Assembly (NCBI GenBank): GCA_937934305.1
Contig: CALHAG010000002.1
Span: 142,192 to 206,191, forward strand
Origin: Candidatus Caldarchaeum subterraneum
GTDB taxonomy: Archaea > Thermoproteota > Nitrososphaeria_A > Caldarchaeales > Caldarchaeaceae
Reading direction: 5' to 3'
DNA: 64,000 bases
Program-made: the position numbers and the translations under genes
Notes under the pieces: generated by a model
The model's database searches: none
The model's input: the letters and a program-made list of their open reading frames with translations, nothing else
Told to the model about the DNA's origin: nothing
Shown: positions 1 through 64,000 of the stretch, piece by piece
Numbering within the stretch: position 1 is the stretch's first letter
Layout of the letters: each line of letters opens with the position of its first letter

Positions 1-1091
1 GCGCCTTCTAGGCCTGTCACCTGTCTGCCCAGCTCCGCTAAAGAGTATGCAAGCCCTCCAATCATGGGGGTGTCTAAGAACTCTGCGTTTGGTATCTGTC
101 TATAGGTGAGGAGCACCACTATGGGTCCTGTGACCGGCCCTGCGCCGAGGCAGTTGTCTGAGACCGGTAACCCATAGGAGTCGGATGTCTTGAGAAAATG
201 CCTGTCCAGCTTTGTTCTGCATGTCAGCGTCAGGGTTGAGCCCGCGGCCACCCATGTCTGGTAGGCGCCTTTTACGAGGATTTCTTGACCGTTTATGGTC
301 ACAGGCGCCTCAGCGCCCTCGGCGATTACGGTGAGCCTGTATTCCGTGGCGTAGTTGACCTTGGCTAGGCTGAGCAACTGCTTGGGTATGGGCTTATCCA
401 TTGGGAAGGTTTTATCGGCCACGGTGTATGACTGAGGTATTTTTCTCTCGTTGTCGCTTACCCTGACCGGCTCAGCATTTATTGTTGTGAATTGGTCAAG
501 CGGGTAATATTCGTCGAGGAACTTCACGTACGTGTAGTAGTAGGCGGTTAAGTTGACGGAGCCTGGCGGTAGCTTGATGGTTATCTCTGGCTGGGAGTAT
601 ATGTTTCCGAGAGCCTCCGCATAGAGATAGATGTATTTGTTCTCGCCCAATATTATCTCGGGTGGGAAAACATAGCTTATGGTTTCGCCCACCCTCGCTA
701 CCAGGGGACCGGGGCGGAGCTCTTTCGGCAGAGATATGTTGAGGACGGGGTTGACGACGGCTCTCTCTATCACCTCTCCGCCCGGTCCTGTGTAGAGCCT
801 CTCGAAGACTGCTTTAGCCTCAAAGTCTCCGTCGATGTAGAAGAAGAACGGGTTGGCGGAGGTGTAGTTGAACGGCATGCCTTTGCTGATTACCCATCCC
901 ATGAACCTGCAGTTGGTCGTCGGCCTAGCCTCTATCCTCACCTGCGCGCCGGCGGGGTATCTGCCTGCGCCGGCTATGGAGAGGATGCAGTCTGACGGCT
1001 CCCCTGTCAATGTAACGCTGTAGCTCTCCTGCGCGTAGACGGGGAACATCAATAGAAACATCAATATCGTGAACAACAGGACCTGCTTCAT
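1..1091 (-). CDS. Secreted hypothetical protein, partial; the N-terminus is in the window and the C-terminus runs off the left edge
   Basis: ATG at 1089-1091 on the minus strand, immediately downstream of the platform gene. I translated MKQVLLFTILMFLLMFPVYAQESYSVTLTG..., which has a signal-peptide-like N-terminus. I checked positions 1-300 in this frame by hand and found no stop. It is not in the ORF track because it is truncated at the edge. Confidence 0.45.
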   Translation of the reverse strand, partial: MKQVLLFTILMFLLMFPVYAQESYSVTLTGEPSDCILSIAGAGRYPAGAQVRIEARPTTNCRFMGWVISKGMPFNYTSANPFFFYIDGDFEAKAVFERLYTGPGGEVIERAVVNPVLNISLPKELRPGPLVARVGETISYVFPPEIILGENKYIYLYAEALGNIYSQPEITIKLPPGSVNLTAYYYTYVKFLDEYYPLDQFTTINAEPVRVSDNERKIPQSYTVADKTFPMDKPIPKQLLSLAKVNYATEYRLTVIAEGAEAPVTINGQEILVKGAYQTWVAAGSTLTLTCRTKLDRHFLKTSDSYGLPVSDNCLGAGPVTGPIVVLLTYRQIPNAEFLDTPMIGGLAYSLAELGRQVTGLEG

Positions 1092-1095
1092 GTCT

Positions 1096-2916
1096 CTACA
1101 CCTGGCTTGGGAACAATGTGGCTCTCACCAGCTCGGACATCAGGGGGACAGAGTAGTAGGCGGGTATGAACAGGAACGCTGTGATGGCTACTCTATGTAG
1201 GCCGAATGGATGAGAGTCTATGGCGTAGCTGATGGTCAGCGCCATCGTCGATGCCGCTATAATCATCATCAGGAAGCCCATGTCTATCATCTGGGCTGCG
1301 AGCTCGGGGCTTGGGTTGAAGCTCGGCCCTCCCTGCGGAGCCTCGGGAAGCTCAAGGTTTGTGCCGCCGAACGCTGTGCCGGCTATGAGTGGATGAACCA
1401 TGCCGAACATCATCGAGGCTATGAATGGCGTGGCGTATGTCAGGTATAGGAAGAGCTTGGTTCTACCTCTCTGGGCTTCTCTGGCGGCGCTGTAGTATGT
1501 CAACGCTGTAATAACCTTCTCCATTAGCTGGGGGCTTGCTCCCCCCAGCCTGTCCACCATGTCTATGAGCCAGAGAATCACGCGGGTGAGCCAGCTACGC
1601 GCGGTGGAGGCTGCATGGTATATTCCGAGGCCCATTGTCAGCCTTGTGGAGAACCCTTTGACGAATGCTTGGAAGTGCCGGCTGTACCGCTGTGCCGCGG
1701 CGGTCTTCAGGCTATGATACATGGTTTTCCCGGCTTTTCTCTCCTCGACCGCTATCCTCACAAACCGTTTCAGCTCCCTCTCAGCCTCTTCTATCTCACC
1801 CACCTGATGGCGCATGGATGCGTAGACAAGGAGAGCCGTGACGCCTACTCCCGCCGCTATTATGACTGGATACGGAACCGGTATACCCGCTGCCTGAACC
1901 ACATAAGCAATGGCGGCTGAAGCCGCGGCAACGGATAAAGCCTTCGCCAAGGTGGCCGTGTCTAGGGATATTCTATTAGGTATCTTCGGCATAGCGTTCC
2001 TGACTGCTAGCAGTAACACGAGGCCGAGGAACGGTGTGATGAAGGTGTTTAGAAGCACCATTCCCTGCGTGGATTCTCCGCCGACTATCACGGTGAGGCT
2101 CATCCCCAGAGGCAGTAGAACAAGTGCGGTGAAGAGGATTTCGATATAGGCGGCTATTGATGACGTGAATCTTTCAAACTTCTCTGTCATGTATTTCAGC
2201 GCCTCTTCCGCGAGGTCCTCCAGCGTAGACACCATGTCCCCGCCTGTTCTCCAGACGCTTGTCGTCGTCAGCAGCGCCCGGCTGAACTCTTCATGCGGTA
2301 TGGTTTCGGCGTGGGCTTCCACGCTCTTGACCGCCCCCACCCCTGCGAAGACCGCTTTCCGCTCAATCTCTGCAGCCTCTTTGCTGACCTGCTTAAAGAC
2401 ATCCGTCGCTTTTTTGACATGCTGCAGCGCCATGTAGATGGTGCCGCCGCAGTAGGCGACTATGCTGCTGAAAACCATGAAGAAGGGATACTCGGTGGAG
2501 AGGGCTGTCTTCCTGTTTGAGGCTGAGTTCGAGGCGGATAGCATCGTCATGAATATTGGAGCTGCCGCGGGGCCGAAGCCCGCTAAAACAAGCGGGTTAA
2601 AGGAATGTGTAAATAGCGAGATAAGCGCCACGGCCGCAATAACCAATACTGAGGCAATGGATGCGCCTATCGCCGACGATATTTTCTCCGCGAGCTCGTA
2701 GGAGGATACACGCTTCATCGAGGCCCTGGCCACTTTAACCGCGTATCCCTCAAATCTTGCCGAGAATTTTTTGCCAAGTGATGAGCCGGCGAAAGCGGCG
2801 ACAGGCGCTGTGACCGCTCCCACCATCATCGGAATATTTCCAGAAAAGACGGCTAAAGGCCCTATTATCCCGGCTGAGAGTGCTGGGATGATGGACATGA
2901 CTGTGCCGTCCTGCAT
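1096..2916 (-). CDS. Type IV pilus/archaellum-type assembly platform membrane protein (FlaJ/TadC/GspF-like, polytopic)
   Basis: 606 aa with multiple hydrophobic helices separated by charged cytoplasmic domains. Its start overlaps the stop of the upstream secretion ATPase (position 2916). Pairing a platform protein with a FlaI/PilB ATPase is the canonical type-IV-filament core. Confidence 0.6.
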   Translation of the reverse strand: MQDGTVMSIIPALSAGIIGPLAVFSGNIPMMVGAVTAPVAAFAGSSLGKKFSARFEGYAVKVARASMKRVSSYELAEKISSAIGASIASVLVIAAVALISLFTHSFNPLVLAGFGPAAAPIFMTMLSASNSASNRKTALSTEYPFFMVFSSIVAYCGGTIYMALQHVKKATDVFKQVSKEAAEIERKAVFAGVGAVKSVEAHAETIPHEEFSRALLTTTSVWRTGGDMVSTLEDLAEEALKYMTEKFERFTSSIAAYIEILFTALVLLPLGMSLTVIVGGESTQGMVLLNTFITPFLGLVLLLAVRNAMPKIPNRISLDTATLAKALSVAAASAAIAYVVQAAGIPVPYPVIIAAGVGVTALLVYASMRHQVGEIEEAERELKRFVRIAVEERKAGKTMYHSLKTAAAQRYSRHFQAFVKGFSTRLTMGLGIYHAASTARSWLTRVILWLIDMVDRLGGASPQLMEKVITALTYYSAAREAQRGRTKLFLYLTYATPFIASMMFGMVHPLIAGTAFGGTNLELPEAPQGGPSFNPSPELAAQMIDMGFLMMIIAASTMALTISYAIDSHPFGLHRVAITAFLFIPAYYSVPLMSELVRATLFPSQV

Positions 2917-4754
2917 CAGGCGACACCCGCCACTGTGTAGTAGCGCTGTTTGAGGAATTCGTGGTACTCGAGCGCGTCTGATATGTTTTTCTCGATTCCT
3001 TCGACGATTACCGCCGCCTTTCTCTCAATATCGGCTATTATCTTCTCCTCGGATGCCCCGAATCTATCGACCAGGATGTTGAGTTTAGCGCTCTTCTTGA
3101 AAGCTTCCTCGGGGCTGTCGGGTTCGAACGTGTCTGACGACTCCCTCCATCTAAACACCTGATGAATCCTGAAGCCGGTGGCTGAACTGTCTGGAACTAT
3201 CTCCGCTATCTCCATCATGCGCCTCAGCCTGCCGTTGGGTGTGTCGGTGTAGGACATTATGCCGCAGCCCCAGAAGAAGCTGAGCAGGCTCTCGCTGAGG
3301 TCGGCTTTTCTCAACATGATGGCGAGCCTGCTGAAGAAGGCTGAGGCGGAGTCGGCGTGGAACGTGAACCCTCCGCCATGGCCTGTGAAGGCGGCGTTCA
3401 ATAGATGGTATATCGCGTCCTCGCTTCTCACCTCGCCTACCACGATGTAGTCAGGCCTCATACGTAGAGCCATTTTTATCAGCTCGGCTTCTGTGACCTG
3501 CACTTCTCTAGCGGTCATCATGCTCGGCCTCTTCACGGTCATGGCTCTCCAGCCGCGGGCGGGCAGGTAGAGCTCGTACGTGTCCTCGATGGTGTAGAAC
3601 ATGCTGTTGGGGTGGAGGCATGCAAGCAATGCGTTGAAGAGGCTTGTCTTACCGCTTCCCGTGGGGCCGGCCAGCCCGACGATAGCCTTCTGCTCTAGAG
3701 CATACCATAGATAAGCAGCCATTAACGGCGATAGCACCCCGCTTTTGACCATATGTGGCAGGCTCCATGGCATGACGGCGAATTTTCTGATGGTGAATCC
3801 CGGGCCTCTAGCGGCTATGTCTCTGCCGAATATGCCTGCGAACCTGTCTCCGCTCGGTAAAGCGAAGTCGCCGTATGGCTTTGCGACTGTTAGCCCGTGC
3901 CCAACCGCGTGTGCGAGCTTGTTCATGAAGTCGTTTACTTCGTCGTCGTCTCTGAAGTAGGCGTTTGACCATAGCCAGCGGTAGTGGCTGAAGCTTCTAT
4001 GGTAGACCCCGATGTATAATCCCGGGCCTATGCAGTTGATGTCCTCGATTTCAGGGTCCTCGACCATGATGTTTAGCACACCGTATCCGAAAAGCTCTCT
4101 CGCGATGTAGTATGTGACCTTCGTCCTTGTCTCGTCGTTGTCTATCCCAAGTGTTTTGAGCGCTGAGCGTATATGGGGTTCGAGGGCTTGGCTCAGGTTT
4201 ATGCTGGCTTTCTTGACGACGACATCTGTTCTATGGCTTCTTTTTGAAAGCGTCGTGACAACGTCTTCGGGGATTTCAGCCTTCATGTAGATGTTCTCGA
4301 GGGCCATGCTGTATCCCAGTATATCCTCCGGCTCCAGCTCAGGCTCTGAGACGAAGTATCTGCCTGTCATCCCCTCGGCGGCTATCCTTATGCTGGCGAG
4401 GCCTATCCTGTAGCTCTTCAACGTGACCCCTGTCCCAGGGTCTCTTAGGACAAGCGGTATCCTGGCGGCTGAGGAGAGGAACCTCTCCAGTAGCTTGAGG
4501 CGTTCCTGAGCCTTGGCCAGTATCTTCTCCTCTTTCTTGTCGAGCTGCTTGGCTGGTAGCCTGATGACCGGTGGCGGAGCCGCGGGCTCCTTGTCCGCCT
4601 TATCCTGTTTACGTGTCTTCTTTGCCTCAGGCTCTATTGCTTCTACTGTTTTCGTTTTCAGCGACTCTCCGCAGTTGGGGCAATGTAGTAGCTGTATCCC
4701 TTCTTCCTCTATGATGGGGGGCAGTTTTTCGCCGCATGCTGGGCACTTATCCAC
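2916..4754 (-). CDS. Type II/IV secretion-family ATPase (FlaI/PilB/VirB11 family) with an N-terminal C4 zinc ribbon and a Lys/Glu-rich linker
   Basis: Walker A is GLAGPTGSGKTSLFNALL. Walker B-like is PDYIVVGEVRSEDA. The N-terminus carries CPACGEKL...CPNCGESL. The gene sits next to the platform gene and the pilin genes. Confidence 0.8.
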   Translation of the reverse strand: MDKCPACGEKLPPIIEEEGIQLLHCPNCGESLKTKTVEAIEPEAKKTRKQDKADKEPAAPPPVIRLPAKQLDKKEEKILAKAQERLKLLERFLSSAARIPLVLRDPGTGVTLKSYRIGLASIRIAAEGMTGRYFVSEPELEPEDILGYSMALENIYMKAEIPEDVVTTLSKRSHRTDVVVKKASINLSQALEPHIRSALKTLGIDNDETRTKVTYYIARELFGYGVLNIMVEDPEIEDINCIGPGLYIGVYHRSFSHYRWLWSNAYFRDDDEVNDFMNKLAHAVGHGLTVAKPYGDFALPSGDRFAGIFGRDIAARGPGFTIRKFAVMPWSLPHMVKSGVLSPLMAAYLWYALEQKAIVGLAGPTGSGKTSLFNALLACLHPNSMFYTIEDTYELYLPARGWRAMTVKRPSMMTAREVQVTEAELIKMALRMRPDYIVVGEVRSEDAIYHLLNAAFTGHGGGFTFHADSASAFFSRLAIMLRKADLSESLLSFFWGCGIMSYTDTPNGRLRRMMEIAEIVPDSSATGFRIHQVFRWRESSDTFEPDSPEEAFKKSAKLNILVDRFGASEEKIIADIERKAAVIVEGIEKNISDALEYHEFLKQRYYTVAGVA

Positions 4755-5460
4755 CCTGCTCCACCTCCCCAGCCGCTTCCTCTATCGACCAGGCCCCTCC
4801 ATATGGCACTACGCCGCTTACCTGTACGTCTTGTATGTGTCGGCCTTCTGAGTCAAGTATCTTGAATTGTAGGGTTATTTTGCCTACGTCTCTCATCCAG
4901 TTGACGAAGCTGTATAGGTCTGTGACGGGTACTATGACTGTGACGCTTGCTTCGAAGTTATTCGGCCTGATAACTATCCTGCCCTGTGAATCGGTTGGAA
5001 AACCATCCAATATCTCGGCTGACGTGGCTAGCCCAGGGGTCAGCACTATTACTTTTTCTCTAGGCGAGATGTAGCTGTTCTGTGTCCCAAGCTCTGTGAA
5101 CTTGACGATTATTGTCACGGATTTTTCGTTTGGCGGCGGGCATCCTTTAGGGATGTTGAGTGTCTCGTTTTCCTGTGGGGGCCCGCCTTTTATTCCGCAT
5201 GTATAGATGGCATAGGCGGAGAAGGGGGCTGGCTGATTGGTTTTCTGGACAGTTGTCGCCGCTATGGACACGGTTTGTGTTATGGTTTGTCCCTGGATGA
5301 CTGTTATTGTTTGAGAGGGTTTGGAGGCCGCTGGACTCGCTAGATATCCTAGGATAAATCCTGTTAGGAGGAAGACTGCTGCCGTGGCCGCCGCCGTCTT
5401 GAGATTTTTAGGACCAATACCGCCGCGGAACATGCCGCGGCTATGAAAACTATCGTCCAT
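4747..5460 (-). CDS. Membrane-anchored hypothetical protein in the pilus operon
   Basis: N-terminal hydrophobic segment KTAAATAAVFLLTGFILGYLA followed by a Thr/Gln-rich extracellular region. The ORF overlaps the upstream 914-aa gene by ~97 nt, so the true start is uncertain. Confidence 0.35.
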   Translation of the reverse strand: MDDSFHSRGMFRGGIGPKNLKTAAATAAVFLLTGFILGYLASPAASKPSQTITVIQGQTITQTVSIAATTVQKTNQPAPFSAYAIYTCGIKGGPPQENETLNIPKGCPPPNEKSVTIIVKFTELGTQNSYISPREKVIVLTPGLATSAEILDGFPTDSQGRIVIRPNNFEASVTVIVPVTDLYSFVNWMRDVGKITLQFKILDSEGRHIQDVQVSGVVPYGGAWSIEEAAGEVEQGG

Positions 5461-8108
5461 GTAGATAAAGGAATAACTATGGTTGCTTCTGTGGCGTCGG
5501 CTGCTAGGGCTGTCTCCCCTCCTCCCAATGGGCTTGAAGCCTTTATTGTTGTTTCGGTGGGGGGTGCCGCCGGCAGCTTGGCTTGGCCGTCATAGGCTGT
5601 GGTGGCCCTGATGTCGGGGTATATCCACGCCTCTGTGAAGGGCGCGGGAATGCCTAGCACGTCTACGGCCTTTATCCTCACCGTTTTCAGCCCTGTCCTG
5701 AGCCTGTATTCTCCCGGCCCCTGTATAGATACTGTCTGTTCTACGTTGACCTCTGCTTCACGGTACCTTATGGAGACGGTTCTCCATGTTCCGCTGTCTA
5801 TGTATGCCATGGGTGGGGTGTATACTCTCGTTTCCCCGCCTCCTTCGAGGACCACGTTGTCAGGCTCGGCCAGGTATCCTTCGCCAGCCTCCAAGGCCAT
5901 TGATACAAGGTACTGGGGCAGGTATTCTACGCGGATATGCATCGGCTTGCTGACCGTTATCAGCCACGACCCTGTCCTAGCCCCGTCCACGTAGACGGCT
6001 TTAAGCGCCAGCCTAGTGGCGTTCCCCAGCTCAACGGTCTCGGGAAGCCATCGCCTAACATCTATCGATGAGCCGTTCTCAACCCTCTCCTCAAAGCTCT
6101 TGACAACGCTATCTACACGTATTGTCTGGAGTATTCTCCACTCAACCTTGACAGTGGCTGGCTGTGTCAAGGTATACTTCACCATAGCCATGTTCCCCCG
6201 GCTTAGGGACTGGTTCCACGTGGCTAGGACAGCCCCGTCCTGACCATATACGGTCATGTTCCTCAGCTCCACCACTGTCCCGTTCCCGAACTCCTGAACA
6301 ATGGGCATGAGGGTGTAGAGGGTCTCATTGGCTGTGAAGTACTTCTCCTCACTCAGGATATACCTGCTCTCTATCCTCACCTTGTGCTGCCTCTCCCAGA
6401 TGGGCTTGAGGGTCAGCGGCTTGTCCACAACTATCTCGGTTCCGTTGTATCCCTCGAACCCCTTGAAAACAAGCCTTGTACCGTTTCCAAGGTCAACTAC
6501 ATCCTTCTCCGGATGTATCTGCACCGTTGAGCCCTTGTCAACCCAGACGCTCTTGAACAATCCGCTGTATAGGCCCTCAACCCTTACGAGGTACTGAGGC
6601 TTCCAAAGCCTGTCCACAAGGTTCATAGGCGATGTGACGTTCACCACAGCATCCTGCCCGCGCCAAACCATTCTCACATCCTCGGATAACTGGAAGGATT
6701 CAGCCGCCGGCGCGAGCTTCACGACACTTTTCCTCAGAGCCCATACGTGTTTGCCGTCGTGGTAAGCCCAGCCTGACACGGCTTCTACCTTGACAGGGCC
6801 AGCCTCAAGCCTATACGCCCTCTCAAACCTAAGCTCAGCCAAGAGCCTGTCCTTGAGGCTCTCGAAGCATAGGCTCTGACCATTCATGGTCAAGGCTGTG
6901 AAGTTATCCCAGCCGGGGCCTATGCCGTCGTAAATAAGTATACGGTATACATTGGATTCGTTGATGTAGGGCATGACGTACTTCAGCAGCTTTTTAGGCA
7001 CTAAGGTGTAAGTGTAGTAAGTCTGCGATGAGCCGCCTACTCTGGTGACCTCCTCGGTCAACGTAACCCTCTGAACATCGTATGAGTGGAGAACGAGCCT
7101 AGTCCCGTTACCATAGTCAGATACAAACGGGAGATTTTCGCCAGACTTATCCTTGAAAGGCTTGATACATAGCGTCTCGCGGTAAATACCTTCGGTGACG
7201 GTGATGGGTGCGATGGGATAGGATAGACTAATCCAACCCTCCCCCTCGTCAAAGACGTTGTAGTGATACACCCATACCTCACCCGGCATGCTTATAACAG
7301 TGAGGTTGCTGGGCGGGCTGAGCCAGCCGCCGCCAAACTTCAGCACATCGTCGGCGGAGGCGTTTCTTAGTGAGCTAAACCTAACAGCCAATGCGTAGAG
7401 AACAAATGTATCTGGTGGACCAAATATTGGATAAGGTCGCCAAGCGTCGCCGGGATACCAGCCGCCTATTCTGAACCCTCTCCAGTCAAAACCATATTGA
7501 TAGCTTCGTGGGTATCCATCGTTATGGCCGAGGCCTATGGCGTGGCCAAACTCATGAGATAAAAACGCAAGGTTGCCTAAAACCTTCACATATGGTTCCT
7601 CGAGAGTCGCAGAGATTGTGCAAGCACCGTTCCCGCAACGACGTGTGGGGTCTATAATTATGTCGGGTGTAGGTATTGTTTCGTTTACACCTTCTATGTA
7701 GAATTTGAACCTTATTTTTGGGAGGTGTCTAGCCCATTCATAGTGTTCTGCGGCGTATTGTAACGCGGCTTGCCACGTTCTAACCACCCTCGATGCAAAC
7801 AACACATGCTCCCAGCCATACTCTGTTTGGATGACCTTAATCCTACTATAATCAAGATACTCTATGGTGGTTCCGGGCCTGTACTTGAGCAGTATGTTGT
7901 ATGTGTATCCTCCGTCCTCCTCCACGGTCTGCCTCGGGTTCCACCACTGGTTTATGGGGAAAACCTCTATTCTCTGCGTCAGCCTATCTCCTTTGAAGTC
8001 GTTGACCCATGTCACCTCCCAGCCCGGGTACTGGAACTCTTCACCATGTATGGGCAGGAGGACAAACAGTATGCAGACGGTTGCAAGCGCTGCTAACGCA
8101 GCCCTCAT
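5364..8108 (-). CDS. Large secreted, C-terminally anchored surface protein with a metzincin-type zinc-metalloprotease motif
   Basis: N-terminal signal MRAALAALATVCILFVLLPIHG. LSHEFGHAIGLGHND matches the metzincin HExxHxxGxxH(D/N) zinc-binding consensus. The C-terminus is a hydrophobic helix followed by an RRRRPRQQ tail. Confidence 0.6.
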   Translation of the reverse strand: MRAALAALATVCILFVLLPIHGEEFQYPGWEVTWVNDFKGDRLTQRIEVFPINQWWNPRQTVEEDGGYTYNILLKYRPGTTIEYLDYSRIKVIQTEYGWEHVLFASRVVRTWQAALQYAAEHYEWARHLPKIRFKFYIEGVNETIPTPDIIIDPTRRCGNGACTISATLEEPYVKVLGNLAFLSHEFGHAIGLGHNDGYPRSYQYGFDWRGFRIGGWYPGDAWRPYPIFGPPDTFVLYALAVRFSSLRNASADDVLKFGGGWLSPPSNLTVISMPGEVWVYHYNVFDEGEGWISLSYPIAPITVTEGIYRETLCIKPFKDKSGENLPFVSDYGNGTRLVLHSYDVQRVTLTEEVTRVGGSSQTYYTYTLVPKKLLKYVMPYINESNVYRILIYDGIGPGWDNFTALTMNGQSLCFESLKDRLLAELRFERAYRLEAGPVKVEAVSGWAYHDGKHVWALRKSVVKLAPAAESFQLSEDVRMVWRGQDAVVNVTSPMNLVDRLWKPQYLVRVEGLYSGLFKSVWVDKGSTVQIHPEKDVVDLGNGTRLVFKGFEGYNGTEIVVDKPLTLKPIWERQHKVRIESRYILSEEKYFTANETLYTLMPIVQEFGNGTVVELRNMTVYGQDGAVLATWNQSLSRGNMAMVKYTLTQPATVKVEWRILQTIRVDSVVKSFEERVENGSSIDVRRWLPETVELGNATRLALKAVYVDGARTGSWLITVSKPMHIRVEYLPQYLVSMALEAGEGYLAEPDNVVLEGGGETRVYTPPMAYIDSGTWRTVSIRYREAEVNVEQTVSIQGPGEYRLRTGLKTVRIKAVDVLGIPAPFTEAWIYPDIRATTAYDGQAKLPAAPPTETTIKASSPLGGGETALAADATEATIVIPLSTWTIVFIAAACSAAVLVLKISRRRRPRQQSSS

Positions 8109-8172
8109 ACCTTGGACACATTATTCGCAGGAATATAAACGGAGAAGGCCTGAAAAAATGTATGGGTGTTTA

Positions 8173-10125
8173 TTAAAGGTCGCAGTCTGTGATTATTGTT
8201 GCACCCGGTGGAACATTGCATGTTATGGTGTTCCCGTTCTTGCTACATTGATACACTTCGTTCTTGCTATATGTCCCGGCTCCGGGCGCCACAAAGGCGT
8301 TGCATTTGCCTGGATTGCTTGTGCCAAAGGAGACGGATATGGAGTTCGGCGGCGGGCTATCGCATGGCACGTTTACTCCTAAGCCGCTGTTGGTCCATAC
8401 TTGGGTTCCTACGTCGCTGCTCTCGCATATGCCGACGACGTAGCTCTTCATGCATGGGGGCGAGCTGGGCGGCGGTGGCGGCGGTGGCAGCCGTTCAATT
8501 GTTCTGTCGTAGGTGTATACTGCTACTATGCCTAATGGGCGGTCTGCGTAAACCCTCAGCGTGCCGTTGGTGGAGTAGGCTACGATGTTGGTGGTGTTCC
8601 AGAGGTCTACGACCGCCACGTAAGCCAGCTTGTGGATGGCTGTTGAAAAGTAAGATGTTTCGACTAAGTAGTAGCTATAATAATTTCTCTCTACATAAAA
8701 CCGACTGTGCCACTCAAGTGTGGTCGGAAAACTCACCTCCCCATAGTACCTACGGGGCTGGGAGAGGTATGTGTACTGGACGTATACATCGACCGTGTTG
8801 CCTGAAACAACTGTATACGTAACCGTGAGCGGACTCCCGTTGTCGAGGGGGATGCTCACGTCCTGAGAGAGTGTTACCGAAGAGCTTCTGGAATTAGCAT
8901 CACTTATCGTCAGACTGACCGGGCTGGTGATGCCTCCATTAATGAGCCAATAATAACAATAACCACCCCATGAGTAGGAGCAGCTTGAGCTGGTGATTTT
9001 GACTGTTATTTTCCTGACTGTTATTGGGTAGCGGTCCGCGGGGAAGGTTATGTCCACGCTGCCTGCTCCGGTTAAGCCTGTTACCGATGCGGTGTCTGTA
9101 AGCGTATCTTGTACCAGATTGTCCATGTTCCGTAGGCTGTTTTCAGGGAAGAAGTACTCCTGCCCACCTACCGGGATAGCTCCTCTACCTCCATATCCAT
9201 TACATACACTTACCGTTTCATAGTTTACAGCCACGAATCGTGGGCCATAGTCAGAGGATGGTGTAGGGCGCCATATCGAAAACGGAGTATATGGGTCACT
9301 CCACGCTCTTCTATCGCATGGATCCCAATAACTTACCGACCCCTGTCTGTAGCCCTTTTTATATGTCATGGTGAACTGGGGTATCTTTATGACGGATGAG
9401 TCGGTGACGTTCACTATTCTATTGCTGGGGTCTTTGGCCTGTAGACCGGGTAGCAGACCCCACGACGGGAATGTAACGTCTTCTCTATACGCTCCTCTCG
9501 GGTAGGCTACGCCGGTGTATACTTTGATGGGCCAGTGGCTCGGGTTGTCTATTATGACTGTCGCCGTCCAACTGGTCAATGTTTGTGTGGTCTCGACCAC
9601 TGTTAGCGACTCGGTGGATGTTACCTGCGAGGTCAGAGTTGTTCTGCTGGTTTCATAGGCCGCCACCTCCACCACCGGCGGCGCGAGGTACCTGCTGCCG
9701 TACACTCTTCCCCTGAATGTTTTGAAGTAGGCTGCTGATAATGAGCTATAGGTGTCATCATATGTTCTGTATTCTTCTCCCGCTAATGTGGCGAAGGGCA
9801 TTGTCCTATACTGCTGTGGGCTAAGCTTCAACGTCTCGTTGAGCTTAACAGCCTTCACGACGCCGCCGGCCCTGTCGACAAGCACTATATCGGTTACCTC
9901 GAGCGCCACCTTGCCCGCGTTCCTCAGCGTAAGCAGCGTGTTGTTGGTTGACACGTCGCGGTAAACATAGGCGTGAAGCAGCTCAGACGACGCCTCAGCC
10001 TCTAGAGCAGACTCCCTAAGCTCAGCCGCCTTCACCGCGTAGACGTTTAGATACGTCAGCGACGCCGCCGAGAACCCGGCCAGCAGCACCAGAACCGTGA
10101 GCAAAGCGCTAACCGACGAGTTCAC
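8173..10125 (-). CDS. Large secreted protein with a poly-Pro linker and a C-terminal Cys-rich module (putative adhesin/tip protein)
   Basis: N-terminal hydrophobic leader MNSSVSALLTVLVLLAGFSAAS. Contains PPPPPPPSSPP. The last ~100 aa carry 8 Cys, suggesting a disulfide-knot-like domain. It is embedded between pilin-like genes. Confidence 0.5.
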   Translation of the reverse strand: MNSSVSALLTVLVLLAGFSAASLTYLNVYAVKAAELRESALEAEASSELLHAYVYRDVSTNNTLLTLRNAGKVALEVTDIVLVDRAGGVVKAVKLNETLKLSPQQYRTMPFATLAGEEYRTYDDTYSSLSAAYFKTFRGRVYGSRYLAPPVVEVAAYETSRTTLTSQVTSTESLTVVETTQTLTSWTATVIIDNPSHWPIKVYTGVAYPRGAYREDVTFPSWGLLPGLQAKDPSNRIVNVTDSSVIKIPQFTMTYKKGYRQGSVSYWDPCDRRAWSDPYTPFSIWRPTPSSDYGPRFVAVNYETVSVCNGYGGRGAIPVGGQEYFFPENSLRNMDNLVQDTLTDTASVTGLTGAGSVDITFPADRYPITVRKITVKITSSSCSYSWGGYCYYWLINGGITSPVSLTISDANSRSSSVTLSQDVSIPLDNGSPLTVTYTVVSGNTVDVYVQYTYLSQPRRYYGEVSFPTTLEWHSRFYVERNYYSYYLVETSYFSTAIHKLAYVAVVDLWNTTNIVAYSTNGTLRVYADRPLGIVAVYTYDRTIERLPPPPPPPSSPPCMKSYVVGICESSDVGTQVWTNSGLGVNVPCDSPPPNSISVSFGTSNPGKCNAFVAPGAGTYSKNEVYQCSKNGNTITCNVPPGATIITDCDL

Positions 10126-10131
10126 ACACCA

Positions 10132-11988
10132 TCACCATGGAAGGCAATACACCAAATACTTGACAATGACGCCGAATCCCACACCGGAGCCGCCTCCTCC
10201 GCCAGAGCTGCCTCCACCATCTCCGCCGCTCGATCCTCCGCCAGTCACAGGTACCGTAACAGAAACAGCCGTCACATCACATGTAGGAGGGGGGTTAAAC
10301 GTGCAGCTCTGACCGGGACCGCAGGAGCTGGTCGGGCCCATGTACACCCCTGACGGAGCGGGGGGCGATGGCGTGTAGATGTTGCATTCGACCTTGTCCA
10401 CGTAGTAGTACCTGTGAATTGTGTAGCTGTTCTCGGTGACTTGGAAGTGGTTGACGTAGACCGGGTTCTCCGGGCCGACTGTATAGGTTGGCAGGGCTGA
10501 TATCCGGGCCTGCCAAGCGTACCATGCGCGGTCTCCATAGGCGGTGGTGACGGGTGCTGTTCGTGTTGTCACCACCATATTGACCGGGTGGTGGGGATTG
10601 TCTCCCGGCCTGACGAACCTCGTCCCACTGTATAGGAGGGCGGCGGTGAAGGTTCCACGGTAATAGTTGTTGAATGTGAGTGCTGGGCCTGCCGGGTACA
10701 CACGAGTCCCGTATAATGTTGTGACATATTGCCTCCCCCATTCATCCCAGTCTGTTCTCACTGCTGTTGGCCATGTATATGTGGTTGGATAATGCGTCAT
10801 GGACACGTATTCTCCCTGCCGCATGTACGTGGCCGTGGGTGTGGGGTAGTTGGGCGGGGCGGGCTGTACATCTACTCTCCGCAGACTATACACCGCTGTG
10901 CATAATGAGTTGATTGCGGCTATGTTTATCGACACGATTAGGGACCTTGGCGCGTTTATGTTGGTGTAGTAGGTGCCTCTCTCCACGTAGACGGTTTTCG
11001 TGTCATCCGATGCGTCGGCCCAGCCGCCGGCAGGCTGCCAAGCCCATAGCAGGTAGTACCACCCGTTATAACCCCACGGCGGGACCTCCCACTGGACGTT
11101 TATGGCGTTTCTCCAGTCGGGTAATGGTGCTGACGGTGAGCCGTCCTCGGGGAGTCCTGTCACCGAGGCTGAGTAGTAGATGCCTCCTCCTGCAGGCAGC
11201 CCCCTCGCCAGTATGTTGATTTTCTCGAAGTGGTTTACGGCCCGTATGGTTGAGTAGGTTATAGGCGCTGGAGGGTTGAGGGTTATGGTCCTGTTCACGT
11301 AGAAGGTGTTGTTTATAGTGGTGAAGGATGGTACCTGCCATACTTCTGTGGTTGTGTAGTTGTATGTGGTTACGGTGGTTGCGCCTACTAGGTTGTCTTC
11401 GCGCGGGTAGCCCCATGTGCTGCCGAAGCTGTTGCCGGCGTCGGTGTATGCTATCAACGCCGCCATGTTGCCTGCGAGCTGTCGGAAGCTTGTGAAGCTG
11501 AGCCCTAGCTGCTCCGGGCTAAGCGTAACCTTTGTGCCCGGCGGAACAATTATCTGCCTGCTTATCTCTATGACTTGCCTGTTTTGGCTGGGCTGCGGCC
11601 TGTACACCGCCAGTAGCTTGGTTATGTTTGTCGGGAAGCCCCATGCGTTGACTATCGTTATTCTCGGTGGGCTGTTGATGTCTGAAGAGTTTTCGGCGTG
11701 GATGTATATGCGTATAAGCTCCTGGTCCTTGGCCGCCTGCCTCCTCAGCTCCTCCATCATCTGCCTGTTCTGGGCCGAGTACGTGTTTGAGACATAGGTT
11801 GTTGCGAGCACTCCTGCTGTGACTACAGCCATCACCATTATGGCCGCTATTACGCCGGATAACCCGGATGAGCTTTTCCTTTTCAAGGCATCAGAGAGAA
11901 AAAGAGCTGATGCATATAAGGCGATAAACCTCCCCGACCAATCTTGGTCAGGGAGGGGCATACACAGCTTCAACAAAATAATGGTCAT
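10132..11988 (-). CDS. Large pilin-like protein (class III signal peptide) with a Gly/Ser-rich C-terminal tail
   Basis: N-terminus KRKSSSG|LSGVIAAIMVMAVVTAGVL matches the archaeal prepilin (PibD) cleavage pattern G|[LIV]S shared by five neighbours. 618 aa with C-terminal GGGSSGGDGGGSSGGGGGSG. Confidence 0.55.
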   Translation of the reverse strand: MTIILLKLCMPLPDQDWSGRFIALYASALFLSDALKRKSSSGLSGVIAAIMVMAVVTAGVLATTYVSNTYSAQNRQMMEELRRQAAKDQELIRIYIHAENSSDINSPPRITIVNAWGFPTNITKLLAVYRPQPSQNRQVIEISRQIIVPPGTKVTLSPEQLGLSFTSFRQLAGNMAALIAYTDAGNSFGSTWGYPREDNLVGATTVTTYNYTTTEVWQVPSFTTINNTFYVNRTITLNPPAPITYSTIRAVNHFEKINILARGLPAGGGIYYSASVTGLPEDGSPSAPLPDWRNAINVQWEVPPWGYNGWYYLLWAWQPAGGWADASDDTKTVYVERGTYYTNINAPRSLIVSINIAAINSLCTAVYSLRRVDVQPAPPNYPTPTATYMRQGEYVSMTHYPTTYTWPTAVRTDWDEWGRQYVTTLYGTRVYPAGPALTFNNYYRGTFTAALLYSGTRFVRPGDNPHHPVNMVVTTRTAPVTTAYGDRAWYAWQARISALPTYTVGPENPVYVNHFQVTENSYTIHRYYYVDKVECNIYTPSPPAPSGVYMGPTSSCGPGQSCTFNPPPTCDVTAVSVTVPVTGGGSSGGDGGGSSGGGGGSGVGFGVIVKYLVYCLPW

Positions 11989-12745
11989 CCATTAACAGGT
12001 TGAGCGGGTTTAAGCCATATGTAACCGTGTCCCTGTAGCCTGTGAAGCTCACCTCCCAGTGCTTGAAAACATACTGCGTGTTACCTATCGTTATCGCCGG
12101 CTCCGCCTCTATACGGGCTATCTCATAGGGTGAGTAGTTGCGGTTTCCGGGAGGCGGGTTAACGGCTGACGAGCATGAGCCGCACACCTGCCTGCCAGAA
12201 CCGGTTTCCAGCAAAACCCTTATGTTGACCGTGTATACACCGGGTCTTTCAGGCGGGTCGCGCCCACATGGATAAACCTCGTCAGGCTCGACCCAGCTCC
12301 TCTGATAGGCTTTACCCACTGCGCCGCTGGAGAAGTGGATGACTATGCTCGTGTTGGCGTAGCCGTTGATAGACCTCGGCAGCCCCAGCCTCTCCAGCCT
12401 GATTATCCTACAGGCTCCGGCGTCGAATACCTCGTTTATTCTAGCCGACGTGACAGAGCCCATCCGGTCAACTAGGATATCGAGCAATGTGTCGCCCTCG
12501 CCGCTGTCTTCATGGATTAGGAGATATGCTTTCGGACTCCAGCCGGGAGGTATCCCCGGCATCAATGTGGCTCTCACCTCATGCTTGCCTCTGTCATATA
12601 ATTCCTCCAAGTTTCTCCTCGCCGTGAAAGTGTTTGAGAAGGCTGAGACAGAGAGATAGGCGGCTACGGTGGTCATCATGACTATGGCGAGGGCGAAGAC
12701 TATCACAGACGCTGAGGATACTCCCCGCCTCCTCATCTTGTCCAC
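11948..12745 (-). CDS. Type IV pilin-like protein (class III signal peptide)
   Basis: MDKMRRRG|VSSASVIVFALAIVMM. 265 aa. Confidence 0.55.
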   Translation of the reverse strand: MDKMRRRGVSSASVIVFALAIVMMTTVAAYLSVSAFSNTFTARRNLEELYDRGKHEVRATLMPGIPPGWSPKAYLLIHEDSGEGDTLLDILVDRMGSVTSARINEVFDAGACRIIRLERLGLPRSINGYANTSIVIHFSSGAVGKAYQRSWVEPDEVYPCGRDPPERPGVYTVNIRVLLETGSGRQVCGSCSSAVNPPPGNRNYSPYEIARIEAEPAITIGNTQYVFKHWEVSFTGYRDTVTYGLNPLNLLMDDHYFVEAVYAPP

Positions 12746-13134
12746 TCCTTTGTCAGGACATGAAGCGCTCCGGAAGATGTTTTAACAGCTAATGCCGAGC
12801 CGCTGGGTAGGCTGAAGACCTGCATCTGTCTAGGCGCTAATGTGGCGTTCCCCGACCATGCAAGGTTGGCGTCCACATATATCTGGATAACCGTGACAGG
12901 GTCTGGGCCGTCGTTAGCTATCCATGCTCTGCCGTCGCTGGCCCAGTAGACAAGCGTGAGCCTCTCAGATATCTTGACAGCCTGGTTTCCCGACTCTTTC
13001 TCAAAACCTGCCACGGCGGCGGATGTGTTTCTAGCGTATATTCCATAGGCAGCCAGGGCCACGGCTAATGCGACCAGCAGAGCCGCCGCCGCTGCCGCTG
13101 CCTCGCTTATCCCACTGCGGCTACGGTGAACCAT
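12733..13134 (-). CDS. Type IV pilin-like protein (class III signal peptide)
   Basis: MVHRSRSG|ISEAAAAAAALLVALAVALAA. 133 aa. Confidence 0.6.
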   Translation of the reverse strand: MVHRSRSGISEAAAAAAALLVALAVALAAYGIYARNTSAAVAGFEKESGNQAVKISERLTLVYWASDGRAWIANDGPDPVTVIQIYVDANLAWSGNATLAPRQMQVFSLPSGSALAVKTSSGALHVLTKEWTR

Positions 13135-13547
13135 GCTGAAGCACCCTCCACGGTCCTAACAGTTAGATAATATTTCTCGCCGAGGGTAACCGGTGCACAG
13201 CGATACGTGAACTCAACCGATTCAGATGGCTTCACATTGGTGGAGCCTCTCACATGCGTAAGCGTGCATACAGGGTTTCCCGCTCCCTGTATAGATAGAC
13301 CGGAATAGGTAACGGGCTCGGAGCCCTTGTTCGTCACCGAGAAGGTGAGGAGATAGCTGCTCCCCAATGCTCTGACGAGCTGGGCCGAGGAGATGGATAT
13401 GCTGTATGACTTGGAATGGGGGCCTAGCCAGCCGGAGGCCAGAGAGCCCACGAGGATTACAAGCGCGACACTCACTATAGCGAGCACCGCGACGGTTGCC
13501 GCGGGTGATAAACCCGAGACAACGCGTTGAGCCAAGCACATCACCAA
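13107..13547 (-). CDS. Type IV pilin-like protein (class III signal peptide)
   Basis: QRVVSG|LSPAATVAVLAIVSVALVIL. 146 aa. Confidence 0.6.
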   Translation of the reverse strand: MVMCLAQRVVSGLSPAATVAVLAIVSVALVILVGSLASGWLGPHSKSYSISISSAQLVRALGSSYLLTFSVTNKGSEPVTYSGLSIQGAGNPVCTLTHVRGSTNVKPSESVEFTYRCAPVTLGEKYYLTVRTVEGASAWFTVAAVG

Positions 13548-13563
13548 AAAAGGTGAGGAGGTT

Positions 13564-14034
13564 TTAGGTTACTGGAACAGAGCGCTGGTGGCTTGTGCTT
13601 CCCCCCGGGATGTTGCCGCTCACCCTGATGGTCAGCATGTCGCCGCGCCCTATGCCGGACGCCGCTGCACAGCCGCTCGCCGAGCCGCTGGAGCCCGGGT
13701 TAAGAGAGGCTGGGAAACCGCTCAATGGCACCGCTACAGGAGCGGTTTGAGCGGTTATGCTGGTGACAGGGCTTCCGCCGGTGTTCTTCACCTGCACCGT
13801 TACGCAGAGCTGCTGGCTTCCCAGCGGGCCCACCAAAGCCGCAGAGACATCTTCTATGATTATGCCTTCTTTTCTAGCCCATCCGCCAAGCTGGCCTCCC
13901 ACAATGCTTCCCACAAGGAGGGCGAGCGATACACCGACTATCACGAGAATCAGCACCACAACCGTCTCGCTTAGCCCCTTGCGGCTAAGGTTCTTGGATT
14001 TTCCAAAAAAATGAAGAGGGTTTTTAGCGGCCAT
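13564..14034 (-). CDS. Type IV pilin (class III signal peptide)
   Basis: LSRKG|LSETVVVLILVIVGVSLALLVGS is a textbook archaeal prepilin N-terminus. 156 aa. Confidence 0.7.
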   Translation of the reverse strand: MAAKNPLHFFGKSKNLSRKGLSETVVVLILVIVGVSLALLVGSIVGGQLGGWARKEGIIIEDVSAALVGPLGSQQLCVTVQVKNTGGSPVTSITAQTAPVAVPLSGFPASLNPGSSGSASGCAAASGIGRGDMLTIRVSGNIPGGSTSHQRSVPVT

Positions 14035-14050
14035 GGTTTCTCATCCCCGT

Positions 14051-14500
14051 TTAGGTGTGGGCTACCCCGGTCTTGGTGTCGCTTACTGTCTGTCCGTTGG
14101 GCGCGGTGCACTGAACCCTGAAAGTGTAGACATCGCCGAGAACCGTGCCCGCTACGTTGTCCGCGGTGAATGTCTGGCTTCTGCCAGCGGCTATGTCCTG
14201 GCTAGTCGGGTCGAATATAGCGCCTGGGAGGTTGATTGCGGTTACTTGGCAACCAGTTAGAACTGAGCCTCCTGCATTGCGCACATCTACTGTGATGAAG
14301 CCGTTGCCGTTTGTGTCAACTAGGATGTCCACCTTCTCTATGCTGACTTTTGGCGCGGCACCCCATCCGAAGAGGAAGCCGCCGGCGATGCTGGCTGCTA
14401 CAAGGGCTAGGGCTACGCCGACCACTAGGAGGATTAAGGCGAGGATGGGCCCGCTGAGCGCCTTGTTGTCGGGTTTCTTCACAAGGTTTTTCACTTTCAT
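14051..14500 (-). CDS. Type IV pilin (class III signal peptide), first gene of the pilus operon
   Basis: KKPDNKA|LSGPILALILLVVGVALALVAASIAGG. 149 aa. Confidence 0.65.
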   Translation of the reverse strand: MKVKNLVKKPDNKALSGPILALILLVVGVALALVAASIAGGFLFGWGAAPKVSIEKVDILVDTNGNGFITVDVRNAGGSVLTGCQVTAINLPGAIFDPTSQDIAAGRSQTFTADNVAGTVLGDVYTFRVQCTAPNGQTVSDTKTGVAHT

Positions 14501-14584
14501 GGCGTCTAAGACAACTAATCATCATGCATTTATTTCAATAATCTGATTAGGCTGAGGAGACTTCCTGTAGGGCCTTCGGAGAGG

Positions 14585-14870
14585 GTGAAGCTCAGACAAT
14601 GTTTATCAAGCCTATACGATATGTTGTGGTTAGAGCAGGCATGTATGGCTGCCCATATATGGTCAAACCCTATTCCCAGAAAGCCGAAATTTTGGCGAAT
14701 TAGGCCCGATTATCTGGTGACCGAAAATACCCGAAAAGTATTACCGCTTTTTGACCATATATGGTCAACCTGCCTCCGTAGAAGCGGGAAATTTCCGGGA
14801 ATTAGACCCAATTTCTTCCTGACCGAAATTATTCAAATCGTCATACCGGTTATTTGATTATATGCAGAGT
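14585..14870. repeat. Two tandem copies of a composite intergenic repeat unit (palindrome TTGACCATATATGGTCAA + GAAATTTYCGGGMATTAG box + GACCGAAAATACYCGAAAAGTATTAC hairpin box)
   Basis: Perfect 18-bp palindrome at 14749-14766 and a partial one at 14654-14666. The same unit recurs at 22262-22535, 36588-36720 (inverted), 56366-56440 and 56636-56760. Confidence 0.7.
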
Positions 14871-14883
14871 TGTTTCATAATAA

Positions 14884-15405
14884 GTGGTGAAGTGTAGAGG
14901 GTGCGGGGTTAGCCTGCCCCGTGATGCGCGGTACTGTTTCAACTGCGGCTCAAGGGTGGGTAGACGTGGGATACTCGCCAAGCTTGTGCCAATTTTCCTT
15001 GTAATAGCCCTGCTCATGTTAGCCTTGGGGAGCCCGTTGACTAACGGGGGCAACGTTGTGCTGGAGAGGGTTAGGGCTGCGGGGTTCAACGCAATGGTTG
15101 AGCGCGGCGGCTACGTGGCTGTAGTCGCCGACCATACATGGTCGGTTGTTGATTTCGTATCATTGGAGAAGGTGCTTAAAGAAATAGACGCGAGGTGGGT
15201 TATTCTTAGAAACATGGTTGAGCGCGGCGATGCCGACAAGGCTCAGAAGGTGGCGGACATGGTTAACGGACTAGAGGATGTTCGGGGTGTTTACAGAGAC
15301 GGTGGGCTGGTGATGGTGACGGTTAAGACACCCTCAGCGCAGCTTCTCCACATGATTTTCAAGCTTGCGGGGCAGGATGTGGCTCTGGTCATCAGGTTCT
15401 CCTAG
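14884..15405 (+). CDS. Zinc-ribbon membrane protein, hypothetical
   Basis: N-terminal CRGCG...CFNCG zinc ribbon, then one TM helix LVPIFLVIALLMLALG, then a soluble domain. Confidence 0.4.
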   Translation: MVKCRGCGVSLPRDARYCFNCGSRVGRRGILAKLVPIFLVIALLMLALGSPLTNGGNVVLERVRAAGFNAMVERGGYVAVVADHTWSVVDFVSLEKVLKEIDARWVILRNMVERGDADKAQKVADMVNGLEDVRGVYRDGGLVMVTVKTPSAQLLHMIFKLAGQDVALVIRFS

Positions 15406-15437
15406 CCTGTATACTGTTTTATCCCCCGTGGAATATC

Positions 15438-15896
15438 ATGGGCTGCATGAGCTATGTGGAGGTGCCCTTCGAGGTCTTGAAAGAACAGTGGAACACTTAC
15501 TATTTGGAGGATGGTGCGCGAATCAGGGCCCGTGTCATTCTTCTCAAGGTAATCCTTGAACCTGTGGATGACAATGTGAGGCTTAGGCTTGACGCAAACA
15601 ACATAATAGTTGTCAGCGCGCCTCCGAACCTATGCGGGGAGGCCGGCAGCCCTCTCACCATGGAGGAGATGCTGAGTTTTGCGCGGCATGGTGTCGCGGT
15701 GAAAGTGCTGAAGGCTGATGAGAGATACAATGTCTACAAAATCTTGCCCAGAGGACCGGTTTTCAAAACCAAGCTGGTCGCATCCGATATGGCATTCAGG
15801 CTGGTGAATAGATATGATGAGGATGGCCAGCCGGTTTACCTGCTCGGCACCACATTGGCTGTCATGATGCCGCATAACTATCATGTATTAGGCTGA
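15438..15896 (+). CDS. Hypothetical protein
   Basis: 152-aa ORF directly downstream and co-directional with the zinc-ribbon protein. No recognisable motif. Confidence 0.3.
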   Translation: MGCMSYVEVPFEVLKEQWNTYYLEDGARIRARVILLKVILEPVDDNVRLRLDANNIIVVSAPPNLCGEAGSPLTMEEMLSFARHGVAVKVLKADERYNVYKILPRGPVFKTKLVASDMAFRLVNRYDEDGQPVYLLGTTLAVMMPHNYHVLG

Positions 15897-15899
15897 AGG

Positions 15900-16223
15900 C
15901 TATGAGCGCCACCTAGCCAACGCCAGAGCAAGGCCTATCCCGGCGCCTACCACGAAGCCTAGTGCGCCGTAGGGGCGTGAAGCCAGCAGCCCCGCAAACA
16001 TCTCCAGCCCCTTCACAACAGCGTCTAAGATGTTTTCAGGAGTGATTGGGAGGCTCAAACCCATGAACGCGAGCGCCACCGGCGCAAGAAAAGCGGCCAC
16101 CAAACCTATCAGAATGATTTTCCACAGCCTGATAAGGGCGAGGCCTGTCCCGAACCCTATGAAAAACCATAGAATAGTGAGAATGGTCTCCCTCTCCGCA
16201 ACGACGTCGAGCAGGGAGGTCAT
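15900..16223 (-). CDS. Small membrane protein, hypothetical
   Basis: 107 aa with three hydrophobic helices. Confidence 0.3.
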   Translation of the reverse strand: MTSLLDVVAERETILTILWFFIGFGTGLALIRLWKIILIGLVAAFLAPVALAFMGLSLPITPENILDAVVKGLEMFAGLLASRPYGALGFVVGAGIGLALALARWRS

Positions 16224-16229
16224 CCGGAT

Positions 16230-16763
16230 TCATCCATACTTGATTAGATAAGCCATGTTAAGCGCTGAAGCCGCTGTCAACACGGCTCCAACCGCTATGA
16301 AAGCTGTTCTCCATCTTAGGTTCATGTATTTAGCGTCGCTGCTCCGCGGGGCGCCTGACAGGGCCACGGTTATCGAGAGGAGCAACGCGACCGTGGAGAC
16401 TGGTTTAAACCATTGCGAGAGAACGAGCGCGGCAACTGTGTATGCGATAGTCACCAAGGGCCCTGCAACCGCTCCCTTCAAAGCCTTACCCGGGTCCACG
16501 GGCTCGGGCACCCTAACCGCTCCGCCGAATGAGAATATGAAGCTCAGGGGCGACGCTATGACGGCGTTCACGCCCTGCTTTCTAAAAGCAGCCCTATGAC
16601 CAAGCTCATGGGCCAGAGGAGCCGAGGCCAACAAAAGCCATGCGAGAGCCAGCCCATCCGCGTCCATGAGCCAGGGAGTCCTAGCCACCATCATGGTCAG
16701 GAGTATGAGCGAGAAGAACGCCGACGACGCGAGAGTTATGATTATTGACCTAACCTCACTCAC
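16230..16763 (-). CDS. Putative intramembrane zinc metalloprotease-like protein (HExxH in a TM helix)
   Basis: Polytopic 177-aa protein with LAHELGHRAAF inside a hydrophobic segment. I did not find a second conserved LDG-type motif, so the assignment is weak. Confidence 0.35.
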   Translation of the reverse strand: MSEVRSIIITLASSAFFSLILLTMMVARTPWLMDADGLALAWLLLASAPLAHELGHRAAFRKQGVNAVIASPLSFIFSFGGAVRVPEPVDPGKALKGAVAGPLVTIAYTVAALVLSQWFKPVSTVALLLSITVALSGAPRSSDAKYMNLRWRTAFIAVGAVLTAASALNMAYLIKYG

Positions 16764-16989
16764 GGCTGGATATGCATCCGCCGTGGATAAAAAAATATAC
16801 CCATTTTCGGGCTGCTCTCACCCAGCGATGGTATCCGGATAAGCGTCTTCTGACCCCGCTCCTTATCGTGTTTTGGATGGAGTTCGTTCTCGTGTCTGAC
16901 GTGTTAGAAAATGTGAGAGATTCTGCGGGTACCCCTTCTCACCATCATGCCTCCTCTATTGTTTCAATGAGGAATGTGAGCCGTAAATC

Positions 16990-17006
16990 CTAGTTTTTTA
17001 AAGCTT
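16990..17006 (+). promoter_or_regulatory. Candidate archaeal TATA/BRE promoter for the R-M gene
   Basis: AGTTTTTTAAAGCTTAAAT lies ~30-45 nt upstream of the ATG at 17036. AT-rich TATA-like elements about 27 nt upstream of the start are typical of crenarchaeal promoters. Confidence 0.35.
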
Positions 17007-17035
17007 AAATCGCATAATCATTTTCATCAGCGTGG

Positions 17036-20000
17036 TTGAGTAGGGAAGCCGTATTTCAAGACAAGCTTAAGGAGCTTATTCAAGCTGCTTCTAAATTCCG
17101 ATTCGATGGTTTAGAGGTCTCTAGGGTTGAAAGGGACCATCCTGTAGATTCTAGGGAGGTGGACATAGCGGTATTCATTAGAGGGGGCTTGCCGTTCCTG
17201 CTCATAGAGACAAAGAAAAAAGCTGAGGGGAAAAGGGATAGGGGGCTTTTCGACCCCCTCGCTTTGGCGGTCGTAGGCCAGGCGATAAGCTACGCCGCTC
17301 TATATGGGAGAAGGGGACTTCACGTACCATATTTTGCCACCGCTAACCCAAAGTCAATCGCGGTTTTCAAAACACCTAAGGATTTGAACGAGTACGTGAA
17401 TTATGCGAAGATAGAGAAAAGAGACTACAGCAATGTAATTAGGCAAGAGAAGTTCAGCGACCTGATTAAAAACTATCTGATAATAAGAGAGGAGCTGAAG
17501 TTAACAGAGGAATACATCCAAAATCTGCTTGACAGATTAGCCAAAGACTTTCTAGAGAAAAGGGCTCTAAAAGTAGAGCTCTCTTTCGCTTTAATAAACC
17601 AGTTCAGGTCGTTTGTAGAGGACCTGAGTGAACAGTGTAGGGACTTGCTTGAGCTGAAAATGAAGGATGACCTCGCGTTAAAAACAGAACTTGATAAGAT
17701 GGAAAAAGAGCTGGGTTACAAGCCATCTTCAGAAGAGCTGGTCAGGATGATGTCCTATGTTTTGATGAACAAGCTGATATTTTACAAAGTATTGGAGGAG
17801 AAGTACAAACTACGTAGGTTGACGGATTTGGATACGTCTTCCAGTACAAGCTTCCGAGAGCAACTCTTAAAGTATTTTGATGAAGCCGTGAATGCCACTA
17901 AAGACTTCGAGCCAGTATTCAAGACAGGCATCTACGATATGCTCCCCATTCCCGACGACCCGAACGTCATGGAGAGAATCAACGACTTCATATCCTTTCT
18001 CGATAACGTAAAAGTCGAGGAGGTAGGAGACTTAGCTGGCTACATTTACGAAGAGCTGATACCCCCTGAAGAAAGGCACAGGCTAGGCCAGTTCTATACC
18101 CCTCCAGCTATATGCGAGCTGATAACCAAGTGGACCATAAGGAGTCCAGAAGATATTGTATTGGACCCTGGGTGCGGCAGCGGGGGCTTTCTCCTACAGG
18201 CCTATAGAAGGCTGCTTAAGCTCAAAACTGGCAGAGACGTTTTACCTGCATCAAAAGAAGTTCATGAAAGGATTTTAAATCAACTGTATGCTGTGGATAT
18301 CAACCCCTTCCCAGCCCATTTAACGGCGGTCAACCTCTCTATGAAGAACGTCAGGGCGCCATCGAGTCAGATGAACGTGATAGTCCAGGACTTTTTCTCA
18401 ATCATGCCCGGTCATGAACTCATATTACCGTACAGAATTAAGACGGCTGCAGGAGAGGTTGAGCGTAAAATTACGATGCCGAAAAAAGCGGACGCCATAG
18501 TGGGCAACCCTCCTTACACGAGATGGGTGGAGATTCCCGAGAAAACGAAGAAACAAGTCTTGGAGCGTCTAAGAAGGGGAAGGGACTTGATTGGTATGTA
18601 CGGCTTGACGCCTCAGGTATCCAGAGGGGTTGAGCCCGGAATATACACCTACTGGATAATGCATGCTACGGGCTTCCTCAAGGACGGGGGAAAGCTTGGA
18701 ATGATTATATCCAATCTATGGATGCAGACGGATTATGGGATAGGTTTCGGGAAGTTCCTATTGGATAACTATAAGGTAAAGGCGATTATAGACTTCACTC
18801 TCCGCCTCTTCACCGCACTCATTTCAACCTGTGTAATCCTTTTGGAGAAGGAAAAAAATCAAGAAAAGAGGCTTAACAACGAGGTGGTCTTCATCCACAT
18901 ACCTGGCACAATCGAGAGCGTGAACGTAGAAGAAATCCTTGAAGTAGTAGAGAGTAAGAAGTCGGATAAGTTCTACGTTAAAGTAATGAAGCAAGGCGAA
19001 ATACCTGCTGATAGAAAGTGGATGGACGTTTTCTTCGGGAAAAAGGAGGTCTACGAATCCAACCTTCTCGTGAAATTGAGTGAACTTTTCGACGCATCAT
19101 ACGGTAACATCAAATATCTCGTATTGGTCTCTACAGGTAAGTTAAGGGGGGTTCGAAACCCTGGTGCAAGTGAGTTCCATTATCTCACACCCTCAAAGGT
19201 CAAGGAATTCAAATTAGAGAAATATGCGTATCCTAATTCTGATTTAAAGGACGCTTTAATCTGGCCTGCAATAACGAGTGCGAGGCAGGCGGAGTTCTTC
19301 ACGTTTACGGAGGACGATTGGAAACAAATGTATGGGAATGATGAGAAGTGCTATATGTTTATAGGACATAAGCCGAGGAGCAAGCTACCTGAGGAGGTCA
19401 GGAAATATGTAAAGTGGGGAGAAACGGAATGTGTAACTAGGATTAGGGAGAGCAGAGGAGGAGGTAGGCTGGCTAACCAGACGGAGTCGGCTAAGGTTAG
19501 GGCTGGTTCGAAGGAGTTCTATGGCTGGTATGATTTGGGTGGAGTAGTTCCAGCACCTATATTTGCTATCTACCAAGCTTGGTACAAAACTAGGTTCATT
19601 TTGTGTAGATTTCCAGTAGCTATGTACCACGCATTAATAACCCTCGTGCCACGAAATAGTGTCTCTTTAAACGAGGAACAGGTAAACGCGCTTCTCGCTT
19701 ATTTGAATTCTTCATTCATACAATACTATGTAGAGACTCATGGACGGAGAAGCGGGGGTGGAATAATCGGTCTCGAAATCAACATCGCTAGGGACATGCC
19801 GGTTCTGGACGTCAGAAAACTAACTAAGGAGCAGGTCGAAAGCCTAGCCCATAAATTCGGCGAGCTTGAAGCCGAGGCGAGAAGAATAGGAGGGGCTTCA
19901 ATGAAGGAGCAGATAGAGAAGCTCAAACCAAAAATATATGAAATCGACCACATTATAGGCGAAATCCTAAGTTTAAAGCCGGAAGATGTGGAAGATATGC

Positions 20001-20182
20001 AGAAAACAGTTGAAGACTTGGTTGAAAGACGTATCATGGGAGCTAAGGAAGCTATGCCGGAATCCGTTAAAGGAGAAGCAGAATTAAGGATTAAACCACC
20101 CAAAAAAGCTAAAAGAAAAAAGGAGAAAAACGCAACAACAAAACAACTTGATGAATTCTTTGAAGGTTTACAGAGTAAATAA
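17036..20182 (+). CDS. Type IIG restriction-modification fusion enzyme: N-terminal PD-(D/E)xK nuclease plus gamma-class N6-adenine DNA methyltransferase plus C-terminal specificity region
   Basis: N-terminal EVDIAVFIRGGLPFLLIETKKK looks like a PD-ExK nuclease. Motif X/I is QFYTPPAICELITKW...LDPGCGSGGFLL. Motif IV is IVGNPPYTRW (NPPY). 1048 aa. The gene is much more AT-rich than its surroundings. Confidence 0.75.
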   Translation: MSREAVFQDKLKELIQAASKFRFDGLEVSRVERDHPVDSREVDIAVFIRGGLPFLLIETKKKAEGKRDRGLFDPLALAVVGQAISYAALYGRRGLHVPYFATANPKSIAVFKTPKDLNEYVNYAKIEKRDYSNVIRQEKFSDLIKNYLIIREELKLTEEYIQNLLDRLAKDFLEKRALKVELSFALINQFRSFVEDLSEQCRDLLELKMKDDLALKTELDKMEKELGYKPSSEELVRMMSYVLMNKLIFYKVLEEKYKLRRLTDLDTSSSTSFREQLLKYFDEAVNATKDFEPVFKTGIYDMLPIPDDPNVMERINDFISFLDNVKVEEVGDLAGYIYEELIPPEERHRLGQFYTPPAICELITKWTIRSPEDIVLDPGCGSGGFLLQAYRRLLKLKTGRDVLPASKEVHERILNQLYAVDINPFPAHLTAVNLSMKNVRAPSSQMNVIVQDFFSIMPGHELILPYRIKTAAGEVERKITMPKKADAIVGNPPYTRWVEIPEKTKKQVLERLRRGRDLIGMYGLTPQVSRGVEPGIYTYWIMHATGFLKDGGKLGMIISNLWMQTDYGIGFGKFLLDNYKVKAIIDFTLRLFTALISTCVILLEKEKNQEKRLNNEVVFIHIPGTIESVNVEEILEVVESKKSDKFYVKVMKQGEIPADRKWMDVFFGKKEVYESNLLVKLSELFDASYGNIKYLVLVSTGKLRGVRNPGASEFHYLTPSKVKEFKLEKYAYPNSDLKDALIWPAITSARQAEFFTFTEDDWKQMYGNDEKCYMFIGHKPRSKLPEEVRKYVKWGETECVTRIRESRGGGRLANQTESAKVRAGSKEFYGWYDLGGVVPAPIFAIYQAWYKTRFILCRFPVAMYHALITLVPRNSVSLNEEQVNALLAYLNSSFIQYYVETHGRRSGGGIIGLEINIARDMPVLDVRKLTKEQVESLAHKFGELEAEARRIGGASMKEQIEKLKPKIYEIDHIIGEILSLKPEDVEDMQKTVEDLVERRIMGAKEAMPESVKGEAELRIKPPKKAKRKKEKNATTKQLDEFFEGLQSK

Positions 20183-20280
20183 GCCATCAGTATTCCACGC
20201 AGGTGAATAAAGATTCGTATCCGGAGACTACCACTACCAACCACCAAAAATCTTAATACATCTTCTCCATAGATTAGGCA

Positions 20281-20568
20281 TTGTCCCAGGCAGATGAGCA
20301 TGTTGTGTATGTGGGCAATAATCATCCAGAGTATTATGTTAAGGAGATGAGGAAAGGCCTCGATAATGGCGCCAAGAGAATTATCCTCAGGGCTAGGGGA
20401 AGGGCAATCAGCAGAGCTGTCGACGTCTCGCAGGTGTCTTCAAGGATTCTAGGACTACGGGTCGACTCCATAAAAATCGACACAGAGAGGAAGAGGCTGA
20501 AGGATGGAAGAGAAATTGGCATAAGCACTATCGAGATAACTATGGAGGTCGCTACCCCCTCTCTATAG
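20281..20568 (+). CDS. alba: Alba (Sso10b-family) chromatin/nucleic-acid-binding protein
   Basis: AKRIILRARGRAISRAVDVSQVSSRIL...EIGISTIEITME matches the Alba KARGRAIS...STIEI signature. Confidence 0.85.
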   Translation: MSQADEHVVYVGNNHPEYYVKEMRKGLDNGAKRIILRARGRAISRAVDVSQVSSRILGLRVDSIKIDTERKRLKDGREIGISTIEITMEVATPSL

Positions 20569-20666
20569 AGGCCGCGGCTCCATGAGCTGTTACCAGAACT
20601 ACTCCGTCGAAAACCTCGGTTGTTCCAAAGTCAACGCCGACGCTCGCCTCCTACAAGACAAAGTCA

Positions 20667-21026
20667 TCAGTTTTTTCTCCAAACCCAGAGCCTACTGGTC
20701 AGATAATTTACCAGGGTTCCTGCAAAGATTCCGACAAGGTTGGAAAACAGGTAGAATATTCCCAGCTCCGTGAAGAGGTATAGGATGGCCAGGGACATGA
20801 TTGAGCCGGCAACCCTCGACACATGAAACTTAAGCATCCTCTCAAACACCCCAACCGATTCCGTTAAGTCTCTGAATGTCCAGCGCTCATTTAGAACAAA
20901 ATTGCTGATTATCGCGGCTTCTAGGCCTATGACCGCGGCGACCATGTATAGTCCCGCCCCGAGGACATAGCCTGTTAACAGGTATAGAATACCCGTGTTG
21001 ACTAGGATTCCCGAGCCTCCGACCAT
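20667..21026 (-). CDS. GtrA-like small membrane protein
   Basis: 119 aa with four TM helices, VGGSGILVNTGILYLL and IISNFVLNERWTFRD. This is typical of the GtrA family. Confidence 0.55.
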   Translation of the reverse strand: MVGGSGILVNTGILYLLTGYVLGAGLYMVAAVIGLEAAIISNFVLNERWTFRDLTESVGVFERMLKFHVSRVAGSIMSLAILYLFTELGIFYLFSNLVGIFAGTLVNYLTSRLWVWRKN

Positions 21027-21091
21027 GCAGAAAACCTGACGAGCTCGGCTCTGCTTAGCATATCAAAAAAAGGTGATGAGAGTTTGATGCT

Positions 21092-21679
21092 CTACCGTGC
21101 CGTGAGCTGGGCCCTTACCTCTCCGCTTGGAAACTTCTCCGTGTCTATCTGTATGTAGAGCGAGTTATGCATCAGCAGGGTCATGAACCCTTCAAAGTCC
21201 CCCGCCTCGACACCCTGTACGCCCTGTATCTCCTCAGCCTTCAGGTAAAGCGGCGGAACAACGTTGTATGTTATTTCGCCCCATGTCTTCGGCGGGCAGG
21301 CGGGCTTGTCTCCGCCTCCGCATAGCCAGACGATTACCGGCCCCGTCTGCCCCTGTTTACCCACCGCGATGTAGATTTTCGTTGGCGGCGAGCTCAGCCT
21401 CATCCACGAAAGCGTGTAGTACACCTCGTAGCCATAGTTTCCGTCTTCTCCCCTGACCCTTCTAGCGGTCATCTCTAGATGCGCCATGGCGTCGCTGTAC
21501 ACCGGGGGCACGACCTCGAAAGGCGTCAGAGTAACATTTATCCTAGTGCCTGTGTTGCCCAGCGGCAGGTATGGGGAGGAGGCGAATGCTGTTAGCATGA
21601 CTGCTACGGCGACGGTGGCAGCAAGCCCAGCTAGCCAGAAACCTTTCAACTTCATTGCATCAGAAGAATTTCGGGGCAT
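21092..21679 (-). CDS. Secreted hypothetical protein
   Basis: Signal-like N-terminus LKGFWLAGLAATVAVAVMLTAFASS. 195 aa. Confidence 0.4.
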   Translation of the reverse strand: MPRNSSDAMKLKGFWLAGLAATVAVAVMLTAFASSPYLPLGNTGTRINVTLTPFEVVPPVYSDAMAHLEMTARRVRGEDGNYGYEVYYTLSWMRLSSPPTKIYIAVGKQGQTGPVIVWLCGGGDKPACPPKTWGEITYNVVPPLYLKAEEIQGVQGVEAGDFEGFMTLLMHNSLYIQIDTEKFPSGEVRAQLTAR

Positions 21680-21702
21680 TCATTTATCTCGATAAAGAGA
21701 CG

Positions 21703-21990
21703 TTATTTCTTCCCAGTTTTCCGGGGCTCGAGGGTTATCTCCATCGTGCTTACGCTCACTTCTTTGTCTCCCTTGTTCAGCTTCTGTGTACCTATGTCGA
21801 CTTTGGATACCTGGATATGTGGGGCAAGTCTGGTGACAAGCTGGGACACGTTCACGGCATCGTTTATCCTAGCTCCACGCGCCTTCAGGATAACCGACTT
21901 GTACCCGCTTGCGAACGCAGCTATGCAGCCCAATGCGTAGAAGCTTATCCTCCTCTTACCTATCGGAATCTCGTGAACATCCTTTGTCAA
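21703..21990 (-). CDS. alba: Alba paralog (Sso10b-family)
   Basis: SVILKARGARINDAVNVSQLV...EVSVSTMEITLE. Second, divergent copy 1.1 kb from the first and in the opposite orientation. Confidence 0.85.
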   Translation of the reverse strand: MTKDVHEIPIGKRRISFYALGCIAAFASGYKSVILKARGARINDAVNVSQLVTRLAPHIQVSKVDIGTQKLNKGDKEVSVSTMEITLEPRKTGKK

Positions 21991-22261
21991 ACCTGAGCCA
22001 CCTCCATCTCGGGCAGACTTCCTCTGATTATAATCCTCCTATGCCTGCCCCCTTTAATCCGGCTGACCTCCAGAACATCAACCGTCCCCGTGTCGTGCCG
22101 AAGCCCGTCAACATAGTCCCGCATATGCTTTTTACACAGCTCCAGTATGACATGGGTTGTCAGGTTCTCAACCCTGTAGACAGCTCTTCGCCTGCAGCCA
22201 CCCGCCCACAGACAATGCATAACCCTACCTACGCCGGCTTGGATTAAACAGTATAGAACGG

Positions 22262-22535
22262 GTAAGTTGACCATATATGGTCAACCCCTCCCTGTAGAAA
22301 GCCGAAATTTTGGCGAATTAGGGCGCTGTAATACCTGACCGAAAATACTCAAAAAGTATTACGCCTAAGATAAATGCTTGACAATATATGGTCAACTCAC
22401 TTTCCCAGAAACCCGAAATTTCCGGGAATTAAGCCCAATTTATCCCTGACCGAAAATACTCGAAAAGTATTACCTCTGTTGACAAAATATGTTCAAACAC
22501 TTCTCTAGAAACCGGAGATGTTATTTGGCTGGAAT
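22262..22535. repeat. Two and a half tandem copies of the composite palindrome-containing repeat unit
   Basis: Palindromes at 22267-22284 (perfect), 22378-22395 (1 mismatch) and 22479-22496 (degenerate). Each is followed by the GAAATTTYSGG..ATTAG box and the GACCGAAAATACTCGAAAAGTATTAC box. Confidence 0.7.
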
Positions 22536-22537
22536 TA

Positions 22538-24616
22538 TCATCTTCTCGCAATCAGTTTTTTGAAAACGAGGACGGCGCCTATGGCGGCTATTCCGAAGAG
22601 GGCTAGGAGCTGTATGTCCGCTGGTAATGCTATGGGCTGGGCTTGTTGATTGCCTGTGCCGGGTTTAGCGATGTTGATGGCTATGCTGGTTGACCGGCCT
22701 TGGTACAGCAGGTTTACCGCAGCAGAGCCCTCTGGAGCCTCTGGATACGCTGAGAGCTCTAGTGAAGCCTTGGATGGGCATAGCGGGTCTAAAGTGGCTG
22801 AAAGTATTCGGGGATTCACCGATAGATACTGGCCTAGGCCTGTGGCTGATATGCTTATCTCAGCCTTGCCCGAGTACCCGTATCTCGGGAGAAGCGTGAG
22901 CTCGATTTTCCGCGACGAGCCTGAGAAGACATCCATGTTTCTCGGAGCCTTCACCTCGAAGAACGGGTTGGGGAGGCCTAGCTCAACCAGCCTGTAAACG
23001 GCTTTGGAGGTGGCTATGATAGCCGTGCGCTCATCTATCCATGCTATCGCCCTGACCTCCTCAGGCAGGGCTGTGGGAAGAACCGTGGCATTGTAGCCAT
23101 CATACATAACCAGCTCACCCTTCATGCCGCCTGCCAATGCATAGGCTCCCCGTGGGTTGACAGATACGGTTGTGAGTTTAGGCTTGCCTGCGACTTGAGA
23201 CTTTGTTATCGAGTCTTTCCTCAGGTAGACTACTTCTCCTGAGTCGGAGACGGCTATCGCACCACATGCCGTTGACTGTACGTCCACCAGCTTAGATTCC
23301 TGTTTAGAGACCCTTGTCTCAGGCCCAAGCATCACAGCCACCTTGTCTCCTACAGCGAATCCTCTGGTGACGGCTAGTAGGTTGTTTGTGGTTGGCTGCT
23401 CCGTGGAAAGCTCGCCTCCCCTACCCACCTCGGCTACTTTTCCTCCGGCGCCGACAAGTGTTACCCAGAGAGTGGAAGAAGGAGCTATGTCATTGAAGTC
23501 CTCGGCCCTGACAGCCGCCTGAACCGCCTTCAACTCACCCCTATCGAAAACCCATAGACCCTGCCTACCCAGGATAACTATGTCTCCGTAGACAAGCGCC
23601 ATCGCCTTCGGCTGGTCACCCATCAGATAGGCTGTGAAGACCCCGTCACGATAGTGGAGAAGCGAGCCTGTCTTCGATGCCACTAATACTCCTCCGCCGC
23701 CGTCCGAGACCGCTGCCGCATACTCCATCATAGGAGCCGCTAGCCTCCGCTCAACACCTTCTTCCACAATCGCTAGATAGCCTGAGGGGCCTACGGCAAC
23801 AAACGCTTCACCATAGGCCACTATGTCGCTAGCTTTCTGGAGAAGGTTGGCTACAGTGTATAGTTTACGGTCTATGACGTCGTAGAAGCTTACTAGCTGG
23901 TCTCTGTATAGGATGAAGCCCCTTGGAACAGGCTTCATTCCTGAGAACTGGCCGGGAAGCGTTAGGTTGCCGTCAACCATTAAGCCCTTGTCCGTGAGAA
24001 CCCACAGCCGGCCATTTATGTCATAGACATTAACCATCTTCATGTTTTTGTTCTCCATGAGCAGCTTTGACGAGCCTGTTTCAGGGTCGAGCGAAAGTAT
24101 CCTGCCTCCCGCCGCTACAAGGACCTCGGAGCCGCGCCACGTTATAGAGGACACGTCCGCCCCCACATCTATCGTCCGTGAGATGACGCCTCCGAGCCTG
24201 TAGATTAGAACCTCTGTCCGAGCCGCTATGGCCGCTGTTCCCCCGCTTAACGCGGCCCTCGACAAATCCTTCTGAGAAACCGTGTAAGACCTGTATGTTT
24301 CAGCATGTGGGTCTATCTCGGCTACCACTCCTTTAGCCCCTACCGCCACGCATATCCTCTCCATGCATGAGATGGAGAGGAGGTCGCTCTGCGACACGGA
24401 GAAAATAGACAACCTATCATGTCCCCATATCACGACAGAGCCTGACCTGCCCACCGCAACTACCCTATCCTGAGACAATGCGGCCGAGTAAAGGTCTCCA
24501 CCAATGGTCAGAGGCTCTATCCGGATTTTGAGAAACGGCTCCTCCGAGGCCGATACATGGGTAATCAATGTCGAGAAAAGCAGAGACAATGATATGAGAA
24601 AGACTATGCTCCTCAT
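22538..24616 (-). CDS. Secreted, C-terminally membrane-anchored surface protein (possible beta-propeller/repeat architecture)
   Basis: N-terminal signal MRSIVFLISLSLLFSTLITHVSA and C-terminal TM LLALFGIAAIGAVLVFKKLIARR. Gly/Val-rich repeats. Its start overlaps the stop of the upstream 833-aa gene. Confidence 0.45.
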   Translation of the reverse strand: MRSIVFLISLSLLFSTLITHVSASEEPFLKIRIEPLTIGGDLYSAALSQDRVVAVGRSGSVVIWGHDRLSIFSVSQSDLLSISCMERICVAVGAKGVVAEIDPHAETYRSYTVSQKDLSRAALSGGTAAIAARTEVLIYRLGGVISRTIDVGADVSSITWRGSEVLVAAGGRILSLDPETGSSKLLMENKNMKMVNVYDINGRLWVLTDKGLMVDGNLTLPGQFSGMKPVPRGFILYRDQLVSFYDVIDRKLYTVANLLQKASDIVAYGEAFVAVGPSGYLAIVEEGVERRLAAPMMEYAAAVSDGGGGVLVASKTGSLLHYRDGVFTAYLMGDQPKAMALVYGDIVILGRQGLWVFDRGELKAVQAAVRAEDFNDIAPSSTLWVTLVGAGGKVAEVGRGGELSTEQPTTNNLLAVTRGFAVGDKVAVMLGPETRVSKQESKLVDVQSTACGAIAVSDSGEVVYLRKDSITKSQVAGKPKLTTVSVNPRGAYALAGGMKGELVMYDGYNATVLPTALPEEVRAIAWIDERTAIIATSKAVYRLVELGLPNPFFEVKAPRNMDVFSGSSRKIELTLLPRYGYSGKAEISISATGLGQYLSVNPRILSATLDPLCPSKASLELSAYPEAPEGSAAVNLLYQGRSTSIAINIAKPGTGNQQAQPIALPADIQLLALFGIAAIGAVLVFKKLIARR

Positions 24617-27114
24617 TTCTTTAAGAGCGCCTCCGCTTTCTTCCTAGCTTTTGAGAAGAGCAGCAGAGCGGCTACAGCCACGCCGACCGCGACAAGCGGT
24701 GTGATGATTGTCTGTAGCTCAGCCAATGAAAGCGGCACACCTAAGACAGCGGCGACGGGTAAAGTGATGCTAGCCTCGTTCACGGGCTTGTCTAAAACAA
24801 CCTGCTTCTCTGCGCTCTTCGTCCCATAACTGGCGCGTATGATGTAGGCGCCTGAGGGAAGGTTGCTGAAAACCGCTTCGGCCCCGCTATGTTTAGCCAC
24901 AAGCCTTCCACCTCTCACAAGCTCTATCTCGACCTCGAGAGGAGAACCCAGCTCGTTGACAGCTTTCACCACAAGCCTAGTCAAAAGAATGGTTACCTTA
25001 GCGGGGGAGCCGGGGGTGAGGGTTCCAGTCGCCGCCTCAACCCCGTTGTACAGCACTCTGTAGGGGTAGCTGCGTATGGGGACCTGCTGGAAAACCGCTG
25101 AACCATCTGCGGCCGTGGCTGCTTTGGCTAAGCCTACAACCTCGGCCTCGGCGTTGGGTATAGGTGCTCCGCTCTGCTCGACAACCGTCACGACAGGCCT
25201 TGCTACATCGACTGTTATGGTTGTCTCAGAAGAGGCTATGCTGACCTGCCCCCTGAAGACCTCAGCCCCCATATACCTGACCGTGGCAGGGTATCCGCCC
25301 TCAGGGAGATAGGCTTGAGAAGGCTTGCCATCCTTTATCTGGAGACTTGTCGGCTTTCCAGACACCTCTATAGTTACTTCGCCTGATGCGAGAGGCTCAT
25401 CATCCCTCGTGGTCACCAAAATCTTGAGCGGATGAATCTTCAGCCTCACCTCTACGTCTGGAGAAGAGATGTCAACTGCTTCGTCGAAAACAGCGACGCC
25501 CATGTAGGTCACGCTTATCCTATACCGTCCAGCGGTTATGCCGTAGAGCGTCGCATAGCCGCCTGCCACGGAAAACTCTTCACCCTCTATGACGGCTTTC
25601 TCGACGGGGGCCGGCGACCCGTCCGAGGCCACCGGCTTGACTCTGGCGTCGAATATGGCTAGCCTCGCTTCATGCTCCCCATGGTTATCCGGTATGCTGA
25701 AGACATACCTGCCGACCTCGACATCTTTCTTTAACAGCCTGTTATAGGCCGTGGCTGACAAGATATACTCGCCTCTAGGCAGCATGGTGAAGACGGCTGT
25801 ATCCGAGGCGGTTACGGTCTCACCTGCTGGCTGAATGGTTACCGTAACATTTGTTCCAAGCCTTCTGCCGAGCGTGTCTCTTAGGTGAAGCACGATGTCT
25901 CCCACCTCAACTGTGGCCTCTAGCAAGCCGCCGGGGCTTGGTCTGGCGAGCGGCTCATCCACCGAAACGCTTCCCTGAAAAACCTTTACTCCACGCCAGT
26001 AAGCCTCCACCCTATACTGTCCCCTCGGCACGTTTCTGAAAACCGCAACAGCCTCGGAACGGGTGTCTGAGGCCTGCGCAATCTCCGCCACCTGTTTCAC
26101 GTTGCCAAGATACACCTCCGCTTCAACAGGTTTACCCGATAGAGACTTCACCTTCACATGGGCCTCGTAGAGCTTGTTCCTTATCACAGGGTTGGCTGCA
26201 AGGTCTGCGAGGACAGGGGAGAGCATATTGACCATCGTCTTCTCATTTGTGTAGGGAGAGTCATAAAGCACCGTCAACCTGTAAGCTCCTTCAGGTATCC
26301 TCTGTAGAAGAACAGCTCCTGAACCATTTGCCTTGAACACATACTGGCCCCCTGTCAAGCTGCTCTCCAACACAAGCGTTGCATTCGGAACCACGTTAAT
26401 CCCCCAGTAGTCAAGCAGTTGGACGACCATGGTCCTATAGCTCTGCACCATGACGTAGCCAAGGTCGGAGATTATTGTGAGGGGGCCCAAGGCTCTGCCG
26501 TCTGGCTGCCTATACGTAGCCTTCAAACGCAGCTCAGCCTTCAGCCTACCCGTGGGCGAGTCCTGAGGAGGCGCCACCGTCATGTTGAAGAACTTCTCAA
26601 CCTTCTCCAGAACAGCTCCCGAAGGCATATCCAATCTGGATATGGGGCTGTTGTAACCGGCCACCCATATCTCCAGCCTAGTTATGTTGAAGACCCCGTC
26701 TTCGAGGTTTTTCAGCTTGAGCATTGCCCAGCCTCTTCCACCAGCGTGTATGTCGCCCTGCCACATTGTGATTTCTGACACAATGTTCCAGAAGCCCTCC
26801 GTGGCTTTGAAGAGGCAGATGCTGAAGACCATGCCGGCTGTGAAACGGGCTTCTCCGCCCCTCGTCCTATACCCCTGCATCGAAACATAGTAGCTGTAAT
26901 CGCCGGCAGGTAGGTTGATATATGCATGCCCCGTGGCATTGGTTGACGCGACATCGGCAGATGCTCCACGCAGAACCGCTACAATGGCTCCTACAATCGG
27001 CGCCCCTGTCTCGCAATCCGTTACGTGGAAATAGAACCCTCTCCCAGCTTGGGCGAATACAACAGGTAGCAAAGCCATCACAGCAACAATGAAAACCAGG
27101 ATACGGGTCATCAA
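24613..27114 (-). CDS. Large secreted, C-terminally anchored surface protein with repeated beta-sandwich (CarboxypepD_reg/Ig-like) modules
   Basis: Signal MMTRILVFIVAVMALLPVVFAQA. Repeated ~80-aa segments. C-terminal TM plus KARKKAEALLKK tail. Confidence 0.45.
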   Translation of the reverse strand: MMTRILVFIVAVMALLPVVFAQAGRGFYFHVTDCETGAPIVGAIVAVLRGASADVASTNATGHAYINLPAGDYSYYVSMQGYRTRGGEARFTAGMVFSICLFKATEGFWNIVSEITMWQGDIHAGGRGWAMLKLKNLEDGVFNITRLEIWVAGYNSPISRLDMPSGAVLEKVEKFFNMTVAPPQDSPTGRLKAELRLKATYRQPDGRALGPLTIISDLGYVMVQSYRTMVVQLLDYWGINVVPNATLVLESSLTGGQYVFKANGSGAVLLQRIPEGAYRLTVLYDSPYTNEKTMVNMLSPVLADLAANPVIRNKLYEAHVKVKSLSGKPVEAEVYLGNVKQVAEIAQASDTRSEAVAVFRNVPRGQYRVEAYWRGVKVFQGSVSVDEPLARPSPGGLLEATVEVGDIVLHLRDTLGRRLGTNVTVTIQPAGETVTASDTAVFTMLPRGEYILSATAYNRLLKKDVEVGRYVFSIPDNHGEHEARLAIFDARVKPVASDGSPAPVEKAVIEGEEFSVAGGYATLYGITAGRYRISVTYMGVAVFDEAVDISSPDVEVRLKIHPLKILVTTRDDEPLASGEVTIEVSGKPTSLQIKDGKPSQAYLPEGGYPATVRYMGAEVFRGQVSIASSETTITVDVARPVVTVVEQSGAPIPNAEAEVVGLAKAATAADGSAVFQQVPIRSYPYRVLYNGVEAATGTLTPGSPAKVTILLTRLVVKAVNELGSPLEVEIELVRGGRLVAKHSGAEAVFSNLPSGAYIIRASYGTKSAEKQVVLDKPVNEASITLPVAAVLGVPLSLAELQTIITPLVAVGVAVAALLLFSKARKKAEALLKK

Positions 27115-27157
27115 GGTTGAACCAGGTCTTCAAGCATAAAAACAGATGAGGCCTATT

Positions 27158-28207
27158 CTATACCTGTCTATGGTTTAAACCAATCGGAGCAGCCCTGTAA
27201 ACAGTCATCCACATGCCTATGAGTGCCGCAGCCCTTAGAAGAGACATGGTCTGGGGAGGGGTCCAAGGCATTATTGGAGAGTCTGTGGCGAACCATGTCA
27301 GGATGATTCCAGCGTTAGCGGCTTCCAAAAGAGGTAGCCATAGCCAAAGCCGGGTATTAGCCGCGATTAACGGTATGAGCCAGAGAACCATCTGCGGAGT
27401 AAACGTTGGCGAGCCTATGAGAAACCCTGAAAGCACGAGAAAAGCCTTGGACTCATACGATGCCGATGCGCCATAGGCCCTGAAAACGAGAATAGCCGCT
27501 GTGAGAAAACCTAGGAACTTGGAGGATGGTGAGAAGGGGTTGTTTGACAGCCAGATAATCCAAGAGTTTTCAAGGCCCCAAGATGCATGGAAAGATAGAA
27601 AGTCGGGCAGCCATCTAGGGTTTAGCAGGAGAACAGGCAGCCAGAAAGGCAGAGCGCCGGCGATGAAGTGGAAAAGGACGTGAAGACGCCTCCTCCACTC
27701 ATTCACTTCGGCCAATAAAATGGGGAGAAGCAGAACAGTGAAGAGCTTAACCGAGAAGCCCAGCCCGAGGAAAAATGCTGAGACACCTATTCTGCCACGG
27801 GTGTATGCTAGTAGCGAGGCTATTAGAAAAACCGACAAAAAATGGTCAAAGTTATAGACCCCGTAAAGCACCATGCTGGGAGCTATGATGAATAATGAGG
27901 CGGTTAATCCTGCAAACCTTTTCAGAGTCAACGCAATACCTATGTATGCTGGCAGACTCAGAAGCGAGAACACCACGTAGTAGCCGACGAGCCCACCTCC
28001 ACCCAGCATTCTAGAAACATACGTGATGAGGCATGAGGCGGGAGGATACTCGAAGAAATACTGGAGACAAGGAATAAGGCTGGCTTGGAGACGCGGCTCA
28101 CGATGCCAGAACGAGACGATGTCGCTGTAAACGCTGCCCTCAACCATTGGATGATGGATGTAGAAGCTAATCAGCCAGCTAGAGAAAGCCATAGCCAATA
28201 CAAGCAA
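27158..28207 (-). CDS. Polytopic membrane protein, possible GT-C-type glycosyltransferase/mannosyltransferase-like
   Basis: 349 aa with ~9 TM helices and W/L/P-rich loops. Upstream of the surface-protein genes. Assigned from topology only. Confidence 0.3.
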   Translation of the reverse strand: MLVLAMAFSSWLISFYIHHPMVEGSVYSDIVSFWHREPRLQASLIPCLQYFFEYPPASCLITYVSRMLGGGGLVGYYVVFSLLSLPAYIGIALTLKRFAGLTASLFIIAPSMVLYGVYNFDHFLSVFLIASLLAYTRGRIGVSAFFLGLGFSVKLFTVLLLPILLAEVNEWRRRLHVLFHFIAGALPFWLPVLLLNPRWLPDFLSFHASWGLENSWIIWLSNNPFSPSSKFLGFLTAAILVFRAYGASASYESKAFLVLSGFLIGSPTFTPQMVLWLIPLIAANTRLWLWLPLLEAANAGIILTWFATDSPIMPWTPPQTMSLLRAAALIGMWMTVYRAAPIGLNHRQV

Positions 28208-28327
28208 ATCATCTAATCACCTCACCACGAATTCAAACAATCCTTCTCAGCCATTTAAGAGAAAAACTGGATGTGAGAGACAGTATTCATCTAAGGATAT
28301 ATTTAGGTCATTTATCTATGAAAAGAC

Positions 28328-29959
28328 ATGGATTTCTTGCTTGGAGATTTGATGCCAAAGCTTGAACAAGGGGAGTACATTGTCCCCGACATACAGAGGC
28401 CTTTTGTGTGGCGGAACAACCAGATACTTGAGCTCGCGGATTCTATTTATAACCGTTTCCCGATAGGGTCGATATGCGTTGCCGAGATACCGCCACAGGT
28501 GCGGGATGAGCTGGAGTCAATTTTCAGGCCAATCGCAGATGACATGAGTATGAAGAACGGTCGCTACATACTAATAGATGGGAGGCAGAGGCTGACATCA
28601 CTCCTCCTGATAAAGCATGGTGAAATCAAAATCAACAACGAGGTAAAGCGGATTAACCTTCTATTCGATGCGTTGAATGAGAAATTCGTTCTCGGACGGG
28701 GCAAGGCAAGGCCAAGCAGTTATACTTACAGCGTAGCAGAGGTTTTGCAGGTAAACGACCTTTCTGAAATTTCTGAATCTTATCAGAAACTGCCCGAGCA
28801 GACGCCGAAAATAACTCAAAACCTGATGAGGCTTTGGACAAACTTCTACCACTATAGAGTCACCTTCATGGAGGTATCGGTAAACTGGAACGTGATTGAC
28901 CATCTCGAGCCTTTCGAGAGAATATCGAGAATGTTTGTGGCGTTGAACAGGCAGGGCACCAAGGTGAAGCTACACGACCTCGTCCTAGCTCTCCTTTCCG
29001 GCAAAATCATACGTGAACAGGGTAGGAGGTTTAGGGACCAGTTTGAAGATTTGCTGAATCGTCTGCAAAACAGGGGCTATGATGTCGACGCCCCGCCGCT
29101 TATACGGGCCTACCTAGCAATCTCAACCGGTCAGATAAAGTTTAAGCAGGCTCTAGCTGAGCTGGAGAAACATAATGCAGAGACATTACTCGGATATCTA
29201 AACAGTACATCGGAGGCTTTCCAAAGGGTTTTAGACATATTCCAGGAATACGGTGCCAGGCCCAAGTTCCTAGTATCACACTACCTTCCCGTCATGCCAG
29301 CCATAATTATGCATAACAGGTATCTAACGCCGAAAAAACAGGTTGACAAGAAGTTTAAACATGAACTGCTTAGATGGCTTGTGCTTGCATCATTCGAGGG
29401 CAGATATACCGGGAGACTAGAAAGCGACCTGCTAGAAGATTTGGAATCTGTGAAGGATGGTTGGGATATTAAACGCTTGATTGAAAACCTAAAGGTTAAG
29501 GAGCTATTGCCCGACTATTTAGAGCAGGAGTTTTCCAACGAGCATCGAACCCTATTATCCATTCTCCTCAAATTCTCTAATGCCCGTGACTTGGTTCACA
29601 GAGATTGGAGCACCAACGATAATCTGAAAACAAGTAAGATATGGGAGCTAGGCGACGAGAATATAAACGAGCATCATATCTTCCCACAATATCTTTTCAA
29701 AAAGAAGCTCTTGGACCCGGAGCTGGAGAATGATGCAGCTAACATTACATTTCTCTCACAACACACCAATAAAGCATTGAGAGACAAGGAGCCGTCAGAT
29801 TATCTCCCCAAACTCTACGAAGAAGACGCCTCCATGCTAGAGGAACACTGTATCCCACTTGAGTCCGAGCTATGGAAACGCGAAAACTATGGAGAATTCT
29901 TGAAGGAGAGAAGGAAGATTATACTCGACAGATGGAACAAATTCCTAGCGTTTATTTAA
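28328..29959 (+). CDS. GmrSD-family Type IV (modification-dependent) restriction endonuclease-like protein (DUF262 + DUF1524)
   Basis: N-terminal YIVPDIQRPFVWRNNQILELADSIYNRFPIGSI matches the DUF262 DGQQR-type signature. C-terminal NEHHIFPQYLF matches the DUF1524 His-Me finger. AT-rich relative to neighbours. Confidence 0.75.
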   Translation: MDFLLGDLMPKLEQGEYIVPDIQRPFVWRNNQILELADSIYNRFPIGSICVAEIPPQVRDELESIFRPIADDMSMKNGRYILIDGRQRLTSLLLIKHGEIKINNEVKRINLLFDALNEKFVLGRGKARPSSYTYSVAEVLQVNDLSEISESYQKLPEQTPKITQNLMRLWTNFYHYRVTFMEVSVNWNVIDHLEPFERISRMFVALNRQGTKVKLHDLVLALLSGKIIREQGRRFRDQFEDLLNRLQNRGYDVDAPPLIRAYLAISTGQIKFKQALAELEKHNAETLLGYLNSTSEAFQRVLDIFQEYGARPKFLVSHYLPVMPAIIMHNRYLTPKKQVDKKFKHELLRWLVLASFEGRYTGRLESDLLEDLESVKDGWDIKRLIENLKVKELLPDYLEQEFSNEHRTLLSILLKFSNARDLVHRDWSTNDNLKTSKIWELGDENINEHHIFPQYLFKKKLLDPELENDAANITFLSQHTNKALRDKEPSDYLPKLYEEDASMLEEHCIPLESELWKRENYGEFLKERRKIILDRWNKFLAFI

Positions 29960-30079
29960 ATGGCATTTTCTAATAGGGCTTGCCTTCACCACTGTCGGTG
30001 TAGTGCTGATACGTCTTGGAATGAAGAGGTAACGTTACGCCTGTTTACTGAGGATGCATCACCAAGCAAGCGCCTCCTT

Positions 30080-31027
30080 TTATCTTCGAATAGGTGGCTG
30101 TCTCGGAGGCCGCCACACATCACCGGCACGGTCAGCCTCAACCACCCTATATCTCTCGTCAACCCCCATAATCCATGCGAGGTGGTTGCCCAGCCTCAGC
30201 AGCAGAGTGTGAGGCGTCTGATGCAGCCAAACCATGCCGTTCACCTTCATTATGCCTAGGAGGCATGTTGACATTATGCGGAAGTAGGGGCTGTTGTCTA
30301 AACTGCTGGCTAACTTGATTTTCACCGCTATTAGGTAGATTACCTCGTTCTCATCCCCCCGGTCCACCTTATCCAGTATCTGAACCCCGGCTCTCCTTAT
30401 ACGAAGCATCTTCTCCAACTCCTTCGGAGGCCGGTAAAATATGAGCGTCCTCTTGGAGCTGTCGTACTCGAGCGAGTAAAACCGTCGAAACAGGGTCGTG
30501 TATTCGGTCTTAAGCCTAATCCCATAAAGTTCCAGCTCCTTTGCAAAAGTTTCTCTGGTGAGCAATAGAGGGTCGTTAGATTCTCTACCTATTCTCCCGA
30601 TAAACCTTCCATGTAGAAGAAAAACCAATTCGTCTTCAGTCACGGGAATAAACCTAAACTGCTTGCCGCAGCATTCGCATCGCACAATCCTGTAACATGT
30701 AAACCCCACAACCCGCCCATCCTCCATAAGCAGTTTATAGGGCCTAACTCTATAGAACGAGTGAGGGCCGACTGGATAAAGCCACGCGTTCACCCATCTT
30801 CTCAAACGCCGTGTAGATAATTCACCTATAAGCCCGCTGAACAGAACAAGGGCAGGGATGTATAATGGCGTTAAGAGCATGTAAAGAACAGGGTGTAACA
30901 CTAACATCGATGGTGTAGGAAGAAAGACGTATATGAGTAATCCAACTGTGATAGAGGCTGCGAGCCATACATAAAACGGCGCCAGCATAACATACCATGG
31001 ACGATGGATGAGCTTGACTATGCTCAA
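30080..31027 (-). CDS. Membrane protein with a cytoplasmic Cys-containing C-terminal domain, hypothetical
   Basis: N-terminal 3-4 TM helices, then CYRIVRCECCGKQF. Confidence 0.3.
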   Translation of the reverse strand: MSIVKLIHRPWYVMLAPFYVWLAASITVGLLIYVFLPTPSMLVLHPVLYMLLTPLYIPALVLFSGLIGELSTRRLRRWVNAWLYPVGPHSFYRVRPYKLLMEDGRVVGFTCYRIVRCECCGKQFRFIPVTEDELVFLLHGRFIGRIGRESNDPLLLTRETFAKELELYGIRLKTEYTTLFRRFYSLEYDSSKRTLIFYRPPKELEKMLRIRRAGVQILDKVDRGDENEVIYLIAVKIKLASSLDNSPYFRIMSTCLLGIMKVNGMVWLHQTPHTLLLRLGNHLAWIMGVDERYRVVEADRAGDVWRPPRQPPIRR

Positions 31028-31425
31028 TCAGAGACGGGCCTCCCGAGGTACCTGTCCAGGTTCTTTATGAAATCCTCCCTATCAAACTCCCTTACACGTG
31101 ACAATACATAGGCGCCGGGTGGAATAGTGAGAGGCATATGCTCAGGATGCTCCAAAACAGACTCCTCCTTCACCAAGACGTAGACCTGCCCGTTGGCGGA
31201 GTATGCCTCGTATCTTCCGACCAGCCTGTGAACATTACCTGTCTCGCCCTTTACAGCCACCTCCGCAACCCTTTCACCATTCCTTGGAACATGGAACGGG
31301 TGGATACGTCTCAAAAGAACATCGCCCTGCCGATAAACCAGCATACATCCGCAGACGACGCCACGCATATAAACAGATAAGGGCAGACGCATCATGTATG
31401 ATTGGGTTACAGGTTTGAGGGACAT
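31024..31425 (-). CDS. Hypothetical protein
   Basis: 133-aa ORF whose stop overlaps the start of the downstream gene. Confidence 0.3.
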   Translation of the reverse strand: MSLKPVTQSYMMRLPLSVYMRGVVCGCMLVYRQGDVLLRRIHPFHVPRNGERVAEVAVKGETGNVHRLVGRYEAYSANGQVYVLVKEESVLEHPEHMPLTIPPGAYVLSRVREFDREDFIKNLDRYLGRPVSD

Positions 31426-31507
31426 AACAATAAACCATTCTACAGCCGGCTAAAATCACTCACTTAAATTAATCAAATGCTTATATATCTACTGAAGGCT
31501 TGTAAGA

Positions 31508-32080
31508 TTGTTGAAGTTAAGCCTGATGAAGACTATTTTTCTATCTATCACATTAGTATTGATTGTTTTCGTCATTGTTTGGGTCACTCAATATAGTTAT
31601 GAGTCGGTTGAAGTTAGAACATTTTCGGAGCCAATAACTATAACACAAACGACCTTCATTAGGACAAGCTTCACTAAAGAAGGACATGGCTCTGTGTCTG
31701 GAAGGGACCTGAGTGAAGTAGCCGAGGCGGTTCATTTAGGTCCTATCAAAGCAGGAAGTGAGGTTTCCGTTAAAGTTATGGCATCGAATCCTGTATTGGT
31801 GCTCGTTACAGACACGGGTAGCGCCATCCTTTTCGACCTTTCGGGAGCCTATAGTGAAGAATATATCCTAGCAAGTGGATTGGGAACAGATGTGGATGTA
31901 AAATTGTTAATTACTGAGGATGGGAATTACTCCGTTGTAATTGGAAAAACTGCAGGCAATTACGGGGCCAGTTTTGTGGTGCAAGCCACGATTGTGGGGC
32001 TGCGCGAAACCACTATAACTACAACCACAGAAACTATGATAACCACAACTATAACCACTACAAAGAAACTTTTCTCATAG
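31508..32080 (+). CDS. Secreted/anchored hypothetical protein with a C-terminal poly-Thr tract
   Basis: N-terminal TM/signal IFLSITLVLIVFVIVWV. C-terminal TTITTTTETMITTTITTTKK. AT-rich gene. Confidence 0.35.
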   Translation: MLKLSLMKTIFLSITLVLIVFVIVWVTQYSYESVEVRTFSEPITITQTTFIRTSFTKEGHGSVSGRDLSEVAEAVHLGPIKAGSEVSVKVMASNPVLVLVTDTGSAILFDLSGAYSEEYILASGLGTDVDVKLLITEDGNYSVVIGKTAGNYGASFVVQATIVGLRETTITTTTETMITTTITTTKKLFS

Positions 32081-32153
32081 TAGACCAACGTTTCAACCCT
32101 CTAAAAGAAGGAAGGCAAAGTCGTCAGAAAAATATGATGGATAGAGCTTCTAT

Positions 32154-32777
32154 TTAGGTGACCTTCTCCACGGTGAGTTCCCAGTTGCAATTAGCAGAGA
32201 CTATTCTTATGTACCAATTGCCGGGTGGGATTGCTGCGGCGTAGAACTCGAACGTGCCCTGCTCCTCATCAACTGACCCGCGCTTATAGAAGATATCCTC
32301 ACCCACTCCATACAAGTACCACCACAATGCAACATAACGGAGGTTGGCTCTAGCGTTTATGGTGATTTTTATCTTCAGGTCCGAAGTTGCCTCTAGCGTA
32401 AAAGGCTGCGTCTCCTTATCGCCGCTACCCCTATCTCTAACCAACACAGTTCCAGAAACAGCAGGATAAACTGTTGACACCACTGTCGTGGTCGAAGTCG
32501 TGGTTAATGTGGCTGTGGTCTTGACGGTGGAGACGCTGGTGGTGGTTGAGGTCAACGTGGTCCGCATGGTGACAAAAAATGTGGTGAACCGTTGGAGCGT
32601 CTGGTATGAGGTCACAGTTACAGGTAGAGTTGTTGTCACGGGTTTAGTCTCTGTGCTTGTGCTTGTAACCGTATAAGTCTGGACCATGGTTCTAGTGAAG
32701 GCTAACGAGCCGCTTAAGAAACCAGCCAACAACCCTATAACAAGTAATAGGATAGGGAAAAACCTCAGAATGCTCAT
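32154..32777 (-). CDS. Secreted protein with a long Thr/Ser/Val-rich (likely O-glycosylated) linker
   Basis: Signal MSILRFFPILLLVIGLLAGFLSGSLA, then a ~100-aa T/S/V low-complexity stretch, then a C-terminal globular domain. Confidence 0.4.
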   Translation of the reverse strand: MSILRFFPILLLVIGLLAGFLSGSLAFTRTMVQTYTVTSTSTETKPVTTTLPVTVTSYQTLQRFTTFFVTMRTTLTSTTTSVSTVKTTATLTTTSTTTVVSTVYPAVSGTVLVRDRGSGDKETQPFTLEATSDLKIKITINARANLRYVALWWYLYGVGEDIFYKRGSVDEEQGTFEFYAAAIPPGNWYIRIVSANCNWELTVEKVT

Positions 32778-33288
32778 AATGTAGTTGGGATTTCGCGAGG
32801 TTTAAGCTTTTCAAAGAATGAATATTCTCTCATCTCACAGAGACACATAGGGGGCTGTCGTTGGTTATCATGAATACCTGGCTCATCATTTCTGGCCTAA
32901 ACAATTTTTATTCATCGGCTATTGATTATGCTCCATGAGCAAGCAGAAGAAAGTCCTCAAGGTGTTGCCTTCTCTGCCTCCGTCCGCGTTCTCAAGCCTT
33001 TTCCCAAACTTCTGTATACAGGTCTCGACCTCCTCTCTCGAGGAGCTTTCGACCGACGCAAGAAAGTATGATGACGTCATTGTCTATATCAGGCATTCGC
33101 CGACGGTTAAACTGTTGGAGAAATGGTTGCCAAGGTTCATGGTCGGGGATTCCGCGGAGGTCGGCGGAGAAAGGTTCTATGTTGTCTCAGCTCCGCAGAG
33201 AACTCCGGTCTCGGGACAAGACGTTCCAGTAGACGAGAAAAATGTACTGGTTCTGAGATGCGTGGCTGCGAAAGGTATCTGGCTTTGA

Positions 33289-34536
33289 CTATTTTTCGTC
33301 AAGGTAGTCTACAGGCAGGGCGAATCCTGAGCCTGTTTCGATGTCTAGGTATATTTTTTCTCCGCTCCATTTTCTGGGCTCGGTCCCGATGTGGATTATC
33401 GCTCTTCTGTCCCCTAGTCTGATGCTTTTTTTTCTGAGTAAGAGCAGGTGGTTAGGCCCCTCGCCCCAGACTTTTCGAAGCATTTTTGCGAAGAAAGAGT
33501 ACGACCTTGCGGCTAGAATGGTTGGGAAAAGGTCTTGGGGCGGGAGGATTCTTCTATATCTCGGCCTCTCCCCCTCATACCATAGCCAGAGATAGAGGCC
33601 TTCACCGCATAGTTTGGCGGCTTTTATCAGCAGTGGATAGTATTCTCCGGCCAGCTCCTCCAGAGCCTGAAACGCTTCTTCACTCTCTATTCTGTAGAGG
33701 TTTTCGCCAACTTTTGTGCCGTAGGTCTGTATCTTGACTATTGCTGCTCTGCCTCTGCTGTCGGGGACGACTCCATCACGCTCTCTATATATGCTGAGCA
33801 CTTCGCCGAAACGCTGGTCATACGGGGTAATGTATCCCAGATGCATATGCGTGGCTGGAGTCTTCGCACCTGAGCTGAAGTACACGCCTAGTGTTCCCGG
33901 CAGAAGCAGCGGGGACAGCATCTGGATAGGGTATCCTGTCCTCCTGTAGACAGAGGCCGCGTAGCCGTTCACGAGGCCCGCAAGCCTCAGATAATCGCCG
34001 TGAGATATTTTCCGGAACTTCTCAGCCATCTTCTCGGGGATACCGAGATAAGCCACATCTAATCTATCCGGTTTCTCGAGGTTAACATAATCTGTGAACC
34101 TGCCGCCTTCCTCCGCGTCGTCGAGCCTGATAAAAACACTATGATAGGGGCTTACAGTGTTTACCCAATGAGACATCTTGACATGTATCTGCCCCTCTAT
34201 GCGGTAGAGGAGAGGCGTTGGATTATTCATCCAATAGACTGGGTCAGGCGCGTTAACCACCTCGCCTGAGGCTTTCATGAACCTGATAAAGTCCTCGCCT
34301 TTGACGGGGAGTTGGCTCTCCTCCTCACCAAGGTCTTCGAAAAACTTGGCCACCAGAGCGTCCTCAAACCCCTGGTCGATAAGAGACTCGATGAACTTCA
34401 CGGTCTGCGCCAGAGCTGCAAGGTTCATGGCATGATACTGTGCACCGGGATATCCTTGTCTAAGAGTCTCCTCATACCATCCCAGCTCTTTTTGATGCAT
34501 TCGGAGTAATCTAGAGAGCTTAACCACAATAGCCAA
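33289..34536 (-). CDS. Hypothetical cytoplasmic protein (415 aa)
   Basis: Long ORF with no motif I can recognise. Confidence 0.35.
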   Translation of the reverse strand: MAIVVKLSRLLRMHQKELGWYEETLRQGYPGAQYHAMNLAALAQTVKFIESLIDQGFEDALVAKFFEDLGEEESQLPVKGEDFIRFMKASGEVVNAPDPVYWMNNPTPLLYRIEGQIHVKMSHWVNTVSPYHSVFIRLDDAEEGGRFTDYVNLEKPDRLDVAYLGIPEKMAEKFRKISHGDYLRLAGLVNGYAASVYRRTGYPIQMLSPLLLPGTLGVYFSSGAKTPATHMHLGYITPYDQRFGEVLSIYRERDGVVPDSRGRAAIVKIQTYGTKVGENLYRIESEEAFQALEELAGEYYPLLIKAAKLCGEGLYLWLWYEGERPRYRRILPPQDLFPTILAARSYSFFAKMLRKVWGEGPNHLLLLRKKSIRLGDRRAIIHIGTEPRKWSGEKIYLDIETGSGFALPVDYLDEK

Positions 34537-34579
34537 TTCACATAAACCATCTCATGCCAACGTAAAAATGCTTTCTGGC

Positions 34580-35710
34580 CTAGAAGCTCACTAGACCAAA
34601 GCGTCCATAGCTCAAACCCATGTTAGCGACAAGAAGAGCTATCGAGAGGCCCGAGAGGTAGTAGATGGCTGGGTTGACATGTCTGAAGCCCACGCGCTCG
34701 AGCAAAGCCCTCAGCATCAACTCGCCGTCGAGCATCTTTATCGGCAGCATGTTGAAGACCGCGACCCCTAGCGAGACAAGCTGCAGCCAGAAAAACACCT
34801 TGAAAACAACCTGGGAAATGAACGGCGGGGAATCAAACCTAGCCTGTACAAAGGGCTCCACATCAGCCACGCCCAGGGACCTGAGAACACTTGCGAGGTT
34901 CATCTCCCTCCCAACATGCTTTGGGTCAACGCTGTAGACCCTCTCCCCTCTATCAGTCTCCAGCTTTATCTCTGGGCGAAGAGTGATTGTTTTCATGATG
35001 GTCGAGCTCCGGACAGGCATGTCGTCTATGCTCTTCACCACCTCCCCCACCTGCACCACGGAGCCTGCGTCTATCTCGGAAACATAGAGGCCTGTCTCAG
35101 CCATTGTGAAGAATGATAATAGACAGGCTACGGCAACTAATCCGATGAAGAGGTTGGCGAAGGAGCCGGCGGCGGCTATCCTCATCCGCGCCCCGGGGCT
35201 AGCTGATTTGAAGGCTTTCTCATCAGGCTGCACGAATCCGCCGGGAAAAACAAATGCGAGAAACACGCCGGAGGACTTTACCGGAATACCCTCCAGCCTA
35301 GCTACCACTCCATGCATCCCCTCGTGAGTGGCCAGCACTATGACCAGCGCGATGAGTAGGTAGGGCAGGTTCTGTGGCTTGATGGTTATGCCGGGGATGA
35401 GGGGGAGGACAACGTTGCGGATAGAGGCTTCAGCAGGCCTGAACAGGTATGTGGAGAGGTTGTTGGAGAGCAGGTAGAAGGCGAAAAACATCATGCCGAA
35501 CCCAGCTATGACAGCAATCCTTGAAACAATTCTCCACAGCCTAGGCGAGGCCGACAGAATTCGGTCAAAAATACTCTGCAACGAGTAGAGGTGTAGGATG
35601 ACGAGGAAGGGATAAACCTGAAGCCTTCCACCTCTATACCTGCGTATAATGAGGGACGCCACTAACCAGACAACAGCCAATATTATGAATGCTTCTATCA
35701 CCGAATTCAT
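34580..35710 (-). CDS. Site-2 protease (M50 family) intramembrane zinc metalloprotease with a PDZ domain
   Basis: LATHEGMHGVVA is an HExxH in a TM helix. Polytopic. The central soluble domain (GSVVQVGEVVKSIDDMPV) is PDZ-like. Confidence 0.7.
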   Translation of the reverse strand: MNSVIEAFIILAVVWLVASLIIRRYRGGRLQVYPFLVILHLYSLQSIFDRILSASPRLWRIVSRIAVIAGFGMMFFAFYLLSNNLSTYLFRPAEASIRNVVLPLIPGITIKPQNLPYLLIALVIVLATHEGMHGVVARLEGIPVKSSGVFLAFVFPGGFVQPDEKAFKSASPGARMRIAAAGSFANLFIGLVAVACLLSFFTMAETGLYVSEIDAGSVVQVGEVVKSIDDMPVRSSTIMKTITLRPEIKLETDRGERVYSVDPKHVGREMNLASVLRSLGVADVEPFVQARFDSPPFISQVVFKVFFWLQLVSLGVAVFNMLPIKMLDGELMLRALLERVGFRHVNPAIYYLSGLSIALLVANMGLSYGRFGLVSF

Positions 35711-35732
35711 CTAAGCATCACACCCATCGTGG

Positions 35733-36299
35733 CTAGAAAGACAGCAGCTCCTCCATCGCGAAGCTCAGCATGTCGTAAGATTGCTCACCTGCTAGCATAC
35801 GTACAACGACTCCTTCAGGTGATATGAAGAAGTACGTTGGAGTCCCTCTCACACCATAGTCGAGAAACGTCTTCATGTCTGGGTCGTAGACAGATGTCCA
35901 GCTTATGCCATGTTTCTGGATGAATTCAGCAGACTTCTCTGGAGTTGTCCCCTGACTGCCTAAAACCGTTAGAAAGACCACCCTGTCACCATATTCTTGA
36001 TGCAGTTTCTTAACCGATGGCGCCATGTTGTTACAGTGTGGGCACCATTCGAACACAAACTCGATAAAAACAGGCTTACCTCTCAGGCTTGAGAAAGATA
36101 ATGTTCTGCCGGTTAAGCCATTGGCATCAAGCACCTCCAGCGTGAAGTCTGGAGCGCTGGTTCCCATGCTGCCCACCTGTGTCGGCGCCTGCGCTGGCAT
36201 CTGAGGAGGCGTCAGCATGAGAAAGATGATGAGGAAAGCGAGCAATGCGGCGGGCATGAAAGCCAGGTACCTAGTTTTCCCATGAGCTTTCTTAGGCAT
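35733..36299 (-). CDS. Membrane-anchored thioredoxin-fold thiol:disulfide oxidoreductase (TlpA/ResA-like)
   Basis: N-terminal TM followed by the FEWCPHCNNMAP CxxC active site. Confidence 0.7.
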   Translation of the reverse strand: MPKKAHGKTRYLAFMPAALLAFLIIFLMLTPPQMPAQAPTQVGSMGTSAPDFTLEVLDANGLTGRTLSFSSLRGKPVFIEFVFEWCPHCNNMAPSVKKLHQEYGDRVVFLTVLGSQGTTPEKSAEFIQKHGISWTSVYDPDMKTFLDYGVRGTPTYFFISPEGVVVRMLAGEQSYDMLSFAMEELLSF

Positions 36300-36587
36300 A
36301 CGGTATCCAAGGGCTGGGATGGATTTATCACGATAAGCTTTTAAGGCCAGCCTCAGCCCGCATCATGTGTTAGAAACCCTGACACATAGAAGACGAAACG
36401 GGAAAAAGCTGCTTAGTCCATACGCCAACGGATTCGGATACTGTTCAATGTGTAGAGAATATTATCCTGCGTATGAGGAGACATGCATATACCACAAAAT
36501 CAGGCTTCGGCTACGGGCGAGAACAAGGACAAAGAAAGAATATCCAAGAATAGTTGTGGAGTAATCCAAGAAAGTTCCGGAGCTTTA

Positions 36588-36720
36588 TAGGATGTACCAA
36601 ACCATACATGTTCGGAAAAGGTAATACTTACCAAGTAATTTTGGTCAGGGAGAAATCGGGCCTAATTCCTCAAAATTTTGGCTTTCTACGGAGGCGGGTT
36701 GACCATATATGGTCAACGCC
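36588..36720. repeat. Inverted-orientation copy of the composite palindrome-containing repeat unit
   Basis: GTAATACTTACCAAGTAATTTTGGTCAGG...GGCCTAATTC...CAAAATTTTGGCTTTC...TTGACCATATATGGTCAA, with a perfect palindrome at 36699-36716. It lies at the 3' end of the 15-gene array. Confidence 0.65.
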
Positions 36721-37522
36721 GGCTTCGGCTAGACTTGTTCTCGGGTGGAGAGCGGCGTGCTATGATGGTTAGCACGGTCATAGCCTGCTGTAGGTCGCCT
36801 CCATGCGCGTATCTAGCTACTCTCAGCACGTCTCTGGCGCTTCTGAAACCGTTGGCCCACATGGTTCTGGCTAGTGTTTTAGCCGACTGTTCGTCGAAGC
36901 CATGTTCCACGAATATTCGGAGAGCCACTTTCTCGAAGTCTCCAGCGTCGTATTGAGGCAGGTACAGTATCATGAAGCGGTCAAGGACTTCTGGAGGAAT
37001 CTTTTCGAGGTAGTTGGCGGTGGCCATGACCGTGGCGAGGCATGTTTTCTCGGCCTCGATGTTTCCTTTTAGTACAGTTATCCGCCCTGTCTGCATCAGG
37101 CTGAGCAATACGTCGTAGTCCGTCTTCCCCATCTTGTCCAGCTCATCTATCAGGACCAGCTCTATTTGGTCCCCGGCCATCAGCAACTTGTTCCGTAGAC
37201 CGGCTTTGCTTACTTGGCTGCCCAGCAGGAAGAGCCGCTTCTCCTGAGGCACCTCTTTCTCAACCGATAACAGCAGCATTGTTTTCGCTATTCCCGGCGG
37301 GCCGGCGAGCAGGACATGTATCCTCTGGTCTATGTTTGTCAGAATCGTCCGCCTCATCATCTCCATGCTCCGCTCCAGCACTATCTTCACGTCGTCAAAG
37401 CCCTCAACCATCTTGAAGTTCTGCCCCTCATAGCGTAGAGGAACCTGTGAAATAGCTGGAGCGGGGGAAGGTTTCTCCCTCTCCGGCTTCCCTCTCCTGA
37501 GAAAATCAAAGAGCGGCGGCAT
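36713..37522 (-). CDS. MoxR-like AAA+ ATPase (small)
   Basis: Walker A LLAGPPGIAKTMLL fits the GxPGxAKT MoxR-type P-loop. Walker B is ELVLIDELDKM. 269 aa. Confidence 0.5.
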   Translation of the reverse strand: MPPLFDFLRRGKPEREKPSPAPAISQVPLRYEGQNFKMVEGFDDVKIVLERSMEMMRRTILTNIDQRIHVLLAGPPGIAKTMLLLSVEKEVPQEKRLFLLGSQVSKAGLRNKLLMAGDQIELVLIDELDKMGKTDYDVLLSLMQTGRITVLKGNIEAEKTCLATVMATANYLEKIPPEVLDRFMILYLPQYDAGDFEKVALRIFVEHGFDEQSAKTLARTMWANGFRSARDVLRVARYAHGGDLQQAMTVLTIIARRSPPENKSSRSRR

Positions 37523-38138
37523 TCACCACCTCCTCCACCATCACAACCTCTTTCCCGACTAAGGTATCCATGGATTTCTCCAGATATATGGTCAGGTATC
37601 TGCCGCTTCTGCTGGTTCTGAGGACGACCGCCGGGTCAAGAGTTTGACCAAAATGCCCCCTTAGCTGCCACGATGTGATAATCACTGTCGCGCCCTGCCC
37701 GGTCAGAGAGCGGATAAAGTGGTTGAAGACGGCGTGTTTCTCACGCGCGTAGCCCGGGTTCTCGAGGTATAGCAGGTGGAACGGGGCTGAGGCGCTGTCT
37801 ACAACCACGAGGACTAGAGGAGGGTTTAGGTAACGGAGCCTGCTGTTTATCTCTGCGAGCTTCTCTAGGAACGGGTTAACCTCGTGGCACTCGTAGTAAG
37901 CGACGCCCTTTGGAGGCGATGTAATCTTCGACTCCGTGTCGAGGTAGAAGACCACGCCTCCCCGAGAAGAAAACAGCTTAGAAGATGCTATGCAGATGCT
38001 TGTCTTGAGGCTCGCTGGAGGGCCGTAGACCACATTAACCCTTCCTACCGGCCAGCCCCCCGCGAGCAGGCTGTCTAGCCTCTCGACCCCCGTCGGTATC
38101 TTCATCTGAGGCAACCACAACAGCCTCTTCTTCGACAA
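37506..38138 (-). CDS. KaiC/RadB-like RecA-superfamily ATPase (single domain)
   Basis: RVNVVYGPPASLKTSICIASS is a Walker A. VVFYLDTES is the KaiC-like motif. 210 aa. Confidence 0.55.
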   Translation of the reverse strand: MSKKRLLWLPQMKIPTGVERLDSLLAGGWPVGRVNVVYGPPASLKTSICIASSKLFSSRGGVVFYLDTESKITSPPKGVAYYECHEVNPFLEKLAEINSRLRYLNPPLVLVVVDSASAPFHLLYLENPGYAREKHAVFNHFIRSLTGQGATVIITSWQLRGHFGQTLDPAVVLRTSRSGRYLTIYLEKSMDTLVGKEVVMVEEVVNAAAL

Positions 38139-39006
38139 GCCTCCGCCTCATCTCGTTCTCAAGCCGCGTAGGCTTAGCCCCCTGCGCCGGGACTAGGCCT
38201 CTATCGGTTAGGCGCATGTACAACCCTATGTTGTCAGGCTTTTCTCGATGAGCCTCGATGACGAAAAACCTGAGGTCGCCCTGTAGCCTCCAAATCCTCG
38301 CTATTACTTTAGCTATGTATCCAAGAAAACGGCCGCCGATGTAGTCTTCACCATAGGTCCCCAACACGATGTCCAAATCTCTGACGTCTATGAGGCCTTT
38401 TTTCGCAGCCTTCTCAAGCTCCCTGATTTGATGCTGCTCGAAAGCCTTCTTAGCCTTGGACGCGCTCCATGAGGTGAAAAGAACCGTGGCTCCGCTGTTT
38501 TTTGCATAGTTTAGCAAGGTCTTGGTCTGAAGCTCCAGCTTACCCATAAGCTCTCTGGCCACAGACCCCACATGCTCCGTTGGCGCGTTCATGACACGCT
38601 GGTGATAATGCCAAGCTATGGAATCGATAACAAACATTCCAACCTCCGCTTTTTTCACAAGCCCTCCCCATTCATCCATGACGATTTTATGCTGTTCAGA
38701 CAGCTCCCCGGCTTGATAGATAAGCACATTCGAGATGAGCCTGTGTATCAGCTCCTGCTTCACACCCATCGCCGCCGCTAGATTGTATAGCCTAAGCTGG
38801 CTGACGCCGCCTGACTCCGTATCCAGGTAAAGGATTTGCCGGCCTTCTTCAGCAACCTTCAACGCGGCCTGCATAGCGAAAGTGGTTTTACCGGCTTTCT
38901 GGCTGCCGTATATCAGGGCTAAGCCCGCCCGCGGCAGGCCATACATGAGCTCGTCCAGCTCAGGCACGCCGGTTGTCCTGTAGAAGCGGCGAATCATCTC
39001 CTCCAT
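38035..39006 (-). CDS. KaiC-like RecA-superfamily ATPase
   Basis: LALIYGSQKAGKTTFAMQAAL is a Walker A. QILYLDTESGG is present. Walker B-like is GMFVIDSIA. 323 aa. Confidence 0.6.
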   Translation of the reverse strand: MEEMIRRFYRTTGVPELDELMYGLPRAGLALIYGSQKAGKTTFAMQAALKVAEEGRQILYLDTESGGVSQLRLYNLAAAMGVKQELIHRLISNVLIYQAGELSEQHKIVMDEWGGLVKKAEVGMFVIDSIAWHYHQRVMNAPTEHVGSVARELMGKLELQTKTLLNYAKNSGATVLFTSWSASKAKKAFEQHQIRELEKAAKKGLIDVRDLDIVLGTYGEDYIGGRFLGYIAKVIARIWRLQGDLRFFVIEAHREKPDNIGLYMRLTDRGLVPAQGAKPTRLENEMRRRLVEEEAVVVASDEDTDGGREARQPARGGLAGRKG

Positions 39007-39007
39007 G

Positions 39008-40138
39008 TCATTCTTCCTCTGGTTTCCAAATGTCCTTGTTCGGGAAACCGCATTCCAAACATGCTACAGGAGCCCCGTGCGCCAACCCTCTCAGAACAGA
39101 GGAGCAGCTTGGGCATAGAAGCACCCGAACATTGTCAAGCGGCGGGTTGAGGTTTACGACTGGATAATAGGAGGGGAAGGGTGAGGTGTCCGCGGATATT
39201 AGCTTCATGAAGGCTCTCGGGTTTCTCGGGATGCTCAGGATTGCTTCAGGGCGTTTGAGCACTTCATGCAGATACGGTCCCTGCTTCACGGCTTTGAAGA
39301 GGTGCGGCCGCCAATCCAGCATCTTTACAGCTTCTTCGGGGCTCGGCAGCGGCTCACGCCGCTCCTCCACAGGCTGAGAACCGGTGTCTTGTTTCTTGTC
39401 TTCAGGCTTTGCTTTTAGACGCTTCACCGCTTGGAAAAACTTCGTGGCAGTTGTTTTCTTGACTCCGTTGACGAGGTGTTTTTCCTTAGACCGCCTATCC
39501 ACCACATGTATGCCCTCTTCTTCAAGCAGCTTTCTGGCGTCGAATCTCTCGACCATTGAGCGAACAGTTTCGAAAGGCAGGTTAAGCGATTCTGCCACTT
39601 TTCTCCATGAGCCGAGGAATTTATGGAGAGCGACTAGGCCTTCATAGAACTCCTCCTCGCTTAGAGGCAGTGTCTTGCCTTCGTCGCTTAATGCCCAGAG
39701 AAGGGCCTCCTTATCGCTTAAATCGAAAACATAGCAAGGTATCTCCTGTATCCCTGCTATGCGTGCGGCTTCGACACGGCGGGACCCTCTGACCACTCCA
39801 TATGTCCCATCTGGAAGCGGCCTGACGGCCACTGCTGAGACGAAGCCATGTTTAACTATGTCTTCCACCAACGGTTTCAGGTCACCAAGATTCTCTCTCG
39901 GGTTCATTGGGTCTTTCACTAGCTTGCTCAACGGCAGGGTTACGAGCTTAGGCTCGATTACCTGACCCATCATATTATTGCTCTTCGGAGGTATATTAAA
40001 GGAGTCTGGGCCATTTTCGGTCATCTCTCTCTCACCACCTCCAGTACACGGGCAGCCGTGGATTGACCAATTATTTTCGCCAAATGTTCGGTGGATATCC
40101 GGCGGAGGTCTTCCACCCTCCTGATACCAGCGTTCCAT
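39008..40138 (-). CDS. ParB-like nuclease-domain protein with a C-terminal zinc ribbon
   Basis: VRPLPDGTYGVVRGSRRVEAARIAG matches the ParB/Srx GxRRxxAA box. C-terminal CPSCSSVL...CLECGFPN. The likely true start is the ATG at 40024, which would give an ATGA overlap with the hel308 stop. Confidence 0.55.
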   Translation of the reverse strand: MERWYQEGGRPPPDIHRTFGENNWSIHGCPCTGGGEREMTENGPDSFNIPPKSNNMMGQVIEPKLVTLPLSKLVKDPMNPRENLGDLKPLVEDIVKHGFVSAVAVRPLPDGTYGVVRGSRRVEAARIAGIQEIPCYVFDLSDKEALLWALSDEGKTLPLSEEEFYEGLVALHKFLGSWRKVAESLNLPFETVRSMVERFDARKLLEEEGIHVVDRRSKEKHLVNGVKKTTATKFFQAVKRLKAKPEDKKQDTGSQPVEERREPLPSPEEAVKMLDWRPHLFKAVKQGPYLHEVLKRPEAILSIPRNPRAFMKLISADTSPFPSYYPVVNLNPPLDNVRVLLCPSCSSVLRGLAHGAPVACLECGFPNKDIWKPEEE

Positions 40139-42063
40139 AGAGCCCTGGCCCTGACCCTTCCTATGCCCGGCAGCGAGCAGAGCGGGAGCAGCTCCTCTCT
40201 CACGCCATGCTTGATTCTTTCAGACAATACTAGGAAGGTTTTAGATGCCTGTCGCCGGCCGACCATGGCCGCAAGCTCCGAAGCAGCCTGAGCTATCCAA
40301 GAACCTGATTCGCTGAGGACATATATGTCCCCCGGAGCTGCTCCGAACCGGCTCTCTATAGTGGACTCCCCCATCTCCTCCACCCATGCCTTGAGGACAC
40401 TGGCTTTGGCGATGGCTGGGCCGTCGAAGTCTCCGTAGTCCCTGAACCAGTCGAGGGCAGGCTGTATATGGGATAGAAGCTCGATGTCGGGTGTGGAGCA
40501 GATGGTCAGGAGCGCAACGTCGTCAGCCTTCGGACCTGCTTTCTCAACATCCTCAAGCCTCGAAAGGATTATACGGGCCGACAGTGGGTCGATGTAGAGG
40601 TCCGCAACCCTCTTACCCAGCCTCGTCGCCCTCCATCCTCCGCCATCATGTTTTATGAACTTGGCCGCTTCGAGGTAAGACAATGCGCTGTCAACCTTTT
40701 CCATCAAGCCGCTATCCTGCCGCGACGCCAAGGTTTTCTCGAAGAAAGCCACAAGCTCATTATGGTCTGAGAAACCGCTTGATACAAGCCCCAGCGTATG
40801 AAACCTGAGCCTCCTCTGGTCGGAGAGCCTGCTTACAATCGGCTCAAGCTGCCCATGAACATATCTCCTCATCATCTCATTCCTCTGCCTAGAATTCTTC
40901 GCAATAATCACAGCCAGCCCCTCTTTATCGAAGCCAGGCCTCCCAGCTCGGCCGCATAACTGCTTATACTCCATCACGGACATATCTTCCCCACCTCGTT
41001 TGACATCGGGTATTATGACGGCTCGCGCAGGCAGGTTGACTCCGGCGGCCAGCGTAGGCGTCGCGACTATTGCCTTCAGCAACCCCGCACGGAAAGCATC
41101 CTCAACAGCTTTCCGCTGATGCGGATACAGCCCGGCGTGATGGAAGGCTGTGCCACGTCTAATGTATCTGGCTAGACGCGTGGAGCAGTCTCCCCCATCG
41201 TATACTGTTTCAGCCAAAGCCGAGAGCTGAGCAGCCTCTCCCCCAACTACTCTAAGGGCCGAGGCGAGGTCGTCAGCAATTCCTTCAGCGGCCCTTCTAC
41301 TAGAAGCGAATACCAGCACCTGCCCACCGATTGATACAATGTTTAGGACAAGGTTCTTCACCGGGTCGCTGCTCAGCCTAGGCAGCCTCTCGGATGAGCC
41401 GTCGGAGAAGAATAGCTCGTCCCTGTCTTGCTGATACACGGCTTCTCGGAGGGGCACGGGCCTCCAGCTCGAGGAAACTATGTCGGCGCCAGTATACTCA
41501 GCCAGGTCCTCGACGTTTCTAATGGTCGCGCTCAGCAAAAGAAACTGGGCATTCGGAAGCTCGGTTAACAAACGTGTTATAAGCACTTCAAGGGTTGAGC
41601 CTCTTTCCTCAGCCGCCAACATGTGTACCTCGTCTACCACAACAAGTGAAGTGGATTTGACCCATGAGGCGCTGTGCCTCAGCATGCTGTCCATCTTCTC
41701 ATTTGTCGAGACCACGATGTCGTAGCCTCTAAGCCACTCCTCAGGCTGGTCATAGTCCCTGCTGACGGCGGCCACCTTGTATCTATCGCCGAAAAGCTCC
41801 TCGAAAAACTGCTTCTTCTCACTGGTTATGGCTCTCAGAGGAGAAAGGTAAACCACTCTGCCTCCCCTATCCAAATGCTTGGACGCAGCCAAAGCAGCTA
41901 GAAGAGTTTTGCCGCTCGCCGTCGGAGTGGCCACCAGCAGGTTGCGGCCGTCCAGCAACCCTTTGGAAACGGCTTCAGCCTGAGGCGGGTACAGAGCCTC
42001 GACACCTATGCCCCGCAGCTTATCCACCAAGTAAGAAGGTATGGGGAGCTGGTTCACCATCAC
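40021..42063 (-). CDS. hel308: Hel308/Hjm-family Ski2-like DNA helicase
   Basis: Motif I is LLVATPTASGKTL. Motif II is VVDEVHMLAAEERGSTLEVLITRL. Motif III is LLSATIRNVEDLAEY. Motif VI is QLCGRAGRPGFDKEG. C-terminal HhH LPGIGRVRARALWNAGIRRVEDL. N-terminal ...RGIGVEALYPPQAEA is Hel308-typical. Confidence 0.85.
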   Translation of the reverse strand: MMVNQLPIPSYLVDKLRGIGVEALYPPQAEAVSKGLLDGRNLLVATPTASGKTLLAALAASKHLDRGGRVVYLSPLRAITSEKKQFFEELFGDRYKVAAVSRDYDQPEEWLRGYDIVVSTNEKMDSMLRHSASWVKSTSLVVVDEVHMLAAEERGSTLEVLITRLLTELPNAQFLLLSATIRNVEDLAEYTGADIVSSSWRPVPLREAVYQQDRDELFFSDGSSERLPRLSSDPVKNLVLNIVSIGGQVLVFASSRRAAEGIADDLASALRVVGGEAAQLSALAETVYDGGDCSTRLARYIRRGTAFHHAGLYPHQRKAVEDAFRAGLLKAIVATPTLAAGVNLPARAVIIPDVKRGGEDMSVMEYKQLCGRAGRPGFDKEGLAVIIAKNSRQRNEMMRRYVHGQLEPIVSRLSDQRRLRFHTLGLVSSGFSDHNELVAFFEKTLASRQDSGLMEKVDSALSYLEAAKFIKHDGGGWRATRLGKRVADLYIDPLSARIILSRLEDVEKAGPKADDVALLTICSTPDIELLSHIQPALDWFRDYGDFDGPAIAKASVLKAWVEEMGESTIESRFGAAPGDIYVLSESGSWIAQAASELAAMVGRRQASKTFLVLSERIKHGVREELLPLCSLPGIGRVRARALWNAGIRRVEDLRRISTEHLAKIIGQSTAARVLEVVRER

Positions 42064-42674
42064 TCGGCGACCACCTCAGGCCTTGACCAACCCAGCTCCG
42101 GAAGCTCCATGACCTCAACCATCCTAGCGTCTACGCTTTCGCCGGGCAGGAAGGAGAGGACCTTGGCGTAGAGGTTGCCCAGCATATCTCTAGAAAGGGA
42201 CACCACCTCTCCGACGTAGTAGGTTCTGCCGCCGCATTCAAGCTTTTTACCAGCGACGCTACATGGCCCAACCAAGGATTCATGGCTGTATGGATCCCTC
42301 CAGAAGACAACGGGCCTACCGGTTTCCCCACATCCAAGGCATGAATAGTCTTTCTGCAGAGATGTTTCTAGAACGGCTCCGCACTCTCTACATTTCATGG
42401 CCCAGAGACAGGGTAGGCGCCGGAAGATGCTGGGTTTTCCGCGGAAATGCTTAACCAGGTCATATTCCCTGCTGTTGATGAGAAGCCATAAAGAGCCTTC
42501 CCTGTCGATGTAGACGCGTTCCAGCTCGGGTAACGGAAGCCCGAGAGCGGGCTGGATACCGTGGGACGCCAGCTTCTCCCTGATTTTCTTATTGTGGACA
42601 ATAAAGTCCACGTACCGGTCTCTGTATATCCATGACGTGAAAGGCCCCACCATGAACCTGCCCAGCCTAGCCAT
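42060..42674 (-). CDS. Zinc-ribbon hypothetical protein, coupled to hel308
   Basis: CRECGAVL...CLGCGETG. Its stop overlaps the hel308 start. Confidence 0.35.
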   Translation of the reverse strand: MARLGRFMVGPFTSWIYRDRYVDFIVHNKKIREKLASHGIQPALGLPLPELERVYIDREGSLWLLINSREYDLVKHFRGKPSIFRRLPCLWAMKCRECGAVLETSLQKDYSCLGCGETGRPVVFWRDPYSHESLVGPCSVAGKKLECGGRTYYVGEVVSLSRDMLGNLYAKVLSFLPGESVDARMVEVMELPELGWSRPEVVAE

Positions 42675-44901
42675 CGCCGCTCACCTCTTCCGACAAATTC
42701 TGGTCAGCAAGCGTCTCCGAGAAGACCGCCACACGCTCGGCCAAGCTGATTAACAGCTCCGCCGCATCAGCCATCCTCTTCCTATCCTCCTCGGAGACCG
42801 GCTGGCCGTCCGCAACCTGTTTAGAGAGCCTCTTCGCCTCAATGTTTGCAGCATATAGTTTCCTAGCCTCTTCCTCAGATATCTTGAGAACACCTCTTTC
42901 AGCCGCTTTGGCTGCGAGGTCGGGTAAATGCCCCTTCTCCTCTCCGAGAAGCTTCTTGAGAGAGGTGACGGCGGCCTTGTACGCTATGCCAACAGCGGCT
43001 AGGCTATCGCCTCTGAGCAGGTGTTTCCTAGCCCTCGCCACAAGCGTGTCAACATCATGTATCTCGCGGGGTTTGCGCTGCTGCGTGTAGGAGCCGAGGC
43101 CCGTCTGCAAAGCGATGGCGGGCTGCGCCGAGCTCCCGCCAGCCTCGTCACTTGTTTTCTCCTCCCTCGACTTCGACTCCCAGTCCTTGAGGGCCTGCTC
43201 GCCCAGAGCCGTTAAACCCAGCACGCCGCCGGGGTCCACCATGAGGTATTGTTTCTCGAGAAGCATTTTCAAAGCCTTCCCAGCCTCGGGAAACAATTGG
43301 GAGACCGAGTCCGAGGTGGGTGACTGCAGCCTCTTCACCGTTCGAAGCAGGCTGTAGCAATGCTCGGCATAGTCTGCGAAATCGGCGTAGAGAAGCGTGT
43401 CGCGATAGGCTCCGAGCAGCTCCTCCCTTAGAAGCGATATTTTTCTCTCGGCCTCGGCTTCTAGAGCCTTCAGGTCGCATACAGGGGACTGGAGAAGCTC
43501 TCCCTCGAAAAGGTAGCTGCGGCCATCCGGTGTAGCCCGTGTATAGACCAGGGCGTATCCAACCGGTATAGACGAGGGGTTGACCTCGACACCTATTCTC
43601 TCCGACAGCTCCCTTCTAACATGGGACGGGCCTCTCGTGACAATATATGTCCCAGCCAAGTCGAGAAGCTCGGGAGCAAGCAACCCGGTGCTGCTGGATA
43701 TCACGAATCCTCCACAGCCCCTAAGCCTCTCCACCGTCTTCAGAGTCCTCAGCCACACATGCCTAGCATCGTATGGCAGAAGCTGCAGCTCCGGTAGGCC
43801 CAGCTCAGCGCTGTCAAAAACTATGACACAGCCTTGGAAGAGGCGGGGAGCATCGTAGAGCAGGTACATGCCTATGAAGAGCTGGCTGGCTTGGCTGAGG
43901 TTTCGAAGGTCTATCACCAACTGCTGCCAATCGCCTGCGAAGAGCTTGTCAGGCTCCGGATAGCCCTCTCCAAAGAACTGCGTCAACATGCCGAGTGCGT
44001 CTTTCAGCCTAGCCGAGCCCGTGGGCCCATACTCGGCGACAAGCTTGTCTACGTCGTCGGGCAACACCCTTGAGCCTCTAAACTTCTCCAGAAACCGTAT
44101 CACCATCCCAGCCTCAGCCGTGTCAAGCCCAGCGGCCACGGCAAGGGGCACAGCGATGTTCTCGGCCCAGCGCCTCAGACCGAACTTGTCGGAGGAAGAG
44201 GGCTTGAGAACATTGATGGAGGTTTTTCCAAGCGGTACATAATGTGTCTTGGCATGTGATGCAGCCATGTATGGTGAGCCTATCACCACCACTCTCCGGC
44301 CAAGTTTCAGCATCGCGTCGACGAGAACCCGGGCGGCGGGTATCGAGGCTTCGCCGAACACTATTACGCCGCTGTCGAACGCCTGTCTGTATATACAGCC
44401 TCTCGAGCGGCCAAACCATCCACCGGGCCTAGACACTATGCATACATCAGCTTTCTTGGGGGAATCCTGTATAACCTGGCTACCCTGCTTAGACACCACA
44501 GGGGATGGTTTAGAGCCTTTCCCCACCGCTATGCTGCGTGTGGCTGTGACAGGGGCGCTTGTTTTTGTAAAGCTTTTCACAGCCAATAAGCCTGCCAAGC
44601 CGCCTATGAGGAAGGCTAGCAACATGCCTGCAGCGGGTCCAGCGATTAGAGAGGCTCCTGTTACAAGCAAAGCCGCCAGCGACAGCGCGGCGAACGGCGC
44701 AATGAATCTCCTGAAAAAGCCTGTAAATGTTCTGACGCCGGAGAAGATAACCCATCCCCCGGGCAGCAATATGGTGACGACAACCAGAAGCAGTAGGGCG
44801 ACTATGCCTATTAGCGCGAGCTGTGCGAGAATCGGCTGGACAACCATGAAGCCTAGGCCGCCAAGTATGAAGGCGAGGATATCTCTAGAATTCATGCCCA
44901 A
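42667..44901 (-). CDS. Membrane-anchored P-loop NTPase-like protein with a degenerate Walker A (putative inactive HerA/VirD4-like paralog)
   Basis: Three N-terminal TM helices. A P-loop-like VVVIGSPYMAASHAKT lacks the GK[ST] lysine context. Walker B-like is CVIVFDSAELG. 744 aa. Confidence 0.4.
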   Translation of the reverse strand: MGMNSRDILAFILGGLGFMVVQPILAQLALIGIVALLLLVVVTILLPGGWVIFSGVRTFTGFFRRFIAPFAALSLAALLVTGASLIAGPAAGMLLAFLIGGLAGLLAVKSFTKTSAPVTATRSIAVGKGSKPSPVVSKQGSQVIQDSPKKADVCIVSRPGGWFGRSRGCIYRQAFDSGVIVFGEASIPAARVLVDAMLKLGRRVVVIGSPYMAASHAKTHYVPLGKTSINVLKPSSSDKFGLRRWAENIAVPLAVAAGLDTAEAGMVIRFLEKFRGSRVLPDDVDKLVAEYGPTGSARLKDALGMLTQFFGEGYPEPDKLFAGDWQQLVIDLRNLSQASQLFIGMYLLYDAPRLFQGCVIVFDSAELGLPELQLLPYDARHVWLRTLKTVERLRGCGGFVISSSTGLLAPELLDLAGTYIVTRGPSHVRRELSERIGVEVNPSSIPVGYALVYTRATPDGRSYLFEGELLQSPVCDLKALEAEAERKISLLREELLGAYRDTLLYADFADYAEHCYSLLRTVKRLQSPTSDSVSQLFPEAGKALKMLLEKQYLMVDPGGVLGLTALGEQALKDWESKSREEKTSDEAGGSSAQPAIALQTGLGSYTQQRKPREIHDVDTLVARARKHLLRGDSLAAVGIAYKAAVTSLKKLLGEEKGHLPDLAAKAAERGVLKISEEEARKLYAANIEAKRLSKQVADGQPVSEEDRKRMADAAELLISLAERVAVFSETLADQNLSEEVSGDG

Positions 44902-45232
44902 TCCTCCTCGGCTCCCTCCTCTTTCTCCGCCTAGCTAGGGCAAGCATGCTGGCAAACAGGGTGGCTAAGGGCAAAGTGACCACGAGCATCGAAGGGTTGA
45001 CAACAGCCGTAGCCATCGCCGTGAAGACGATGATGTAGAAAACAGACTTGGCCGATAGAATCCCTTTGCCAACCTCGTCAGCACCCTGCTCTTCTCCATG
45101 TTTCCTCCGTGGAGGAGCTCTTGTCTGGGCTTCATGATAATCAGGCTCATATGCCGGCGGCTGCGATGCCATGCTCTCGTAAATCCTCTGGTTGATAATG
45201 TATTCATCCAAATAGCTGTCATCAGATGACAT
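44885..45232 (-). CDS. Small membrane protein, hypothetical
   Basis: 115 aa with one central TM (VFYIIVFTAMATAVV). Overlaps both neighbours by 11-17 nt. Confidence 0.3.
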   Translation of the reverse strand: MSSDDSYLDEYIINQRIYESMASQPPAYEPDYHEAQTRAPPRRKHGEEQGADEVGKGILSAKSVFYIIVFTAMATAVVNPSMLVVTLPLATLFASMLALARRRKRREPRRIGHEF

Positions 45233-47387
45233 ATTGCTTCATCTCCTCGAAATGCTTCAGCAATAGAATTCCGGGAATAGTCTTCTTATACCTCGTTCCA
45301 TCCATCCAAACTAGGCCATACTTGATGTAGTCATGAATGGAGGACTTGTCTTTCCAATTGCGGCAGAACCTGACAGCCACCGATGTGGGCAGTTTTCTAA
45401 GAATCTCGGCAGCCTCCTTGTTGATGGTTCTCTTTATCGCTAACTCTTTAGCGGCTATAACGTTGGACAGAAGCTCAAACTCCTCCGGGTCAAATTCTTG
45501 TGTATCGGTTTTTCTAGTCTCCTGCTTCTCTTCTACAGGTTCTTCTCCCGTGTTCGTTGCCTTGACTAAAGTCCTCTCCTTTGTCTCCTTTTCCTGTTTC
45601 TTCTTTTCAACATGTTTTCCGAGACAGCGACCATCGCTGGTCAGCACTCTGCCGCATTCGCTGCATGGCTTCGGCAGCCCGGGAGCCTTGTCTCCGCCAA
45701 GTTTCTCCCTCCGCATTTTGAAGATATAGCCATCCACGATGATTCTGGCCGGGTCTTGCCGGGACAGTGTCCTTATCCTCGCCGGCGTGACGAACCTGAT
45801 GTATGCCTCGCCTATCCCCAGCTCTGTTATCACGCGTCTGATGCTCTCGGGCGAGGTTTGGGAAAGAACCCACACATCCTCTGGAGAGGAGGTGTTGAAC
45901 ACGACCCACCGGTAGCAGGACTGTCTAATTCCGTCGGCTATGTCCGACAGCCTCTGCGTGACAAGAATCAACGCGACGGCGTAGCTTCTAGCGGTTCTGG
46001 CTATGTCTTCGAGCTTGCTACGGCTCCCCGAGTCCCTGCCGCCTCTGAGCTGGATAGGCTTGGTGACTAGGTACGCCTCGTCTATGACGACCACGACAGG
46101 CTTTTCTCTAGTGAAAGCCAGCGGCCCACGTTTCAGCATCATCTTGGCAAGCTTCCTAAGCAGGAACTCTAGGACTATTGCTCTGGTTTTCTCGTTCACA
46201 TCAGCCATGTTGAGCACCACGAGAGAGGGGCCATCCGCCGCAAACAATGGGCTATAGAGGTCGGAGACGCCGTAGGCATCTGTTTTAAAGACCGTCTTCA
46301 GGTCATACATCTTGTCGTAGATGCCTTCTATGGCGTCTTTGGTCTGCGGCCCATACTTCAGCTTCCCCTCCATTATTTCCCTCTCCACCTTCTCCAGTTT
46401 ATCCATCAGGTTTTCATACGTCAACTCGATGTTGGCGTGGCGCAGCTCGGCGTAGGCCACTCTGATGAAGTGAGCCTGCTTAGAGCCAACCTCCTCCAGA
46501 ACAGATATGCTGTCCATGAGGTCCTCAACCATCTGAGGCTCCGTCTCCCCCTCAAGGGCCTTGAACGGGTCTATGCCCGTGTGTGAGACCATGTAAATAG
46601 CCGCTCTCCCGTCGTCCACGTATCCGAGCTTGTAAAACGCTTCGGTGAAGTCGCCTTTGACATCGAAGAGCAAAACCTTGTAGCTCCCCATTAGCTGGGT
46701 GACTAGGCTAAACACTGTAGTTGTCTTGCCCGCCCCGCTCGCGCCAGCTATTATCATGTGCGGGTTGAACTCCCGCTCGCTCACGACCGGGGAATACCTC
46801 AGCTCTATGTTTCCGGGAATGGTGCGTACGAGGATATGGGTCTTGAGCTGAGCATCTTCATTGGTTTCGCGGTAGGGCTGCTCAACCATTCTCACGCTTT
46901 TGGAGACGGTGCCGAGGACGGCTGAGGACTCCTTGTTACCGGTTTCGACGTCTCTTCTAACCCTTCTGATTGTTGATGCCTGCTCAGCCACCGCGACTAT
47001 CGACGCTATGGTCGTCACCATCGGTATCGAGGGGAGGTTGGCTAGGACGATTGTGAAGGCTTTATGATATTCGAGCTGGGCGAAAACGGCTGCGATAACT
47101 AGGTCCAGCACAAGGCTTAGTATGAAGTAGTAGGCGCCCAAGCTCTTGGCGGCATACGCTATCGGAGCCGCGATGGAGGCGGGTCCCGAGCCTATCGGCC
47201 CCCAAGCCATCAAAGCCAGCATGATGGCGAAAAACACTCTGCCGACAATGAGTGCGCGAAGGCTCTTGACGGGCTTTATCTCAGGCGCGTTGCCTTCCCT
47301 AACCATGTAAAGGAATATGAAGGCTAGGATGTAGTTTAGGGCAAGGGCCGATGCTCCTAGGAAAGTTATCTCCATGTCACCATACAC
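45222..47387 (-). CDS. Membrane-anchored HerA/FtsK/VirD4-like P-loop ATPase with a C-terminal zinc ribbon
   Basis: N-terminal ~150-aa polytopic region. Walker A is MIIAGASGAGKTTTVFSL. Walker B is PVVVVIDEAYLV. C-terminal CSECGRVLTSDGRC. Confidence 0.6.
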   Translation of the reverse strand: MYGDMEITFLGASALALNYILAFIFLYMVREGNAPEIKPVKSLRALIVGRVFFAIMLALMAWGPIGSGPASIAAPIAYAAKSLGAYYFILSLVLDLVIAAVFAQLEYHKAFTIVLANLPSIPMVTTIASIVAVAEQASTIRRVRRDVETGNKESSAVLGTVSKSVRMVEQPYRETNEDAQLKTHILVRTIPGNIELRYSPVVSEREFNPHMIIAGASGAGKTTTVFSLVTQLMGSYKVLLFDVKGDFTEAFYKLGYVDDGRAAIYMVSHTGIDPFKALEGETEPQMVEDLMDSISVLEEVGSKQAHFIRVAYAELRHANIELTYENLMDKLEKVEREIMEGKLKYGPQTKDAIEGIYDKMYDLKTVFKTDAYGVSDLYSPLFAADGPSLVVLNMADVNEKTRAIVLEFLLRKLAKMMLKRGPLAFTREKPVVVVIDEAYLVTKPIQLRGGRDSGSRSKLEDIARTARSYAVALILVTQRLSDIADGIRQSCYRWVVFNTSSPEDVWVLSQTSPESIRRVITELGIGEAYIRFVTPARIRTLSRQDPARIIVDGYIFKMRREKLGGDKAPGLPKPCSECGRVLTSDGRCLGKHVEKKKQEKETKERTLVKATNTGEEPVEEKQETRKTDTQEFDPEEFELLSNVIAAKELAIKRTINKEAAEILRKLPTSVAVRFCRNWKDKSSIHDYIKYGLVWMDGTRYKKTIPGILLLKHFEEMKQYVI

Positions 47388-47901
47388 CTCTTCTCAAGAC
47401 ATACACCATGCTGCTGACCATTGCGCTGAAGCTGGTCACGGCGACGAAGGTCCACAGCCTGCTCTCCACGTTGAAAACCCGCTCCACAACGTCTCCATGG
47501 CTGGTCTCCATCCTCACTATGAACGTGGCCCTCGGGTAGGAGAATATGCGCCAAGAGGTTTCAGCGACACCTGATTCATCTGTGGAAACCTCTATAGATT
47601 CTCTAAACTCGGCATACTGTATCCTCAGCCTAGTGTTCGCAACGGGTCTGCAGACCGATGCATCCATTATTGTTGTCCCGTTGTCGAGAACCTTCCAGCA
47701 CCTCCCCCCGCTTCCAACCAGGTCTTCCACAACCAGTATCCGGAAAGTATATGGCCATAGGAAGTGAGCCTCCTGGGTTCTGTCGAAGAAGATTACGACC
47801 TTGGTGGGGTTGAAGCCGTCGGTGTTTTCATCGCCTATAGCCAGTGGCGCGGCCAGAGCCAGCAGCGCCAGAGACAATAGAAGAAGGTTAAGCGGTTTCA
47901 T
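47377..47901 (-). CDS. Secreted hypothetical protein
   Basis: Signal MKPLNLLLLSLALLALAAPLAIG. 174 aa. Embedded between the two ATPase genes. Confidence 0.35.
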   Translation of the reverse strand: MKPLNLLLLSLALLALAAPLAIGDENTDGFNPTKVVIFFDRTQEAHFLWPYTFRILVVEDLVGSGGRCWKVLDNGTTIMDASVCRPVANTRLRIQYAEFRESIEVSTDESGVAETSWRIFSYPRATFIVRMETSHGDVVERVFNVESRLWTFVAVTSFSAMVSSMVYVLRRGVW

Positions 47902-50683
47902 ACAGCATCTCCCTCCTGCTCATCCTCCTGCTCACCAGGGCCCTCTTGTCAGGCTCTATGCGGAAGAACAGCGGCCTGGGGTCGACGCTCCACTTGAGGA
48001 AGGCCTCGCCTGTCCCGAAGCCCTCCAGCCTCCTCCTCTCCTCGTCTGTCAGGTTAAGCAGCCTCTGGGCGTTCAGGGCCTCGCCCGGGTTACCGTAGCC
48101 GAAGGCAATCGTTGTGGAAACGAGTGCCGCCACGGTCGGGACACCTCTTCTCTTAGCCATGTCAGCCTCCTGAAGCAGGTCGTCGAGCAGATGCGTTATC
48201 ATGACGTAGCTGGTGCCGAACTTTCTCTCCTCCCTGAGGTGGGTACCGAGAGGGACTTCGCCGGCTTTTCCCAGCAAGAACTTGTGGCCCTCGTCGATTA
48301 TCACCATAAGCCTCACACCCTCCTTAACCTCTTGGCTGAGCATGTAATCATGTATGTGCTCGAGAATGCTCCAAGTGATTAGCCTCTGCATGTCGTCGCT
48401 CATACGCACCTGCCCGCCGCCAGACTGGGCGCGGAAACTCACTATCACGACACCTCCCTCCACCAGCAAATCCTTCAACATCACATCGGTCCTATCAAGC
48501 GCGAAAGCGCCCTCCGCATAGGGCCTCAGCCTCCTCTCTAGGTCAAGCAGCAGCGTTACGGCTGCGTCGAGCTCAGGCGAGCCTCCCCGCGAGATAACCA
48601 GCTTCTCAGCCTCTCTTCTCCTCCACGCAACATATGCATAGAGCTGGGCCATAGTACATTTAGACAGGTTCTCATCCCTCCATGTGGAGGGGTCTGAGTC
48701 ATCAACTCCGCCTATCCTCTTGTACATCAGCTTAAGCCCTTGGTAGAGTATGCTGGATTGGGTGGGCTGAAGCGGTATAGCATTGGGCAAAACCGCGTCC
48801 ACGAATCTGCTTATCCTCTGCTCGGGCGCTAGGCCTGAGAGAAGCAACGGGTTGTATTTCTTGTTGCAGAGGTCTACGACGGTGACCTTCAAGCCCATGG
48901 AGCGGAGCTCGTCAGCCTCGGCGGCGTATTCTCCGGCCGGGTCTATTATGATGACGGCGGGAGGCTTCCCCGTGCCAGAGTATTTGCTGAGGCCATCTAT
49001 CCTGAAGAGCAGCGTCTTTATCAGGGTGGACTTGCCGGTGCCGGGCGAGCCTAGCACAAGCATATGCGGGTTATGCAGCATCGACGGGTTCCAGTACACA
49101 GGCCTGCCATACTCGTCTCTGCCGAGGTATACGCCGTCCTTGGGCATTATTGGCCGGCGTCTGAAAGCCAGCGGGCTGACGGCCACGAAGTCCCTCGTCA
49201 ACGCTTTGACAACCGGTATCGGGTTGGGGTCGAAGACGGCTCTACGCGGCTGAGGAAGGTACATGAACCTGTGGCACAGCGCCGCTCCCCAGCCGTCTCC
49301 AACCACCTTTGTCGTGAAATTCATTGTGTCGAGGAGGCTGCGGGCCTCGTGAAGCTCCTTATCCAGCTTATCCAACTCTCTCCAGGAAACGTCTCCCGAG
49401 GCTCTAGCCCTAACCTCTACAACAAGGCTCATCAGGTAGGGCCTCTCCCCATGAGTTATTCTATCCGCCACATTCATGCTGCGGCCCGCTTTCAAGTAGC
49501 CGGACACGGCGCCGCCGACCTGAGCATCCATGCCGTACAGGTCAGCCCTTGCCATGGCGAGCTTGATTGTGTCGCCCACGGGCTGGGGAACTATGTGGAG
49601 AACAACCCTGAAGTCTTTGAGGGTGTAGATGAGGTTGTTGAAAGATGCGAGATACATGGCCAGCCTCCGCTCAATGTCTTCGGATGACAGGTCTCTGTTG
49701 TTGTTTCCAGTGACGGATAGATACTTCGATGCAATGGTCTCGCCATTGACGCGTCTAACCAATACGCCGTCCTCAAGGATGGAGTATTCCCCGCCTCCAA
49801 GGCTCCAGTGGGTATGTCTACCGGACAGCTTGCAGGTGGCTTTGGATACGCTGTTCGCCGCCCTGACGGTTAGTAGGAGGCCGATTATCCCGCTGATGAG
49901 GATTGTTGTCCCCAGTATTCCCAGCCCCGTGCTGAGCATTGATGTAAACAATGTCGCAAACGATGCGCTGCCGAGGATTATCACATGGTGCTTGGAGGGC
50001 TTGTAGGCGGCCTCGTCGCTGACGGCTATTTGATGACCCATGTATGACGCGTCGTCTATCACAACCGTTCCAATGCCTTCCATGCTTGTTGCAAGCGTTT
50101 TAGCAGCGGCCTCGACAGCGTGTACAGCGCCCTCCTCATCGCCCTCAACCACCTCGGAGTAGAGAACTATGTACGCGTATTCTCCTTGAGGCGACCTATC
50201 GATGATAAGCTTCGCCTCAACGTCGGCGAGGCCCTCTACAGCCTTCACCATTCTATCTAGTAGAAGCATCCTCTCATGCGCCGTCGTTGTTTCATAGTTT
50301 TTCTGCACGTCGGCTATCTTCAGCATCTTGACGGCGTAGCCTCTGCGCCTCCTCCTATCCTCGAAGAGCAGGGTTACTTCGCCGGGTTTTCTGGGGCCCT
50401 CGAAGAGCCTTATCTTGGTGGGCACACGCAGAGAATATGGGATATCAGGTGCGACGGCGAACCAGAAAGCCGTGGATGGAACGTTTTTCCTAAGGTATCC
50501 GACGGCGGCTGGATAGCTTCTCCTAGCGGCCAGCAGGGCTAGAAACACCGCCGGAAACAGGATAGCCATGTAGGGGGTATACGGAGCCAGTTGAGGGCTT
50601 AAGCCTATTATAGCTAATGTAACCAGTATAAGCCCGCCGAAGAAAAGCGGCCCGATGCCCAGAACCTTAGCAAGAACCCCCAT
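47888..50683 (-). CDS. VirB4/TrbE/CedB-like conjugation-type ATPase with N-terminal TM helices
   Basis: Walker A HMLVLGSPGTGKSTLIKTLL in the C-terminal half. Walker B is RLMVIIDEGHKFL. N-terminal hydrophobic helices. 931 aa. Confidence 0.65.
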   Translation of the reverse strand: MGVLAKVLGIGPLFFGGLILVTLAIIGLSPQLAPYTPYMAILFPAVFLALLAARRSYPAAVGYLRKNVPSTAFWFAVAPDIPYSLRVPTKIRLFEGPRKPGEVTLLFEDRRRRRGYAVKMLKIADVQKNYETTTAHERMLLLDRMVKAVEGLADVEAKLIIDRSPQGEYAYIVLYSEVVEGDEEGAVHAVEAAAKTLATSMEGIGTVVIDDASYMGHQIAVSDEAAYKPSKHHVIILGSASFATLFTSMLSTGLGILGTTILISGIIGLLLTVRAANSVSKATCKLSGRHTHWSLGGGEYSILEDGVLVRRVNGETIASKYLSVTGNNNRDLSSEDIERRLAMYLASFNNLIYTLKDFRVVLHIVPQPVGDTIKLAMARADLYGMDAQVGGAVSGYLKAGRSMNVADRITHGERPYLMSLVVEVRARASGDVSWRELDKLDKELHEARSLLDTMNFTTKVVGDGWGAALCHRFMYLPQPRRAVFDPNPIPVVKALTRDFVAVSPLAFRRRPIMPKDGVYLGRDEYGRPVYWNPSMLHNPHMLVLGSPGTGKSTLIKTLLFRIDGLSKYSGTGKPPAVIIIDPAGEYAAEADELRSMGLKVTVVDLCNKKYNPLLLSGLAPEQRISRFVDAVLPNAIPLQPTQSSILYQGLKLMYKRIGGVDDSDPSTWRDENLSKCTMAQLYAYVAWRRREAEKLVISRGGSPELDAAVTLLLDLERRLRPYAEGAFALDRTDVMLKDLLVEGGVVIVSFRAQSGGGQVRMSDDMQRLITWSILEHIHDYMLSQEVKEGVRLMVIIDEGHKFLLGKAGEVPLGTHLREERKFGTSYVMITHLLDDLLQEADMAKRRGVPTVAALVSTTIAFGYGNPGEALNAQRLLNLTDEERRRLEGFGTGEAFLKWSVDPRPLFFRIEPDKRALVSRRMSRREMLYETA

Positions 50684-50687
50684 GCTT

Positions 50688-51089
50688 TCACCTCCTCATC
50701 TTCACAACCAGCGCCACGGCGAAGGTGGACACGCCCACGATTAACGCGGCGAGCAGATGACCACTTATAGCCAGAACACCTGTGAACACGCCGCCGATTA
50801 TCAGGTATTTGCGCAGGCCAGCGTCGTAGGACACTTTCCTAGACGAGGGGCGCCTGCCACCTTTCTTGAGCAGGTCGACGGGCCTGCCGTTTTCATCCCT
50901 GATGTATGGGTCGTCGGGGTCTCTCGGCGTAGCCTCCTCCTCTCTTCGCCAGCCTCTCCTCAAGCCAAACTCATCTTCCTCACTCATTTTTCTCCTCACC
51001 ATTTTTCTTGTTTGAATTCTCCCCAGCCTGCCTCCATTCGGGAGGCATCTGGGACTCGGTATCGCCCACATCATTCTCCTTTTTTCCAA
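50688..51089 (-). CDS. Small C-terminally TM-anchored protein (VirB3-like position immediately upstream of the VirB4-like gene)
   Basis: C-terminal TM YLIIGGVFTGVLAISGHLLAALIVGVSTFAVALVV. The likely real start is the internal MSEEDEF, because the annotated N-terminus overlaps the upstream gene. Confidence 0.3.
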   Translation of the reverse strand: MEKRRMMWAIPSPRCLPNGGRLGRIQTRKMVRRKMSEEDEFGLRRGWRREEEATPRDPDDPYIRDENGRPVDLLKKGGRRPSSRKVSYDAGLRKYLIIGGVFTGVLAISGHLLAALIVGVSTFAVALVVKMRR

Positions 51090-54000
51090 AGTCTCCCCAA
51101 CTCATGTGTTCCGAAACATCCTGCGGCTCGGCGCTGGGCTCGCTTCCCGCCGTCCACCACGGCACCTTGAACTCGCCATCTGATTCGGAGCCAACCCGTT
51201 CAACAAAAGAGGCAGCGTCCTCCCTCTTTCCCAGAGAGTCGGCTACGCTGAAGAACTCGTCCAGAGTCCTCGGGTCATCGGCACCGGAGAAAATCTTCTC
51301 CCTGAGGCTATCCATGTACTGCTGCTGGGCCTCGGCCACGCCGGGGTCCGGCTGATAATCCGCTGGAGAGACATCGTAGCCCTTCGCCGGAGCAGCATGG
51401 GACATGCGCGCCCCCATCTCCTCCATCACTTTCATGAACTCGTCCAGCTCGTTCTTCGACACCTCGTAGGTCCCCATGTTCGTCTCCACGACAACCCTGT
51501 CGCCGCCGTCCACGAGGTTGGTGAGCCTGAAGTCAGGGTCATACGGGTTGGCGACAATCCACATATACTCGCCGATTCTCTCCTCGAATCTTCTAAAGTC
51601 CTCGGGCGTGCCGTAGGACCTGTGCATGTCGTAGGCGTGTTTGACGTCCGATGGGTCTCCTCCATAGTCATGCTGCTTTATGACGGGCTGCTCAGCCGTC
51701 CCCGCTGGGTGAAGTATGCCGGTCCTGAACTCAGGAACATAGGCAGGCGTCACCAACGGCCTAACGCCCTCGGGGGTGAAGGGGTTGTTATCCGCGGCGA
51801 GGCTGAACGCCGCCGGAGCCCTTATCTTTCCGTCGAGCTGGTCAGATATGTATCCGAAGAAGGCGCCGGCGCTTACATGGCCTGAGGCTGACAGCCTCGT
51901 GCTCATCCAGTCAGCAGCCTTCCCAACCGTTGGGGAGAGGATGCCCTCGACAAGGGATGCGCCAACAACGTGTTTGCCGAAGTCGCTTTTCGCGAAGCTG
52001 TCAACCAAGGCAATTCTCTCCGACATTGTTGAGGACTTGAGCATGTTTGCGAAGCCTTGCGCCACCTTCTCTGGACGCGCCTCAACCATCCTGCTCTGCT
52101 TAGCCCATCCTATCAAGAGGTCAGCCTTACGCATGGCCTCCTCCTGTGAATAGCCTTTCATCATGAGCCTCTCCGCATAGGCGTTTCTCACGGCTTCGGC
52201 GAACTTCGGGTCGCTTCTGACAGCGGACATGGCGACATTGGCGGTGTAGCTCCTTGTCATCACTCCGAGAACCAGCCTCTCAGCCCTTGCGACAATGCCT
52301 CTCTTGCCCTCAAGCTCCCGCTTCTTGTCCAGCATCCGCTCCATGACGCCGGAGAACCTTGTCCTCTCAGCGAATTTTTCCCACGACGCCCTGTTCCTCT
52401 CCCTCGCCTCTGTGGCGGCTTTGAGAAGCTGGTTCTCCTGCCTCCTCTGAATCCATCTAGCGATAAAGTCCACCCGGGACATCCGCTTAACCGCTGAAGC
52501 ATATGTTGTGAAGAACTTGGCCGCATGAGTGATGTTGCCAACCTTTGAGAAGAAGAAATGCATCATCACGCTTTGACCACCTACAAGCGACTGGAAAGTA
52601 TCTATGATGAGGGCTAGAAGACCAACAGCGATGCCTATGGCGAACGCCTGCCCTATCAATTCAGAGAGAGGCTTCAGAATAGCGACGCTCCCCGACCCAA
52701 CCATCAGGATGGGCAGAGTAGATATCGGAATATTGCTTCCAGCATACGCTCCATACGCGTTTCTGTAAAACGTCTCCGAAATGGTTCTGGCGAGAGGAAT
52801 GTTGGTGTCGAACACTGTGGCGTTAGTCTCCCAGTTCTGCTCCCTGTATGTGAGGAGGGCTGCGTTTATTCTCCGTGTAGCCTCATGACTAGGCCCATCC
52901 CTGTAAAGCCCCTGCCTAAAGTTCTGGTACCTAGCCCACTCGCCTCTAAAATTGTCCACGGAAATGCCTAGAATATTGTCGGGCACGTAGCCTCCCGACG
53001 CGAGCTGCCGAGTATACTCCCTGTCCTCGTCGAACTTGTGCCACTCTACCGGAGGCAGGTAAGGCATGGACTCGGAGGCCGTGAAGATGACCCTGAAGCT
53101 GTAGCTTAGGCTGTCGGGGACCTCTGGATAGCCGTCGTAGCTATCCCTTATGATTGTCTGGTTAGCTGTCACGAAGACTTTCTTCTGCTGGGTTGGGGCA
53201 TTCAATTCAAGAGGCTCGTTGCGGTCGATTGCTTCTACGCTCTGCGGCAGAGTGTAGGGGCCGTATCCATCTATGAAGCCCGCCGCCATAATCTCCTCGA
53301 AGCTTGAATCCAGAACGGTATGGTTCCATGTAGGTGGGTTTGATGTGGACGGCCTAAACTCGTAACTCCATGATGGTGTGCCGAGGCGTCTCTCGCATAC
53401 GTCGGTGCCGTTGACCGGGCCTCCATATATCGGGTCTATATGCCAGCAGACATCATAGTCATCCATGTTGAGGTAGACGAAGTATACGCTCTTGTTTCCG
53501 CTATAGTCGCCGCGGGTGTAGTAGTGCCAGCGCCAACAAGTCTCGGTGGTGGAGGAGTTGCCATCGGTCTCGCATGTGTATGTCTCGTTAACCGCCCACC
53601 TAAGCTCCCTCACCTTGGGCAGGGTTATACCATATATGTTCAGGTCCTCTTTCTTGGTTCCCCATGGCTGCTCCGTGAACCAGACGAAGGTTGTGTTCCT
53701 GTTGGCGGCCACCATCCAGAGACTTGTCTCGTTGTACAGGCTCGTGGACCTCCAGAAACTTTCCCACCTCTCTTTCCAAATCAGGTACGGGTTGCAAGAG
53801 ATTGAGCCATCGTCCCATCCGCCGAAGAAGAACTCCCGGTCAGGGTCAGTTCCGGTGCAGGCCATGGCGCTAGGGTCAGGGTCCTCGGGAACCTTGTGAA
53901 CTGTTATGTTGCGTGGAGAAGTGTCGTAGAGGGTCACCCACATGTTCAGGAACCAGACGCGCCTCGCGTAGGTGCCGTTAATCAGGGACATGCGGTAGCC

Positions 54001-55077
54001 CTCATCATAGGCGTTGTAGTATCCTCCGCCACCTGTGTCAAATATGGTCTTCTGAGGAGTCTTCAAAACATCTCTCATTATTTCTATTATTTGTTCGCAG
54101 GTCAGGTTGCCTCCGCGGGGCAGGTTAGCGCATACCTTGTCCCTATCTATCTCAGGAGGCTGAGTAAACTCGGCTGTTAGAAACGGGTACCACAATGTGT
54201 CGTTCTCCCTGTCATAAACCGTGTACCTCACGCCTCCCTCCATTTCGCCAACGCTCCTGCTGGCTATGCTAAGCTTCTGGATATCAGCGGCCTCCATGAT
54301 GCTGTTCTCAGCATAGCCCGGCGGAGGAGAAGCGGCTACAATGGCTACTGGGAGAGCGATGGTGAGGGTTGCACCGAGAACCATGAAGGTTTTGCCGACG
54401 CGCCTAGCGAAGGGTATCGCGAAAAGTACCAGGCCTATGGTGAATATGGCTGGGGCTACGAACTTAGCGAAGGACACGAATGCCACAACCCCCTCCATGA
54501 AGAGGACCACGCCGCTAAGCACCTTCGCTATAAACTGCAGCATGGCGAAGACGGCTCCGAAGATGAAGCTCGCTATCGCTGAGAGAAGTATTCCCACGCC
54601 CGATATCCAAGCCGGCAGAAGAGCCAGCATCATGATTGACTGGAGGGTGCCGAGAGCTATCGCCGCGTATGAAACCGCCTTCATCCACTCGAAAGCCATG
54701 TCCCTGCTGGCGCGAGCGGATGCGATGGCGTCGTCGAAGGTGGCTGTAAGCGGGAAACTGTATCCAAGGGAATGTAGGTAGCTTGAGACAATTGGTTTGA
54801 TGAGAGCTATGCTTCCTACAACGGCTAGAACCGCCACGGTTGACCAGCTATGCATCATCGCTGTGAAGCCCCAGCGCCTGAACTGGAGAATCGGGAGCCT
54901 GAACAATGCTATGCCAGAGGCATACACCAGCGCAGCCAAGCCGAAAACAATCTCAGCCTCCATAGCCATCACCCAAACCCGAGCGAAGCAGCCACCCCGC
55001 CTATGCCCTTTGAAAGGGCCGCGGCCGCAGCCGTCACTATCCCCCATCCCGCCAGCGAGCCTAACGCGAACCTCCAC
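50980..55077 (-). CDS. Giant (1365 aa) membrane protein: N-terminal polytopic domain (VirB6/CedA-like?) plus ~1000-aa extracellular W/Y/N-rich domain
   Basis: ~7 TM helices in the first ~330 aa, then ASPPPGYAENS, followed by many NxT/S sequons (NDTL, NGTY, NITV, NETS, NRTT, NGTD...). The likely real start is the internal MAMEAEIVFGL. Confidence 0.5.
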   Translation of the reverse strand: MEVRVRLAGGMGDSDGCGRGPFKGHRRGGCFARVWVMAMEAEIVFGLAALVYASGIALFRLPILQFRRWGFTAMMHSWSTVAVLAVVGSIALIKPIVSSYLHSLGYSFPLTATFDDAIASARASRDMAFEWMKAVSYAAIALGTLQSIMMLALLPAWISGVGILLSAIASFIFGAVFAMLQFIAKVLSGVVLFMEGVVAFVSFAKFVAPAIFTIGLVLFAIPFARRVGKTFMVLGATLTIALPVAIVAASPPPGYAENSIMEAADIQKLSIASRSVGEMEGGVRYTVYDRENDTLWYPFLTAEFTQPPEIDRDKVCANLPRGGNLTCEQIIEIMRDVLKTPQKTIFDTGGGGYYNAYDEGYRMSLINGTYARRVWFLNMWVTLYDTSPRNITVHKVPEDPDPSAMACTGTDPDREFFFGGWDDGSISCNPYLIWKERWESFWRSTSLYNETSLWMVAANRNTTFVWFTEQPWGTKKEDLNIYGITLPKVRELRWAVNETYTCETDGNSSTTETCWRWHYYTRGDYSGNKSVYFVYLNMDDYDVCWHIDPIYGGPVNGTDVCERRLGTPSWSYEFRPSTSNPPTWNHTVLDSSFEEIMAAGFIDGYGPYTLPQSVEAIDRNEPLELNAPTQQKKVFVTANQTIIRDSYDGYPEVPDSLSYSFRVIFTASESMPYLPPVEWHKFDEDREYTRQLASGGYVPDNILGISVDNFRGEWARYQNFRQGLYRDGPSHEATRRINAALLTYREQNWETNATVFDTNIPLARTISETFYRNAYGAYAGSNIPISTLPILMVGSGSVAILKPLSELIGQAFAIGIAVGLLALIIDTFQSLVGGQSVMMHFFFSKVGNITHAAKFFTTYASAVKRMSRVDFIARWIQRRQENQLLKAATEARERNRASWEKFAERTRFSGVMERMLDKKRELEGKRGIVARAERLVLGVMTRSYTANVAMSAVRSDPKFAEAVRNAYAERLMMKGYSQEEAMRKADLLIGWAKQSRMVEARPEKVAQGFANMLKSSTMSERIALVDSFAKSDFGKHVVGASLVEGILSPTVGKAADWMSTRLSASGHVSAGAFFGYISDQLDGKIRAPAAFSLAADNNPFTPEGVRPLVTPAYVPEFRTGILHPAGTAEQPVIKQHDYGGDPSDVKHAYDMHRSYGTPEDFRRFEERIGEYMWIVANPYDPDFRLTNLVDGGDRVVVETNMGTYEVSKNELDEFMKVMEEMGARMSHAAPAKGYDVSPADYQPDPGVAEAQQQYMDSLREKIFSGADDPRTLDEFFSVADSLGKREDAASFVERVGSESDGEFKVPWWTAGSEPSAEPQDVSEHMSWGDFGKKENDVGDTESQMPPEWRQAGENSNKKNGEEKNE

Positions 55078-55811
55078 ATCTTCATCAAAGTGTTGTTTTC
55101 AGGGTTGAGGAGCCACGCAACCAAGTCGAAGACGTTCTGCGGATTGGGTAGAACAAAGTCAGCCAGACTACATGCGTTTGCCTCTCCGGCTCCGCATGCG
55201 AGCAACCCTATAGCGGGTATGTAGGGCCCTGCGGCCACGAAAGCTATTGAAGCCGCTATAAACCATGCGCCTATTCCCCTGAGCTTTCCTCCGGGGACAG
55301 CCAGCAGGGCCACGCCAAGGGGAGCGAGGACCACTGCTAGCGAGCCGAAGACCGTTAAAAACACCATCAAGGTGAAGCTTGTTATAAGCGTCACGGAGAG
55401 GGCTAGACCCGGCAGAGAGGCGATTACGCTAAAGATGTTGGCTATCGCCGGCCCCACTATAGGTATCAGAGCGGTCCCCATTCCTATCCCCGTAATGATG
55501 GCCAGCAGCGAGAAGGCCTTATTGCCTACAGTCAAATACAGCGTTGGAAGGTCAGAACACTCAATCCTCGGAGCGGCTATAGAAGATGAAACAATATTGA
55601 TTAAACCATTGATAGAATTGGCTACGCCTAGGACGGCTACGACGCCGGCAGCCACGAGGCTGTATGAGATTAGGTGACCGCCCCATGAGCTGCCGCTTCC
55701 GCCCGGCAAAGGGGTTCTATGCAGGGCTAAGCCAACCGCATAGCCCAGGCTGACAAGGGCCCAGGCGACGGCGGCGTATTCACCCAACCCCGCGTAGGTA
55801 CAGCTAATCAT
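54969..55811 (-). CDS. Polytopic membrane protein (CedA/VirB6-like candidate)
   Basis: 280 aa with ~7 hydrophobic helices. Sits between the pilin candidate and the giant membrane protein. Confidence 0.4.
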   Translation of the reverse strand: MISCTYAGLGEYAAVAWALVSLGYAVGLALHRTPLPGGSGSSWGGHLISYSLVAAGVVAVLGVANSINGLINIVSSSIAAPRIECSDLPTLYLTVGNKAFSLLAIITGIGMGTALIPIVGPAIANIFSVIASLPGLALSVTLITSFTLMVFLTVFGSLAVVLAPLGVALLAVPGGKLRGIGAWFIAASIAFVAAGPYIPAIGLLACGAGEANACSLADFVLPNPQNVFDLVAWLLNPENNTLMKMWRFALGSLAGWGIVTAAAAALSKGIGGVAASLGFG

Positions 55812-55848
55812 CTAAACCGCCTCAAAAAAAGGAGGGGGGATGTGGTGT

Positions 55849-56373
55849 TCAACTTGGCACGTCCCAGGGACCGCCTATAGGTATAGACGAGCCCTGCCCT
55901 GACGCTGCCACAGCCACGTCGGCTGCGAATTTTATGATGTAGAGGCCCAGCGCGGTCAGCCCGCCGACTATCAGCGCGCTGTCAATCAGTTGTCCGGCGC
56001 CCTCCTTGGTCCTGTGAGACCCTAGAGGCAGGAACTTTATCGCTATCCCCGCGCCCAGCAGAGCCATCGCAATCAGCAGGAGAAGCTGCTGAAACCCTTG
56101 CAACGGCTCCCTAATCAAGTTTGCAACCCCTCCCGCGCCCGCTGCGTGAACCGTCTGAGACGCCAGAGCCGTCGCCGCCAGTTGCACAGCCGTCAATGCC
56201 GCAGGCCTGAGCCGTGCCAACACCTTTCCCATTCTCCAAGCCTTGTGGGTTTTCATGGTCGCTTCGAGACCGTCTCCGAACATGATAATAGATAAACTTT
56301 TGGTGGCAAACCTGAACGAGAACTGAACGAAAGTTGAACGTAAGTTGAACGAGGAGAAACTATTTTCGGTCAA
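55849..56373 (-). CDS. VirB2/TrbC/CedA1-like pilin candidate; the probable true start is the ATG at 56256
   Basis: From the internal Met: MKTHKAWRMGKVLARLRPAALTAVQLAATALA (signal-like), then two hydrophobic helices separated by a short charged loop (GSHRTKEGAG). The annotated N-terminal 39 aa read through the promoter/repeat region. Confidence 0.4.
   Translation of the reverse strand: MTENSFSSFNLRSTFVQFSFRFATKSLSIIMFGDGLEATMKTHKAWRMGKVLARLRPAALTAVQLAATALASQTVHAAGAGGVANLIREPLQGFQQLLLLIAMALLGAGIAIKFLPLGSHRTKEGAGQLIDSALIVGGLTALGLYIIKFAADVAVAASGQGSSIPIGGPWDVPS
56282..56300 (-). promoter_or_regulatory. Candidate TATA-like promoter for the 15-gene minus-strand array
   Basis: The minus strand reads AAAAGTTTATCTATTATCATG ~27-45 nt upstream of the ATG at 56256. 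It lies immediately next to the TGAACG array. Confidence 0.3.
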
Positions 56374-56481
56374 GGTATCTGTGAAGTGGCTGAATTTTGG
56401 CGAATTAGGCTGACCATAATTACTCGGCCGTCGTTCAATTCTCGTTCAGTTTACGTTCAACTTTGCCACCAAAAATTTATA
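56295..56481. repeat. ~55-bp inverted repeat (arms 56295-56354 and 56428-56481) carrying TGAACG boxes at exact 11-bp phasing
   Basis: Left arm TTTTGGTGGCAAACCTGAACGAGAACTGAACGAAAGTTGAACGTAAGTTGAACG has TGAACG at 56313, 56324, 56335 and 56346. Right arm CGTTCAATTCTCGTTCAGTTTACGTTCAACTTTGCCACCAAAAA has CGTTCA at 56432, 56443 and 56454. A third direct copy of the right arm is at 56880-56934. Confidence 0.7.
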
Positions 56482-56635
56482 TAGGGTTCTTCATGATGTC
56501 AACTAGGCTATTTAAAGGTAAATGGTTAATGCCATGTAAAAAATCGGCTTATTTCGCCATAACTCGCCAATCCAGAAGAAATGGTGGAAGAGACGGAAAA
56601 AGCCCAGTTTTAGTGGATTGACGTAATGCAAGCTC

Positions 56636-56760
56636 GTTTTTGACAATATTTGGTCAACCCCCATCCGTGGAGAGGCGAAATTTCCGGGAATTAGGGCGGA
56701 TTATATGTTGACCGAAATTAGTCAGAGTTTGGTATTACGCCCCGTTTCTAGAGCCTAGAG
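56636..56760. repeat. Copy of the composite palindrome-containing repeat unit (degenerate palindrome TTGACAATATTTGGTCAA)
   Basis: TTGACAATATTTGGTCAACCCCCATCCGTGGAGAGGCGAAATTTCCGGGAATTAGGGCGGATTATATGTTGACCGAAATTAGTCAGAG. Confidence 0.6.
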
Positions 56761-56879
56761 AGGATGAGTTTCGGGTCTTTAAGTCTACGGATTCCGCAAA
56801 ACAGACAAATATTAAGACATTTGACGAAAAAATGGATATGATGAGTGATGGTTTTAGACGGTGACCGAAATTACTCAGC

Positions 56880-56934
56880 CGTCGTTCAAATCACGTTCAA
56901 TTCTCGTTCAAGTTTGCCACCAAAAATTTATAAG
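56880..56934. repeat. Direct repeat of the right arm (CGTTCA x3 at 11-bp phasing + TTTGCCACCAAAAATTTATA)
   Basis: ~90% identical to 56428-56481. CGTTCA at 56882, 56893 and 56904. Confidence 0.65.
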
Positions 56935-56989
56935 CCATCAGTTTTGAGACAGTCCCAGACCAAGCCCTTAACCGAGGGGTTTGGTCCCA

Positions 56990-57410
56990 TAAACCCTACG
57001 TGAAATACCGATGAGGCCCTGTTGCGGCAGGGCTGAGCTGGAGAGGCGCATGCGGAGCGTCCCGTGACGGGGTTCGTCAGATACCTCGTCACCCGAGGGC
57101 TGGGAGCCGGCATGCCTGGCCCAAGGCCCCGGACACTCACGTAGGGTGTGCCGAAGCCGGCGATGCATAGGTGCTGCGGACGCTTGGTAGAGGGGCACCC
57201 CCGCCACCGAAGCGACCAACGGACCCACAAGGCTTGGAGGTGGATGCAGGGATGCCCCATAGGGAGGAGAATAAGCCTCCTTATAGGGCTTCCCACCCTC
57301 TCCAACGCCTACGAGAAGAGCTACCGGTGACTATAAGGGGTACTAACGGGACTGGTGACATGCGGTGTCCGGTGACCTATGTAGGTCTCCGAAGTGACTA
57401 AGGGGCAGGC
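56990..57410. ncRNA. GC-rich hairpin-dense non-coding segment (candidate structured RNA of unknown class)
   Basis: No coherent ORF; the tracks show only Arg/Pro-rich spurious frames. There are many local hairpins (GCCCTGttgcggCAGGGC, CCCGtgaCGGG, GGCATGCC). A 10-bp perfect inverted repeat CCCTACGTGA (56993) / TCACGTAGGG (57141) closes a ~140-nt domain. I compared it to RNase P and SRP RNA motifs and the resemblance was partial and inconsistent. Confidence 0.25.
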
Positions 57411-57490
57411 TTAGGGGTTGGATAGATTATCCAAGAGGGCTCTAAGGAGACGGCTGAGGTGTTGGATAGATTATCCAAGGGGGTTGGATG
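57408..57490. repeat. Three copies of the palindrome TTGGATAGATTATCCAA spaced 44 and 22 bp apart (iteron/operator-like)
   Basis: Copies at 57408-57424, 57452-57468 and 57474-57490 (the third is TTGGATGGATTATCCAA). Each is flanked by G-runs. The spacings are multiples of 11 bp. Confidence 0.7.
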
Positions 57491-57916
57491 GATTATCCAA
57501 GGGGCTGGCTACGACAACTTGGGGGTGGCTAAGGGGTTGGTAACAAGAATTGTTCTAACCCATTAGAACCCTCTACCATGCGTGTAATGGGCTTCCGCGC
57601 CCGGGCTGACCATGCGCCCAAAAGGCCTCCGAAAAGGGAAATCCCCGGAACCGCAGCAGGGGAGAAGAGGCCGAAGACATGGCAACAGACCCGGGACAAG
57701 GGGGAGAACGGTTGGCTGACTCTCCCCGCCATCCCGGAGCCCACTCCCGGGAAACTCTTCCCGGCAACGCCCGTTCACGCGGGCGGGGGGCTCAACAACA
57801 CATGCCCCCCGAAGATGCCAGAAGAAAGGCCGGGATGGGCTCCGGCCATCGACGACAGGCGGGGGGAGAACTCCCCGGTGGCCCGCCGGGGAGGAGGTGA
57901 AAAGAATGAAGAGGAG

Positions 57917-58165
57917 TTGTTAGCACTCATAAACGGTGGCGCCATTGGGTCACAAATTGCTTCTGCTATACGCGAGATTGTGATGCTGGTGTTCGAAATC
58001 TTGACGCCGATTGTCAACATCCTAGGTGTCGCCATGATTGCGATAGGACTGTTGATTGCATTGGGATTGAGACAAGAGTTTTTGGGGTTCCGCTTGGTAA
58101 TTGGTGGAGCCTTAGCACTGGCCACAGTCCACTTGATTGTACCGCTACTGCTTACATACATCTGA
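57917..58165 (+). CDS. Small two-helix membrane protein (VirB2/CedA1-like pilin-like); uncertain start (TTG 57917 or ATG 57983)
   Basis: ...MLVFEILTPIVNILGVAMIAIGLLIALGLRQEFLGFRLVIGGALALATVHLIVPLLLTYI has two hydrophobic helices around a short charged loop. A GGAGGAGGTGA Shine-Dalgarno-like run sits upstream of the TTG. The long annotated N-terminus (57578 onward) is low-complexity and probably not translated. Confidence 0.3.
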   Translation: MLALINGGAIGSQIASAIREIVMLVFEILTPIVNILGVAMIAIGLLIALGLRQEFLGFRLVIGGALALATVHLIVPLLLTYI

Positions 58166-58599
58166 CGACTTCGATTGACCAACCCAACCCCCCTCCTTTT
58201 TTTCCATGGAGGCTTTCTCCCCCCTCTCTCTTTTCCTCTTTCCCCGCCCGCGAGGGCGGAGCCTCTTTGACTCCCCGAGTCCGGGAGGCGCCGCCCTTGT
58301 GGGGGAGAGGGGCGGAAGCCTCCCGGCGGGAGGGGATGGCGAGCGAGTTCCAACGCATCTGGGGGAACGAGACTAACTATATCCGCGCCCAGAGACGTCA
58401 CCGCCGCGGTGAACGCGGCGATGGGGAGTGGATGGAGTTAGTCTCGTTCCTACTAAACCAGCTTTTCTGAGTTTCTGAGCTGGCTGCTCAACGCCAGCCA
58501 GCCAAACACCCCTAATTTTTTTCCCTTGTCAAATAACTTCTACGCCTGAAACATGGCGTCCACCCCGTTTAATGATTGTGGGGTGGCGGGGGTGGTTGG

Positions 58600-58870
58600 C
58601 TGGCTCGCGCCTGGCTCCATGCGCATGTGCTGGAGCTGCGTAGTCCTTGCGCATGTGCGGGTCTATGCATCCTGCGCCCTATACACCGGCCATCCCCGCA
58701 GGGTCTTGCGCATGTGCAGGCCCTGTGATGAGCTCGCGCATGAGCGGCTCCGGTGTATGGGGGGCCTGCTCGCGTATGTGCGGCGGGCGCGGCCACTTGC
58801 GCATGTGCAGTGGCTGCCGCAGGCAGGCGCTTGAGGCGGGTGACAGGTGTGTCTCCTGCGCCATGTGTCT
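58600..58870. repeat. Cluster of seven GCGCATGTGC-like 10-mers arranged as three doublets (27-28 bp within a doublet)
   Basis: Copies at 58621, 58649, 58708, 58736 (GCGCATGAGC), 58772 (GCGTATGTGC) and 58799, plus a weaker one at 58858. All three forward frames and several reverse frames are open, which is typical of a GC-rich non-coding repeat. Confidence 0.55.
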
Positions 58871-59596
58871 GCCGGACTTGCCCGTGAGCGGTCCGCATAC
58901 ATGTGGGGAGCCTTCCTGCCCGTGCGCGGTTGGCTCCAGCGGGAGACACCCAAGCAGACGACATACAGACGATGTTCAGAGGTTGTTCAGATGCTCCGCC
59001 AGAGGAGTTCAGGAGCCATCTTATCCGTGGGAGAGGCATGGTGTCTCTTCCATGGGTTTACTCTATCAGGGCGCCATGGAGGCGTTTTGATGGAGAGGCT
59101 CCTAGCCCTGTTGGCGGAGACAGGTGAACAATGGTTTACTGATGTTTCGAGGATTGACACTGGTTCTATGGATTAAGCAACCGATTCAATAACACCTTGG
59201 AGATACAGGGGTTCATGGTATTCTGATGAGCATCAGATGATATGTGGCTGAAAAGGTCCGATGATTCTAGATATCTACGATGGTCTCAACAGGTCTCTAA
59301 TAAACGCCGACAAAAACAGGTCAAGAAACATCGACGACACTTAGCACCTCCCTCGGCGGGCCATACCTCGGGAACAGGGGCTGGGAGGATGCGGAGACTC
59401 TCCCGGGCCGCATAGGCCCGCCTCCCCACAAAAACACGGGGAGGTGAAAAAGAAATGAGGTCTGTATCCTCCTTCCCCTGGATCCCGGGGGTAAGGTCGC
59501 CCACTGGGCATTTGACCAGGGACCGCCTGCGGCCTGTGTTCCCGAGGGCCGTGGGCGGACTCTGCCCATCGGGGAGAGGAAGAGAGGTGTAGAGCG

Positions 59597-59773
59597 ATGA
59601 CTAGTAGAATGCTGGGGCCAGCATTAATAGCCGTTGCCTTGGTTCATGCAATCAACGCAATCATCGAGGGGCGGATATTCGAAGGCGTACTGCTGGTTGT
59701 CCTTGGTCTTGCTGGCGGACTTTACGTCGAGTACTTGTTTGCGAAGCTCCAAGAGAAGCCCCGACGGGTCTAA
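59597..59773 (+). CDS. Small (58 aa) two-helix membrane protein immediately upstream of the VirD4/HerA-like ATPase
   Basis: ATG at 59597. MTSRMLGPALIAVALVHAINAIIEGRIFEGVLLVVLGLAGGLYVEYLFAKLQEKPRRV. Below the ORF-track size cutoff. A GGGAGAGGAAGAGAGG purine-rich run lies upstream. Confidence 0.3.
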   Translation: MTSRMLGPALIAVALVHAINAIIEGRIFEGVLLVVLGLAGGLYVEYLFAKLQEKPRRV

Positions 59774-59787
59774 GAGGGTGTGCAGGC

Positions 59788-61216
59788 ATGTGGGCTAGAG
59801 TTTTTGTGACACTGATAATCATCTTTGGCTTCATGGCTTACGCCTATGTTGCCGCGCTGAATGCTGCCACCCAACTATACAACAGAGGTATACTGAAGAC
59901 CCCACCACCTGCTTTAATCAACGTTGCGGATTTGACATGGGGGTCTATCATGGTGGTTTCAGCGATAGTCGTCATCACGCTAATCATCTCATTAGCGATG
60001 GCTATCTCTAGGTCACGGCGGTTGCTCGGAATAATCCCCGTCAACGATTTCCGAAGACACCTGCTGCTACTCGGACCCACTGGGTCCGGGAAAACAAACG
60101 CAGCCAAGAAGGCTATATCGCTGGCTATCCGCAGAGGTGTCAAGGTCATCGTCATCGACTGGAAAGCCCTCTCCTCCCCGCCAATATTTTTACATCTCTC
60201 ACGGGACGTCTGTAGAGTCGCATGGTGGAGCTGGGAGGGCCCAGAGAGGTGAATACGTTAACTTCGTCAAGGGAGCCACCGTTATCCGGAAGGTGAATCC
60301 GTGGGACAACGGAGGCTACACAGCGCGTCAGAGAGCTGTAATCGCTGTCGAAATGCTACGAGAAATCACCAGAGACATCGCTGACGTTTCTTCAGCATCT
60401 TCCGCAGTTCTCCTCCGAGAATTAATCAAGCTCTACGGAAAGGGGGTTCCGAAGAGCTCCGATGTCGTCAACAGGCTCGAGGAATTTTTCAGGACGGCGA
60501 TGATGGAGAGGCGTCTCGCAGAGGCTAACATGGCAGCGGCTTTGCTGCGGAGGCTGCAGTGGCTTGTCATCGATGAACAAAGAACAACAAAAAACGTCAT
60601 GGGTTCTGACGCCATTGTTATCTATGACCTATCAGAAATCCACAGCGTTTACTTGAAAACGTTATATGCGTTGACAGTGTTTCACAAAAACTACTACGAA
60701 GCTATGAGAGAGGGGTTGACAAACAGGCTGACGACTCTTCTGGTGGCCGAGGAATGCCAGAACTATGTCCACCCTCGACGTTTCGATGAACCACCCTCTC
60801 TTGGTGAGAGGGTGGTCAACGAGCTCAGAGGTTATGGCGTAGGAGTTCTGATGATATCGCCCGACCCGCTACAGATACCGATTCATTTACCACGTGATGT
60901 TGGCGCTGTGGCTTGCTTCGGAGCGCAGGCAGTTCCCGACTTCATCAGAGACATGCTGAGGGTGCTTCCACGTCAGCCAAAGATGGGAGAAGCCATCGTC
61001 TACCACAACGGCAGAATCAAGACAGCTAGGCCTCCGAAGAGGCCTCCTAAGACAATAGACCTGAAGACTGAGACAAAGGAGGTGATTGAAGAGGCTAAGC
61101 CTGAGGAGGCTGTCGAAACTCCTGCTACAATTCAACAACCTCAGGCGGAGGATGCTCAGACAAACCCGATAGAGCAGGAAGAGCCTTTGGAGGAGGCCCA
61201 GAGAGGCTCGAAATAG
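59788..61216 (+). pseudogene. Frameshifted membrane-anchored VirD4/TraG/HerA-like P-loop ATPase (two overlapping ORFs, 59788-60252 and 60137-61216)
   Basis: ORF 1 has two N-terminal TM helices plus Walker A LLLLGPTGSGKTNAAKK and then VKVIVIDWKA. ORF 2 (+1 frame) continues with a Walker B-like TLLVAEECQNYVHP. The frames overlap at 60137-60252 and there is a TATTTTT run at ~60190-60198. Confidence 0.5.
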
Positions 61217-61469
61217 AGAGCCGGGGAAACCTCCTCTAAGGTTCGAAGAAGACGAAGAACCCGAGACTGAAGAAGAACAGCCAGAAACTGAGGAGCTGGA
61301 GGCTGAGGCCCCGCATGGGCGCATACCCCCACGGGAGGGAGTCCCGCCAAGATGATGTGGTGGTGGCTGTGGGCGCCCCGGGAGAGCCGAGCCTCCAACA
61401 CCTCAGCAAACAGCAGAGGCTGTTCCAGAAGAGTCTGCTGAGGGCTTCCCCCTCCACGGCCACATAGTC

Positions 61470-62021
61470 GTGGAGGAAGAGGGGGCCCTACGATGCGTCA
61501 GATGTCATGCCTCGGTATCTCTGACCGAGGCGCCGACATTGGCGGAGATGCGATGTAGTAACGATGACAGCAAGAACAATGAGGTGTTGAAGTGTCAAGC
61601 CTGCAGAAGGCCGGCCACTCAAAAGCTTCCGCTAATTAACTTCAAGGGGGAGTTCGAGGACTTCAATGCATGCGATGCCTGCTCTAATGACTACCTTAGA
61701 CTGTTACGTCAGGGGCCTTCCCTTGGTCATGGCAAGGGAAGACTACCGCCAGACAGCTACTACTTCGACTCTCTCCGAACCGTTTTCCAGAGGCTTGGCG
61801 GGGTTTTCCCATGTCCTGCTTGCGATGAATTCTTCGACGACTTGCACTCTGTGGTCAAACATTTCTATGATAAACACCACGACAAACCACGGTCATTAGA
61901 GATGGACATTGATGGGGTGCCGGTCCTGAGGACATGGCAGTACATCTGGTGCAAGAGGTGTTTGAAGTGGTTCGAGAACGAACGTCACTTCCGCTCCCAC
62001 ATCAGAGAGCACATGGGGTGA
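61470..62021 (+). CDS. C2H2-type zinc-finger protein (plus N-terminal CxxC pairs)
   Basis: CPACDEFFDDLHSVVKHFYDKHH and CKRCLKWFENERHFRSHIREH. N-terminal CVRCH...CQACRRP. Confidence 0.5.
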   Translation: MEEEGALRCVRCHASVSLTEAPTLAEMRCSNDDSKNNEVLKCQACRRPATQKLPLINFKGEFEDFNACDACSNDYLRLLRQGPSLGHGKGRLPPDSYYFDSLRTVFQRLGGVFPCPACDEFFDDLHSVVKHFYDKHHDKPRSLEMDIDGVPVLRTWQYIWCKRCLKWFENERHFRSHIREHMG

Positions 62022-62425
62022 AGTCATTGAAGTTCAGCGGCAAAGTTTACGTGGACGGTAGAGGGCGACTCAAGATAGTCTTCAACAAACCCGTCCCACG
62101 TGGGAGGGCGACCCTGATACTGACGAAGGTGGACGGTAAAACCGCTGAAATCCGATTCGATACAACCATTACCAATAACGACTTTAAGAGACTCAAATGC
62201 AAAATTCCACCGTTCCCGGGGCTGAGGCCCGGGGCGGTGGTCGAGGGGTTCATCGAAGACGAGCTAAGATGCCGATGGTGCGGAGCCAAGTGCTCCGCGC
62301 TTATCAACAACCTCTGCGACCATTGTTTCGAGGTATTCTACAGCCCCTACAAACCCCTTCTCTATGAAGGGTTGGGGATGGCTGACGTAGACCATCGGCC
62401 AAAAACCCCAACCTCCGGGCGGTGA
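61934..62425 (+). CDS. Hypothetical protein; overlaps the 3' end of the zinc-finger gene in another frame, so the start is uncertain
   Basis: 163-aa ORF with a CRWCGAKCSALINNLCDHC Cys cluster. Possibly a programmed or accidental frame change relative to the upstream gene. Confidence 0.25.
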   Translation: MAVHLVQEVFEVVRERTSLPLPHQRAHGVKSLKFSGKVYVDGRGRLKIVFNKPVPRGRATLILTKVDGKTAEIRFDTTITNNDFKRLKCKIPPFPGLRPGAVVEGFIEDELRCRWCGAKCSALINNLCDHCFEVFYSPYKPLLYEGLGMADVDHRPKTPTSGR

Positions 62426-62464
62426 CCCGGGCTAGCAAACCGGGCGCCCCCGGCTATTTTTTCC

Positions 62465-63439
62465 ATGGGGCGTGTCCCGTCGGGAGAGCTCCCGGCGGGG
62501 CATGCGCCCCTTGGCCGGGAGGCTCCCTCAGAGGGCCGCTCCGGAGGTAAGAGAATGGATGAGAAATGGCGTAGACATCTGCCGGTGGTCTATGTGCCGT
62601 GGTGGGATTATGATGACCTTCTCGAGGTTGTCGTCGAGGATGAAGAGATTGCTGGATTCTATGTTGTCTACTGCTGGTTCTACTGGAGCCATGACTGGAG
62701 GATACCAACACTTGATAGGCCGGAATATGAGCCGCTAGCGATAGCTTATAGAGATGGAGTGGCTATAATGGCCTTCTGGCGTCCCCATGATAGACTTAAG
62801 TACGGTGCCCCACTACGTGATGACGGTAGACCTATTGTCTACGTCTCGCCTTTTGGGCATCCGCCGAGGGCGACGAGGTCTTGGGCGATACTATCCATGC
62901 TTGCTGAGCCGCTGATAACCTTCAACATCCACATCTTCCATAGAAAGGTCGAGTGGGAGAAGTTCGTCTACGGCCATCCGCCTGATAGTGCAGACATCTG
63001 GAAGGGGCGGAGCTTCAAAGAGTTCGTTAGACTATGCTTGTCAAGGCCTGAAACAGATAAAAACACCGTCAGCAAAGGTTGGCTTGGGAAGTTGCTGAGG
63101 TTTCTCTGGCACATCACAATGGCCTCACGAGCGGCCAGAAGAGGAGACTTGAAAACCTTCTACAGACGGCTCATAAAAGCCTTCCTGACGATGCCCTCAA
63201 GCTATCGGATGACGACCCTAGGCTGCGAAACCGTTAAAGACATACTAGGCGCCAAATACTACCTGAGCAATAACATAGAGATGGACCAGCGTCTCAGAGA
63301 GAAGATGACATGGAAATACAGCCCATTAACCCTGCTCACCACATTACCAGAACTATTCGCGGAACTCTTCGAAAAACCACATACAGAATGCTTCGAGAGA
63401 CACCTCAAAGACCTCAGAGACATATCGAAAACAGCTTAA
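62465..63439 (+). CDS. Hypothetical protein (likely real start at MDEKWRRH, ~62555)
   Basis: Long ORF. The N-terminal 30 aa are Gly/Arg/Pro-rich and probably untranslated. No recognisable motif. Confidence 0.35.
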   Translation: MGRVPSGELPAGHAPLGREAPSEGRSGGKRMDEKWRRHLPVVYVPWWDYDDLLEVVVEDEEIAGFYVVYCWFYWSHDWRIPTLDRPEYEPLAIAYRDGVAIMAFWRPHDRLKYGAPLRDDGRPIVYVSPFGHPPRATRSWAILSMLAEPLITFNIHIFHRKVEWEKFVYGHPPDSADIWKGRSFKEFVRLCLSRPETDKNTVSKGWLGKLLRFLWHITMASRAARRGDLKTFYRRLIKAFLTMPSSYRMTTLGCETVKDILGAKYYLSNNIEMDQRLREKMTWKYSPLTLLTTLPELFAELFEKPHTECFERHLKDLRDISKTA

Positions 63440-63810
63440 CCCAAACCCTTTTTCCCAAACCACATGGTCCCGTCTGGGGTTTTCCCTGGGCGGGGCCATG
63501 TGGCTCCGCTCCGGGGGAGGCTCCATGATGGGTTGCGGCGTCCAACGCCCCTGTGACATGCCCCGAGGCGTGTGAGCGCGTAGGGGATGAGGGGCGAGGG
63601 CCTGGCCGCACAATCCATGTGGAGGCCGGGGTCTTTTTCCAGTCCCCTGACCCTCGGGCGCCATGCAGAGGGTTTGAGAGAGGTGTGGCTGAACACCGTG
63701 TCCCTATTCCCCTCATCTGGGAGGGGTGTCGGGATGCGGCTAGTAGGCCATGCTTCCTCAAATTCCTCTGCGTGGTTGTCGGAAAAAGGGGCTGGGGAGG
63801 TGATTTGAAG

Positions 63811-64000
63811 ATGGAGTTCCTAGTTTCGCTATTTACTGACAAAGAGCTTTTGAAAAAACTGCTGACCCCAAAGGTTGTCATTAATGATTATGGTTACACG
63901 ATTGTTCCGGCTAGGCTTGAATGCAGCCACTGTGAGCAGAAACTGCCTGTGAGGGAACCGGGAGGCTTTGCCCTCTTTGACACGGAGGGGACTCTATGGG
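63811..64000 (+). CDS. Hypothetical protein, partial (3' end runs off the right edge)
   Basis: ATG at 63811 preceded by GGGGAGGTGATTTGAAG, a Shine-Dalgarno-like GGAGGTGA 8 nt upstream. The frame stays open to the window edge. It contains CSHCEQ. Confidence 0.35.
   Translation, partial: MEFLVSLFTDKELLKKLLTPKVVINDYGYTIVPARLECSHCEQKLPVREPGGFALFDTEGTLW

What the first reader, a model, noticed from the sequence alone, without database searches (positions are those of the whole stretch)
50980..55077. 1365-aa polytopic protein with a huge N-glycosylation-sequon-rich ectodomain in the transfer locus
After ~7 TM helices the protein has ~1000 residues rich in W/Y/N/T, with more than 15 NxS/T sequons and an acidic C-terminal tail.

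If the N-terminal domain is VirB6-like, this is a VirB6 with a giant surface extension. Such extensions in bacterial systems mediate cell-cell contact. Alternatively it is a mating or adhesion factor that defines partner specificity in DNA exchange.
Basis: partly seen in the sequence, partly recalled or inferred. Interest (0 to 1): 0.5.

Follow-up and report, generated by a model that had tools for sequence, protein, structure and literature searches.

The report
Giant VirB6-like archaeal DNA-transfer membrane protein
This is a real, conserved 1329-residue membrane protein found only in hot-spring archaea of the order Caldarchaeales; it sits in a DNA-transfer gene cluster and joins a channel-like membrane domain to a sugar-coated outer domain of unknown fold and an equally large inner domain, so it probably links the inside and outside parts of the transfer machine rather than acting as a variable mating-recognition factor.

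Summary
The ORF is real and conserved. The likely start is the ATG at 54969, giving 1329 aa rather than 1365.

The "~1000-residue ectodomain" is two domains split by a missed eighth TM helix (residues ~768-792):
- **Outer domain (~217-767):** rich in W/Y/N/T. It holds 13 of the 14 sequons (4.6 expected by shuffling) and all 8 cysteines.
- **C-terminal half (~793-1329):** sequon-poor, Cys-free, basic next to the membrane, acidic at the end. It is probably cytoplasmic.

The N-terminal polytopic domain is a likely paralog of the adjacent 280-aa protein (hhalign 93.7%). That neighbour weakly matches NCBIfam CedA/CedE, the archaeal VirB6 homologs.

The gene lies in a conserved operon: VirB2-like pilin, CedA-like, target, small TM protein, VirB4/CedB-like ATPase, HerA/CedD-like ATPase, Hel308.

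The family is tiny: 16 clusters among 1.84 billion representatives. All named members are Caldarchaeales.

A good AlphaFold model of the outer domain (pLDDT 78) has no PDB relative.

The outer domain is the best-conserved part. It is ~100% identical at DNA level to a strain whose pilin/CedA/N-domain cassette has diverged. This argues for a structural subunit, not a fast-evolving recognition factor.

Side finding: a likely bulge-helix-bulge intron in the neighbouring coupling-protein-like ATPase gene.

The parts
50980..54969 (-). Target CDS, 1329 aa plus stop (stop codon at 50980-50982).
   Evidence: ORF list. The ATG overlaps the upstream stop by 1 nt. Homologs start at the equivalent Met.
54322..54969 (-). 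N-terminal polytopic domain, residues 1-216, with 6-7 TM helices. It is a probable paralog of the adjacent CedA/VirB6-like protein.
   Evidence: Hydropathy. hhalign against the neighbour family gives Prob 82% and then 93.7%, E 1.9e-7, with decoys at or below 0.5%.
52669..54321 (-). Extracellular domain, residues 217-767. It is beta-rich, with 13 sequons and 8 Cys in four close pairs, and its fold has no PDB relative.
53794..53889 (-). Variable loop 1 of the outer domain, residues 361-392, flanked by Cys371 and Cys392.
   Evidence: Identity to distant homologs is 0.30 in this stretch, with indels. Modelled with low pLDDT. Cysteine positions.
53326..53448 (-). Variable loop 2 of the outer domain, residues 508-548. 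It contains Cys508 and Cys525, and some homologs carry a 23-column insertion here.
52594..52668 (-). Eighth TM helix, residues ~768-792.
   Evidence: KD hydropathy 2.48 for the window protein and 2.32 for the family mean. It forms a single long helix at 765-796 in AlphaFold model 1.
50983..52593 (-). C-terminal domain, residues 793-1329, probably cytoplasmic. The juxtamembrane part is basic, the rest is poorly conserved, and a few motifs are kept (DSxAR ~990, APAAF ~1051).
   Evidence: Residues 797-850 have 9 K/R against 2 D/E. The domain has 1 sequon and 0 Cys. Conservation profile.
50983..51339 (-). Acidic, Trp-containing, poorly conserved tail, residues 1211-1329.
   Evidence: 28 D/E against 13 K/R. 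Identity to homologs is 0.05-0.17. W-rich acidic ends recur in homologs.
54969..55811 (-). Upstream 280-aa polytopic protein. It occupies the CedA/TedA (VirB6-like) slot of the locus.
   Evidence: NCBIfam CedA E 8.5e-8, CedE E 4.3e-7, CedA1 E 3e-4, all below the curated cut-offs. Conserved in every related locus.
55849..56256 (-). VirB2/TedC/CedA1-like pilin candidate, ~135 aa from the ATG at 56256. It has a signal-peptide-like N-terminus and two hydrophobic helices joined by the loop FLPxGSHRTKE.
   Evidence: Alignments. Faint Pfam TrbC/VirB2 hit, E 0.44. Its position directly upstream of the CedA-like gene matches the Ted system (PMC9905601).
50688..50987 (-). 99-aa protein (MSEEDEF...) with a C-terminal TM segment and the conserved motif DPYxRDExGRP. 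Its start overlaps the target's stop by 8 nt. It sits in the VirB3-like position before the VirB4-like gene.
   Evidence: Genes of 75-155 aa are called at this position in loci L003-L009.
47888..50683 (-). VirB4/CedB/TedB-like ATPase, 931 aa, with N-terminal TM helices.
   Evidence: Pfam DUF87 and AAA_10. NCBIfam CedB E 1.5e-19, plus VirB4 families.
45222..47387 (-). Second ATPase of the HerA/CedD/TedD type, 721 aa.
   Evidence: Pfam DUF87, HerA_C and TrwB_AAD_bind. NCBIfam HerA, CedB and CedD.
54200..54320 (.). Recombination breakpoint at about residue 236 of the target, on the boundary between the TM domain and the outer domain.
   Evidence: In 150-nt windows against locus L007, identity is 62-81% upstream of ~54270 and 93-100% from 54266 down to 50067. 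BLAST extends the block to 40980 at 96.9% overall.

Best explanation
The protein is an integral structural subunit of a Ced/Ted-type DNA-transfer machine, a system derived from type IV secretion and specific to Caldarchaeales.

**Shown:**
- It is always encoded between a CedA/VirB6-like gene and a small TM protein plus a VirB4-like ATPase, with overlapping stop and start codons.
- Its N-terminal polytopic domain is a probable paralog of the CedA-like neighbour.
- It has a ~550-aa sequon-rich, Cys-containing, well-conserved domain between TM7 and TM8, followed by a ~540-aa sequon-poor tail.

**Inferred:**
- The N-domain joins the CedA-like protein in the membrane channel and pilus-assembly platform for the VirB2-like pilin. 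Saccharolobus likewise needs the two paralogs CedA and CedE.
- The N-glycosylated outer domain projects into the space under or through the S-layer. There it forms the extracellular base, collar or stalk of the pilus. In bacteria VirB5, VirB8, VirB9 and VirB10 do this job, and none of the genes scanned in this locus matched such a model.
- The tail has a basic juxtamembrane region and an acidic Trp-rich end. It docks the VirB4-like and HerA/CedD-like ATPases or the DNA-processing enzymes.

One polypeptide would thus couple the cytoplasmic motor to the surface structure.
For: **Gene context.**
- The same gene order holds in eight related loci spanning 30-95% identity.
- Start and stop codons overlap by 1 nt and 8 nt, which suggests translational coupling.

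**N-domain homology.**
- hhalign against the CedA-like neighbour gives Prob 93.7%, E 1.9e-7; reversed decoys give at most 0.5%.
- The neighbour matches NCBIfam CedA, CedE and CedA1. The ATPases match CedB, VirB4 and CedD.

**Topology.**
- 13 sequons against 4.55 +/- 1.93 expected.
- Seven sequons are kept in at least 18 of 19 homologs, and 8 Cys occur only in this domain.
- ARRVGK precedes TM7. After TM8 there are 9 K/R against 2 D/E.
- At family level there is a single hydrophobic peak at 767-799.

**Structural role rather than variable role.**
- The outer domain is the best-conserved region.
- It is identical between strains whose pilin cassette differs.
- The recombination breakpoint falls exactly at the N-domain/outer-domain boundary. 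The N-domain is therefore inherited together with the pilin and the CedA-like gene, as expected for interacting partners.

**Literature.** CedA and CedE are both required, and VirB3/VirB8 homologs are said to be absent from archaeal systems (PMC11868833). Other genes in Ted loci remain uncharacterised (PMC11823120).
Against: - There is no experimental or co-evolutionary evidence of contacts with the pilin, the CedA-like protein or the ATPases.
- The target itself matches no VirB6, TrbL, CedA or TraG model.
- The TM count is ambiguous. With exactly 7 N-terminal helices, the basic loop RLPILQFRRWG (24-34) lies on the same side as the outer domain, against the positive-inside rule. Six helices would fit better.
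- The C-terminal domain was not modelled, and its function is pure inference.
- The recombination pattern rests on metagenome-assembled contigs, which can be chimeric.
- High conservation does not rule out a role in contacting a conserved surface feature of partner cells.
Confidence: 0.5

Rival explanations
1. It is a mating-pair, adhesion or partner-recognition factor. The outer domain would bind the S-layer or glycans of a partner cell and set who exchanges DNA with whom.
For: - The domain is large, glycosylated and surface-exposed, and sits in a transfer locus.
- Two variable loops, each flanked by cysteines in this protein, could carry specificity.
- F-like TraG has a polytopic N-domain and an extracytoplasmic domain that acts in mating-pair stabilisation, with a short hypervariable specificity region (PMC9797247).
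Against: - The outer domain is the most conserved part of the protein.
- It is ~100% identical at DNA level between strains whose pilin, CedA-like gene and N-domain have diverged to 62-77%.
- The window also carries a separate type IV pilus cluster with sequon-rich secreted proteins (1096-12745). That cluster is a better analogue of the Ups aggregation pili.
- No adhesin-like fold was detected.
Confidence: 0.2
2. It is an entry-exclusion or surface-exclusion component like F TraG/TraS. The outer domain or tail would recognise a cognate protein in a cell that already carries the element and block redundant transfer.
For: - The architecture parallels TraG: a polytopic N-domain needed for pilus assembly plus a large hydrophilic domain (PMC9797247; PMC7648143).
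- The gene shows a mosaic recombination pattern.
Against: - No TraS-like partner was identified.
- The hydrophilic domains are nearly invariant among the closest strains, whereas exclusion determinants are typically allele-specific.
- No sequence or fold similarity to TraG was found.
Confidence: 0.07
3. It is an S-layer or cell-envelope remodelling factor, the functional analogue of VirB1. The outer domain would locally open or penetrate the S-layer so that the pilus can pass.
For: - None of the locus genes scanned matched a lytic enzyme model.
- The outer domain is extracellular, rigid (disulfides, long beta-hairpins) and conserved.
Against: - A fused VirB6-like domain and a large cytoplasmic tail would be unnecessary for such an enzyme.
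Confidence: 0.08
4. It is a cell-cell fusogen or membrane-bridging protein, as archaeal fusexins are thought to be. DNA exchange would then go through cytoplasmic bridges.
For: The ectodomain is beta-rich, glycosylated and contains disulfides, and it is followed by a TM anchor in a mobile or transfer locus. The fusexin comparison rests on my own knowledge.
Against: - The locus encodes a complete pilin, VirB6-like and VirB4-like set, which implies pilus-based transfer.
Confidence: 0.03

Closest known systems
CedA / CedE (Sulfolobales Ced system) and TedA (Thermoproteales Ted system): archaeal VirB6 homologs
   Same: - The domain is polytopic with 5-7 TM helices.
- It is encoded next to a VirB2-like pilin and near VirB4/CedB and CedD-like ATPases.
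- Two paralogous channel proteins occur in one system, as with CedA plus CedE.
- The N-domain aligns collinearly with the CedA-like neighbour (PMC9905601, PMC11868833).
   Different: - CedA, CedE and TedA are ~250-300-aa membrane proteins. This protein adds a ~550-aa glycosylated outer domain, an extra TM helix and a ~540-aa cytoplasmic tail.
- No direct HMM hit to CedA or CedE.
- The host lineage is Caldarchaeales, where the papers searched describe no Ced/Ted system.
Extended VirB6-like proteins: F-plasmid/R100 TraG and Rickettsiales VirB6 paralogs
   Same: - A VirB6-like polytopic domain is fused to a very large hydrophilic extension.
- At least part of that extension is extracytoplasmic or surface-exposed.
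- One protein combines pilus assembly with an envelope-spanning function (PMC9797247, PMC7648143).
   Different: - There is no sequence or fold similarity in the extension.
- Here the extension is split by a TM helix into an outer domain and a cytoplasmic domain.
- The outer domain is N-glycosylation-rich and highly conserved. It is not repeat-rich, and it lacks a hypervariable stretch like TraG residues 610-673.
VirB6 of bacterial T4SS (Agrobacterium VirB6, R388 TrwI; Pfam TrbL/VirB6)
   Same: - It is a polytopic inner-membrane component encoded with VirB2 and VirB4 homologs.
- The literature proposes it as the channel and pilus-assembly platform.
- It has a large extracytoplasmic loop (for VirB6 topology).
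   Different: - No Pfam TrbL hit even at E <= 1.
- The link is only transitive, through the neighbour and CedA.

Membership tests
VirB6/TrbL (Pfam PF04610) | Significant match to the TrbL/VirB6 profile | tested here: not met
   Pfam scans of the target and of 11 family members at E <= 1 list no TrbL/VirB6 hit. An exhaustive HMMER search with residues 1-830 found only 16 representatives, none outside this family.
VirB6/TrbL (Pfam PF04610) | Fold superposes on solved VirB6 (R388 TrwI) | tested here: inconclusive
CedA/CedE/TedA (archaeal VirB6 homologs; NCBIfam NF041796, NF053657) | Match to the CedA or CedE profile | tested here: not met
   The target and 10 homologs give no hit at E <= 1. The adjacent 280-aa protein does hit CedA (E 8.5e-8) and CedE (E 4.3e-7), but at about 30 bits, far below the curated cut-offs of 330 and 400.
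CedA/CedE/TedA (archaeal VirB6 homologs; NCBIfam NF041796, NF053657) | Profile-profile homology to a CedA-like protein across the TM domain | tested here: met
   hhalign of the N-domain (25 sequences) against the neighbour family (9 sequences) gives Prob 93.7%, E 1.9e-7, 181 columns, positions 4-209 against 13-199. Reversed decoys give 0.1-0.2%. Most block-shuffled decoys give 4-15%.
CedA/CedE/TedA (archaeal VirB6 homologs; NCBIfam NF041796, NF053657) | Polytopic protein with 5-7 TM helices, encoded beside a VirB2-like pilin and a VirB4-like ATPase | tested here: met
   Hydropathy. Conserved gene order in 8 related loci.
CedA/CedE/TedA (archaeal VirB6 homologs; NCBIfam NF041796, NF053657) | Required for DNA import or export | not testable with these tools
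   This needs genetics in a cultivable Caldarchaeales strain.
Extended VirB6-like / F-type TraG | VirB6-like polytopic N-domain followed by a large extracytoplasmic hydrophilic domain | tested here: met
   The N-domain is homologous to the CedA-like protein. The ~550-aa domain shows outside signatures. Unlike TraG, it is followed by a further TM helix and a cytoplasmic domain.
Extended VirB6-like / F-type TraG | Sequence or fold similarity to the TraG N- or C-domains | tested here: not met
   No TraG-family hit in Pfam or NCBIfam. No PDB relative of the outer domain.
N-glycosylated archaeal surface protein | Sequon enrichment restricted to the predicted extracellular part | tested here: met
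   13 sequons observed against 4.55 +/- 1.93 expected, none of 5000 shuffles reaching 13. Density is 2.45 per 100 aa, against 0.19 in the C-terminal half and 0.16 in neighbouring ORFs. Seven sites are kept in at least 18 of 19 homologs.
N-glycosylated archaeal surface protein | Glycans actually attached | not testable with these tools
   This needs glycoproteomics.
Class II fusogen / fusexin | Three-domain beta-rich fusogen fold | tested here: not met

The most novel reading that the evidence does not exclude
Caldarchaeales carry a third, undescribed lineage of archaeal DNA-transfer machines derived from type IV secretion, alongside Ced and Ted. In it a single 8-TM polypeptide replaces the bacterial stalk and outer scaffold (VirB5, VirB8, VirB9, VirB10). 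A VirB6-like channel domain would be covalently tied to an oligomeric, glycosylated, novel-fold outer domain. That domain would form the conduit or pilus base through the S-layer, and a cytoplasmic domain would hold the ATPases.
Probability: 0.3. Interest if true: 0.8.

Novelty: new variant of a known kind. Interest (0 to 1): 0.55.

Why it matters
How archaeal Ced/Ted machines cross the envelope is an open question. The published parts lists contain only a pilin, VirB6-like proteins and ATPases. The authors themselves note that VirB3, VirB8 and outer-complex equivalents are missing (PMC11868833).

This protein is a concrete candidate for that missing link, because one chain carries:
- a VirB6-like membrane domain;
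- a conserved glycosylated outer domain of a fold not seen in the PDB;
- a large cytoplasmic domain.

It also extends T4SS-derived DNA-exchange loci to Caldarchaeales. Some members of that order have now been cultivated (PMC9246946, PMC12979851), so the idea could be tested. The outer domain is also a well-predicted new fold worth solving.

Tried and rejected
1. **Family scans.** Pfam, NCBIfam and PHROGs scans of the target and of 11 family members gave only noise: dCache_3 at E 0.096 and a tape-measure PHROG at E 0.006 over the TM8 region.
2. **PDB sequence profile search.** The whole-family profile gave only coiled-coil noise, E > 3.
4. **Searching again with a broader alignment.** The search for homologous proteins returned the same 19 proteins. 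With the C-terminal domain alone it returned a single fragment. Neither search added reach.
5. **afdb50 Foldseek.** The library was unavailable.
6. **Pilin homology.** I tested whether the N-domain or TM8 region is pilin-like, as the CedA N-terminus is CedA1-like. hhalign against the pilin family gave at most 2.3%. The 280-aa neighbour gave 9-15%.
7. **Two-TM reading of 747-800.** This would put the C-terminal half outside. I rejected it for three reasons. Family-mean hydropathy shows one strong peak and only a weak shoulder. The following segment is strongly basic. The C-terminal half lacks sequons and cysteines.
8. **Fusexin-like fusogen.** Rejected on fold searches.

Full report
**The ORF and its start.** The window has an uninterrupted minus-strand ORF at 50980..55077, 1365 codons from a GTG. 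The ATG at 54969 overlaps the stop codon of the upstream gene by one base (GGGTGATGG). All homologs begin at the equivalent methionine. I therefore treat the protein as 1329 aa and number residues accordingly.

**Organism and family size.**
- G+C is ~55% and ARAGORN finds no tRNA gene in the window.
- The word-indexed search of 5.8 billion sequences found 19 clusters.
- An exhaustive HMMER search with a 12-sequence profile of residues 1-830 covered 1.84 billion cluster representatives. It found only 16 proteins at E <= 0.001. Nine are longer than 1100 aa and share the architecture; the other seven (70-765 aa) match only part of the profile.
- Every named member comes from Caldarchaeales: Ca. 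Caldarchaeum, Ca. Wolframiiraptor allenii and Ca. Terraquivivens tikiterensis.

**Domain anatomy.** Hydropathy of the protein and of the family average shows four features:
- two N-terminal helices;
- a continuous hydrophobic block at 98-188;
- a helix at 193-215;

AlphaFold model 1 draws a single helix at 765-796. The hydrophilic ~1000 residues are therefore two domains on opposite sides of the membrane.

- Composition is W 3.6% and Y 6.8%.
- It holds 13 of the 14 sequons, against 4.55 +/- 1.93 in 5000 shuffles.
- Seven sequons are conserved in at least 18 of 19 homologs.
- All eight cysteines lie here, in four close pairs: 280/291, 371/392, 466/478 and 508/525.
- Sequon density is 2.45 per 100 aa. 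This is the highest in the window, above proteins with signal peptides (0.3-1.6) and far above cytoplasmic neighbours (about 0-0.4).

The second domain, 793-1329, looks different:
- It has one sequon and no cysteine.
- Its first 54 residues have 9 K/R against 2 D/E.
- Its tail is acidic and Trp-containing.
- The loop ARRVGK precedes TM7.

These independent signals put 217-767 outside and the C-terminal half inside. One caveat remains. With exactly seven N-terminal helices, the basic loop at 24-34 falls on the outside, so six helices may be the true count.

**Gene context.** The target lies in a tightly packed minus-strand operon:

| Position in operon | Product | Evidence |
|---|---|---|
| 1 | VirB2/TedC-like pilin candidate: signal peptide, two hydrophobic helices, FLPxGSHRTKE loop | |
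| 2 | 280-aa polytopic protein; NCBIfam CedA E 8.5e-8, CedE E 4.3e-7, CedA1 E 3e-4 | |
| 3 | Target | – |
| 4 | 99-aa TM protein whose start overlaps the target's stop by 8 nt | |
| 5 | 931-aa VirB4/CedB-like ATPase with N-terminal TM helices | |
| 6 | 174-aa signal-peptide protein | |
| 7 | 721-aa HerA/CedD-like ATPase | |
| 8-9 | Two unknown proteins, 744 aa and 204 aa | |
| 10 | Hel308-type helicase | |
| 11 onward | ParB-N, KaiC/RecA-like and MCM-like AAA genes | |

The same order, as far as each contig extends, is kept in eight related loci. This includes the clade that is only ~30% identical. The arrangement matches the published Ted and Ced systems: a pilin, a VirB6-like protein directly downstream, a VirB4-like ATPase and a second ATPase (PMC9905601, PMC11868833, PMC11823120). 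The full-text searches found no paper that describes such a system in Caldarchaeales.

**Is the N-domain VirB6-like?** Direct profile searches say no. There is no TrbL, VirB6, CedA or TraG hit for the target or for ten homologs. Profile-profile comparison links it to its neighbour:
- The first comparison gave Prob 82% and E 1e-5. With larger alignments it rose to Prob 93.7% and E 1.9e-7.
- The alignment covers 181 collinear columns, 4-209 against 13-199.
- Reversed decoys score 0.1-0.5%. Most block-shuffled decoys score 4-15%.

The canonical CedA slot belongs to the 280-aa protein. The target's N-domain is best read as a second, divergent paralog, comparable to CedE beside CedA.

**The outer domain.** The first AlphaFold run covered residues 1-830 with 20 sequences and was poor, with pLDDT 52.5. 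A second run covered residues 214-770 with a deeper alignment that included the divergent clade. It gave pLDDT 78.1 and pTM 0.74, with 227 residues at or above 90.
- The domain is mixed alpha/beta.
- It has very long beta-hairpins, at protein residues ~445-467/475-500 and ~593-610/620-631.
- Cys466 and Cys478 flank the tip of the first hairpin.
- Helices lie at both membrane-proximal ends.

**Conservation and recombination.** The data show the opposite.
- Per-domain identity to homologs is 47-99% for the outer domain. For the C-terminal half it is 24-49%, apart from the two closest relatives at 85% and 99%.
- In 30-aa windows the outer domain scores 0.55-0.77, except for two loops at 361-390 (0.30) and 511-540 (0.41). 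The tail falls to 0.05.
- Against locus L007, from a Ca. Caldarchaeum metagenome-assembled genome, DNA identity is 93-100% from window 54266 down to 50067 in 150-nt windows. BLAST carries the block on to 40980 at 96.9% overall.
- Upstream of ~54270 identity drops sharply to 62-81%. That stretch covers the N-domain, the CedA-like gene and the pilin gene.
- The breakpoint, at about residue 236, is the boundary between the TM domain and the outer domain.

If the contigs are not chimeric, pilin, CedA-like protein and N-domain travel as one exchangeable cassette. That is what one expects of physically interacting parts. It also makes the cassette, not the outer domain, the diversifying module.

**Interpretation.** I conclude with moderate confidence that this is a structural subunit of a Ced/Ted-type machine. 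It would consist of a VirB6-like membrane domain, an extracellular glycosylated domain of new fold at the pilus base or through the S-layer, and a cytoplasmic docking domain. The roles of the two large domains are inferred, not shown.

Adhesion or recognition, exclusion, S-layer remodelling and fusogen readings remain possible but are less well supported. Among known systems the closest analogues are the extended VirB6-like proteins, F TraG and the Rickettsiales VirB6 paralogs. This protein differs from them in three ways. The extension is split across the membrane. It shares no sequence or fold with them. Its outer domain is conserved rather than variable.

**Side finding.** The divergently transcribed coupling-protein-like ATPase gene (59788..~61440, plus strand) is interrupted by 82 nt at 60165-60246.
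- Homologs in three loci are uninterrupted and read ...IDWKGEY....
- Two other loci carry 99-nt and 98-nt insertions after the same codon.
- All three insertions fold into a 4-bp helix (CUGG/CCAG) flanked by 3-nt bulges on opposite strands.
- The inner helix shows compensatory changes: GCCCUC/GAGGGC against GCGGG/CCCGC.
- Cutting after the second bulge nucleotide restores the frame exactly.

This is the signature of an archaeal bulge-helix-bulge intron in a protein-coding gene. The classic example of such an intron is cbf5 (PMC2738675).

Noticed in passing
window 60165-60246 (+), inside the ATPase gene at 59788..~61440; also L001 4843-4941 and L005 592-689: This is a candidate bulge-helix-bulge intron in a protein-coding gene, a coupling-protein/HerA-like ATPase with Walker A GPTGSGKT.
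- An 82-nt insertion splits the gene into two frames exactly between ...IDWK and GEYV....
- Two other loci carry 99-nt and 98-nt insertions after the same codon. Three loci lack any insertion.
- All copies share the central helix CUGG/CCAG and the 3-nt bulges AAA and A(G/A)A. The inner helix shows compensatory changes.
- Removing the insertion restores DWKGEY and a continuous ORF.
- Archaeal pre-mRNA introns of this type are known mainly from cbf5 (PMC2738675).
   Followed up: partly
window ~54200-54320 (breakpoint); block 40980-54266: There is a sharp recombination boundary inside the target gene, between the TM domain and the outer domain. Downstream DNA is 93-100% identical to a Ca. Caldarchaeum contig (L007). 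Upstream, the N-domain, the CedA-like gene and the pilin gene are 62-81% identical. P0001 and P0002 share an identical N-terminal ~400 residues but differ afterwards, so the gene is mosaic among strains. Chimeric metagenome assembly cannot be excluded.
   Followed up: partly
window 50688-50987 (-): A 99-aa protein (MSEEDEF...) has a charged N-terminus, the conserved motif DPYxRDExGRP and a C-terminal TM segment ending in RR. Its start overlaps the target's stop by 8 nt, and it lies directly before the VirB4-like gene. That is the position VirB3 holds in bacterial systems, and archaeal systems are said to lack a VirB3 homolog (PMC11868833).
   Followed up: partly
window 47377-47901 (-): A 174-aa protein with a signal-peptide-like N-terminus and a C-terminal hydrophobic anchor sits between the two ATPase genes. 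It is conserved at this position in all related loci whose contig reaches that far (171-178 aa) and matches no family. It may be another extracellular part of the machine.
   Followed up: no
window 40021-44901 (-): Two conserved proteins of unknown function (744 aa with N-terminal TM helices, and 204 aa) lie between the HerA/CedD-like ATPase and a Hel308-type helicase. ParB-N, two KaiC/RecA-like and an MCM-like AAA gene follow at 36713-40138. The set looks like a DNA-processing module attached to the transfer genes.
   Followed up: no
window 1096-12745 (-): A type IV pilus-like cluster holds a T2SSF-type membrane protein, a T2SSE-type ATPase and several large signal-peptide proteins rich in sequons; the 914-aa protein has 15. 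It may be the counterpart of the Ups aggregation pili that work with the Ced system in Sulfolobales.
   Followed up: no
window 17036-20182 (+) and 28328-29959 (+): Two stretches of lower G+C (45-49%) carry defence genes: a 1048-aa N6-methylase/Eco57I-type enzyme and a protein with the GmrSD N-terminal domain. They suggest an island of accessory genes next to the transfer locus.
   Followed up: no
window 56285-56296 (-): A TATA-like element (TTTATCTATTAT), preceded by an A-rich BRE-like stretch, lies ~35 nt upstream of the probable pilin start ATG at 56256. This fits a promoter for the whole operon and a leaderless or short-leader transcript. It rests on reading the sequence only.
   Followed up: no
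window ~52528-52545 (-), residues 809-814: The motif K-V-G-N-I-S/T directly after TM8 is conserved in 18 of 19 homologs. It holds the only sequon outside the outer domain. Because it lies on the predicted cytoplasmic side, it is probably conserved for a reason other than glycosylation.
   Followed up: no

What the first reader, a model, noticed from the sequence alone, without database searches (positions are those of the whole stretch)
56295..56934. Inverted and direct repeats carrying TGAACG boxes at exact 11-bp phasing upstream of the DNA-transfer operon
The left arm has four direct TGAACG boxes at 56313, 56324, 56335 and 56346. The right arm, on the opposite strand, has three at the same 11-bp period, and a third arm copy lies 450 bp further on. 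All are capped by TTTGGTGGCAAA/TTTGCCACCAAA.

Helical-face phasing of a short box in multiple arms is characteristic of cooperative protein binding, such as origin iterons, centromere-like parS arrays, or a nucleoprotein operator.

The array abuts the putative TATA box of the 15-gene operon. It could therefore be the master control site for DNA-exchange induction, or a replication/partition site of an integrated element.
Basis: seen in the sequence. Interest (0 to 1): 0.6.

Follow-up and report, generated by a model that had tools for sequence, protein, structure and literature searches.

The report
Phased operator arrays on archaeal transfer-operon promoters
The repeats are three copies of one promoter-plus-operator module that sit between two back-to-back DNA-transfer gene clusters of a hot-spring archaeon, and they most likely let one unidentified DNA-binding protein switch both clusters together.

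Summary
TGAACG-N5-TGAACG occurs 7 times in 64 kb, all here, against 0.22 expected.

The three arms are copies of one module. In promoter orientation it reads TGACCGAAATTA, then 3-4 CGTTCA boxes at 11-bp spacing, then TTTGCCACCAAA, then BRE/TATA. Geometry relative to the TATA box is identical in all three: cap at -14, boxes at -22/-33/-44(/-55).

The left copy is the core promoter of a 15-gene Ced/Ted-like pilus/T4SS operon. Its TATA lies 38-41 nt before the pilin ATG in eight related loci. The two right copies fire the other way, into a conserved ~0.95-kb non-coding stretch and a second T4SS gene set.

A relative with 76% protein identity keeps the boxes while the spacers differ, and its box number changes only by whole 11-bp units. 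Other lineages carry different operator sequences at the same position.

My best reading is phased operators for a cooperative, element-specific transcription regulator. Its identity and sign are unknown. Origin iterons and a parS-type centromere are poorly supported.

One side finding is unexplained. The non-coding stretch carries a copy of the pilin mRNA 5' end, usually without its start codon, and that copy co-varies with the pilin gene in 5 of 6 lineages.

The parts
56289..56296 (-). TATA box of the left module (TTTATCTA on the minus strand), the pilin-operon promoter
   Evidence: Read directly. Its first base is 40 nt from the pilin ATG at 56256. The equivalent distance is 38-41 nt in 8 loci of 5 operator types.
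56299..56310 (-). Cap TTTGCCACCAAA of the left module. Its 3' half overlaps the A-rich BRE position.
   Evidence: Exact match. It starts at -14 from the TATA box in all three modules.
56313..56351 (-). Four CGTTCA boxes at 11-bp spacing (left module)
   Evidence: The boxes lie at -22, -33, -44 and -55 from the TATA box.
56361..56372 (-). Distal D motif TGACCGAAAATA of the left module
   Evidence: The distance from D to the first box is a constant 20-21 nt in 7 type-A modules.
56411..56422 (+). Distal D motif TGACCATAATTA of module R1
56432..56459 (+). Three CGTTCA boxes at 11-bp spacing (module R1)
56462..56483 (+). Cap TTTGCCACCAAA, then AA, then TATA box TTTATATA (module R1)
56638..56748 (+). 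One copy of a ~110-nt dispersed repeat unit. It holds the palindrome TTGACAATATTTGGTCAA, the motif AATTTCCGGGAATT and an orphan D motif TGACCGAAATTA.
   Evidence: Further copies lie at 14655-14850, 22268-22520 and 36610-36715.
56862..56873 (+). Distal D motif of module R2
56883..56910 (+). Three CGTTCA boxes at 11-bp spacing (module R2)
56913..56934 (+). Cap, then AA, then TATA box TTTATAAG (module R2)
55849..56256 (-). First gene of the operon: a pilin-like protein with a signal-like helix followed by two hydrophobic helices
   Evidence: The ATG at 56283 lies only 6 nt downstream of the TATA box, which is too close to serve as the start.
36713..56256 (-). 15-gene operon. Its products are the pilin, a CedA1-like polytopic membrane protein, a 1327-aa protein, two VirB4/HerA-like ATPases, a Hel308-like helicase, a ParB-like protein, two KaiC/RadA-like ATPases and an MCM-like AAA+ protein.
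56955..57900 (+). Conserved non-coding stretch downstream of module R2, a candidate structured RNA or leader
   Evidence: Conserved blocks across 5 lineages. Fold z-score -5.2 on the + strand and -3.9 on the minus strand. Consensus fold -48 kcal/mol with 17 compensatory pairs. No Rfam match.
57207..57239 (+). Copy of the pilin mRNA 5' end (56266-56234, minus strand) lacking the start codon
   Evidence: (I7).

Best explanation
The repeats are three copies of one composite archaeal promoter-operator module. In promoter orientation each reads: distal motif TGACCGAAATTA, 20-21 nt, then 3 or 4 CGTTCA boxes spaced exactly 11 bp apart, then TTTGCCACCAAA overlapping the BRE, then a TATA box.

Shown:
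- The left copy is the core promoter of a 15-gene Ced/Ted-like pilus/T4SS operon.
- The two right copies point the opposite way. They lead into an AT-rich repeat unit, then a conserved non-coding stretch, then a second set of T4SS-type genes.

Inferred:
- The boxes are operators for one sequence-specific regulator encoded by the element or specific to it.
- One protomer binds per helical turn on one face of the DNA, directly upstream of BRE/TATA, so all three promoters respond together.
- Because the sites lie upstream of the BRE, the position rule for archaeal regulators slightly favours activation by TFB/TBP recruitment.
- The regulator is not identified.
For: - The arrays occur only here and far exceed chance.
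- Geometry is identical in the three modules: cap at -14, boxes at -22/-33/-44(/-55), D at -65 or -76.
- A TATA-like box lies 38-41 nt upstream of the pilin ATG in 8 loci, so these are real core promoters.
- The L133/L204 element, at 76% identity in the CedA1-like protein, has four such modules. Boxes and cap are conserved and spacers differ.
- Across the 7 type-A modules, box number is 2, 3 or 4, differing by whole 11-bp units, and the D-to-first-box distance is constant.
- Other lineages carry different operators at the same position abutting the TATA box. These are CGTCCA/CGTAAC at an 11-bp period, TGCAACG-N7-8-CGTTGCA, GGAGCA/TGCTCC palindromes, and GACTGTATCTG inverted repeats.
- Operator type does not follow the structural-gene tree. 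The window is closer to the type-B element than to the other type-A element in all five genes compared. This points to a swappable specificity module.
- A metagenome scan found box-plus-cap modules only on contigs of these elements.
- Variants with different operator types occur in the same assemblies.
Against: - No transcription data exist, so TSSs and promoter activity are inferred.
- Pfam found no wHTH, RHH, TFB or StbA-like regulator among the window ORFs.
- Module R1 has no recognisable gene or conserved RNA downstream.
- The distal D motif is part of a dispersed ~110-nt repeat found at three other places in the window. Part of each arm may therefore owe its presence to that repeat rather than to promoter function.
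- Close relatives are 100% identical across the region, so no polymorphism test was possible.
Confidence: 0.68

Rival explanations
1. The arrays act primarily, or additionally, as a centromere-like or DNA-positioning site. An adaptor protein would coat the phased repeats to segregate or recruit the element's DNA to the transfer machinery, and promoter control would be a by-product. The models are R388 StbA/stbDR and R1 ParR/parC.
For: R388 stbDRs are two sets of five 9-bp direct repeats spaced by 2 nt, giving an 11-bp period. They lie around a promoter between divergent operons next to oriT, and 2-3 copies sit at other promoters (PMC3098194). The operon here encodes a ParB-like protein and an ATPase with a ParA/CbiA-type P-loop hit.
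Against: - Every array is locked in register to its own outward-facing TATA box. A pure centromere does not need this.
- No StbA-, ParR- or RHH-type gene was detected.
- ParB-family HTH proteins bind palindromes, and the nearby AATTTCCGGGAATT motif is a better fit for that than the boxes.
Confidence: 0.15
2. The arrays are replication-origin iterons of an integrated or excised element, bound by an initiator next to an AT-rich unwinding region.
For: The 56257-56950 region is AT-rich, at 41% GC against 53% for the window. It is dense in repeats. An MCM-like AAA+ protein and helicases are encoded in the operon.
Against: - Only a 6-bp core per 11-bp unit is conserved, whereas iterons are usually 17-22 bp.
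- The arrays lie in both orientations, each fused to BRE/TATA.
- No Rep or Orc1-type initiator is adjacent.
- Another repeat family, 7 copies of CTTGCGCATGTGCRG at 58618-58891, is a better origin or oriT candidate.
Confidence: 0.05
3. The arms are terminal inverted repeats or recombination sites of a small mobile insertion (MITE-like) and have no regulatory role.
For: The left and R1 arms form a 52-nt inverted repeat 91 nt apart. A dispersed ~110-nt repeat family overlaps the distal ends of the arms.
Against: - The box-plus-cap part occurs nowhere else in the window or in other genomic contexts.
- The same architecture persists in a relative at 76% protein identity with changed spacers.
- The third copy is direct, not inverted.
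- The arm ends coincide with TATA boxes at a conserved distance from the pilin ATG.
Confidence: 0.03

Closest known systems
StbA-stbDR system of IncW plasmid R388 (PMC3098194)
   Same: Short direct repeats with an 11-bp period occur in several sets around a promoter. The promoter lies between divergently transcribed conjugation-related operons, and smaller sets of 2-3 repeats sit at other promoters of the same element.
   Different: The R388 system is bacterial, with 9-bp repeats in sets of five and a known HTH protein encoded next to the site. Here only a 6-bp core is conserved, in sets of 2-4. The promoters are archaeal BRE/TATA promoters, no StbA-like gene was found, and no oriT is known.
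F55 repressor operators of Sulfolobus virus SSV1 (PMC5569661)
   Same: An archaeal mobile element carries tandem 11-nt repeat operators (ATAGATAGAGT) at several of its own promoters. They are bound in a concentration-dependent way to switch the element's life cycle.
   Different: F55 sites overlap the BRE and the TSS, consistent with repression. Here the boxes lie upstream of the BRE at -22 to -55 from the TATA box. F55 is a small RHH protein, and no RHH gene was detected here.
UV-inducible hexanucleotide A(N)TTTC of Sulfolobus ups/ced-regulon promoters (PMC5817253)
   Same: A non-palindromic hexamer just upstream of the BRE is needed for expression of an archaeal DNA-exchange apparatus.
   Different: That motif is a single hexamer at -44 to -39 with a different sequence, present at more than 200 chromosomal promoters. 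Here there are 2-4 phased copies, confined to one element, with lineage-specific sequence.
Ced/Ted DNA-transfer systems and thaumarchaeal integrative-conjugative elements (PMC9905601, PMC6563490)
   Same: The gene order starts with a pilin followed by a polytopic CedA-like membrane protein. There are VirB4/HerA-like ATPases and a ParB-like gene, and no relaxase.
   Different: No regulatory region has been described for those systems. The thaumarchaeal ICEs are reported to encode a TFB next to ParB, and no TFB was found in this window.

Membership tests
Archaeal BRE/TATA core promoter | An AT-rich TATA box of about 8 nt with an A/purine-rich BRE immediately upstream | tested here: met
   The three sequences are CCAAAAG-TTTATCTA, CCAAAAA-TTTATATA and CCAAAAA-TTTATAAG.
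Archaeal BRE/TATA core promoter | The TATA box lies about 25-30 nt upstream of the TSS, at a conserved distance from the first gene | tested here: inconclusive
   The TATA-to-ATG distance is 38-41 nt in 8 loci, consistent with a 5' UTR of about 10-14 nt. The TSS itself cannot be mapped with these tools.
Phased direct-repeat operator/positioning arrays (R388 stbDR type) | Several sets of short direct repeats with an 11-bp period at promoters of one element | tested here: met
Phased direct-repeat operator/positioning arrays (R388 stbDR type) | A cognate StbA-type HTH protein encoded beside the repeats | tested here: not met
   No such domain appears in the Pfam scans of the neighbouring ORFs.
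ParR/parC centromere (R1 type) | Repeat arrays flanking the promoter of a parMR/parAB operon that encodes an RHH adaptor | tested here: not met
   The downstream genes are the pilin and T4SS genes, and no RHH protein was detected.
ParB-parS centromere | A palindromic site of about 16 bp bound by a ParB HTH domain | tested here: not met
   The boxes are non-palindromic direct repeats. A ParB-like protein is present. The palindromic candidate is a different motif, AATTTCCGGGAATT.
Iteron-type replication origin | Iterons of 17-22 bp next to an initiator gene and an AT-rich unwinding element | tested here: not met
   Only a 6-bp core is conserved per 11 bp. No initiator gene is adjacent. An AT-rich region is present.
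Ced/Ted-type DNA-transfer system (context of the operon) | A VirB2-like pilin, a CedA/VirB6-like polytopic membrane protein and a VirB4-like ATPase | tested here: inconclusive
   - ATPases: DUF87/AAA_10/TrwB hits.
- Second gene: a weak precomputed PF27251 CedA1 hit and about 6-7 hydrophobic segments.
- Pilin: only its secondary-structure pattern fits. It has no PDB sequence match, and the fold search used a low-confidence model.
Sulfolobales DNA-damage hexanucleotide regulon | A single A(N)TTTC hexamer at -44 to -39, genome-wide | tested here: not met
   The sequence, copy number and distribution all differ.

The most novel reading that the evidence does not exclude
The arrays may be one layer of a two-layer switch for an archaeal conjugative pilus. 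The same phased operators would drive both the pilin operon and a divergent, conserved and apparently structured RNA.

That RNA carries a copy of the pilin mRNA 5' end, in which the start codon is usually lost. The copy matches its own pilin gene exactly over 15-26 nt in 5 of 6 lineages, although the sequence differs between lineages.

Three mechanisms would fit:
- An RNA decoy for a factor that binds the pilin mRNA 5' end.
- The template for an antisense RNA made from a conserved minus-strand BRE/TATA-like element at 57283-57300.
- The inverted-repeat arms of an invertible 972-bp promoter segment that uncouples the pilin body from its start codon.
Probability: 0.3. Interest if true: 0.8.

Novelty: new variant of a known kind. 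Interest (0 to 1): 0.55.

Why it matters
Archaeal conjugation and Ced/Ted-type DNA exchange are mechanistically known only from pilus structures and a few genes. I found no published description of how such systems are switched on outside Sulfolobales, and the organisms here are uncultured.

This locus gives a precisely defined cis-element with fixed geometry, unit-wise copy-number variation and five natural specificity variants. It could be used directly in EMSA, footprinting and in vitro transcription to fish out the regulator. It could also test whether co-resident elements avoid cross-regulation in the way immunity groups do.

The co-varying pilin 5' copy, if functional, would be a new post-transcriptional or DNA-inversion layer of control for an archaeal mating pilus.

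Tried and rejected
- **IMG/VR scans.** Scans for the cap and for two conserved non-coding motifs gave only chance hits.
- **Rfam.** Nothing at gathering threshold, and nothing credible at the relaxed threshold.
- **Finding the regulator.** Pfam on about 60 ORFs found no HTH, RHH, TFB or AbrB domain.
- **AbrB-looking protein (62xxx-62425).** It has no significant PDB sequence match. It is also absent from variants that keep type-A or other operators, so I dropped it.
- **ParB-like protein.** It is only 53% identical between the type-A and type-B elements. Neighbouring genes of that half of the operon are equally diverged at 52-73%, so this is not a specificity signal.
- **C2H2 zinc-finger protein.** It is conserved in all variants, but its finger residues do not sort by operator type. 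Its model is unusable, with pLDDT 38.6.
- **Pilin.** The model had pLDDT 62, and the fold search gave no meaningful match.
- **Polymorphism test.** It was impossible, because most close relatives are 100% identical over 55800-57650 and none falls below 98.5%.
- **Integer-turn spacing.** The 451 = 41x11 bp gap between R1 and R2 does not hold in the relative, so I treat it as coincidence.

Full report
**Observation.** TGAACG-N5-TGAACG, allowing 1 mismatch, has 7 matches in 64 kb. All lie in these arrays, against 0.22 expected, and 0 of 100 shuffles reach 7. The exact 12-mer cap occurs three times and only here. Outside the arrays the bare hexamer is at background, 25 copies against 22.9 expected. 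The repeat finder gives the left and right arms as 52 nt at 85% complementarity. The right and third arms are 71-nt direct copies, 87% identical and 451 bp apart.

**Anatomy.** In promoter orientation the three arms are one module. It reads TGACC(G/A)(A/T)AATTA ("D"), then 20-21 nt, then [CGTTCA-N5] three or four times, then TTTGCCACCAAA, then 2 nt, then a TATA box. The TATA boxes are TTTATCTA, TTTATATA and TTTATAAG.

Relative to the first T of the TATA box the geometry is identical in all three. The cap starts at -14 and the boxes at -22, -33 and -44. The left module has an extra box at -55. D lies at -65 or -76. The A-rich 3' half of the cap sits where an archaeal BRE is expected; this rests on established knowledge of archaeal promoters, as summarised in PMC5817253. 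The region is AT-rich, at 41% GC against 53% for the window.

**What the modules face.** The left module points into a 15-gene minus-strand operon at 56256-36713. Its products, in order, are:
- a 135-aa pilin-like protein, with a signal-like helix and two hydrophobic helices;
- a 280-aa polytopic membrane protein with a weak precomputed CedA1 (PF27251) hit;
- a 1327-aa protein and a 99-aa membrane protein;
- two VirB4/HerA-like ATPases;
- a Hel308-like helicase;
- a ParB-like protein;
- two KaiC/RadA-like ATPases and an MCM-like AAA+ protein.

The pilin followed by a CedA-like protein, plus VirB4-like ATPases, is the layout described for Ted/Ced systems (PMC9905601). The ATG at 56283 is only 6 nt past the TATA box and cannot be the start. 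The start is 56256, 40 nt from the TATA box. The same 38-41 nt distance holds in eight related loci. That is the strongest evidence that these are real core promoters.

Modules R1 and R2 point rightwards. R1 faces an AT-rich ~450-bp unit with no credible ORF. R2 faces ~0.95 kb of conserved non-coding sequence. After that come a small two-helix membrane protein, a VirB4/VirD4-like ATPase that is split in this window, a C2H2 zinc-finger protein and others.

**Origin.** Homologues of the CedA1-like protein are named by their sources Candidatus Caldarchaeum, Nitrososphaerota and Ca. Terraquivivens. The exact protein occurs on many metagenome and MAG contigs whose sequence over 55800-57650 is 98.5-100% identical to the window.

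**Comparative evidence.** The L133 and L204 contigs overlap and together form one element, at 76% identity in the CedA1-like protein. This element has four type-A modules with 4, 3, 2 and 3 boxes.

An alignment of all seven type-A modules shows which parts are constrained:
- TGACC, the two TATA-proximal boxes and the cap are invariant, while the spacers differ.
- Box number changes only by whole 11-bp units.
- The distance from D to the first box stays at 20-21 nt.

This is the pattern expected when the helical phase between bound proteins and the core promoter is under selection.

Other lineages keep the architecture but not the sequence:
- L131: CGTCCA/CGTAAC boxes at an 11-bp period.
- L138, L139 and L145: TGCAACG-N7-8-CGTTGCA palindromes.
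- L141 and L272: GGAGCA/TGCTCC palindromes.
- L271: GACTGTATCTG inverted repeats.

In every case the operator abuts the TATA box of both outward-facing promoters.

Operator type does not follow the gene tree. In all five structural genes compared, the window is closer to type-B L131 than to type-A L133. The control module has therefore been exchanged by recombination. Elements of different operator type occur in the same assemblies: GCA_006214125.1, GCA_038827915.1 and ERZ27245615. A metagenome-wide scan for box-plus-cap found it only on contigs of these elements.

**Mechanism.** The fixed register and the lineage-specific sequences are shown. From them I infer that the boxes are operators for a sequence-specific regulator tied to the element. 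It would bind cooperatively, one protomer per turn, on one DNA face immediately upstream of BRE/TATA, and so co-regulate the divergent transfer gene sets.

An 11-bp period is slightly longer than the 10.5-bp helical repeat. Thermal untwisting at hot-spring temperatures moves the repeat towards 11 bp; this is my own knowledge and was not tested.

The sign of regulation is open. Sites upstream of the BRE usually activate in archaea (the position rule discussed in PMC5817253). The TATA boxes are near-consensus, though, and transfer genes of mobile elements are usually kept off.

**The regulator.** It was not identified. Pfam found no HTH, RHH or TFB domain. Two weak candidates remain. One is the C2H2 zinc-finger protein at 61470-62021, which is conserved in all variants. 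The other is the ParB-like protein, whose PDB alignment runs into the HTH region.

**Rivals.**
- An StbA/stbDR-like dual operator and positioning role is the most serious rival. The R388 repeats share the 11-bp period, the multiple sets and the location between divergent conjugation operons. No cognate protein is evident here, and the strict coupling of every array to a TATA box points to transcription as the primary role.
- Iterons and parS fail their defining features (see the membership table).
- A MITE origin is contradicted by the absence of box-plus-cap copies elsewhere and by conservation in a diverged relative.

**Side findings.**
1. D, the motif AATTTCCGGGAATT and an 18-bp palindrome belong to a ~110-nt dispersed repeat unit. 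Copies lie at 14655-14850, 22268-22520, 36610-36715 (immediately after the operon's last gene) and 56638-56748. AATTTCCGGGAATT resembles the Noc/ParB-family site ATTTCCCGGGAAAT (string found in PMC7383237). It is the better parS-like candidate for the operon's ParB-like protein. This is a lead only.
2. The stretch downstream of R2 is conserved in five lineages. It folds better than shuffles on both strands, more so on the plus strand.
3. Just upstream of the invariant AGGGATGCCCCATAGGG, that stretch holds a same-sense copy of the pilin mRNA 5' end. In the window CGAAGCGACCA-ACGG-ACCCACAAGGCTTGGAG matches the pilin's CGAAGCGACCA-TGAAA-ACCCACAAGGCTTGGAG. L133/L204, L131, L141 and L272 each have their own matching pair of 15-26 nt, with alignment scores of 38-45 against a shuffle maximum of 26-31. 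The ATG is lost in four of the five; in L272 it is ATG to ACG. Type C lacks the copy. This within-element identity, with divergence between elements, is unexplained. The candidates are a decoy RNA, an antisense RNA and an invertible switch. All assembled contigs share one orientation, which weighs against frequent inversion.
4. Seven CTTGCGCATGTGCRG repeats lie at 58618-58891.

**Limits.** Everything about function is inferred from sequence and comparison. No expression or binding data could be accessed.

Noticed in passing
window 57207-57239 versus 56266-56234 (minus strand); also L204, L131, L141 and L272: The predicted 5' end of the pilin mRNA (short UTR to codon 8) is duplicated in the divergent non-coding region, in the same sense as the + strand. 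The match is exact over 15-26 nt within each of 5 lineages but differs between lineages. The start codon is lost in 4 of the 5. At the DNA level the two copies form inverted repeats flanking the 972-bp promoter region.
   Followed up: partly
window 56955-57900: About 0.95 kb of conserved non-coding sequence lies between module R2 and a small membrane-protein gene. Conserved blocks include GCCGGCA...GAAGCCGGC, GGGCACCCC...GGGATGCCCC, a hairpin ending in CCTTATAGGG, three TTGGATRGATTATCCAA palindromes (57418-57500) and GTTCTAAC-N3-TTAGAAC. The fold z-score is -5.2 on the + strand. There is no Rfam match.
   Followed up: partly
window 57283-57300 (minus strand): An invariant CCCTATAAGG is preceded on the minus strand by an A/purine-rich hexamer (GGGAAG, ATAAAG, GGAAAA or GGTAAA in four lineages). 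This looks like a conserved minus-strand BRE/TATA. It would transcribe an RNA antisense to the pilin mRNA 5' end.
   Followed up: no
window 14655-14850, 22268-22520, 36610-36715, 56638-56748 (fragment at 56393-56425): A dispersed ~110-nt repeat unit, often in tandem. It consists of the 18-bp palindrome TTGACCATATATGGTCAA, then AATTT(T/C)(G/C)G(C/G)GAATT, then TGACCGAAAATAC-TC-GAAAAGTATTAC. One copy sits immediately after the last gene of the transfer operon. The central motif resembles the Noc/ParB-family site ATTTCCCGGGAAAT.
   Followed up: partly
window 58618-58891: Seven copies of CTTGCGCATGTGCRG at irregular spacing (27-81 bp) lie in a ~1.1-kb stretch covered only by spurious-looking ORFs. 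L204 1700-2100 appears to have similar TGCGCATG repeats. This is a possible origin or oriT.
   Followed up: no
window 59788-60252 and 60137-61216: The VirB4/VirD4-like ATPase on the divergent side is split into two overlapping ORFs here. It is one intact 416-aa gene in L145. The cause could be a frameshift, a pseudogene or a sequencing error.
   Followed up: no
window 58336-58470; L204 1412-1669; L139 1110-1241: A small ORF of about 44 aa ends in ...NQLF in three lineages. Its N-terminal part is poorly conserved.
   Followed up: no
L131, L133, L135, L138 and L141 contig ends: Many assemblies of related elements break 0.5-1.2 kb upstream of the pilin gene, inside the repeated promoter modules. 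The control region is therefore systematically under-assembled in public data.
   Followed up: no
window 1096-4754, 17036-20182 and 28328-29959: The rest of the window carries type IV pilus/T2SS-like ATPase and platform genes, an Eco57I/MmeI-type methylase-restriction protein and a GmrSD-type nuclease. This fits a large mobile island around the transfer genes.
   Followed up: no

What the first reader, a model, noticed from the sequence alone, without database searches (positions are those of the whole stretch)
56990..57410. GC-rich, hairpin-dense ~400-nt non-coding segment closed by a 10-bp inverted repeat
There is no credible ORF here, only Arg/Pro-rich frames on both strands. CCCTACGTGA (56993) pairs with TCACGTAGGG (57141) around a domain full of local stems. 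Composition is sharply more GC-rich than the flanking AT-rich repeats.

I looked for RNase P CR-I/CR-IV/CR-V and SRP helix-8 motifs. I found only partial, strand-inconsistent matches, for example GUGUCCGGGGCC and AUCGGUAUUUCAC on the minus strand, and AGGGUG...GGUGCUGCGGA...GUAGAGGGGCACC on the plus strand. Its identity is therefore open.

It could be a novel structured RNA, or the RNA component of a mobile element.
Basis: seen in the sequence. Interest (0 to 1): 0.5.

Follow-up and report, generated by a model that had tools for sequence, protein, structure and literature searches.

The report
Structured RNA leader copying pilin mRNA
The GC-rich segment is the core of a previously undescribed, evolutionarily conserved folded RNA element in the conjugation module of a mobile element of hot-spring archaea (Candidatus Caldarchaeum), and it carries a co-evolving copy of the first ~30 bases of the neighbouring pilin-like gene's messenger RNA, which points to RNA-based control of DNA-transfer genes.

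Summary
Window 56955-57410 is non-coding, 62% GC, folds better than shuffles and has no Rfam match. The inverted repeat is real (11 bp, 56993-57003 / 57137-57147), but it closes only the first ~155 nt.

Homologous elements sit at the same place in more than 10 sequence lineages of Ca. Caldarchaeum contigs. That place is between a candidate VirB2-type pilin gene and a small membrane-protein gene of a VirB4/VirD4-type transfer module.

- **Closing stem:** its sequence differs in every lineage, yet it is paired in 72 of 72 cells.
- **Inner helices:** they covary, and G.U pairs favour the + strand.
- **K-turn-like signature:** C-NNU-GA-R-hairpin-N-GA-G is invariant in one subfamily.
- **Promoter:** the element lies about 25 nt downstream of a promoter module that copies the lineage-specific pilin promoter.

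In 7 lineages the element holds a 23-33-nt copy of its own pilin mRNA 5' end. The copy co-evolves with the pilin gene, and its start codon is destroyed in 6 of the 7.

Best reading: a novel structured 5' leader or non-coding RNA that links expression of the two divergent transfer operons, possibly through an antisense RNA. Transcription and function are untested.

The parts
55849..56256 (-). 135-aa membrane protein gene, a candidate VirB2/TrbC-type pilin. Its mRNA 5' end is the sequence copied inside the element.
   Evidence: It has 46 homologs, all from Caldarchaeum or Nitrososphaerota. The Pfam TrbC match is weak: E = 0.29 here, and 3 of 8 homologs match with best E = 0.0098. The model shows a signal-like helix plus two long helices, with pLDDT 67. 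There is no PDB match by sequence or fold. The pilin label is therefore an inference from architecture and gene order.
56234..56266 (-). The first ~33 nt of the pilin-like mRNA (CGAAGCGACC-AUG-AAAACCCACAAGGCUUGGAG). This is the original of the copy at 57208-57239.
   Evidence: (I8, I14). The 5' boundary coincides with the start site predicted about 26 nt downstream of the TATA box (inference).
56289..56340 (-). Promoter module of the pilin-like gene: three CGTTCA operator repeats followed by TTTGCCACCAAAAGTTTATCTA (BRE/TATA-like).
   Evidence: (I1, I2).
56432..56483 (+). Second copy of the same promoter module (P2). It points rightward into an AT-rich stretch with no ORF (56500-56860).
   Evidence: D2: 71 nt, 87% identical to the third copy. 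The transcript is unknown.
56883..56936 (+). Third copy of the promoter module (P3), with TATA at about 56927-56932. The predicted start site is about 56955, immediately upstream of the element.
   Evidence: In every lineage the element's promoter copies the lineage-specific pilin promoter.
56958..56986 (+). 5' hairpin P0 (GACCAAGCCC-UUAACCGA-GGGGUUUGGUC). The loop motif GCCCUUAACC is shared with lineage C.
56993..57147 (+). Domain 1, closed by stem P1 (56993-57003 / 57137-57147). It contains:
- a K-turn-like C-GAU-GA-G (57009-57015);
- P2 (57016-57033) followed by UGAG (57034-57037);
- P3 (57045-57061), with conserved loop UGCGGA;
- P4 (57065-57091);
- P5 (57097-57122), with loop GCCGGCAUG.
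   Evidence: P1 is paired in 72 of 72 cells, with 7 of 9 pairs changed on both sides across 8 lineages. Inner helices: 54-55 predicted pairs, of which 8-11 show both-side changes. The K-turn-like signature is present in 13 of 13 type I sequences.
57150..57207 (+). Linker region with three conserved features: hairpin P6 GCCG-AAGC-CGGC (57150-57161), the motif GCAUAGG (57165-57171) and the motif GGGGCACCCCC (57192-57202).
57208..57239 (+). Same-sense copy ('mimic') of the pilin-like mRNA 5' end, with the start codon destroyed (ATGAAA replaced by AACGG).
   Evidence: 28 of 33 positions match and there is an exact 17-mer, with only two copies in the window. Equivalent own-lineage copies occur in lineages B, I, G, F, J and K.
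57249..57294 (+). Hairpin H (GGGAUGCCCC-AUAGG...CUUAUAGGG-CUUCCC). On the minus strand it reads GGGAAGCCCTATAAGG, which looks like a BRE/TATA promoter, 38-45 nt from the copy.
   Evidence: The motif is conserved in lineages A, C, G and K, and is AT-rich in B, I, F and J. A promoter role is inference only.
57295..57410 (+). 3' part of the flagged segment. In the minimum-free-energy fold, 57293-57310 (CCACCCUCUCCAACGCCU) pairs with the 3' half of the copy. The rest is poorly conserved between lineages.
57418..57569 (.). Three palindromes TTGGATAGATTATCCAA (57418-57434, 57462-57478, 57484-57500) and the palindrome GTTCTAACCCATTAGAAC (57552-57569). These are probably protein-binding DNA sites lying between the two RNA domains.
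   Evidence: Related palindromes occur in lineages B, G, F, I and J.
57589..57905 (+). Second conserved structured domain of the same untranslated region. It has a long-range helix CUCUCCCCGCC / GGCGGGGGGAG that encloses hairpins, and it ends at the Shine-Dalgarno-like GGAGGAGGUG.
   Evidence: In 7 lineages there are 59 predicted pairs, 10 of them with both-side changes, and many G.U / G-C alternations in the + sense. blastn conservation across lineages is shown.
57917..58165 (+). 82-aa two-helix membrane protein gene, the first gene downstream of the leader.
   Evidence: The homologous start in L001 is ATGATG at the equivalent place.

Best explanation
**What it is.** Window ~56955-57410 is the 5' domain of a long (~0.96 kb), highly structured, untranslated RNA made from the + strand. 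It sits in an integrative-conjugative-element-like module of Candidatus Caldarchaeum.

**Shown:**
- The element is non-coding.
- It is conserved in position and architecture in more than 10 lineages.
- Its helices are maintained by compensatory changes.
- It lies just downstream of a promoter module that is a paralogue of the lineage-specific promoter of the divergently oriented pilin-like gene.
- It contains a lineage-specific copy of the first 23-33 nt of that gene's mRNA, and this copy co-evolves with the gene.

**Inferred:**
- The RNA is co-induced with the pilin-like gene by the same operator-binding factor.
- It runs on, with no terminator, through a second conserved domain (57589-57905) into the rightward transfer operon.
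- Its K-turn-like motif recruits L7Ae.
- The copied segment couples the two divergent operons post-transcriptionally.

**Most likely coupling.** An RNA complementary to the copy, transcribed from the minus strand out of the TATA-like motif in hairpin H, would pair perfectly with the leader. It would pair with the 5' end of the pilin-like mRNA through G.U wobbles. This would be an antisense (FinP-like) brake on pilin translation and on the leader.

**My confidence by step:**

| Step | Confidence |
|---|---|
| Conserved structured RNA element | ~0.85 |
| + strand leader of the operon | ~0.6 |
| Regulatory link to the pilin-like mRNA by base pairing | ~0.35 |
For: **Position and family.** The neighbouring 1365-aa protein has homologs only in Caldarchaeum or Nitrososphaerota. 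Loci fetched through it and through the pilin-like protein all carry an element between the pilin-like gene and the small membrane-protein gene.

**Structure.**
- P1: 72 of 72 cells are paired, 25 cells show both-side changes, and 0 of 500 shuffles reach this.
- Lineages A/B: 54 predicted pairs, 8 compensatory.
- Lineages A/B/I: 55 predicted pairs, 11 compensatory.
- The P2 and P3 stems differ between lineages while their loops are conserved.

**Strand.**
- Wobble pairs occur in the + sense.
- The alignment fold is -74.4 kcal/mol on + against -63.1 on -.
- The + strand folds better in 10 of 12 lineages.

**Promoter.** The operator and TATA modules differ between lineages but match within each lineage.

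**No terminator.** There is no run of four or more T on the + strand between the predicted start and the downstream gene in the window.

**Copy of the mRNA 5' end.**
- Own-lineage scores of 53-80 stand against cross-lineage scores of at most ~40.
- Differences between related lineages (B vs I, F vs J) are mirrored in both the gene and the copy.
- The ATG is destroyed in 6 of 7 lineages by different mutations.

**Direction of pairing.** Of 8 flanked single-base differences, 7 are pilin T to copy C or pilin G to copy A. In the promoter copies the same types make up 16 of 62 (Fisher one-sided p = 0.0013).

**No known family.**
Against: - **No expression data.** The promoter, the start site and the antisense promoter are all predictions from sequence.
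- **Post hoc test.** The wobble-direction test was devised after the pattern was seen. It rests on 8 substitutions, and strand-biased deamination could contribute.
- **No direct pairing signal.** The + strand RNA shows no own-lineage complementarity to the pilin-like mRNA.
- **Exceptions to the copy.**
  - Lineage C has only a degenerate copy.
  - The type II lineages (D, E, H) have none.
  - Lineage J keeps the ATG.
  - L035 has a mismatched gene/copy pair.
- **Possible break in the transcript.** Protein-binding-like palindromes lie between the two RNA domains. Lineage E has an extra TATA-like box before domain B, so the two domains might be separate transcripts.
- **DNA hairpins not excluded.** Compensatory changes would also preserve hairpins in single-stranded DNA.
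- **Pilin label unproven.**
Confidence: 0.55

Rival explanations
1. The functional product is a discrete non-coding RNA rather than an mRNA leader. It could be the + strand domain processed out of the transcript, for example as an L7Ae-containing RNP scaffold of unknown role in DNA transfer. Or it could be mainly the minus-strand RNA, whose 5' part is complementary to the pilin-like mRNA.
For: - Domain 1 starts 8-40 nt after the predicted start site and is closed by a terminal-type stem.
- A K-turn-like motif is present.
- DNA palindromes, and in lineage E a further TATA-like box, separate it from domain B.
- The substitution direction favours a partner encoded on the minus strand.
- A BRE/TATA-like motif lies on the minus strand 38-45 nt from the copy in 8 lineages.
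Against: - No terminator-like T run follows the element on the + strand.
- In lineage D, domain 1 and domain B are contiguous.
- Wobble pairs and fold energies favour the + strand for the conserved helices.
Confidence: 0.2
2. It is a DNA-level element of the conjugation machinery. Examples would be an origin of transfer, or a single-strand initiation or single-strand-promoter element (Frpo/ssi-like), whose hairpins form in transferred single-stranded DNA.
For: - It lies in the intergenic region between divergent transfer operons of a conjugative module.
- Almost all of its covariation is Watson-Crick.
- Iteron-like palindromes are adjacent.
Against: - A multi-branched 150-450-nt architecture with conserved loops and junctions, and a K-turn-like motif, is not typical of an oriT.
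- A canonical promoter sits directly upstream in every lineage.
- Loss of the AUG in the copy points to selection at the RNA or translation level.
- Archaeal ICEs and Sulfolobus plasmids lack recognisable relaxases and may transfer double-stranded DNA (PMC6563490).
Confidence: 0.1
3. The pilin 5' segment (56234-56266) and its inverted copy (57208-57239) are the recombination sites of an invertible ~0.95-kb promoter switch (fimS-like phase variation). Inversion would join the pilin-like gene body to a start-less leader.
For: - Inverted repeats flank a segment that holds all three promoters.
- The repeats are kept alike within each lineage.
- The copy lacks the ATG, which would give an OFF state.
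Against: - All 11 contigs that carry a copy have the same orientation.
- No recombinase was found among about 30 window ORFs scanned.
- The centre of the repeat differs while its flanks match, the opposite of what site-specific recombinases need.
- It explains neither the transition bias nor the conserved RNA-like architecture.
Confidence: 0.07
4. It is a functionless remnant: a duplicated pilin promoter plus gene 5' end, kept similar by gene conversion, into which GC-rich sequence has drifted.
For: - The promoter and the first 33-50 nt of the gene are duplicated in inverted orientation.
- Weaker similarity extends to 43-52 nt in lineages B, F, J and K.
Against: - The architecture is conserved across lineages whose flanking proteins are only 47-55% identical.
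- The compensatory changes and the invariant junction motifs are not expected of a decaying remnant.
Confidence: 0.05

Closest known systems
FinP antisense RNA / traJ mRNA fertility control of F-like plasmids (with allele-specific FinP-traJ pairs)
   Same: - An RNA-level brake on transfer genes in a conjugative element.
- Plasmid-lineage-specific sequences that co-vary between regulator and target.
- The target is the 5' end and translation start region of a transfer-gene mRNA.
   Different: - FinP is encoded opposite its target (cis). Here the complementary sequence lies about 1 kb away, inside the leader of the opposite operon.
- Here the start codon itself is left unpaired.
- Here the antisense transcript is hypothetical, and no FinO-like protein is known.
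Kink-turn (K-turn) RNAs bound by archaeal L7Ae (box C/D and H/ACA sRNAs, RNase P RNA, the L7Ae mRNA leader)
   Same: - The invariant C-NNU-GA-R ... N-GA-G signature flanks a hairpin. This is the tandem G.A / A.G arrangement with a 3-nt bulge.
- The host is an archaeon.
   Different: - The canonical stem on the other side of the bulge is only 1-2 pairs, like a junction.
- There are no box C/D or H/ACA guide features.
- No Rfam family matches.
- Binding has not been tested.
Long structured 5' leaders and riboswitch-like cis-regulators of operons, and ribosomal-protein leaders that mimic the primary RNA target
   Same: - It is an untranslated, covariation-supported structure between a promoter and the first gene.
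- A second domain ends at the ribosome-binding site.
- It contains a mimic of another RNA.
   Different: - It is much longer (~0.96 kb).
- No ligand or protein partner is known.
- The mimic copies an mRNA 5' end whose sequence is lineage-specific, which argues for base pairing rather than protein recognition.
TldR / TnpB-type guide RNAs that repress host flagellin promoters (a structured scaffold followed by a variable guide)
   Same: - Encoded on a mobile element.
- A structured scaffold is followed by a short variable segment that matches the promoter-proximal region of a surface-filament gene.
   Different: - No TnpB, IscB or Cas-like protein is in the module.
- The direction of the substitutions (pilin T to copy C, pilin G to copy A) does not fit the + strand RNA pairing with the gene's template DNA strand.
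- The variable segment is internal, not terminal.
fimS-type invertible promoter switches for pilus genes
   Same: Inverted repeats flank a promoter-bearing segment next to a pilin-like gene.
   Different: - Only one orientation is seen.
- No recombinase was found.
- The repeat centres differ.
Large structured non-coding RNAs of mobile elements (GOLLD, ROOL, HEARO/omega RNA)
   Same: - Several hundred nucleotides long.
- Multi-domain.
- Associated with a mobile element.
- Palindromic loop sequences (GCCGGC, GCAUGC) that could mediate self-association.
   Different: - No sequence or covariance-model similarity.
- Archaeal, and restricted to one clade.
- Oligomerisation is purely speculative.

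Membership tests
   There are no hits at gathering score in the window or in 9 homologous loci. At E <= 10 the only hits are sub-threshold sRNA, miRNA and CRISPR-repeat models. The single hit inside 56990-57410 (mir-491, 57229-57311 +) scores 16.5 bits against a gathering score of 62, and none is RNase P or SRP.
K-turn (L7Ae-binding kink-turn) | A 3-nt bulge followed by tandem sheared G.A / A.G pairs, with the -1b:-1n pair C-G | tested here: met
   The signature C-NNU-GA-R-[hairpin]-N-GA-G is present in 13 of 13 type I sequences, with a covarying hairpin. It is absent from type II. This is a sequence-level test only.
K-turn (L7Ae-binding kink-turn) | A regular canonical (C) helix of several Watson-Crick pairs on the 5' side of the bulge | tested here: inconclusive
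   Only the first pair (C-G) is invariant. The next positions pair in some lineages (G, C, F) and not in others (A, B, I), by inspection of the sequences. The motif may be a junction-type K-turn.
K-turn (L7Ae-binding kink-turn) | Binding of L7Ae | not testable with these tools
   Needs a gel-shift assay or a structure.
Antisense fertility control (FinP/traJ-like) | A sequence complementary to the 5' end or translation start region of a transfer-gene mRNA, co-varying with it | tested here: met
   The minus strand of 57208-57239 is complementary to nt 1-33 of the pilin-like mRNA. The same holds in 7 lineages, each with its own sequence. The substitutions keep G.U pairing.
Antisense fertility control (FinP/traJ-like) | A promoter and a transcript on the antisense strand | tested here: inconclusive
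   A BRE/TATA-like motif lies on the minus strand in hairpin H, 38-45 nt from the copy. There are no expression data.
Antisense fertility control (FinP/traJ-like) | The regulator is encoded opposite its target (cis-antisense) | tested here: not met
   The copy lies about 970 bp from the pilin-like start. It would be cis-antisense only to the leader.
Invertible promoter switch (fimS-type) | Inverted repeats flank a promoter-bearing segment | tested here: met
   The repeats are 56234-56266 and 57208-57239.
Invertible promoter switch (fimS-type) | Both orientations occur in sequence data, and a recombinase gene is nearby | tested here: not met
   All 11 contigs share one orientation. No recombinase domain was found in about 30 ORFs. 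Raw reads could not be searched.
oriT / single-strand DNA elements of conjugative plasmids | A nick site recognised by a relaxase, and a relaxase gene in the element | not tested
   No relaxase domain was seen in the ORFs scanned. Archaeal ICEs are reported to lack relaxases (PMC6563490). A nick site cannot be tested with these tools.
cis-regulatory mRNA leader | Lies between a promoter and the first gene on the same strand, with no terminator in between | tested here: met
   The promoter module is at 56883-56936 and the gene starts at 57917. There is no run of four or more T on the + strand. The promoter and start site are predicted, not mapped.
cis-regulatory mRNA leader | An expression platform acting on the ribosome-binding site or on a terminator | tested here: inconclusive
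   Domain B ends in a covarying hairpin next to GGAGGAGGUG. No alternative structures were tested.

The most novel reading that the evidence does not exclude
This would be a new class of large structured RNA specific to archaeal integrative-conjugative elements. It would act as the hub of an antisense fertility-control circuit.

- The + strand RNA would be an L7Ae-bound, K-turn-containing scaffold that heads the transfer operon.
- It embeds a co-evolving copy of the pilin mRNA 5' end.
- The opposite strand would produce an RNA that silences both the pilin mRNA (through wobble-tolerant pairing) and the leader.

If so, it would be the first RNA-based regulator of conjugation described in archaea. 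Its lineage-specific sequences would work as specificity or incompatibility determinants.
Probability: 0.22. Interest if true: 0.8.

Novelty: new variant of a known kind. Interest (0 to 1): 0.65.

Why it matters
Almost nothing is known about how archaeal conjugative elements and Ced/Ted-type DNA-transfer systems are regulated. As far as I know, and in the two papers consulted (PMC9905601, PMC6563490), no RNA regulator has been described for them.

This element offers several things:
- **A new RNA family.** It is covariation-supported, 0.4-1 kb long, and absent from Rfam.
- **A defined position.** It always sits in the transfer module of Caldarchaeum elements.
- **A ready-made hypothesis.** A co-evolving copy of an mRNA 5' end is an unusual feature. 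It suggests base-pairing control of a pilus gene.
- **Insight into module exchange.** The lineage-specific operator, promoter and copy form one module, which may explain how such modules are exchanged as units (L027) or become decoupled (L035).
- **A candidate for RNA structural biology.** It is a large thermophile RNA with a K-turn-like motif and palindromic loops.

If it turns out to be only a long leader with no trans function, it is still a useful annotation, but of modest interest.

Tried and rejected
- **Rfam:** searched at gathering and permissive thresholds on the window and on homologous loci. Nothing was found.
- **tRNA/tmRNA scan:** none.
- **blastn:** 56300-58200 against phage and plasmid collections gave no match. 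Two scans of viral contigs (a DNA pattern, and the pilin-like protein) found nothing.
- **Coding potential:** rejected.
- **Direct pairing:** the idea that the + strand RNA pairs with the pilin-like mRNA was tested with an RNAduplex own-versus-cross matrix. It showed no own-lineage advantage. A consistent internal 'anti-copy' partner was not found across lineages.
- **Covariance model:** a model built from two lineages found only L026, L015 and L023 beyond its training sequences. It was too narrow to align all lineages, so helices were compared by anchored search and by MAFFT/RNAalifold. MAFFT misaligned P3 and P4 of lineage G.
- **Pilin identity:** Pfam gave only weak hits. PDB sequence search found nothing relevant. 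Two AlphaFold models had pLDDT 62 and 67. A Foldseek search of the PDB found nothing.
- **Invertible-switch idea:** the orientation of all contigs was checked and a recombinase was sought. Neither supports it.
- **Other ideas considered and rejected:**
  - Hammerhead-like reading of CGAUGAG: there is no GAAA core and no Rfam hit.
  - Retron, DGR or group II intron: no reverse transcriptase is nearby.
  - CRISPR: there is no repeat array.
- **Bacterial-type scan:** the sigma-70 promoter and intrinsic-terminator scan is not informative for an archaeon.
Full report
**1. The observation**

The region was read directly.

*Inverted repeat.* It is real and 11 bp long: ACCCTACGTGA at 56993-57003 pairs with TCACGTAGGGT at 57137-57147 (I16). 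It encloses about 133 nt.

*Composition.*

| Interval | GC |
|---|---|
| 56300-56950 (promoter and repeat region, left) | 41% |
| 56990-57410 (flagged segment) | 62.2% |
| 57411-57575 (palindrome region, right) | 48.5% |
| 57576-57916 | 66% |
| Whole window | 53% |

*Folding.* The + strand of 56930-57420 folds to -227 kcal/mol (z = -3.9). The - strand gives z = -3.2.

*Known families.* Rfam 15 has no hit at gathering score anywhere in the window. Only chance-level hits appear at E <= 10, and only one weak one (mir-491, 16.5 bits) falls inside the segment. There are no tRNAs.

*Coding potential.* The four local ORFs have no Pfam match. Between lineages, translated similarity occurs only in short patches that change frame. 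The segment is therefore non-coding.

**2. Context**

The window looks like an archaeal integrative-conjugative element. It holds:
- two HerA/VirB4-like ATPases (47888-50683 and 45222-47387);
- a TraG/VirD4-like ATPase (59788-61216);
- a Hel308-like helicase, a ParB-N protein, and KaiC/RecA-like and MCM-like ATPases;
- defence and type IV pilus genes further left.

The 1365-aa membrane protein next to the region has 18 homologs. All come from Candidatus Caldarchaeum or Nitrososphaerota metagenome bins or from unnamed metagenome contigs. In one homologous locus the 281-aa neighbour carries a faint CedA1 hit. Thaumarchaeal and aigarchaeal ICEs with VirB4, VirD4, VirB6 and ParB-like genes and no relaxase have been described (PMC6563490). 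Ced and Ted systems are T4SS derivatives with VirB2-like pilins (PMC9905601).

The 135-aa gene at 55849-56256 (-) has a signal-like helix and two long hydrophobic helices. Its Pfam TrbC matches are weak. PDB searches found nothing. I call it 'pilin-like', and that label is an inference.

**3. Promoters**

Three copies of one module are present. Each consists of CGTTCA repeats followed by TTTGCCACCAAAA(A/G)TTTAT.
- 56289-56340 (-), upstream of the pilin-like gene.
- 56432-56483 (+).
- 56883-56936 (+) (D2, I1, I2).

The third copy places a predicted start site at about 56955, directly before the GC-rich segment. This assumes the usual ~26-nt distance from the TATA box and is an inference.

**4. 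Relatives**

Loci were fetched through the 1365-aa protein and through the pilin-like protein. Every one that reaches far enough upstream has an element in the same place. I distinguish the following lineages.

| Subfamily | Lineage | Sources |
|---|---|---|
| Type I | A | window, L003 |
| Type I | B | L001, L027 |
| Type I | I | L032 |
| Type I | G | L026 |
| Type I | K | L033 |
| Type I | F | L011, L035 |
| Type I | J | L030, L031 |
| Type I | C | L005, L006, L008, L015, L019, L020, L024 |
| Type II | D | L009, L010 |
| Type II | E | L013, L018, L021 |
| Type II | H | L023 |
| Type II | (unnamed) | L034 |

L001 lies on a 702-kb contig, so that element is chromosomal.

In each lineage the operator sequences differ:
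- A: CGTTCA repeats;
- B and I: GGTCGGCCA;
- G: GTTACGTAAC;
- F and J: TGCTCC-N-GGAGCA;
- C: CGTTGCA or GACGAC;
- D: AGCCGAG-N-CTCGGCT;
- E: ACGCACTCACGTGAGTGCGT.

Within a lineage, however, the pilin promoter and the element's promoter share the same operators and TATA region. This argues that one lineage-specific factor controls both.

**5. Structure**

*Closing stem P1.* An anchored search was used: the 5' arm ends in GA a few nt before C(G/U)(A/G)UGA, and the 3' arm starts with UC. It finds a 9-13-bp stem in every lineage, each with a different sequence. In a mini-alignment of the nine inner pairs from 8 lineages:
- 72 of 72 cells are paired;
- 7 of 9 pairs change on both sides;
- 25 cells show double changes;
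- 0 of 500 shuffles reach the observed values;
- sliding the 3' partner destroys the pairing.

The arms were chosen for complementarity. But they are fixed by conserved flanking motifs, so the result is not a search artefact.

*Inner helices.*
- A versus B: 54 predicted pairs, 8 compensatory.
- A, B and I together: 55 predicted pairs, 11 compensatory.
- The P2 stem covaries: GCCCUG/CAGGGC (A), GCCCCG/CGGGGC (I), GCC/GGC (B, G), GGUGU/ACACC and GGCGU/ACGCC (C).
- The P3 stem covaries: GGCGC/GCGUC (A), GGGGU/ACCUC (I), CCGUC/GACGG (G). Its loop UGCGGA is kept.
- P5 (GGGCUGGG/CCUGGCCC) carries a conserved loop, GCCGGCAUG. A second GCCGGC lies in GAAGCCGGC. Both are present in A, B, I, G and C and both are absent in F, J and K. 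This could mean a tertiary or kissing contact, but that is not testable here.

*K-turn-like motif.* All 13 type I sequences carry C-NNU-GA-R-[P2 hairpin]-N-GA-G. This is the sequence signature of a K-turn. However, the canonical stem beyond the first C-G pair is weak.

*Strand.* Wobble pairs occur in the + sense in P1, P3, P4, P5 and H. The alignment fold is -74.4 kcal/mol on + against -63.1 on -, and the + strand folds better in 10 of 12 lineages. One A.C mismatch in L034 goes the other way.

*Family search.* The covariance model built from A and B finds G (E = 1e-9), a type C copy (E = 0.011) and L023 (E = 0.46). Its only other hits in the window and loci are weak (E >= 0.5) and lie away from the expected position.

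**6. The copy of the mRNA 5' end**

At 57208-57239 the + strand reads CGAAGCGACCAACGGACCCACAAGGCTTGGAG. The pilin-like mRNA starts CGAAGCGACCAUGAAAACCCACAAGGCUUGGAG. So the first ~33 nt of that mRNA, counted from its predicted start site, are repeated in the same sense. Only the start codon region is altered.

The same holds in six other lineages, each with its own sequence.

| Lineage | Pilin-like mRNA | Copy in the element |
|---|---|---|
| B | GAGAAAGCCATGAAGCACCACACCCGGAAA | GAGAAAGCCACGCACCACACCCGGAAA |
| I | GAGGAAGCCATGAAAAACCACATCCGGA | GAGGAAGCCACACCACACCCGGA |
| G | (AT)GAAACCAGGGCTGGACAGGAGCT | GGAACCAGGGCTAGACAGGAGCT |
| F | CACGAGGACAGATGAGCAGCAGGACC | CACGAGGACAGACGAGCAACAGGACC |
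| J | CGAGGACGCATGACCGACAGGACCA | CGAGGACGCATGACC-ACAGGACCA |
| K | CCCCACAAGTACAAAGGTGCTGGGCTGG | CCCCACAAGTACAAAGATGCCAGGCTGG |

Further points:
- Own-lineage similarity scores are 53-80. Scores against unrelated lineages are at most about 40.
- Differences between the related pairs B/I and F/J are mirrored in both the gene and the copy.
- The ATG is removed in 6 of 7 lineages, by different events. Lineage J keeps it.
- The copy always sits between GGGGCAYCCCC and hairpin H.
- Lineage C has only a degenerate version, which is folded into its own hairpin. Type II has none.
- L035 combines an F-type gene with a J-type copy.
- L027 combines a B-type module with an A-like 1329-aa protein. Modules therefore recombine.

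**7. What the copy is for**

*Direct pairing is not supported.* The + strand RNA shows no own-lineage advantage in pairing with the pilin-like mRNA.

*The substitution direction is informative.* Of the single-base differences between gene and copy that are flanked by matches, 7 of 8 are pilin T to copy C or pilin G to copy A. These are exactly the changes that let an RNA complementary to the copy still pair with the pilin-like mRNA through G.U.
- In the duplicated promoters, which serve as an untranscribed control, the same two types make up 16 of 62 differences (Fisher one-sided p = 0.0013).
- A binomial test gives p = 0.0026 against an expectation of 1/3 and p = 0.035 against 1/2.

*What this pattern implies.*
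- It argues against a partner encoded at the pilin locus.
- It argues against the + strand RNA pairing with the gene's template DNA.
- It fits an antisense RNA made from the minus strand of the element.

*A possible antisense promoter.* A BRE/TATA-like motif lies on the minus strand in hairpin H, 38-45 nt from the copy. It reads GGGAAGCCCTATAAGG in A, GGAAAACCCTATAAGG in G, GGTAAACAATATATGG in B, GAGAAAACATATTAGG in I and CCTTTATTAGG in F.

*Caveats.* This chain is inference. The test was devised after the pattern was seen, n is small, and mutational strand bias is an alternative explanation.

**8. The rest of the untranslated region**

No run of four or more T occurs on the + strand between 56955 and 57917.

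After three TTGGATAGATTATCCAA palindromes and one GTTCTAAC...GTTAGAAC palindrome comes a second domain, 57589-57905. It is conserved in all lineages and is structured:
- 59 predicted pairs;
- 10 of them compensatory;
- a long-range helix, CUCUCCCCGCC / GGCGGGGGGAG;
- a 3' end at the Shine-Dalgarno-like GGAGGAGGUG.

In lineage D the two domains are contiguous. The simplest reading is one long leader for the rightward operon. Lineage E has an extra TATA-like box before domain B, so separate transcripts cannot be excluded.

**9. Verdict**

The segment is a real, conserved, structured non-coding element that is not in Rfam. It is most likely an RNA transcribed on the + strand from a pilin-type promoter.

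Its function is unproven. The best-supported idea is post-transcriptional coupling of the two divergent transfer operons through the co-evolving copy of the pilin-like mRNA 5' end, probably by an antisense RNA.

The rivals are:
- a discrete ncRNA or RNP;
- a single-stranded-DNA or oriT-like element;
- an invertible switch;
- a functionless remnant.

The last three are less consistent with the data.

Noticed in passing
window 58600-58870 (within the ORF-poor gap 58166-59596): About seven copies of TTGCGCATGTGC(A/G)GG are spaced roughly 40 nt apart in a 1.4-kb, 60% GC stretch that has only overlapping, repeat-derived ORFs. The array looks like iterons, which would fit a replication origin or a regulator-binding array.
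   Followed up: no
window 57418-57500 and 57552-57569: There are three palindromes TTGGATAGATTATCCAA and one GTTCTAACCCATTAGAAC between the two RNA domains. Related TTGGAT-N5-ATCCAA and TAGAAC palindromes occur in lineages B, G, F, I and J. Lineages E and F instead carry many GGGGTATCC-type repeats. These are probably sites for a conserved DNA-binding protein, for example the ParB-like protein.
   Followed up: partly
window 57589-57905: This is a second conserved structured RNA domain directly upstream of the 82-aa membrane-protein gene. It is more widely conserved than the flagged segment and also has no Rfam match.
   Followed up: partly
window 56432-56483 and 56500-56860: A second rightward copy of the pilin-type promoter (P2) points into an AT-rich stretch of about 360 nt with no plausible ORF. 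That stretch contains repeats (GAGGCGAAATTT..GGCGAATTAGG, TGACCGAAATTA) that are shared with lineages G and K. What it transcribes is unknown.
   Followed up: no
window 59788-61216: The TraG/VirD4-like gene is split into two overlapping ORFs of 154 and 359 aa, whereas L026 has a single 532-aa gene. This is an apparent frameshift, which could be a sequencing error, a pseudogene or programmed.
   Followed up: no
L027 (JAWCDA010000025.1) and L035 (JAWACF010000022.1): These two loci show recombination of the module. L027 has a 1329-aa protein 95% identical to the window's, but its pilin gene, promoters and element are of lineage B. L035 has an F-type pilin 5' end with a J-type copy, a truncated pilin gene and a rearranged gene order.
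   Followed up: partly
all loci, upstream of the pilin-like gene and of the element: Each lineage has its own operator repeats, shared by two to five promoters in the divergent region. This implies fast co-evolving pairs of regulator and operator. The two zinc-finger-rich ORFs at window 61470-62425 are candidate regulators.
   Followed up: no
window 57822-57900 (-): On the minus strand there is a terminator-like hairpin, GGCCGGAGCCCATCCCGGCC followed by TTTCTT. It gives a sub-threshold SorX-like Rfam hit (24.3 bits against a gathering score of 46.6, E = 0.004). This is probably just the mirror image of a hairpin in domain B.
   Followed up: no
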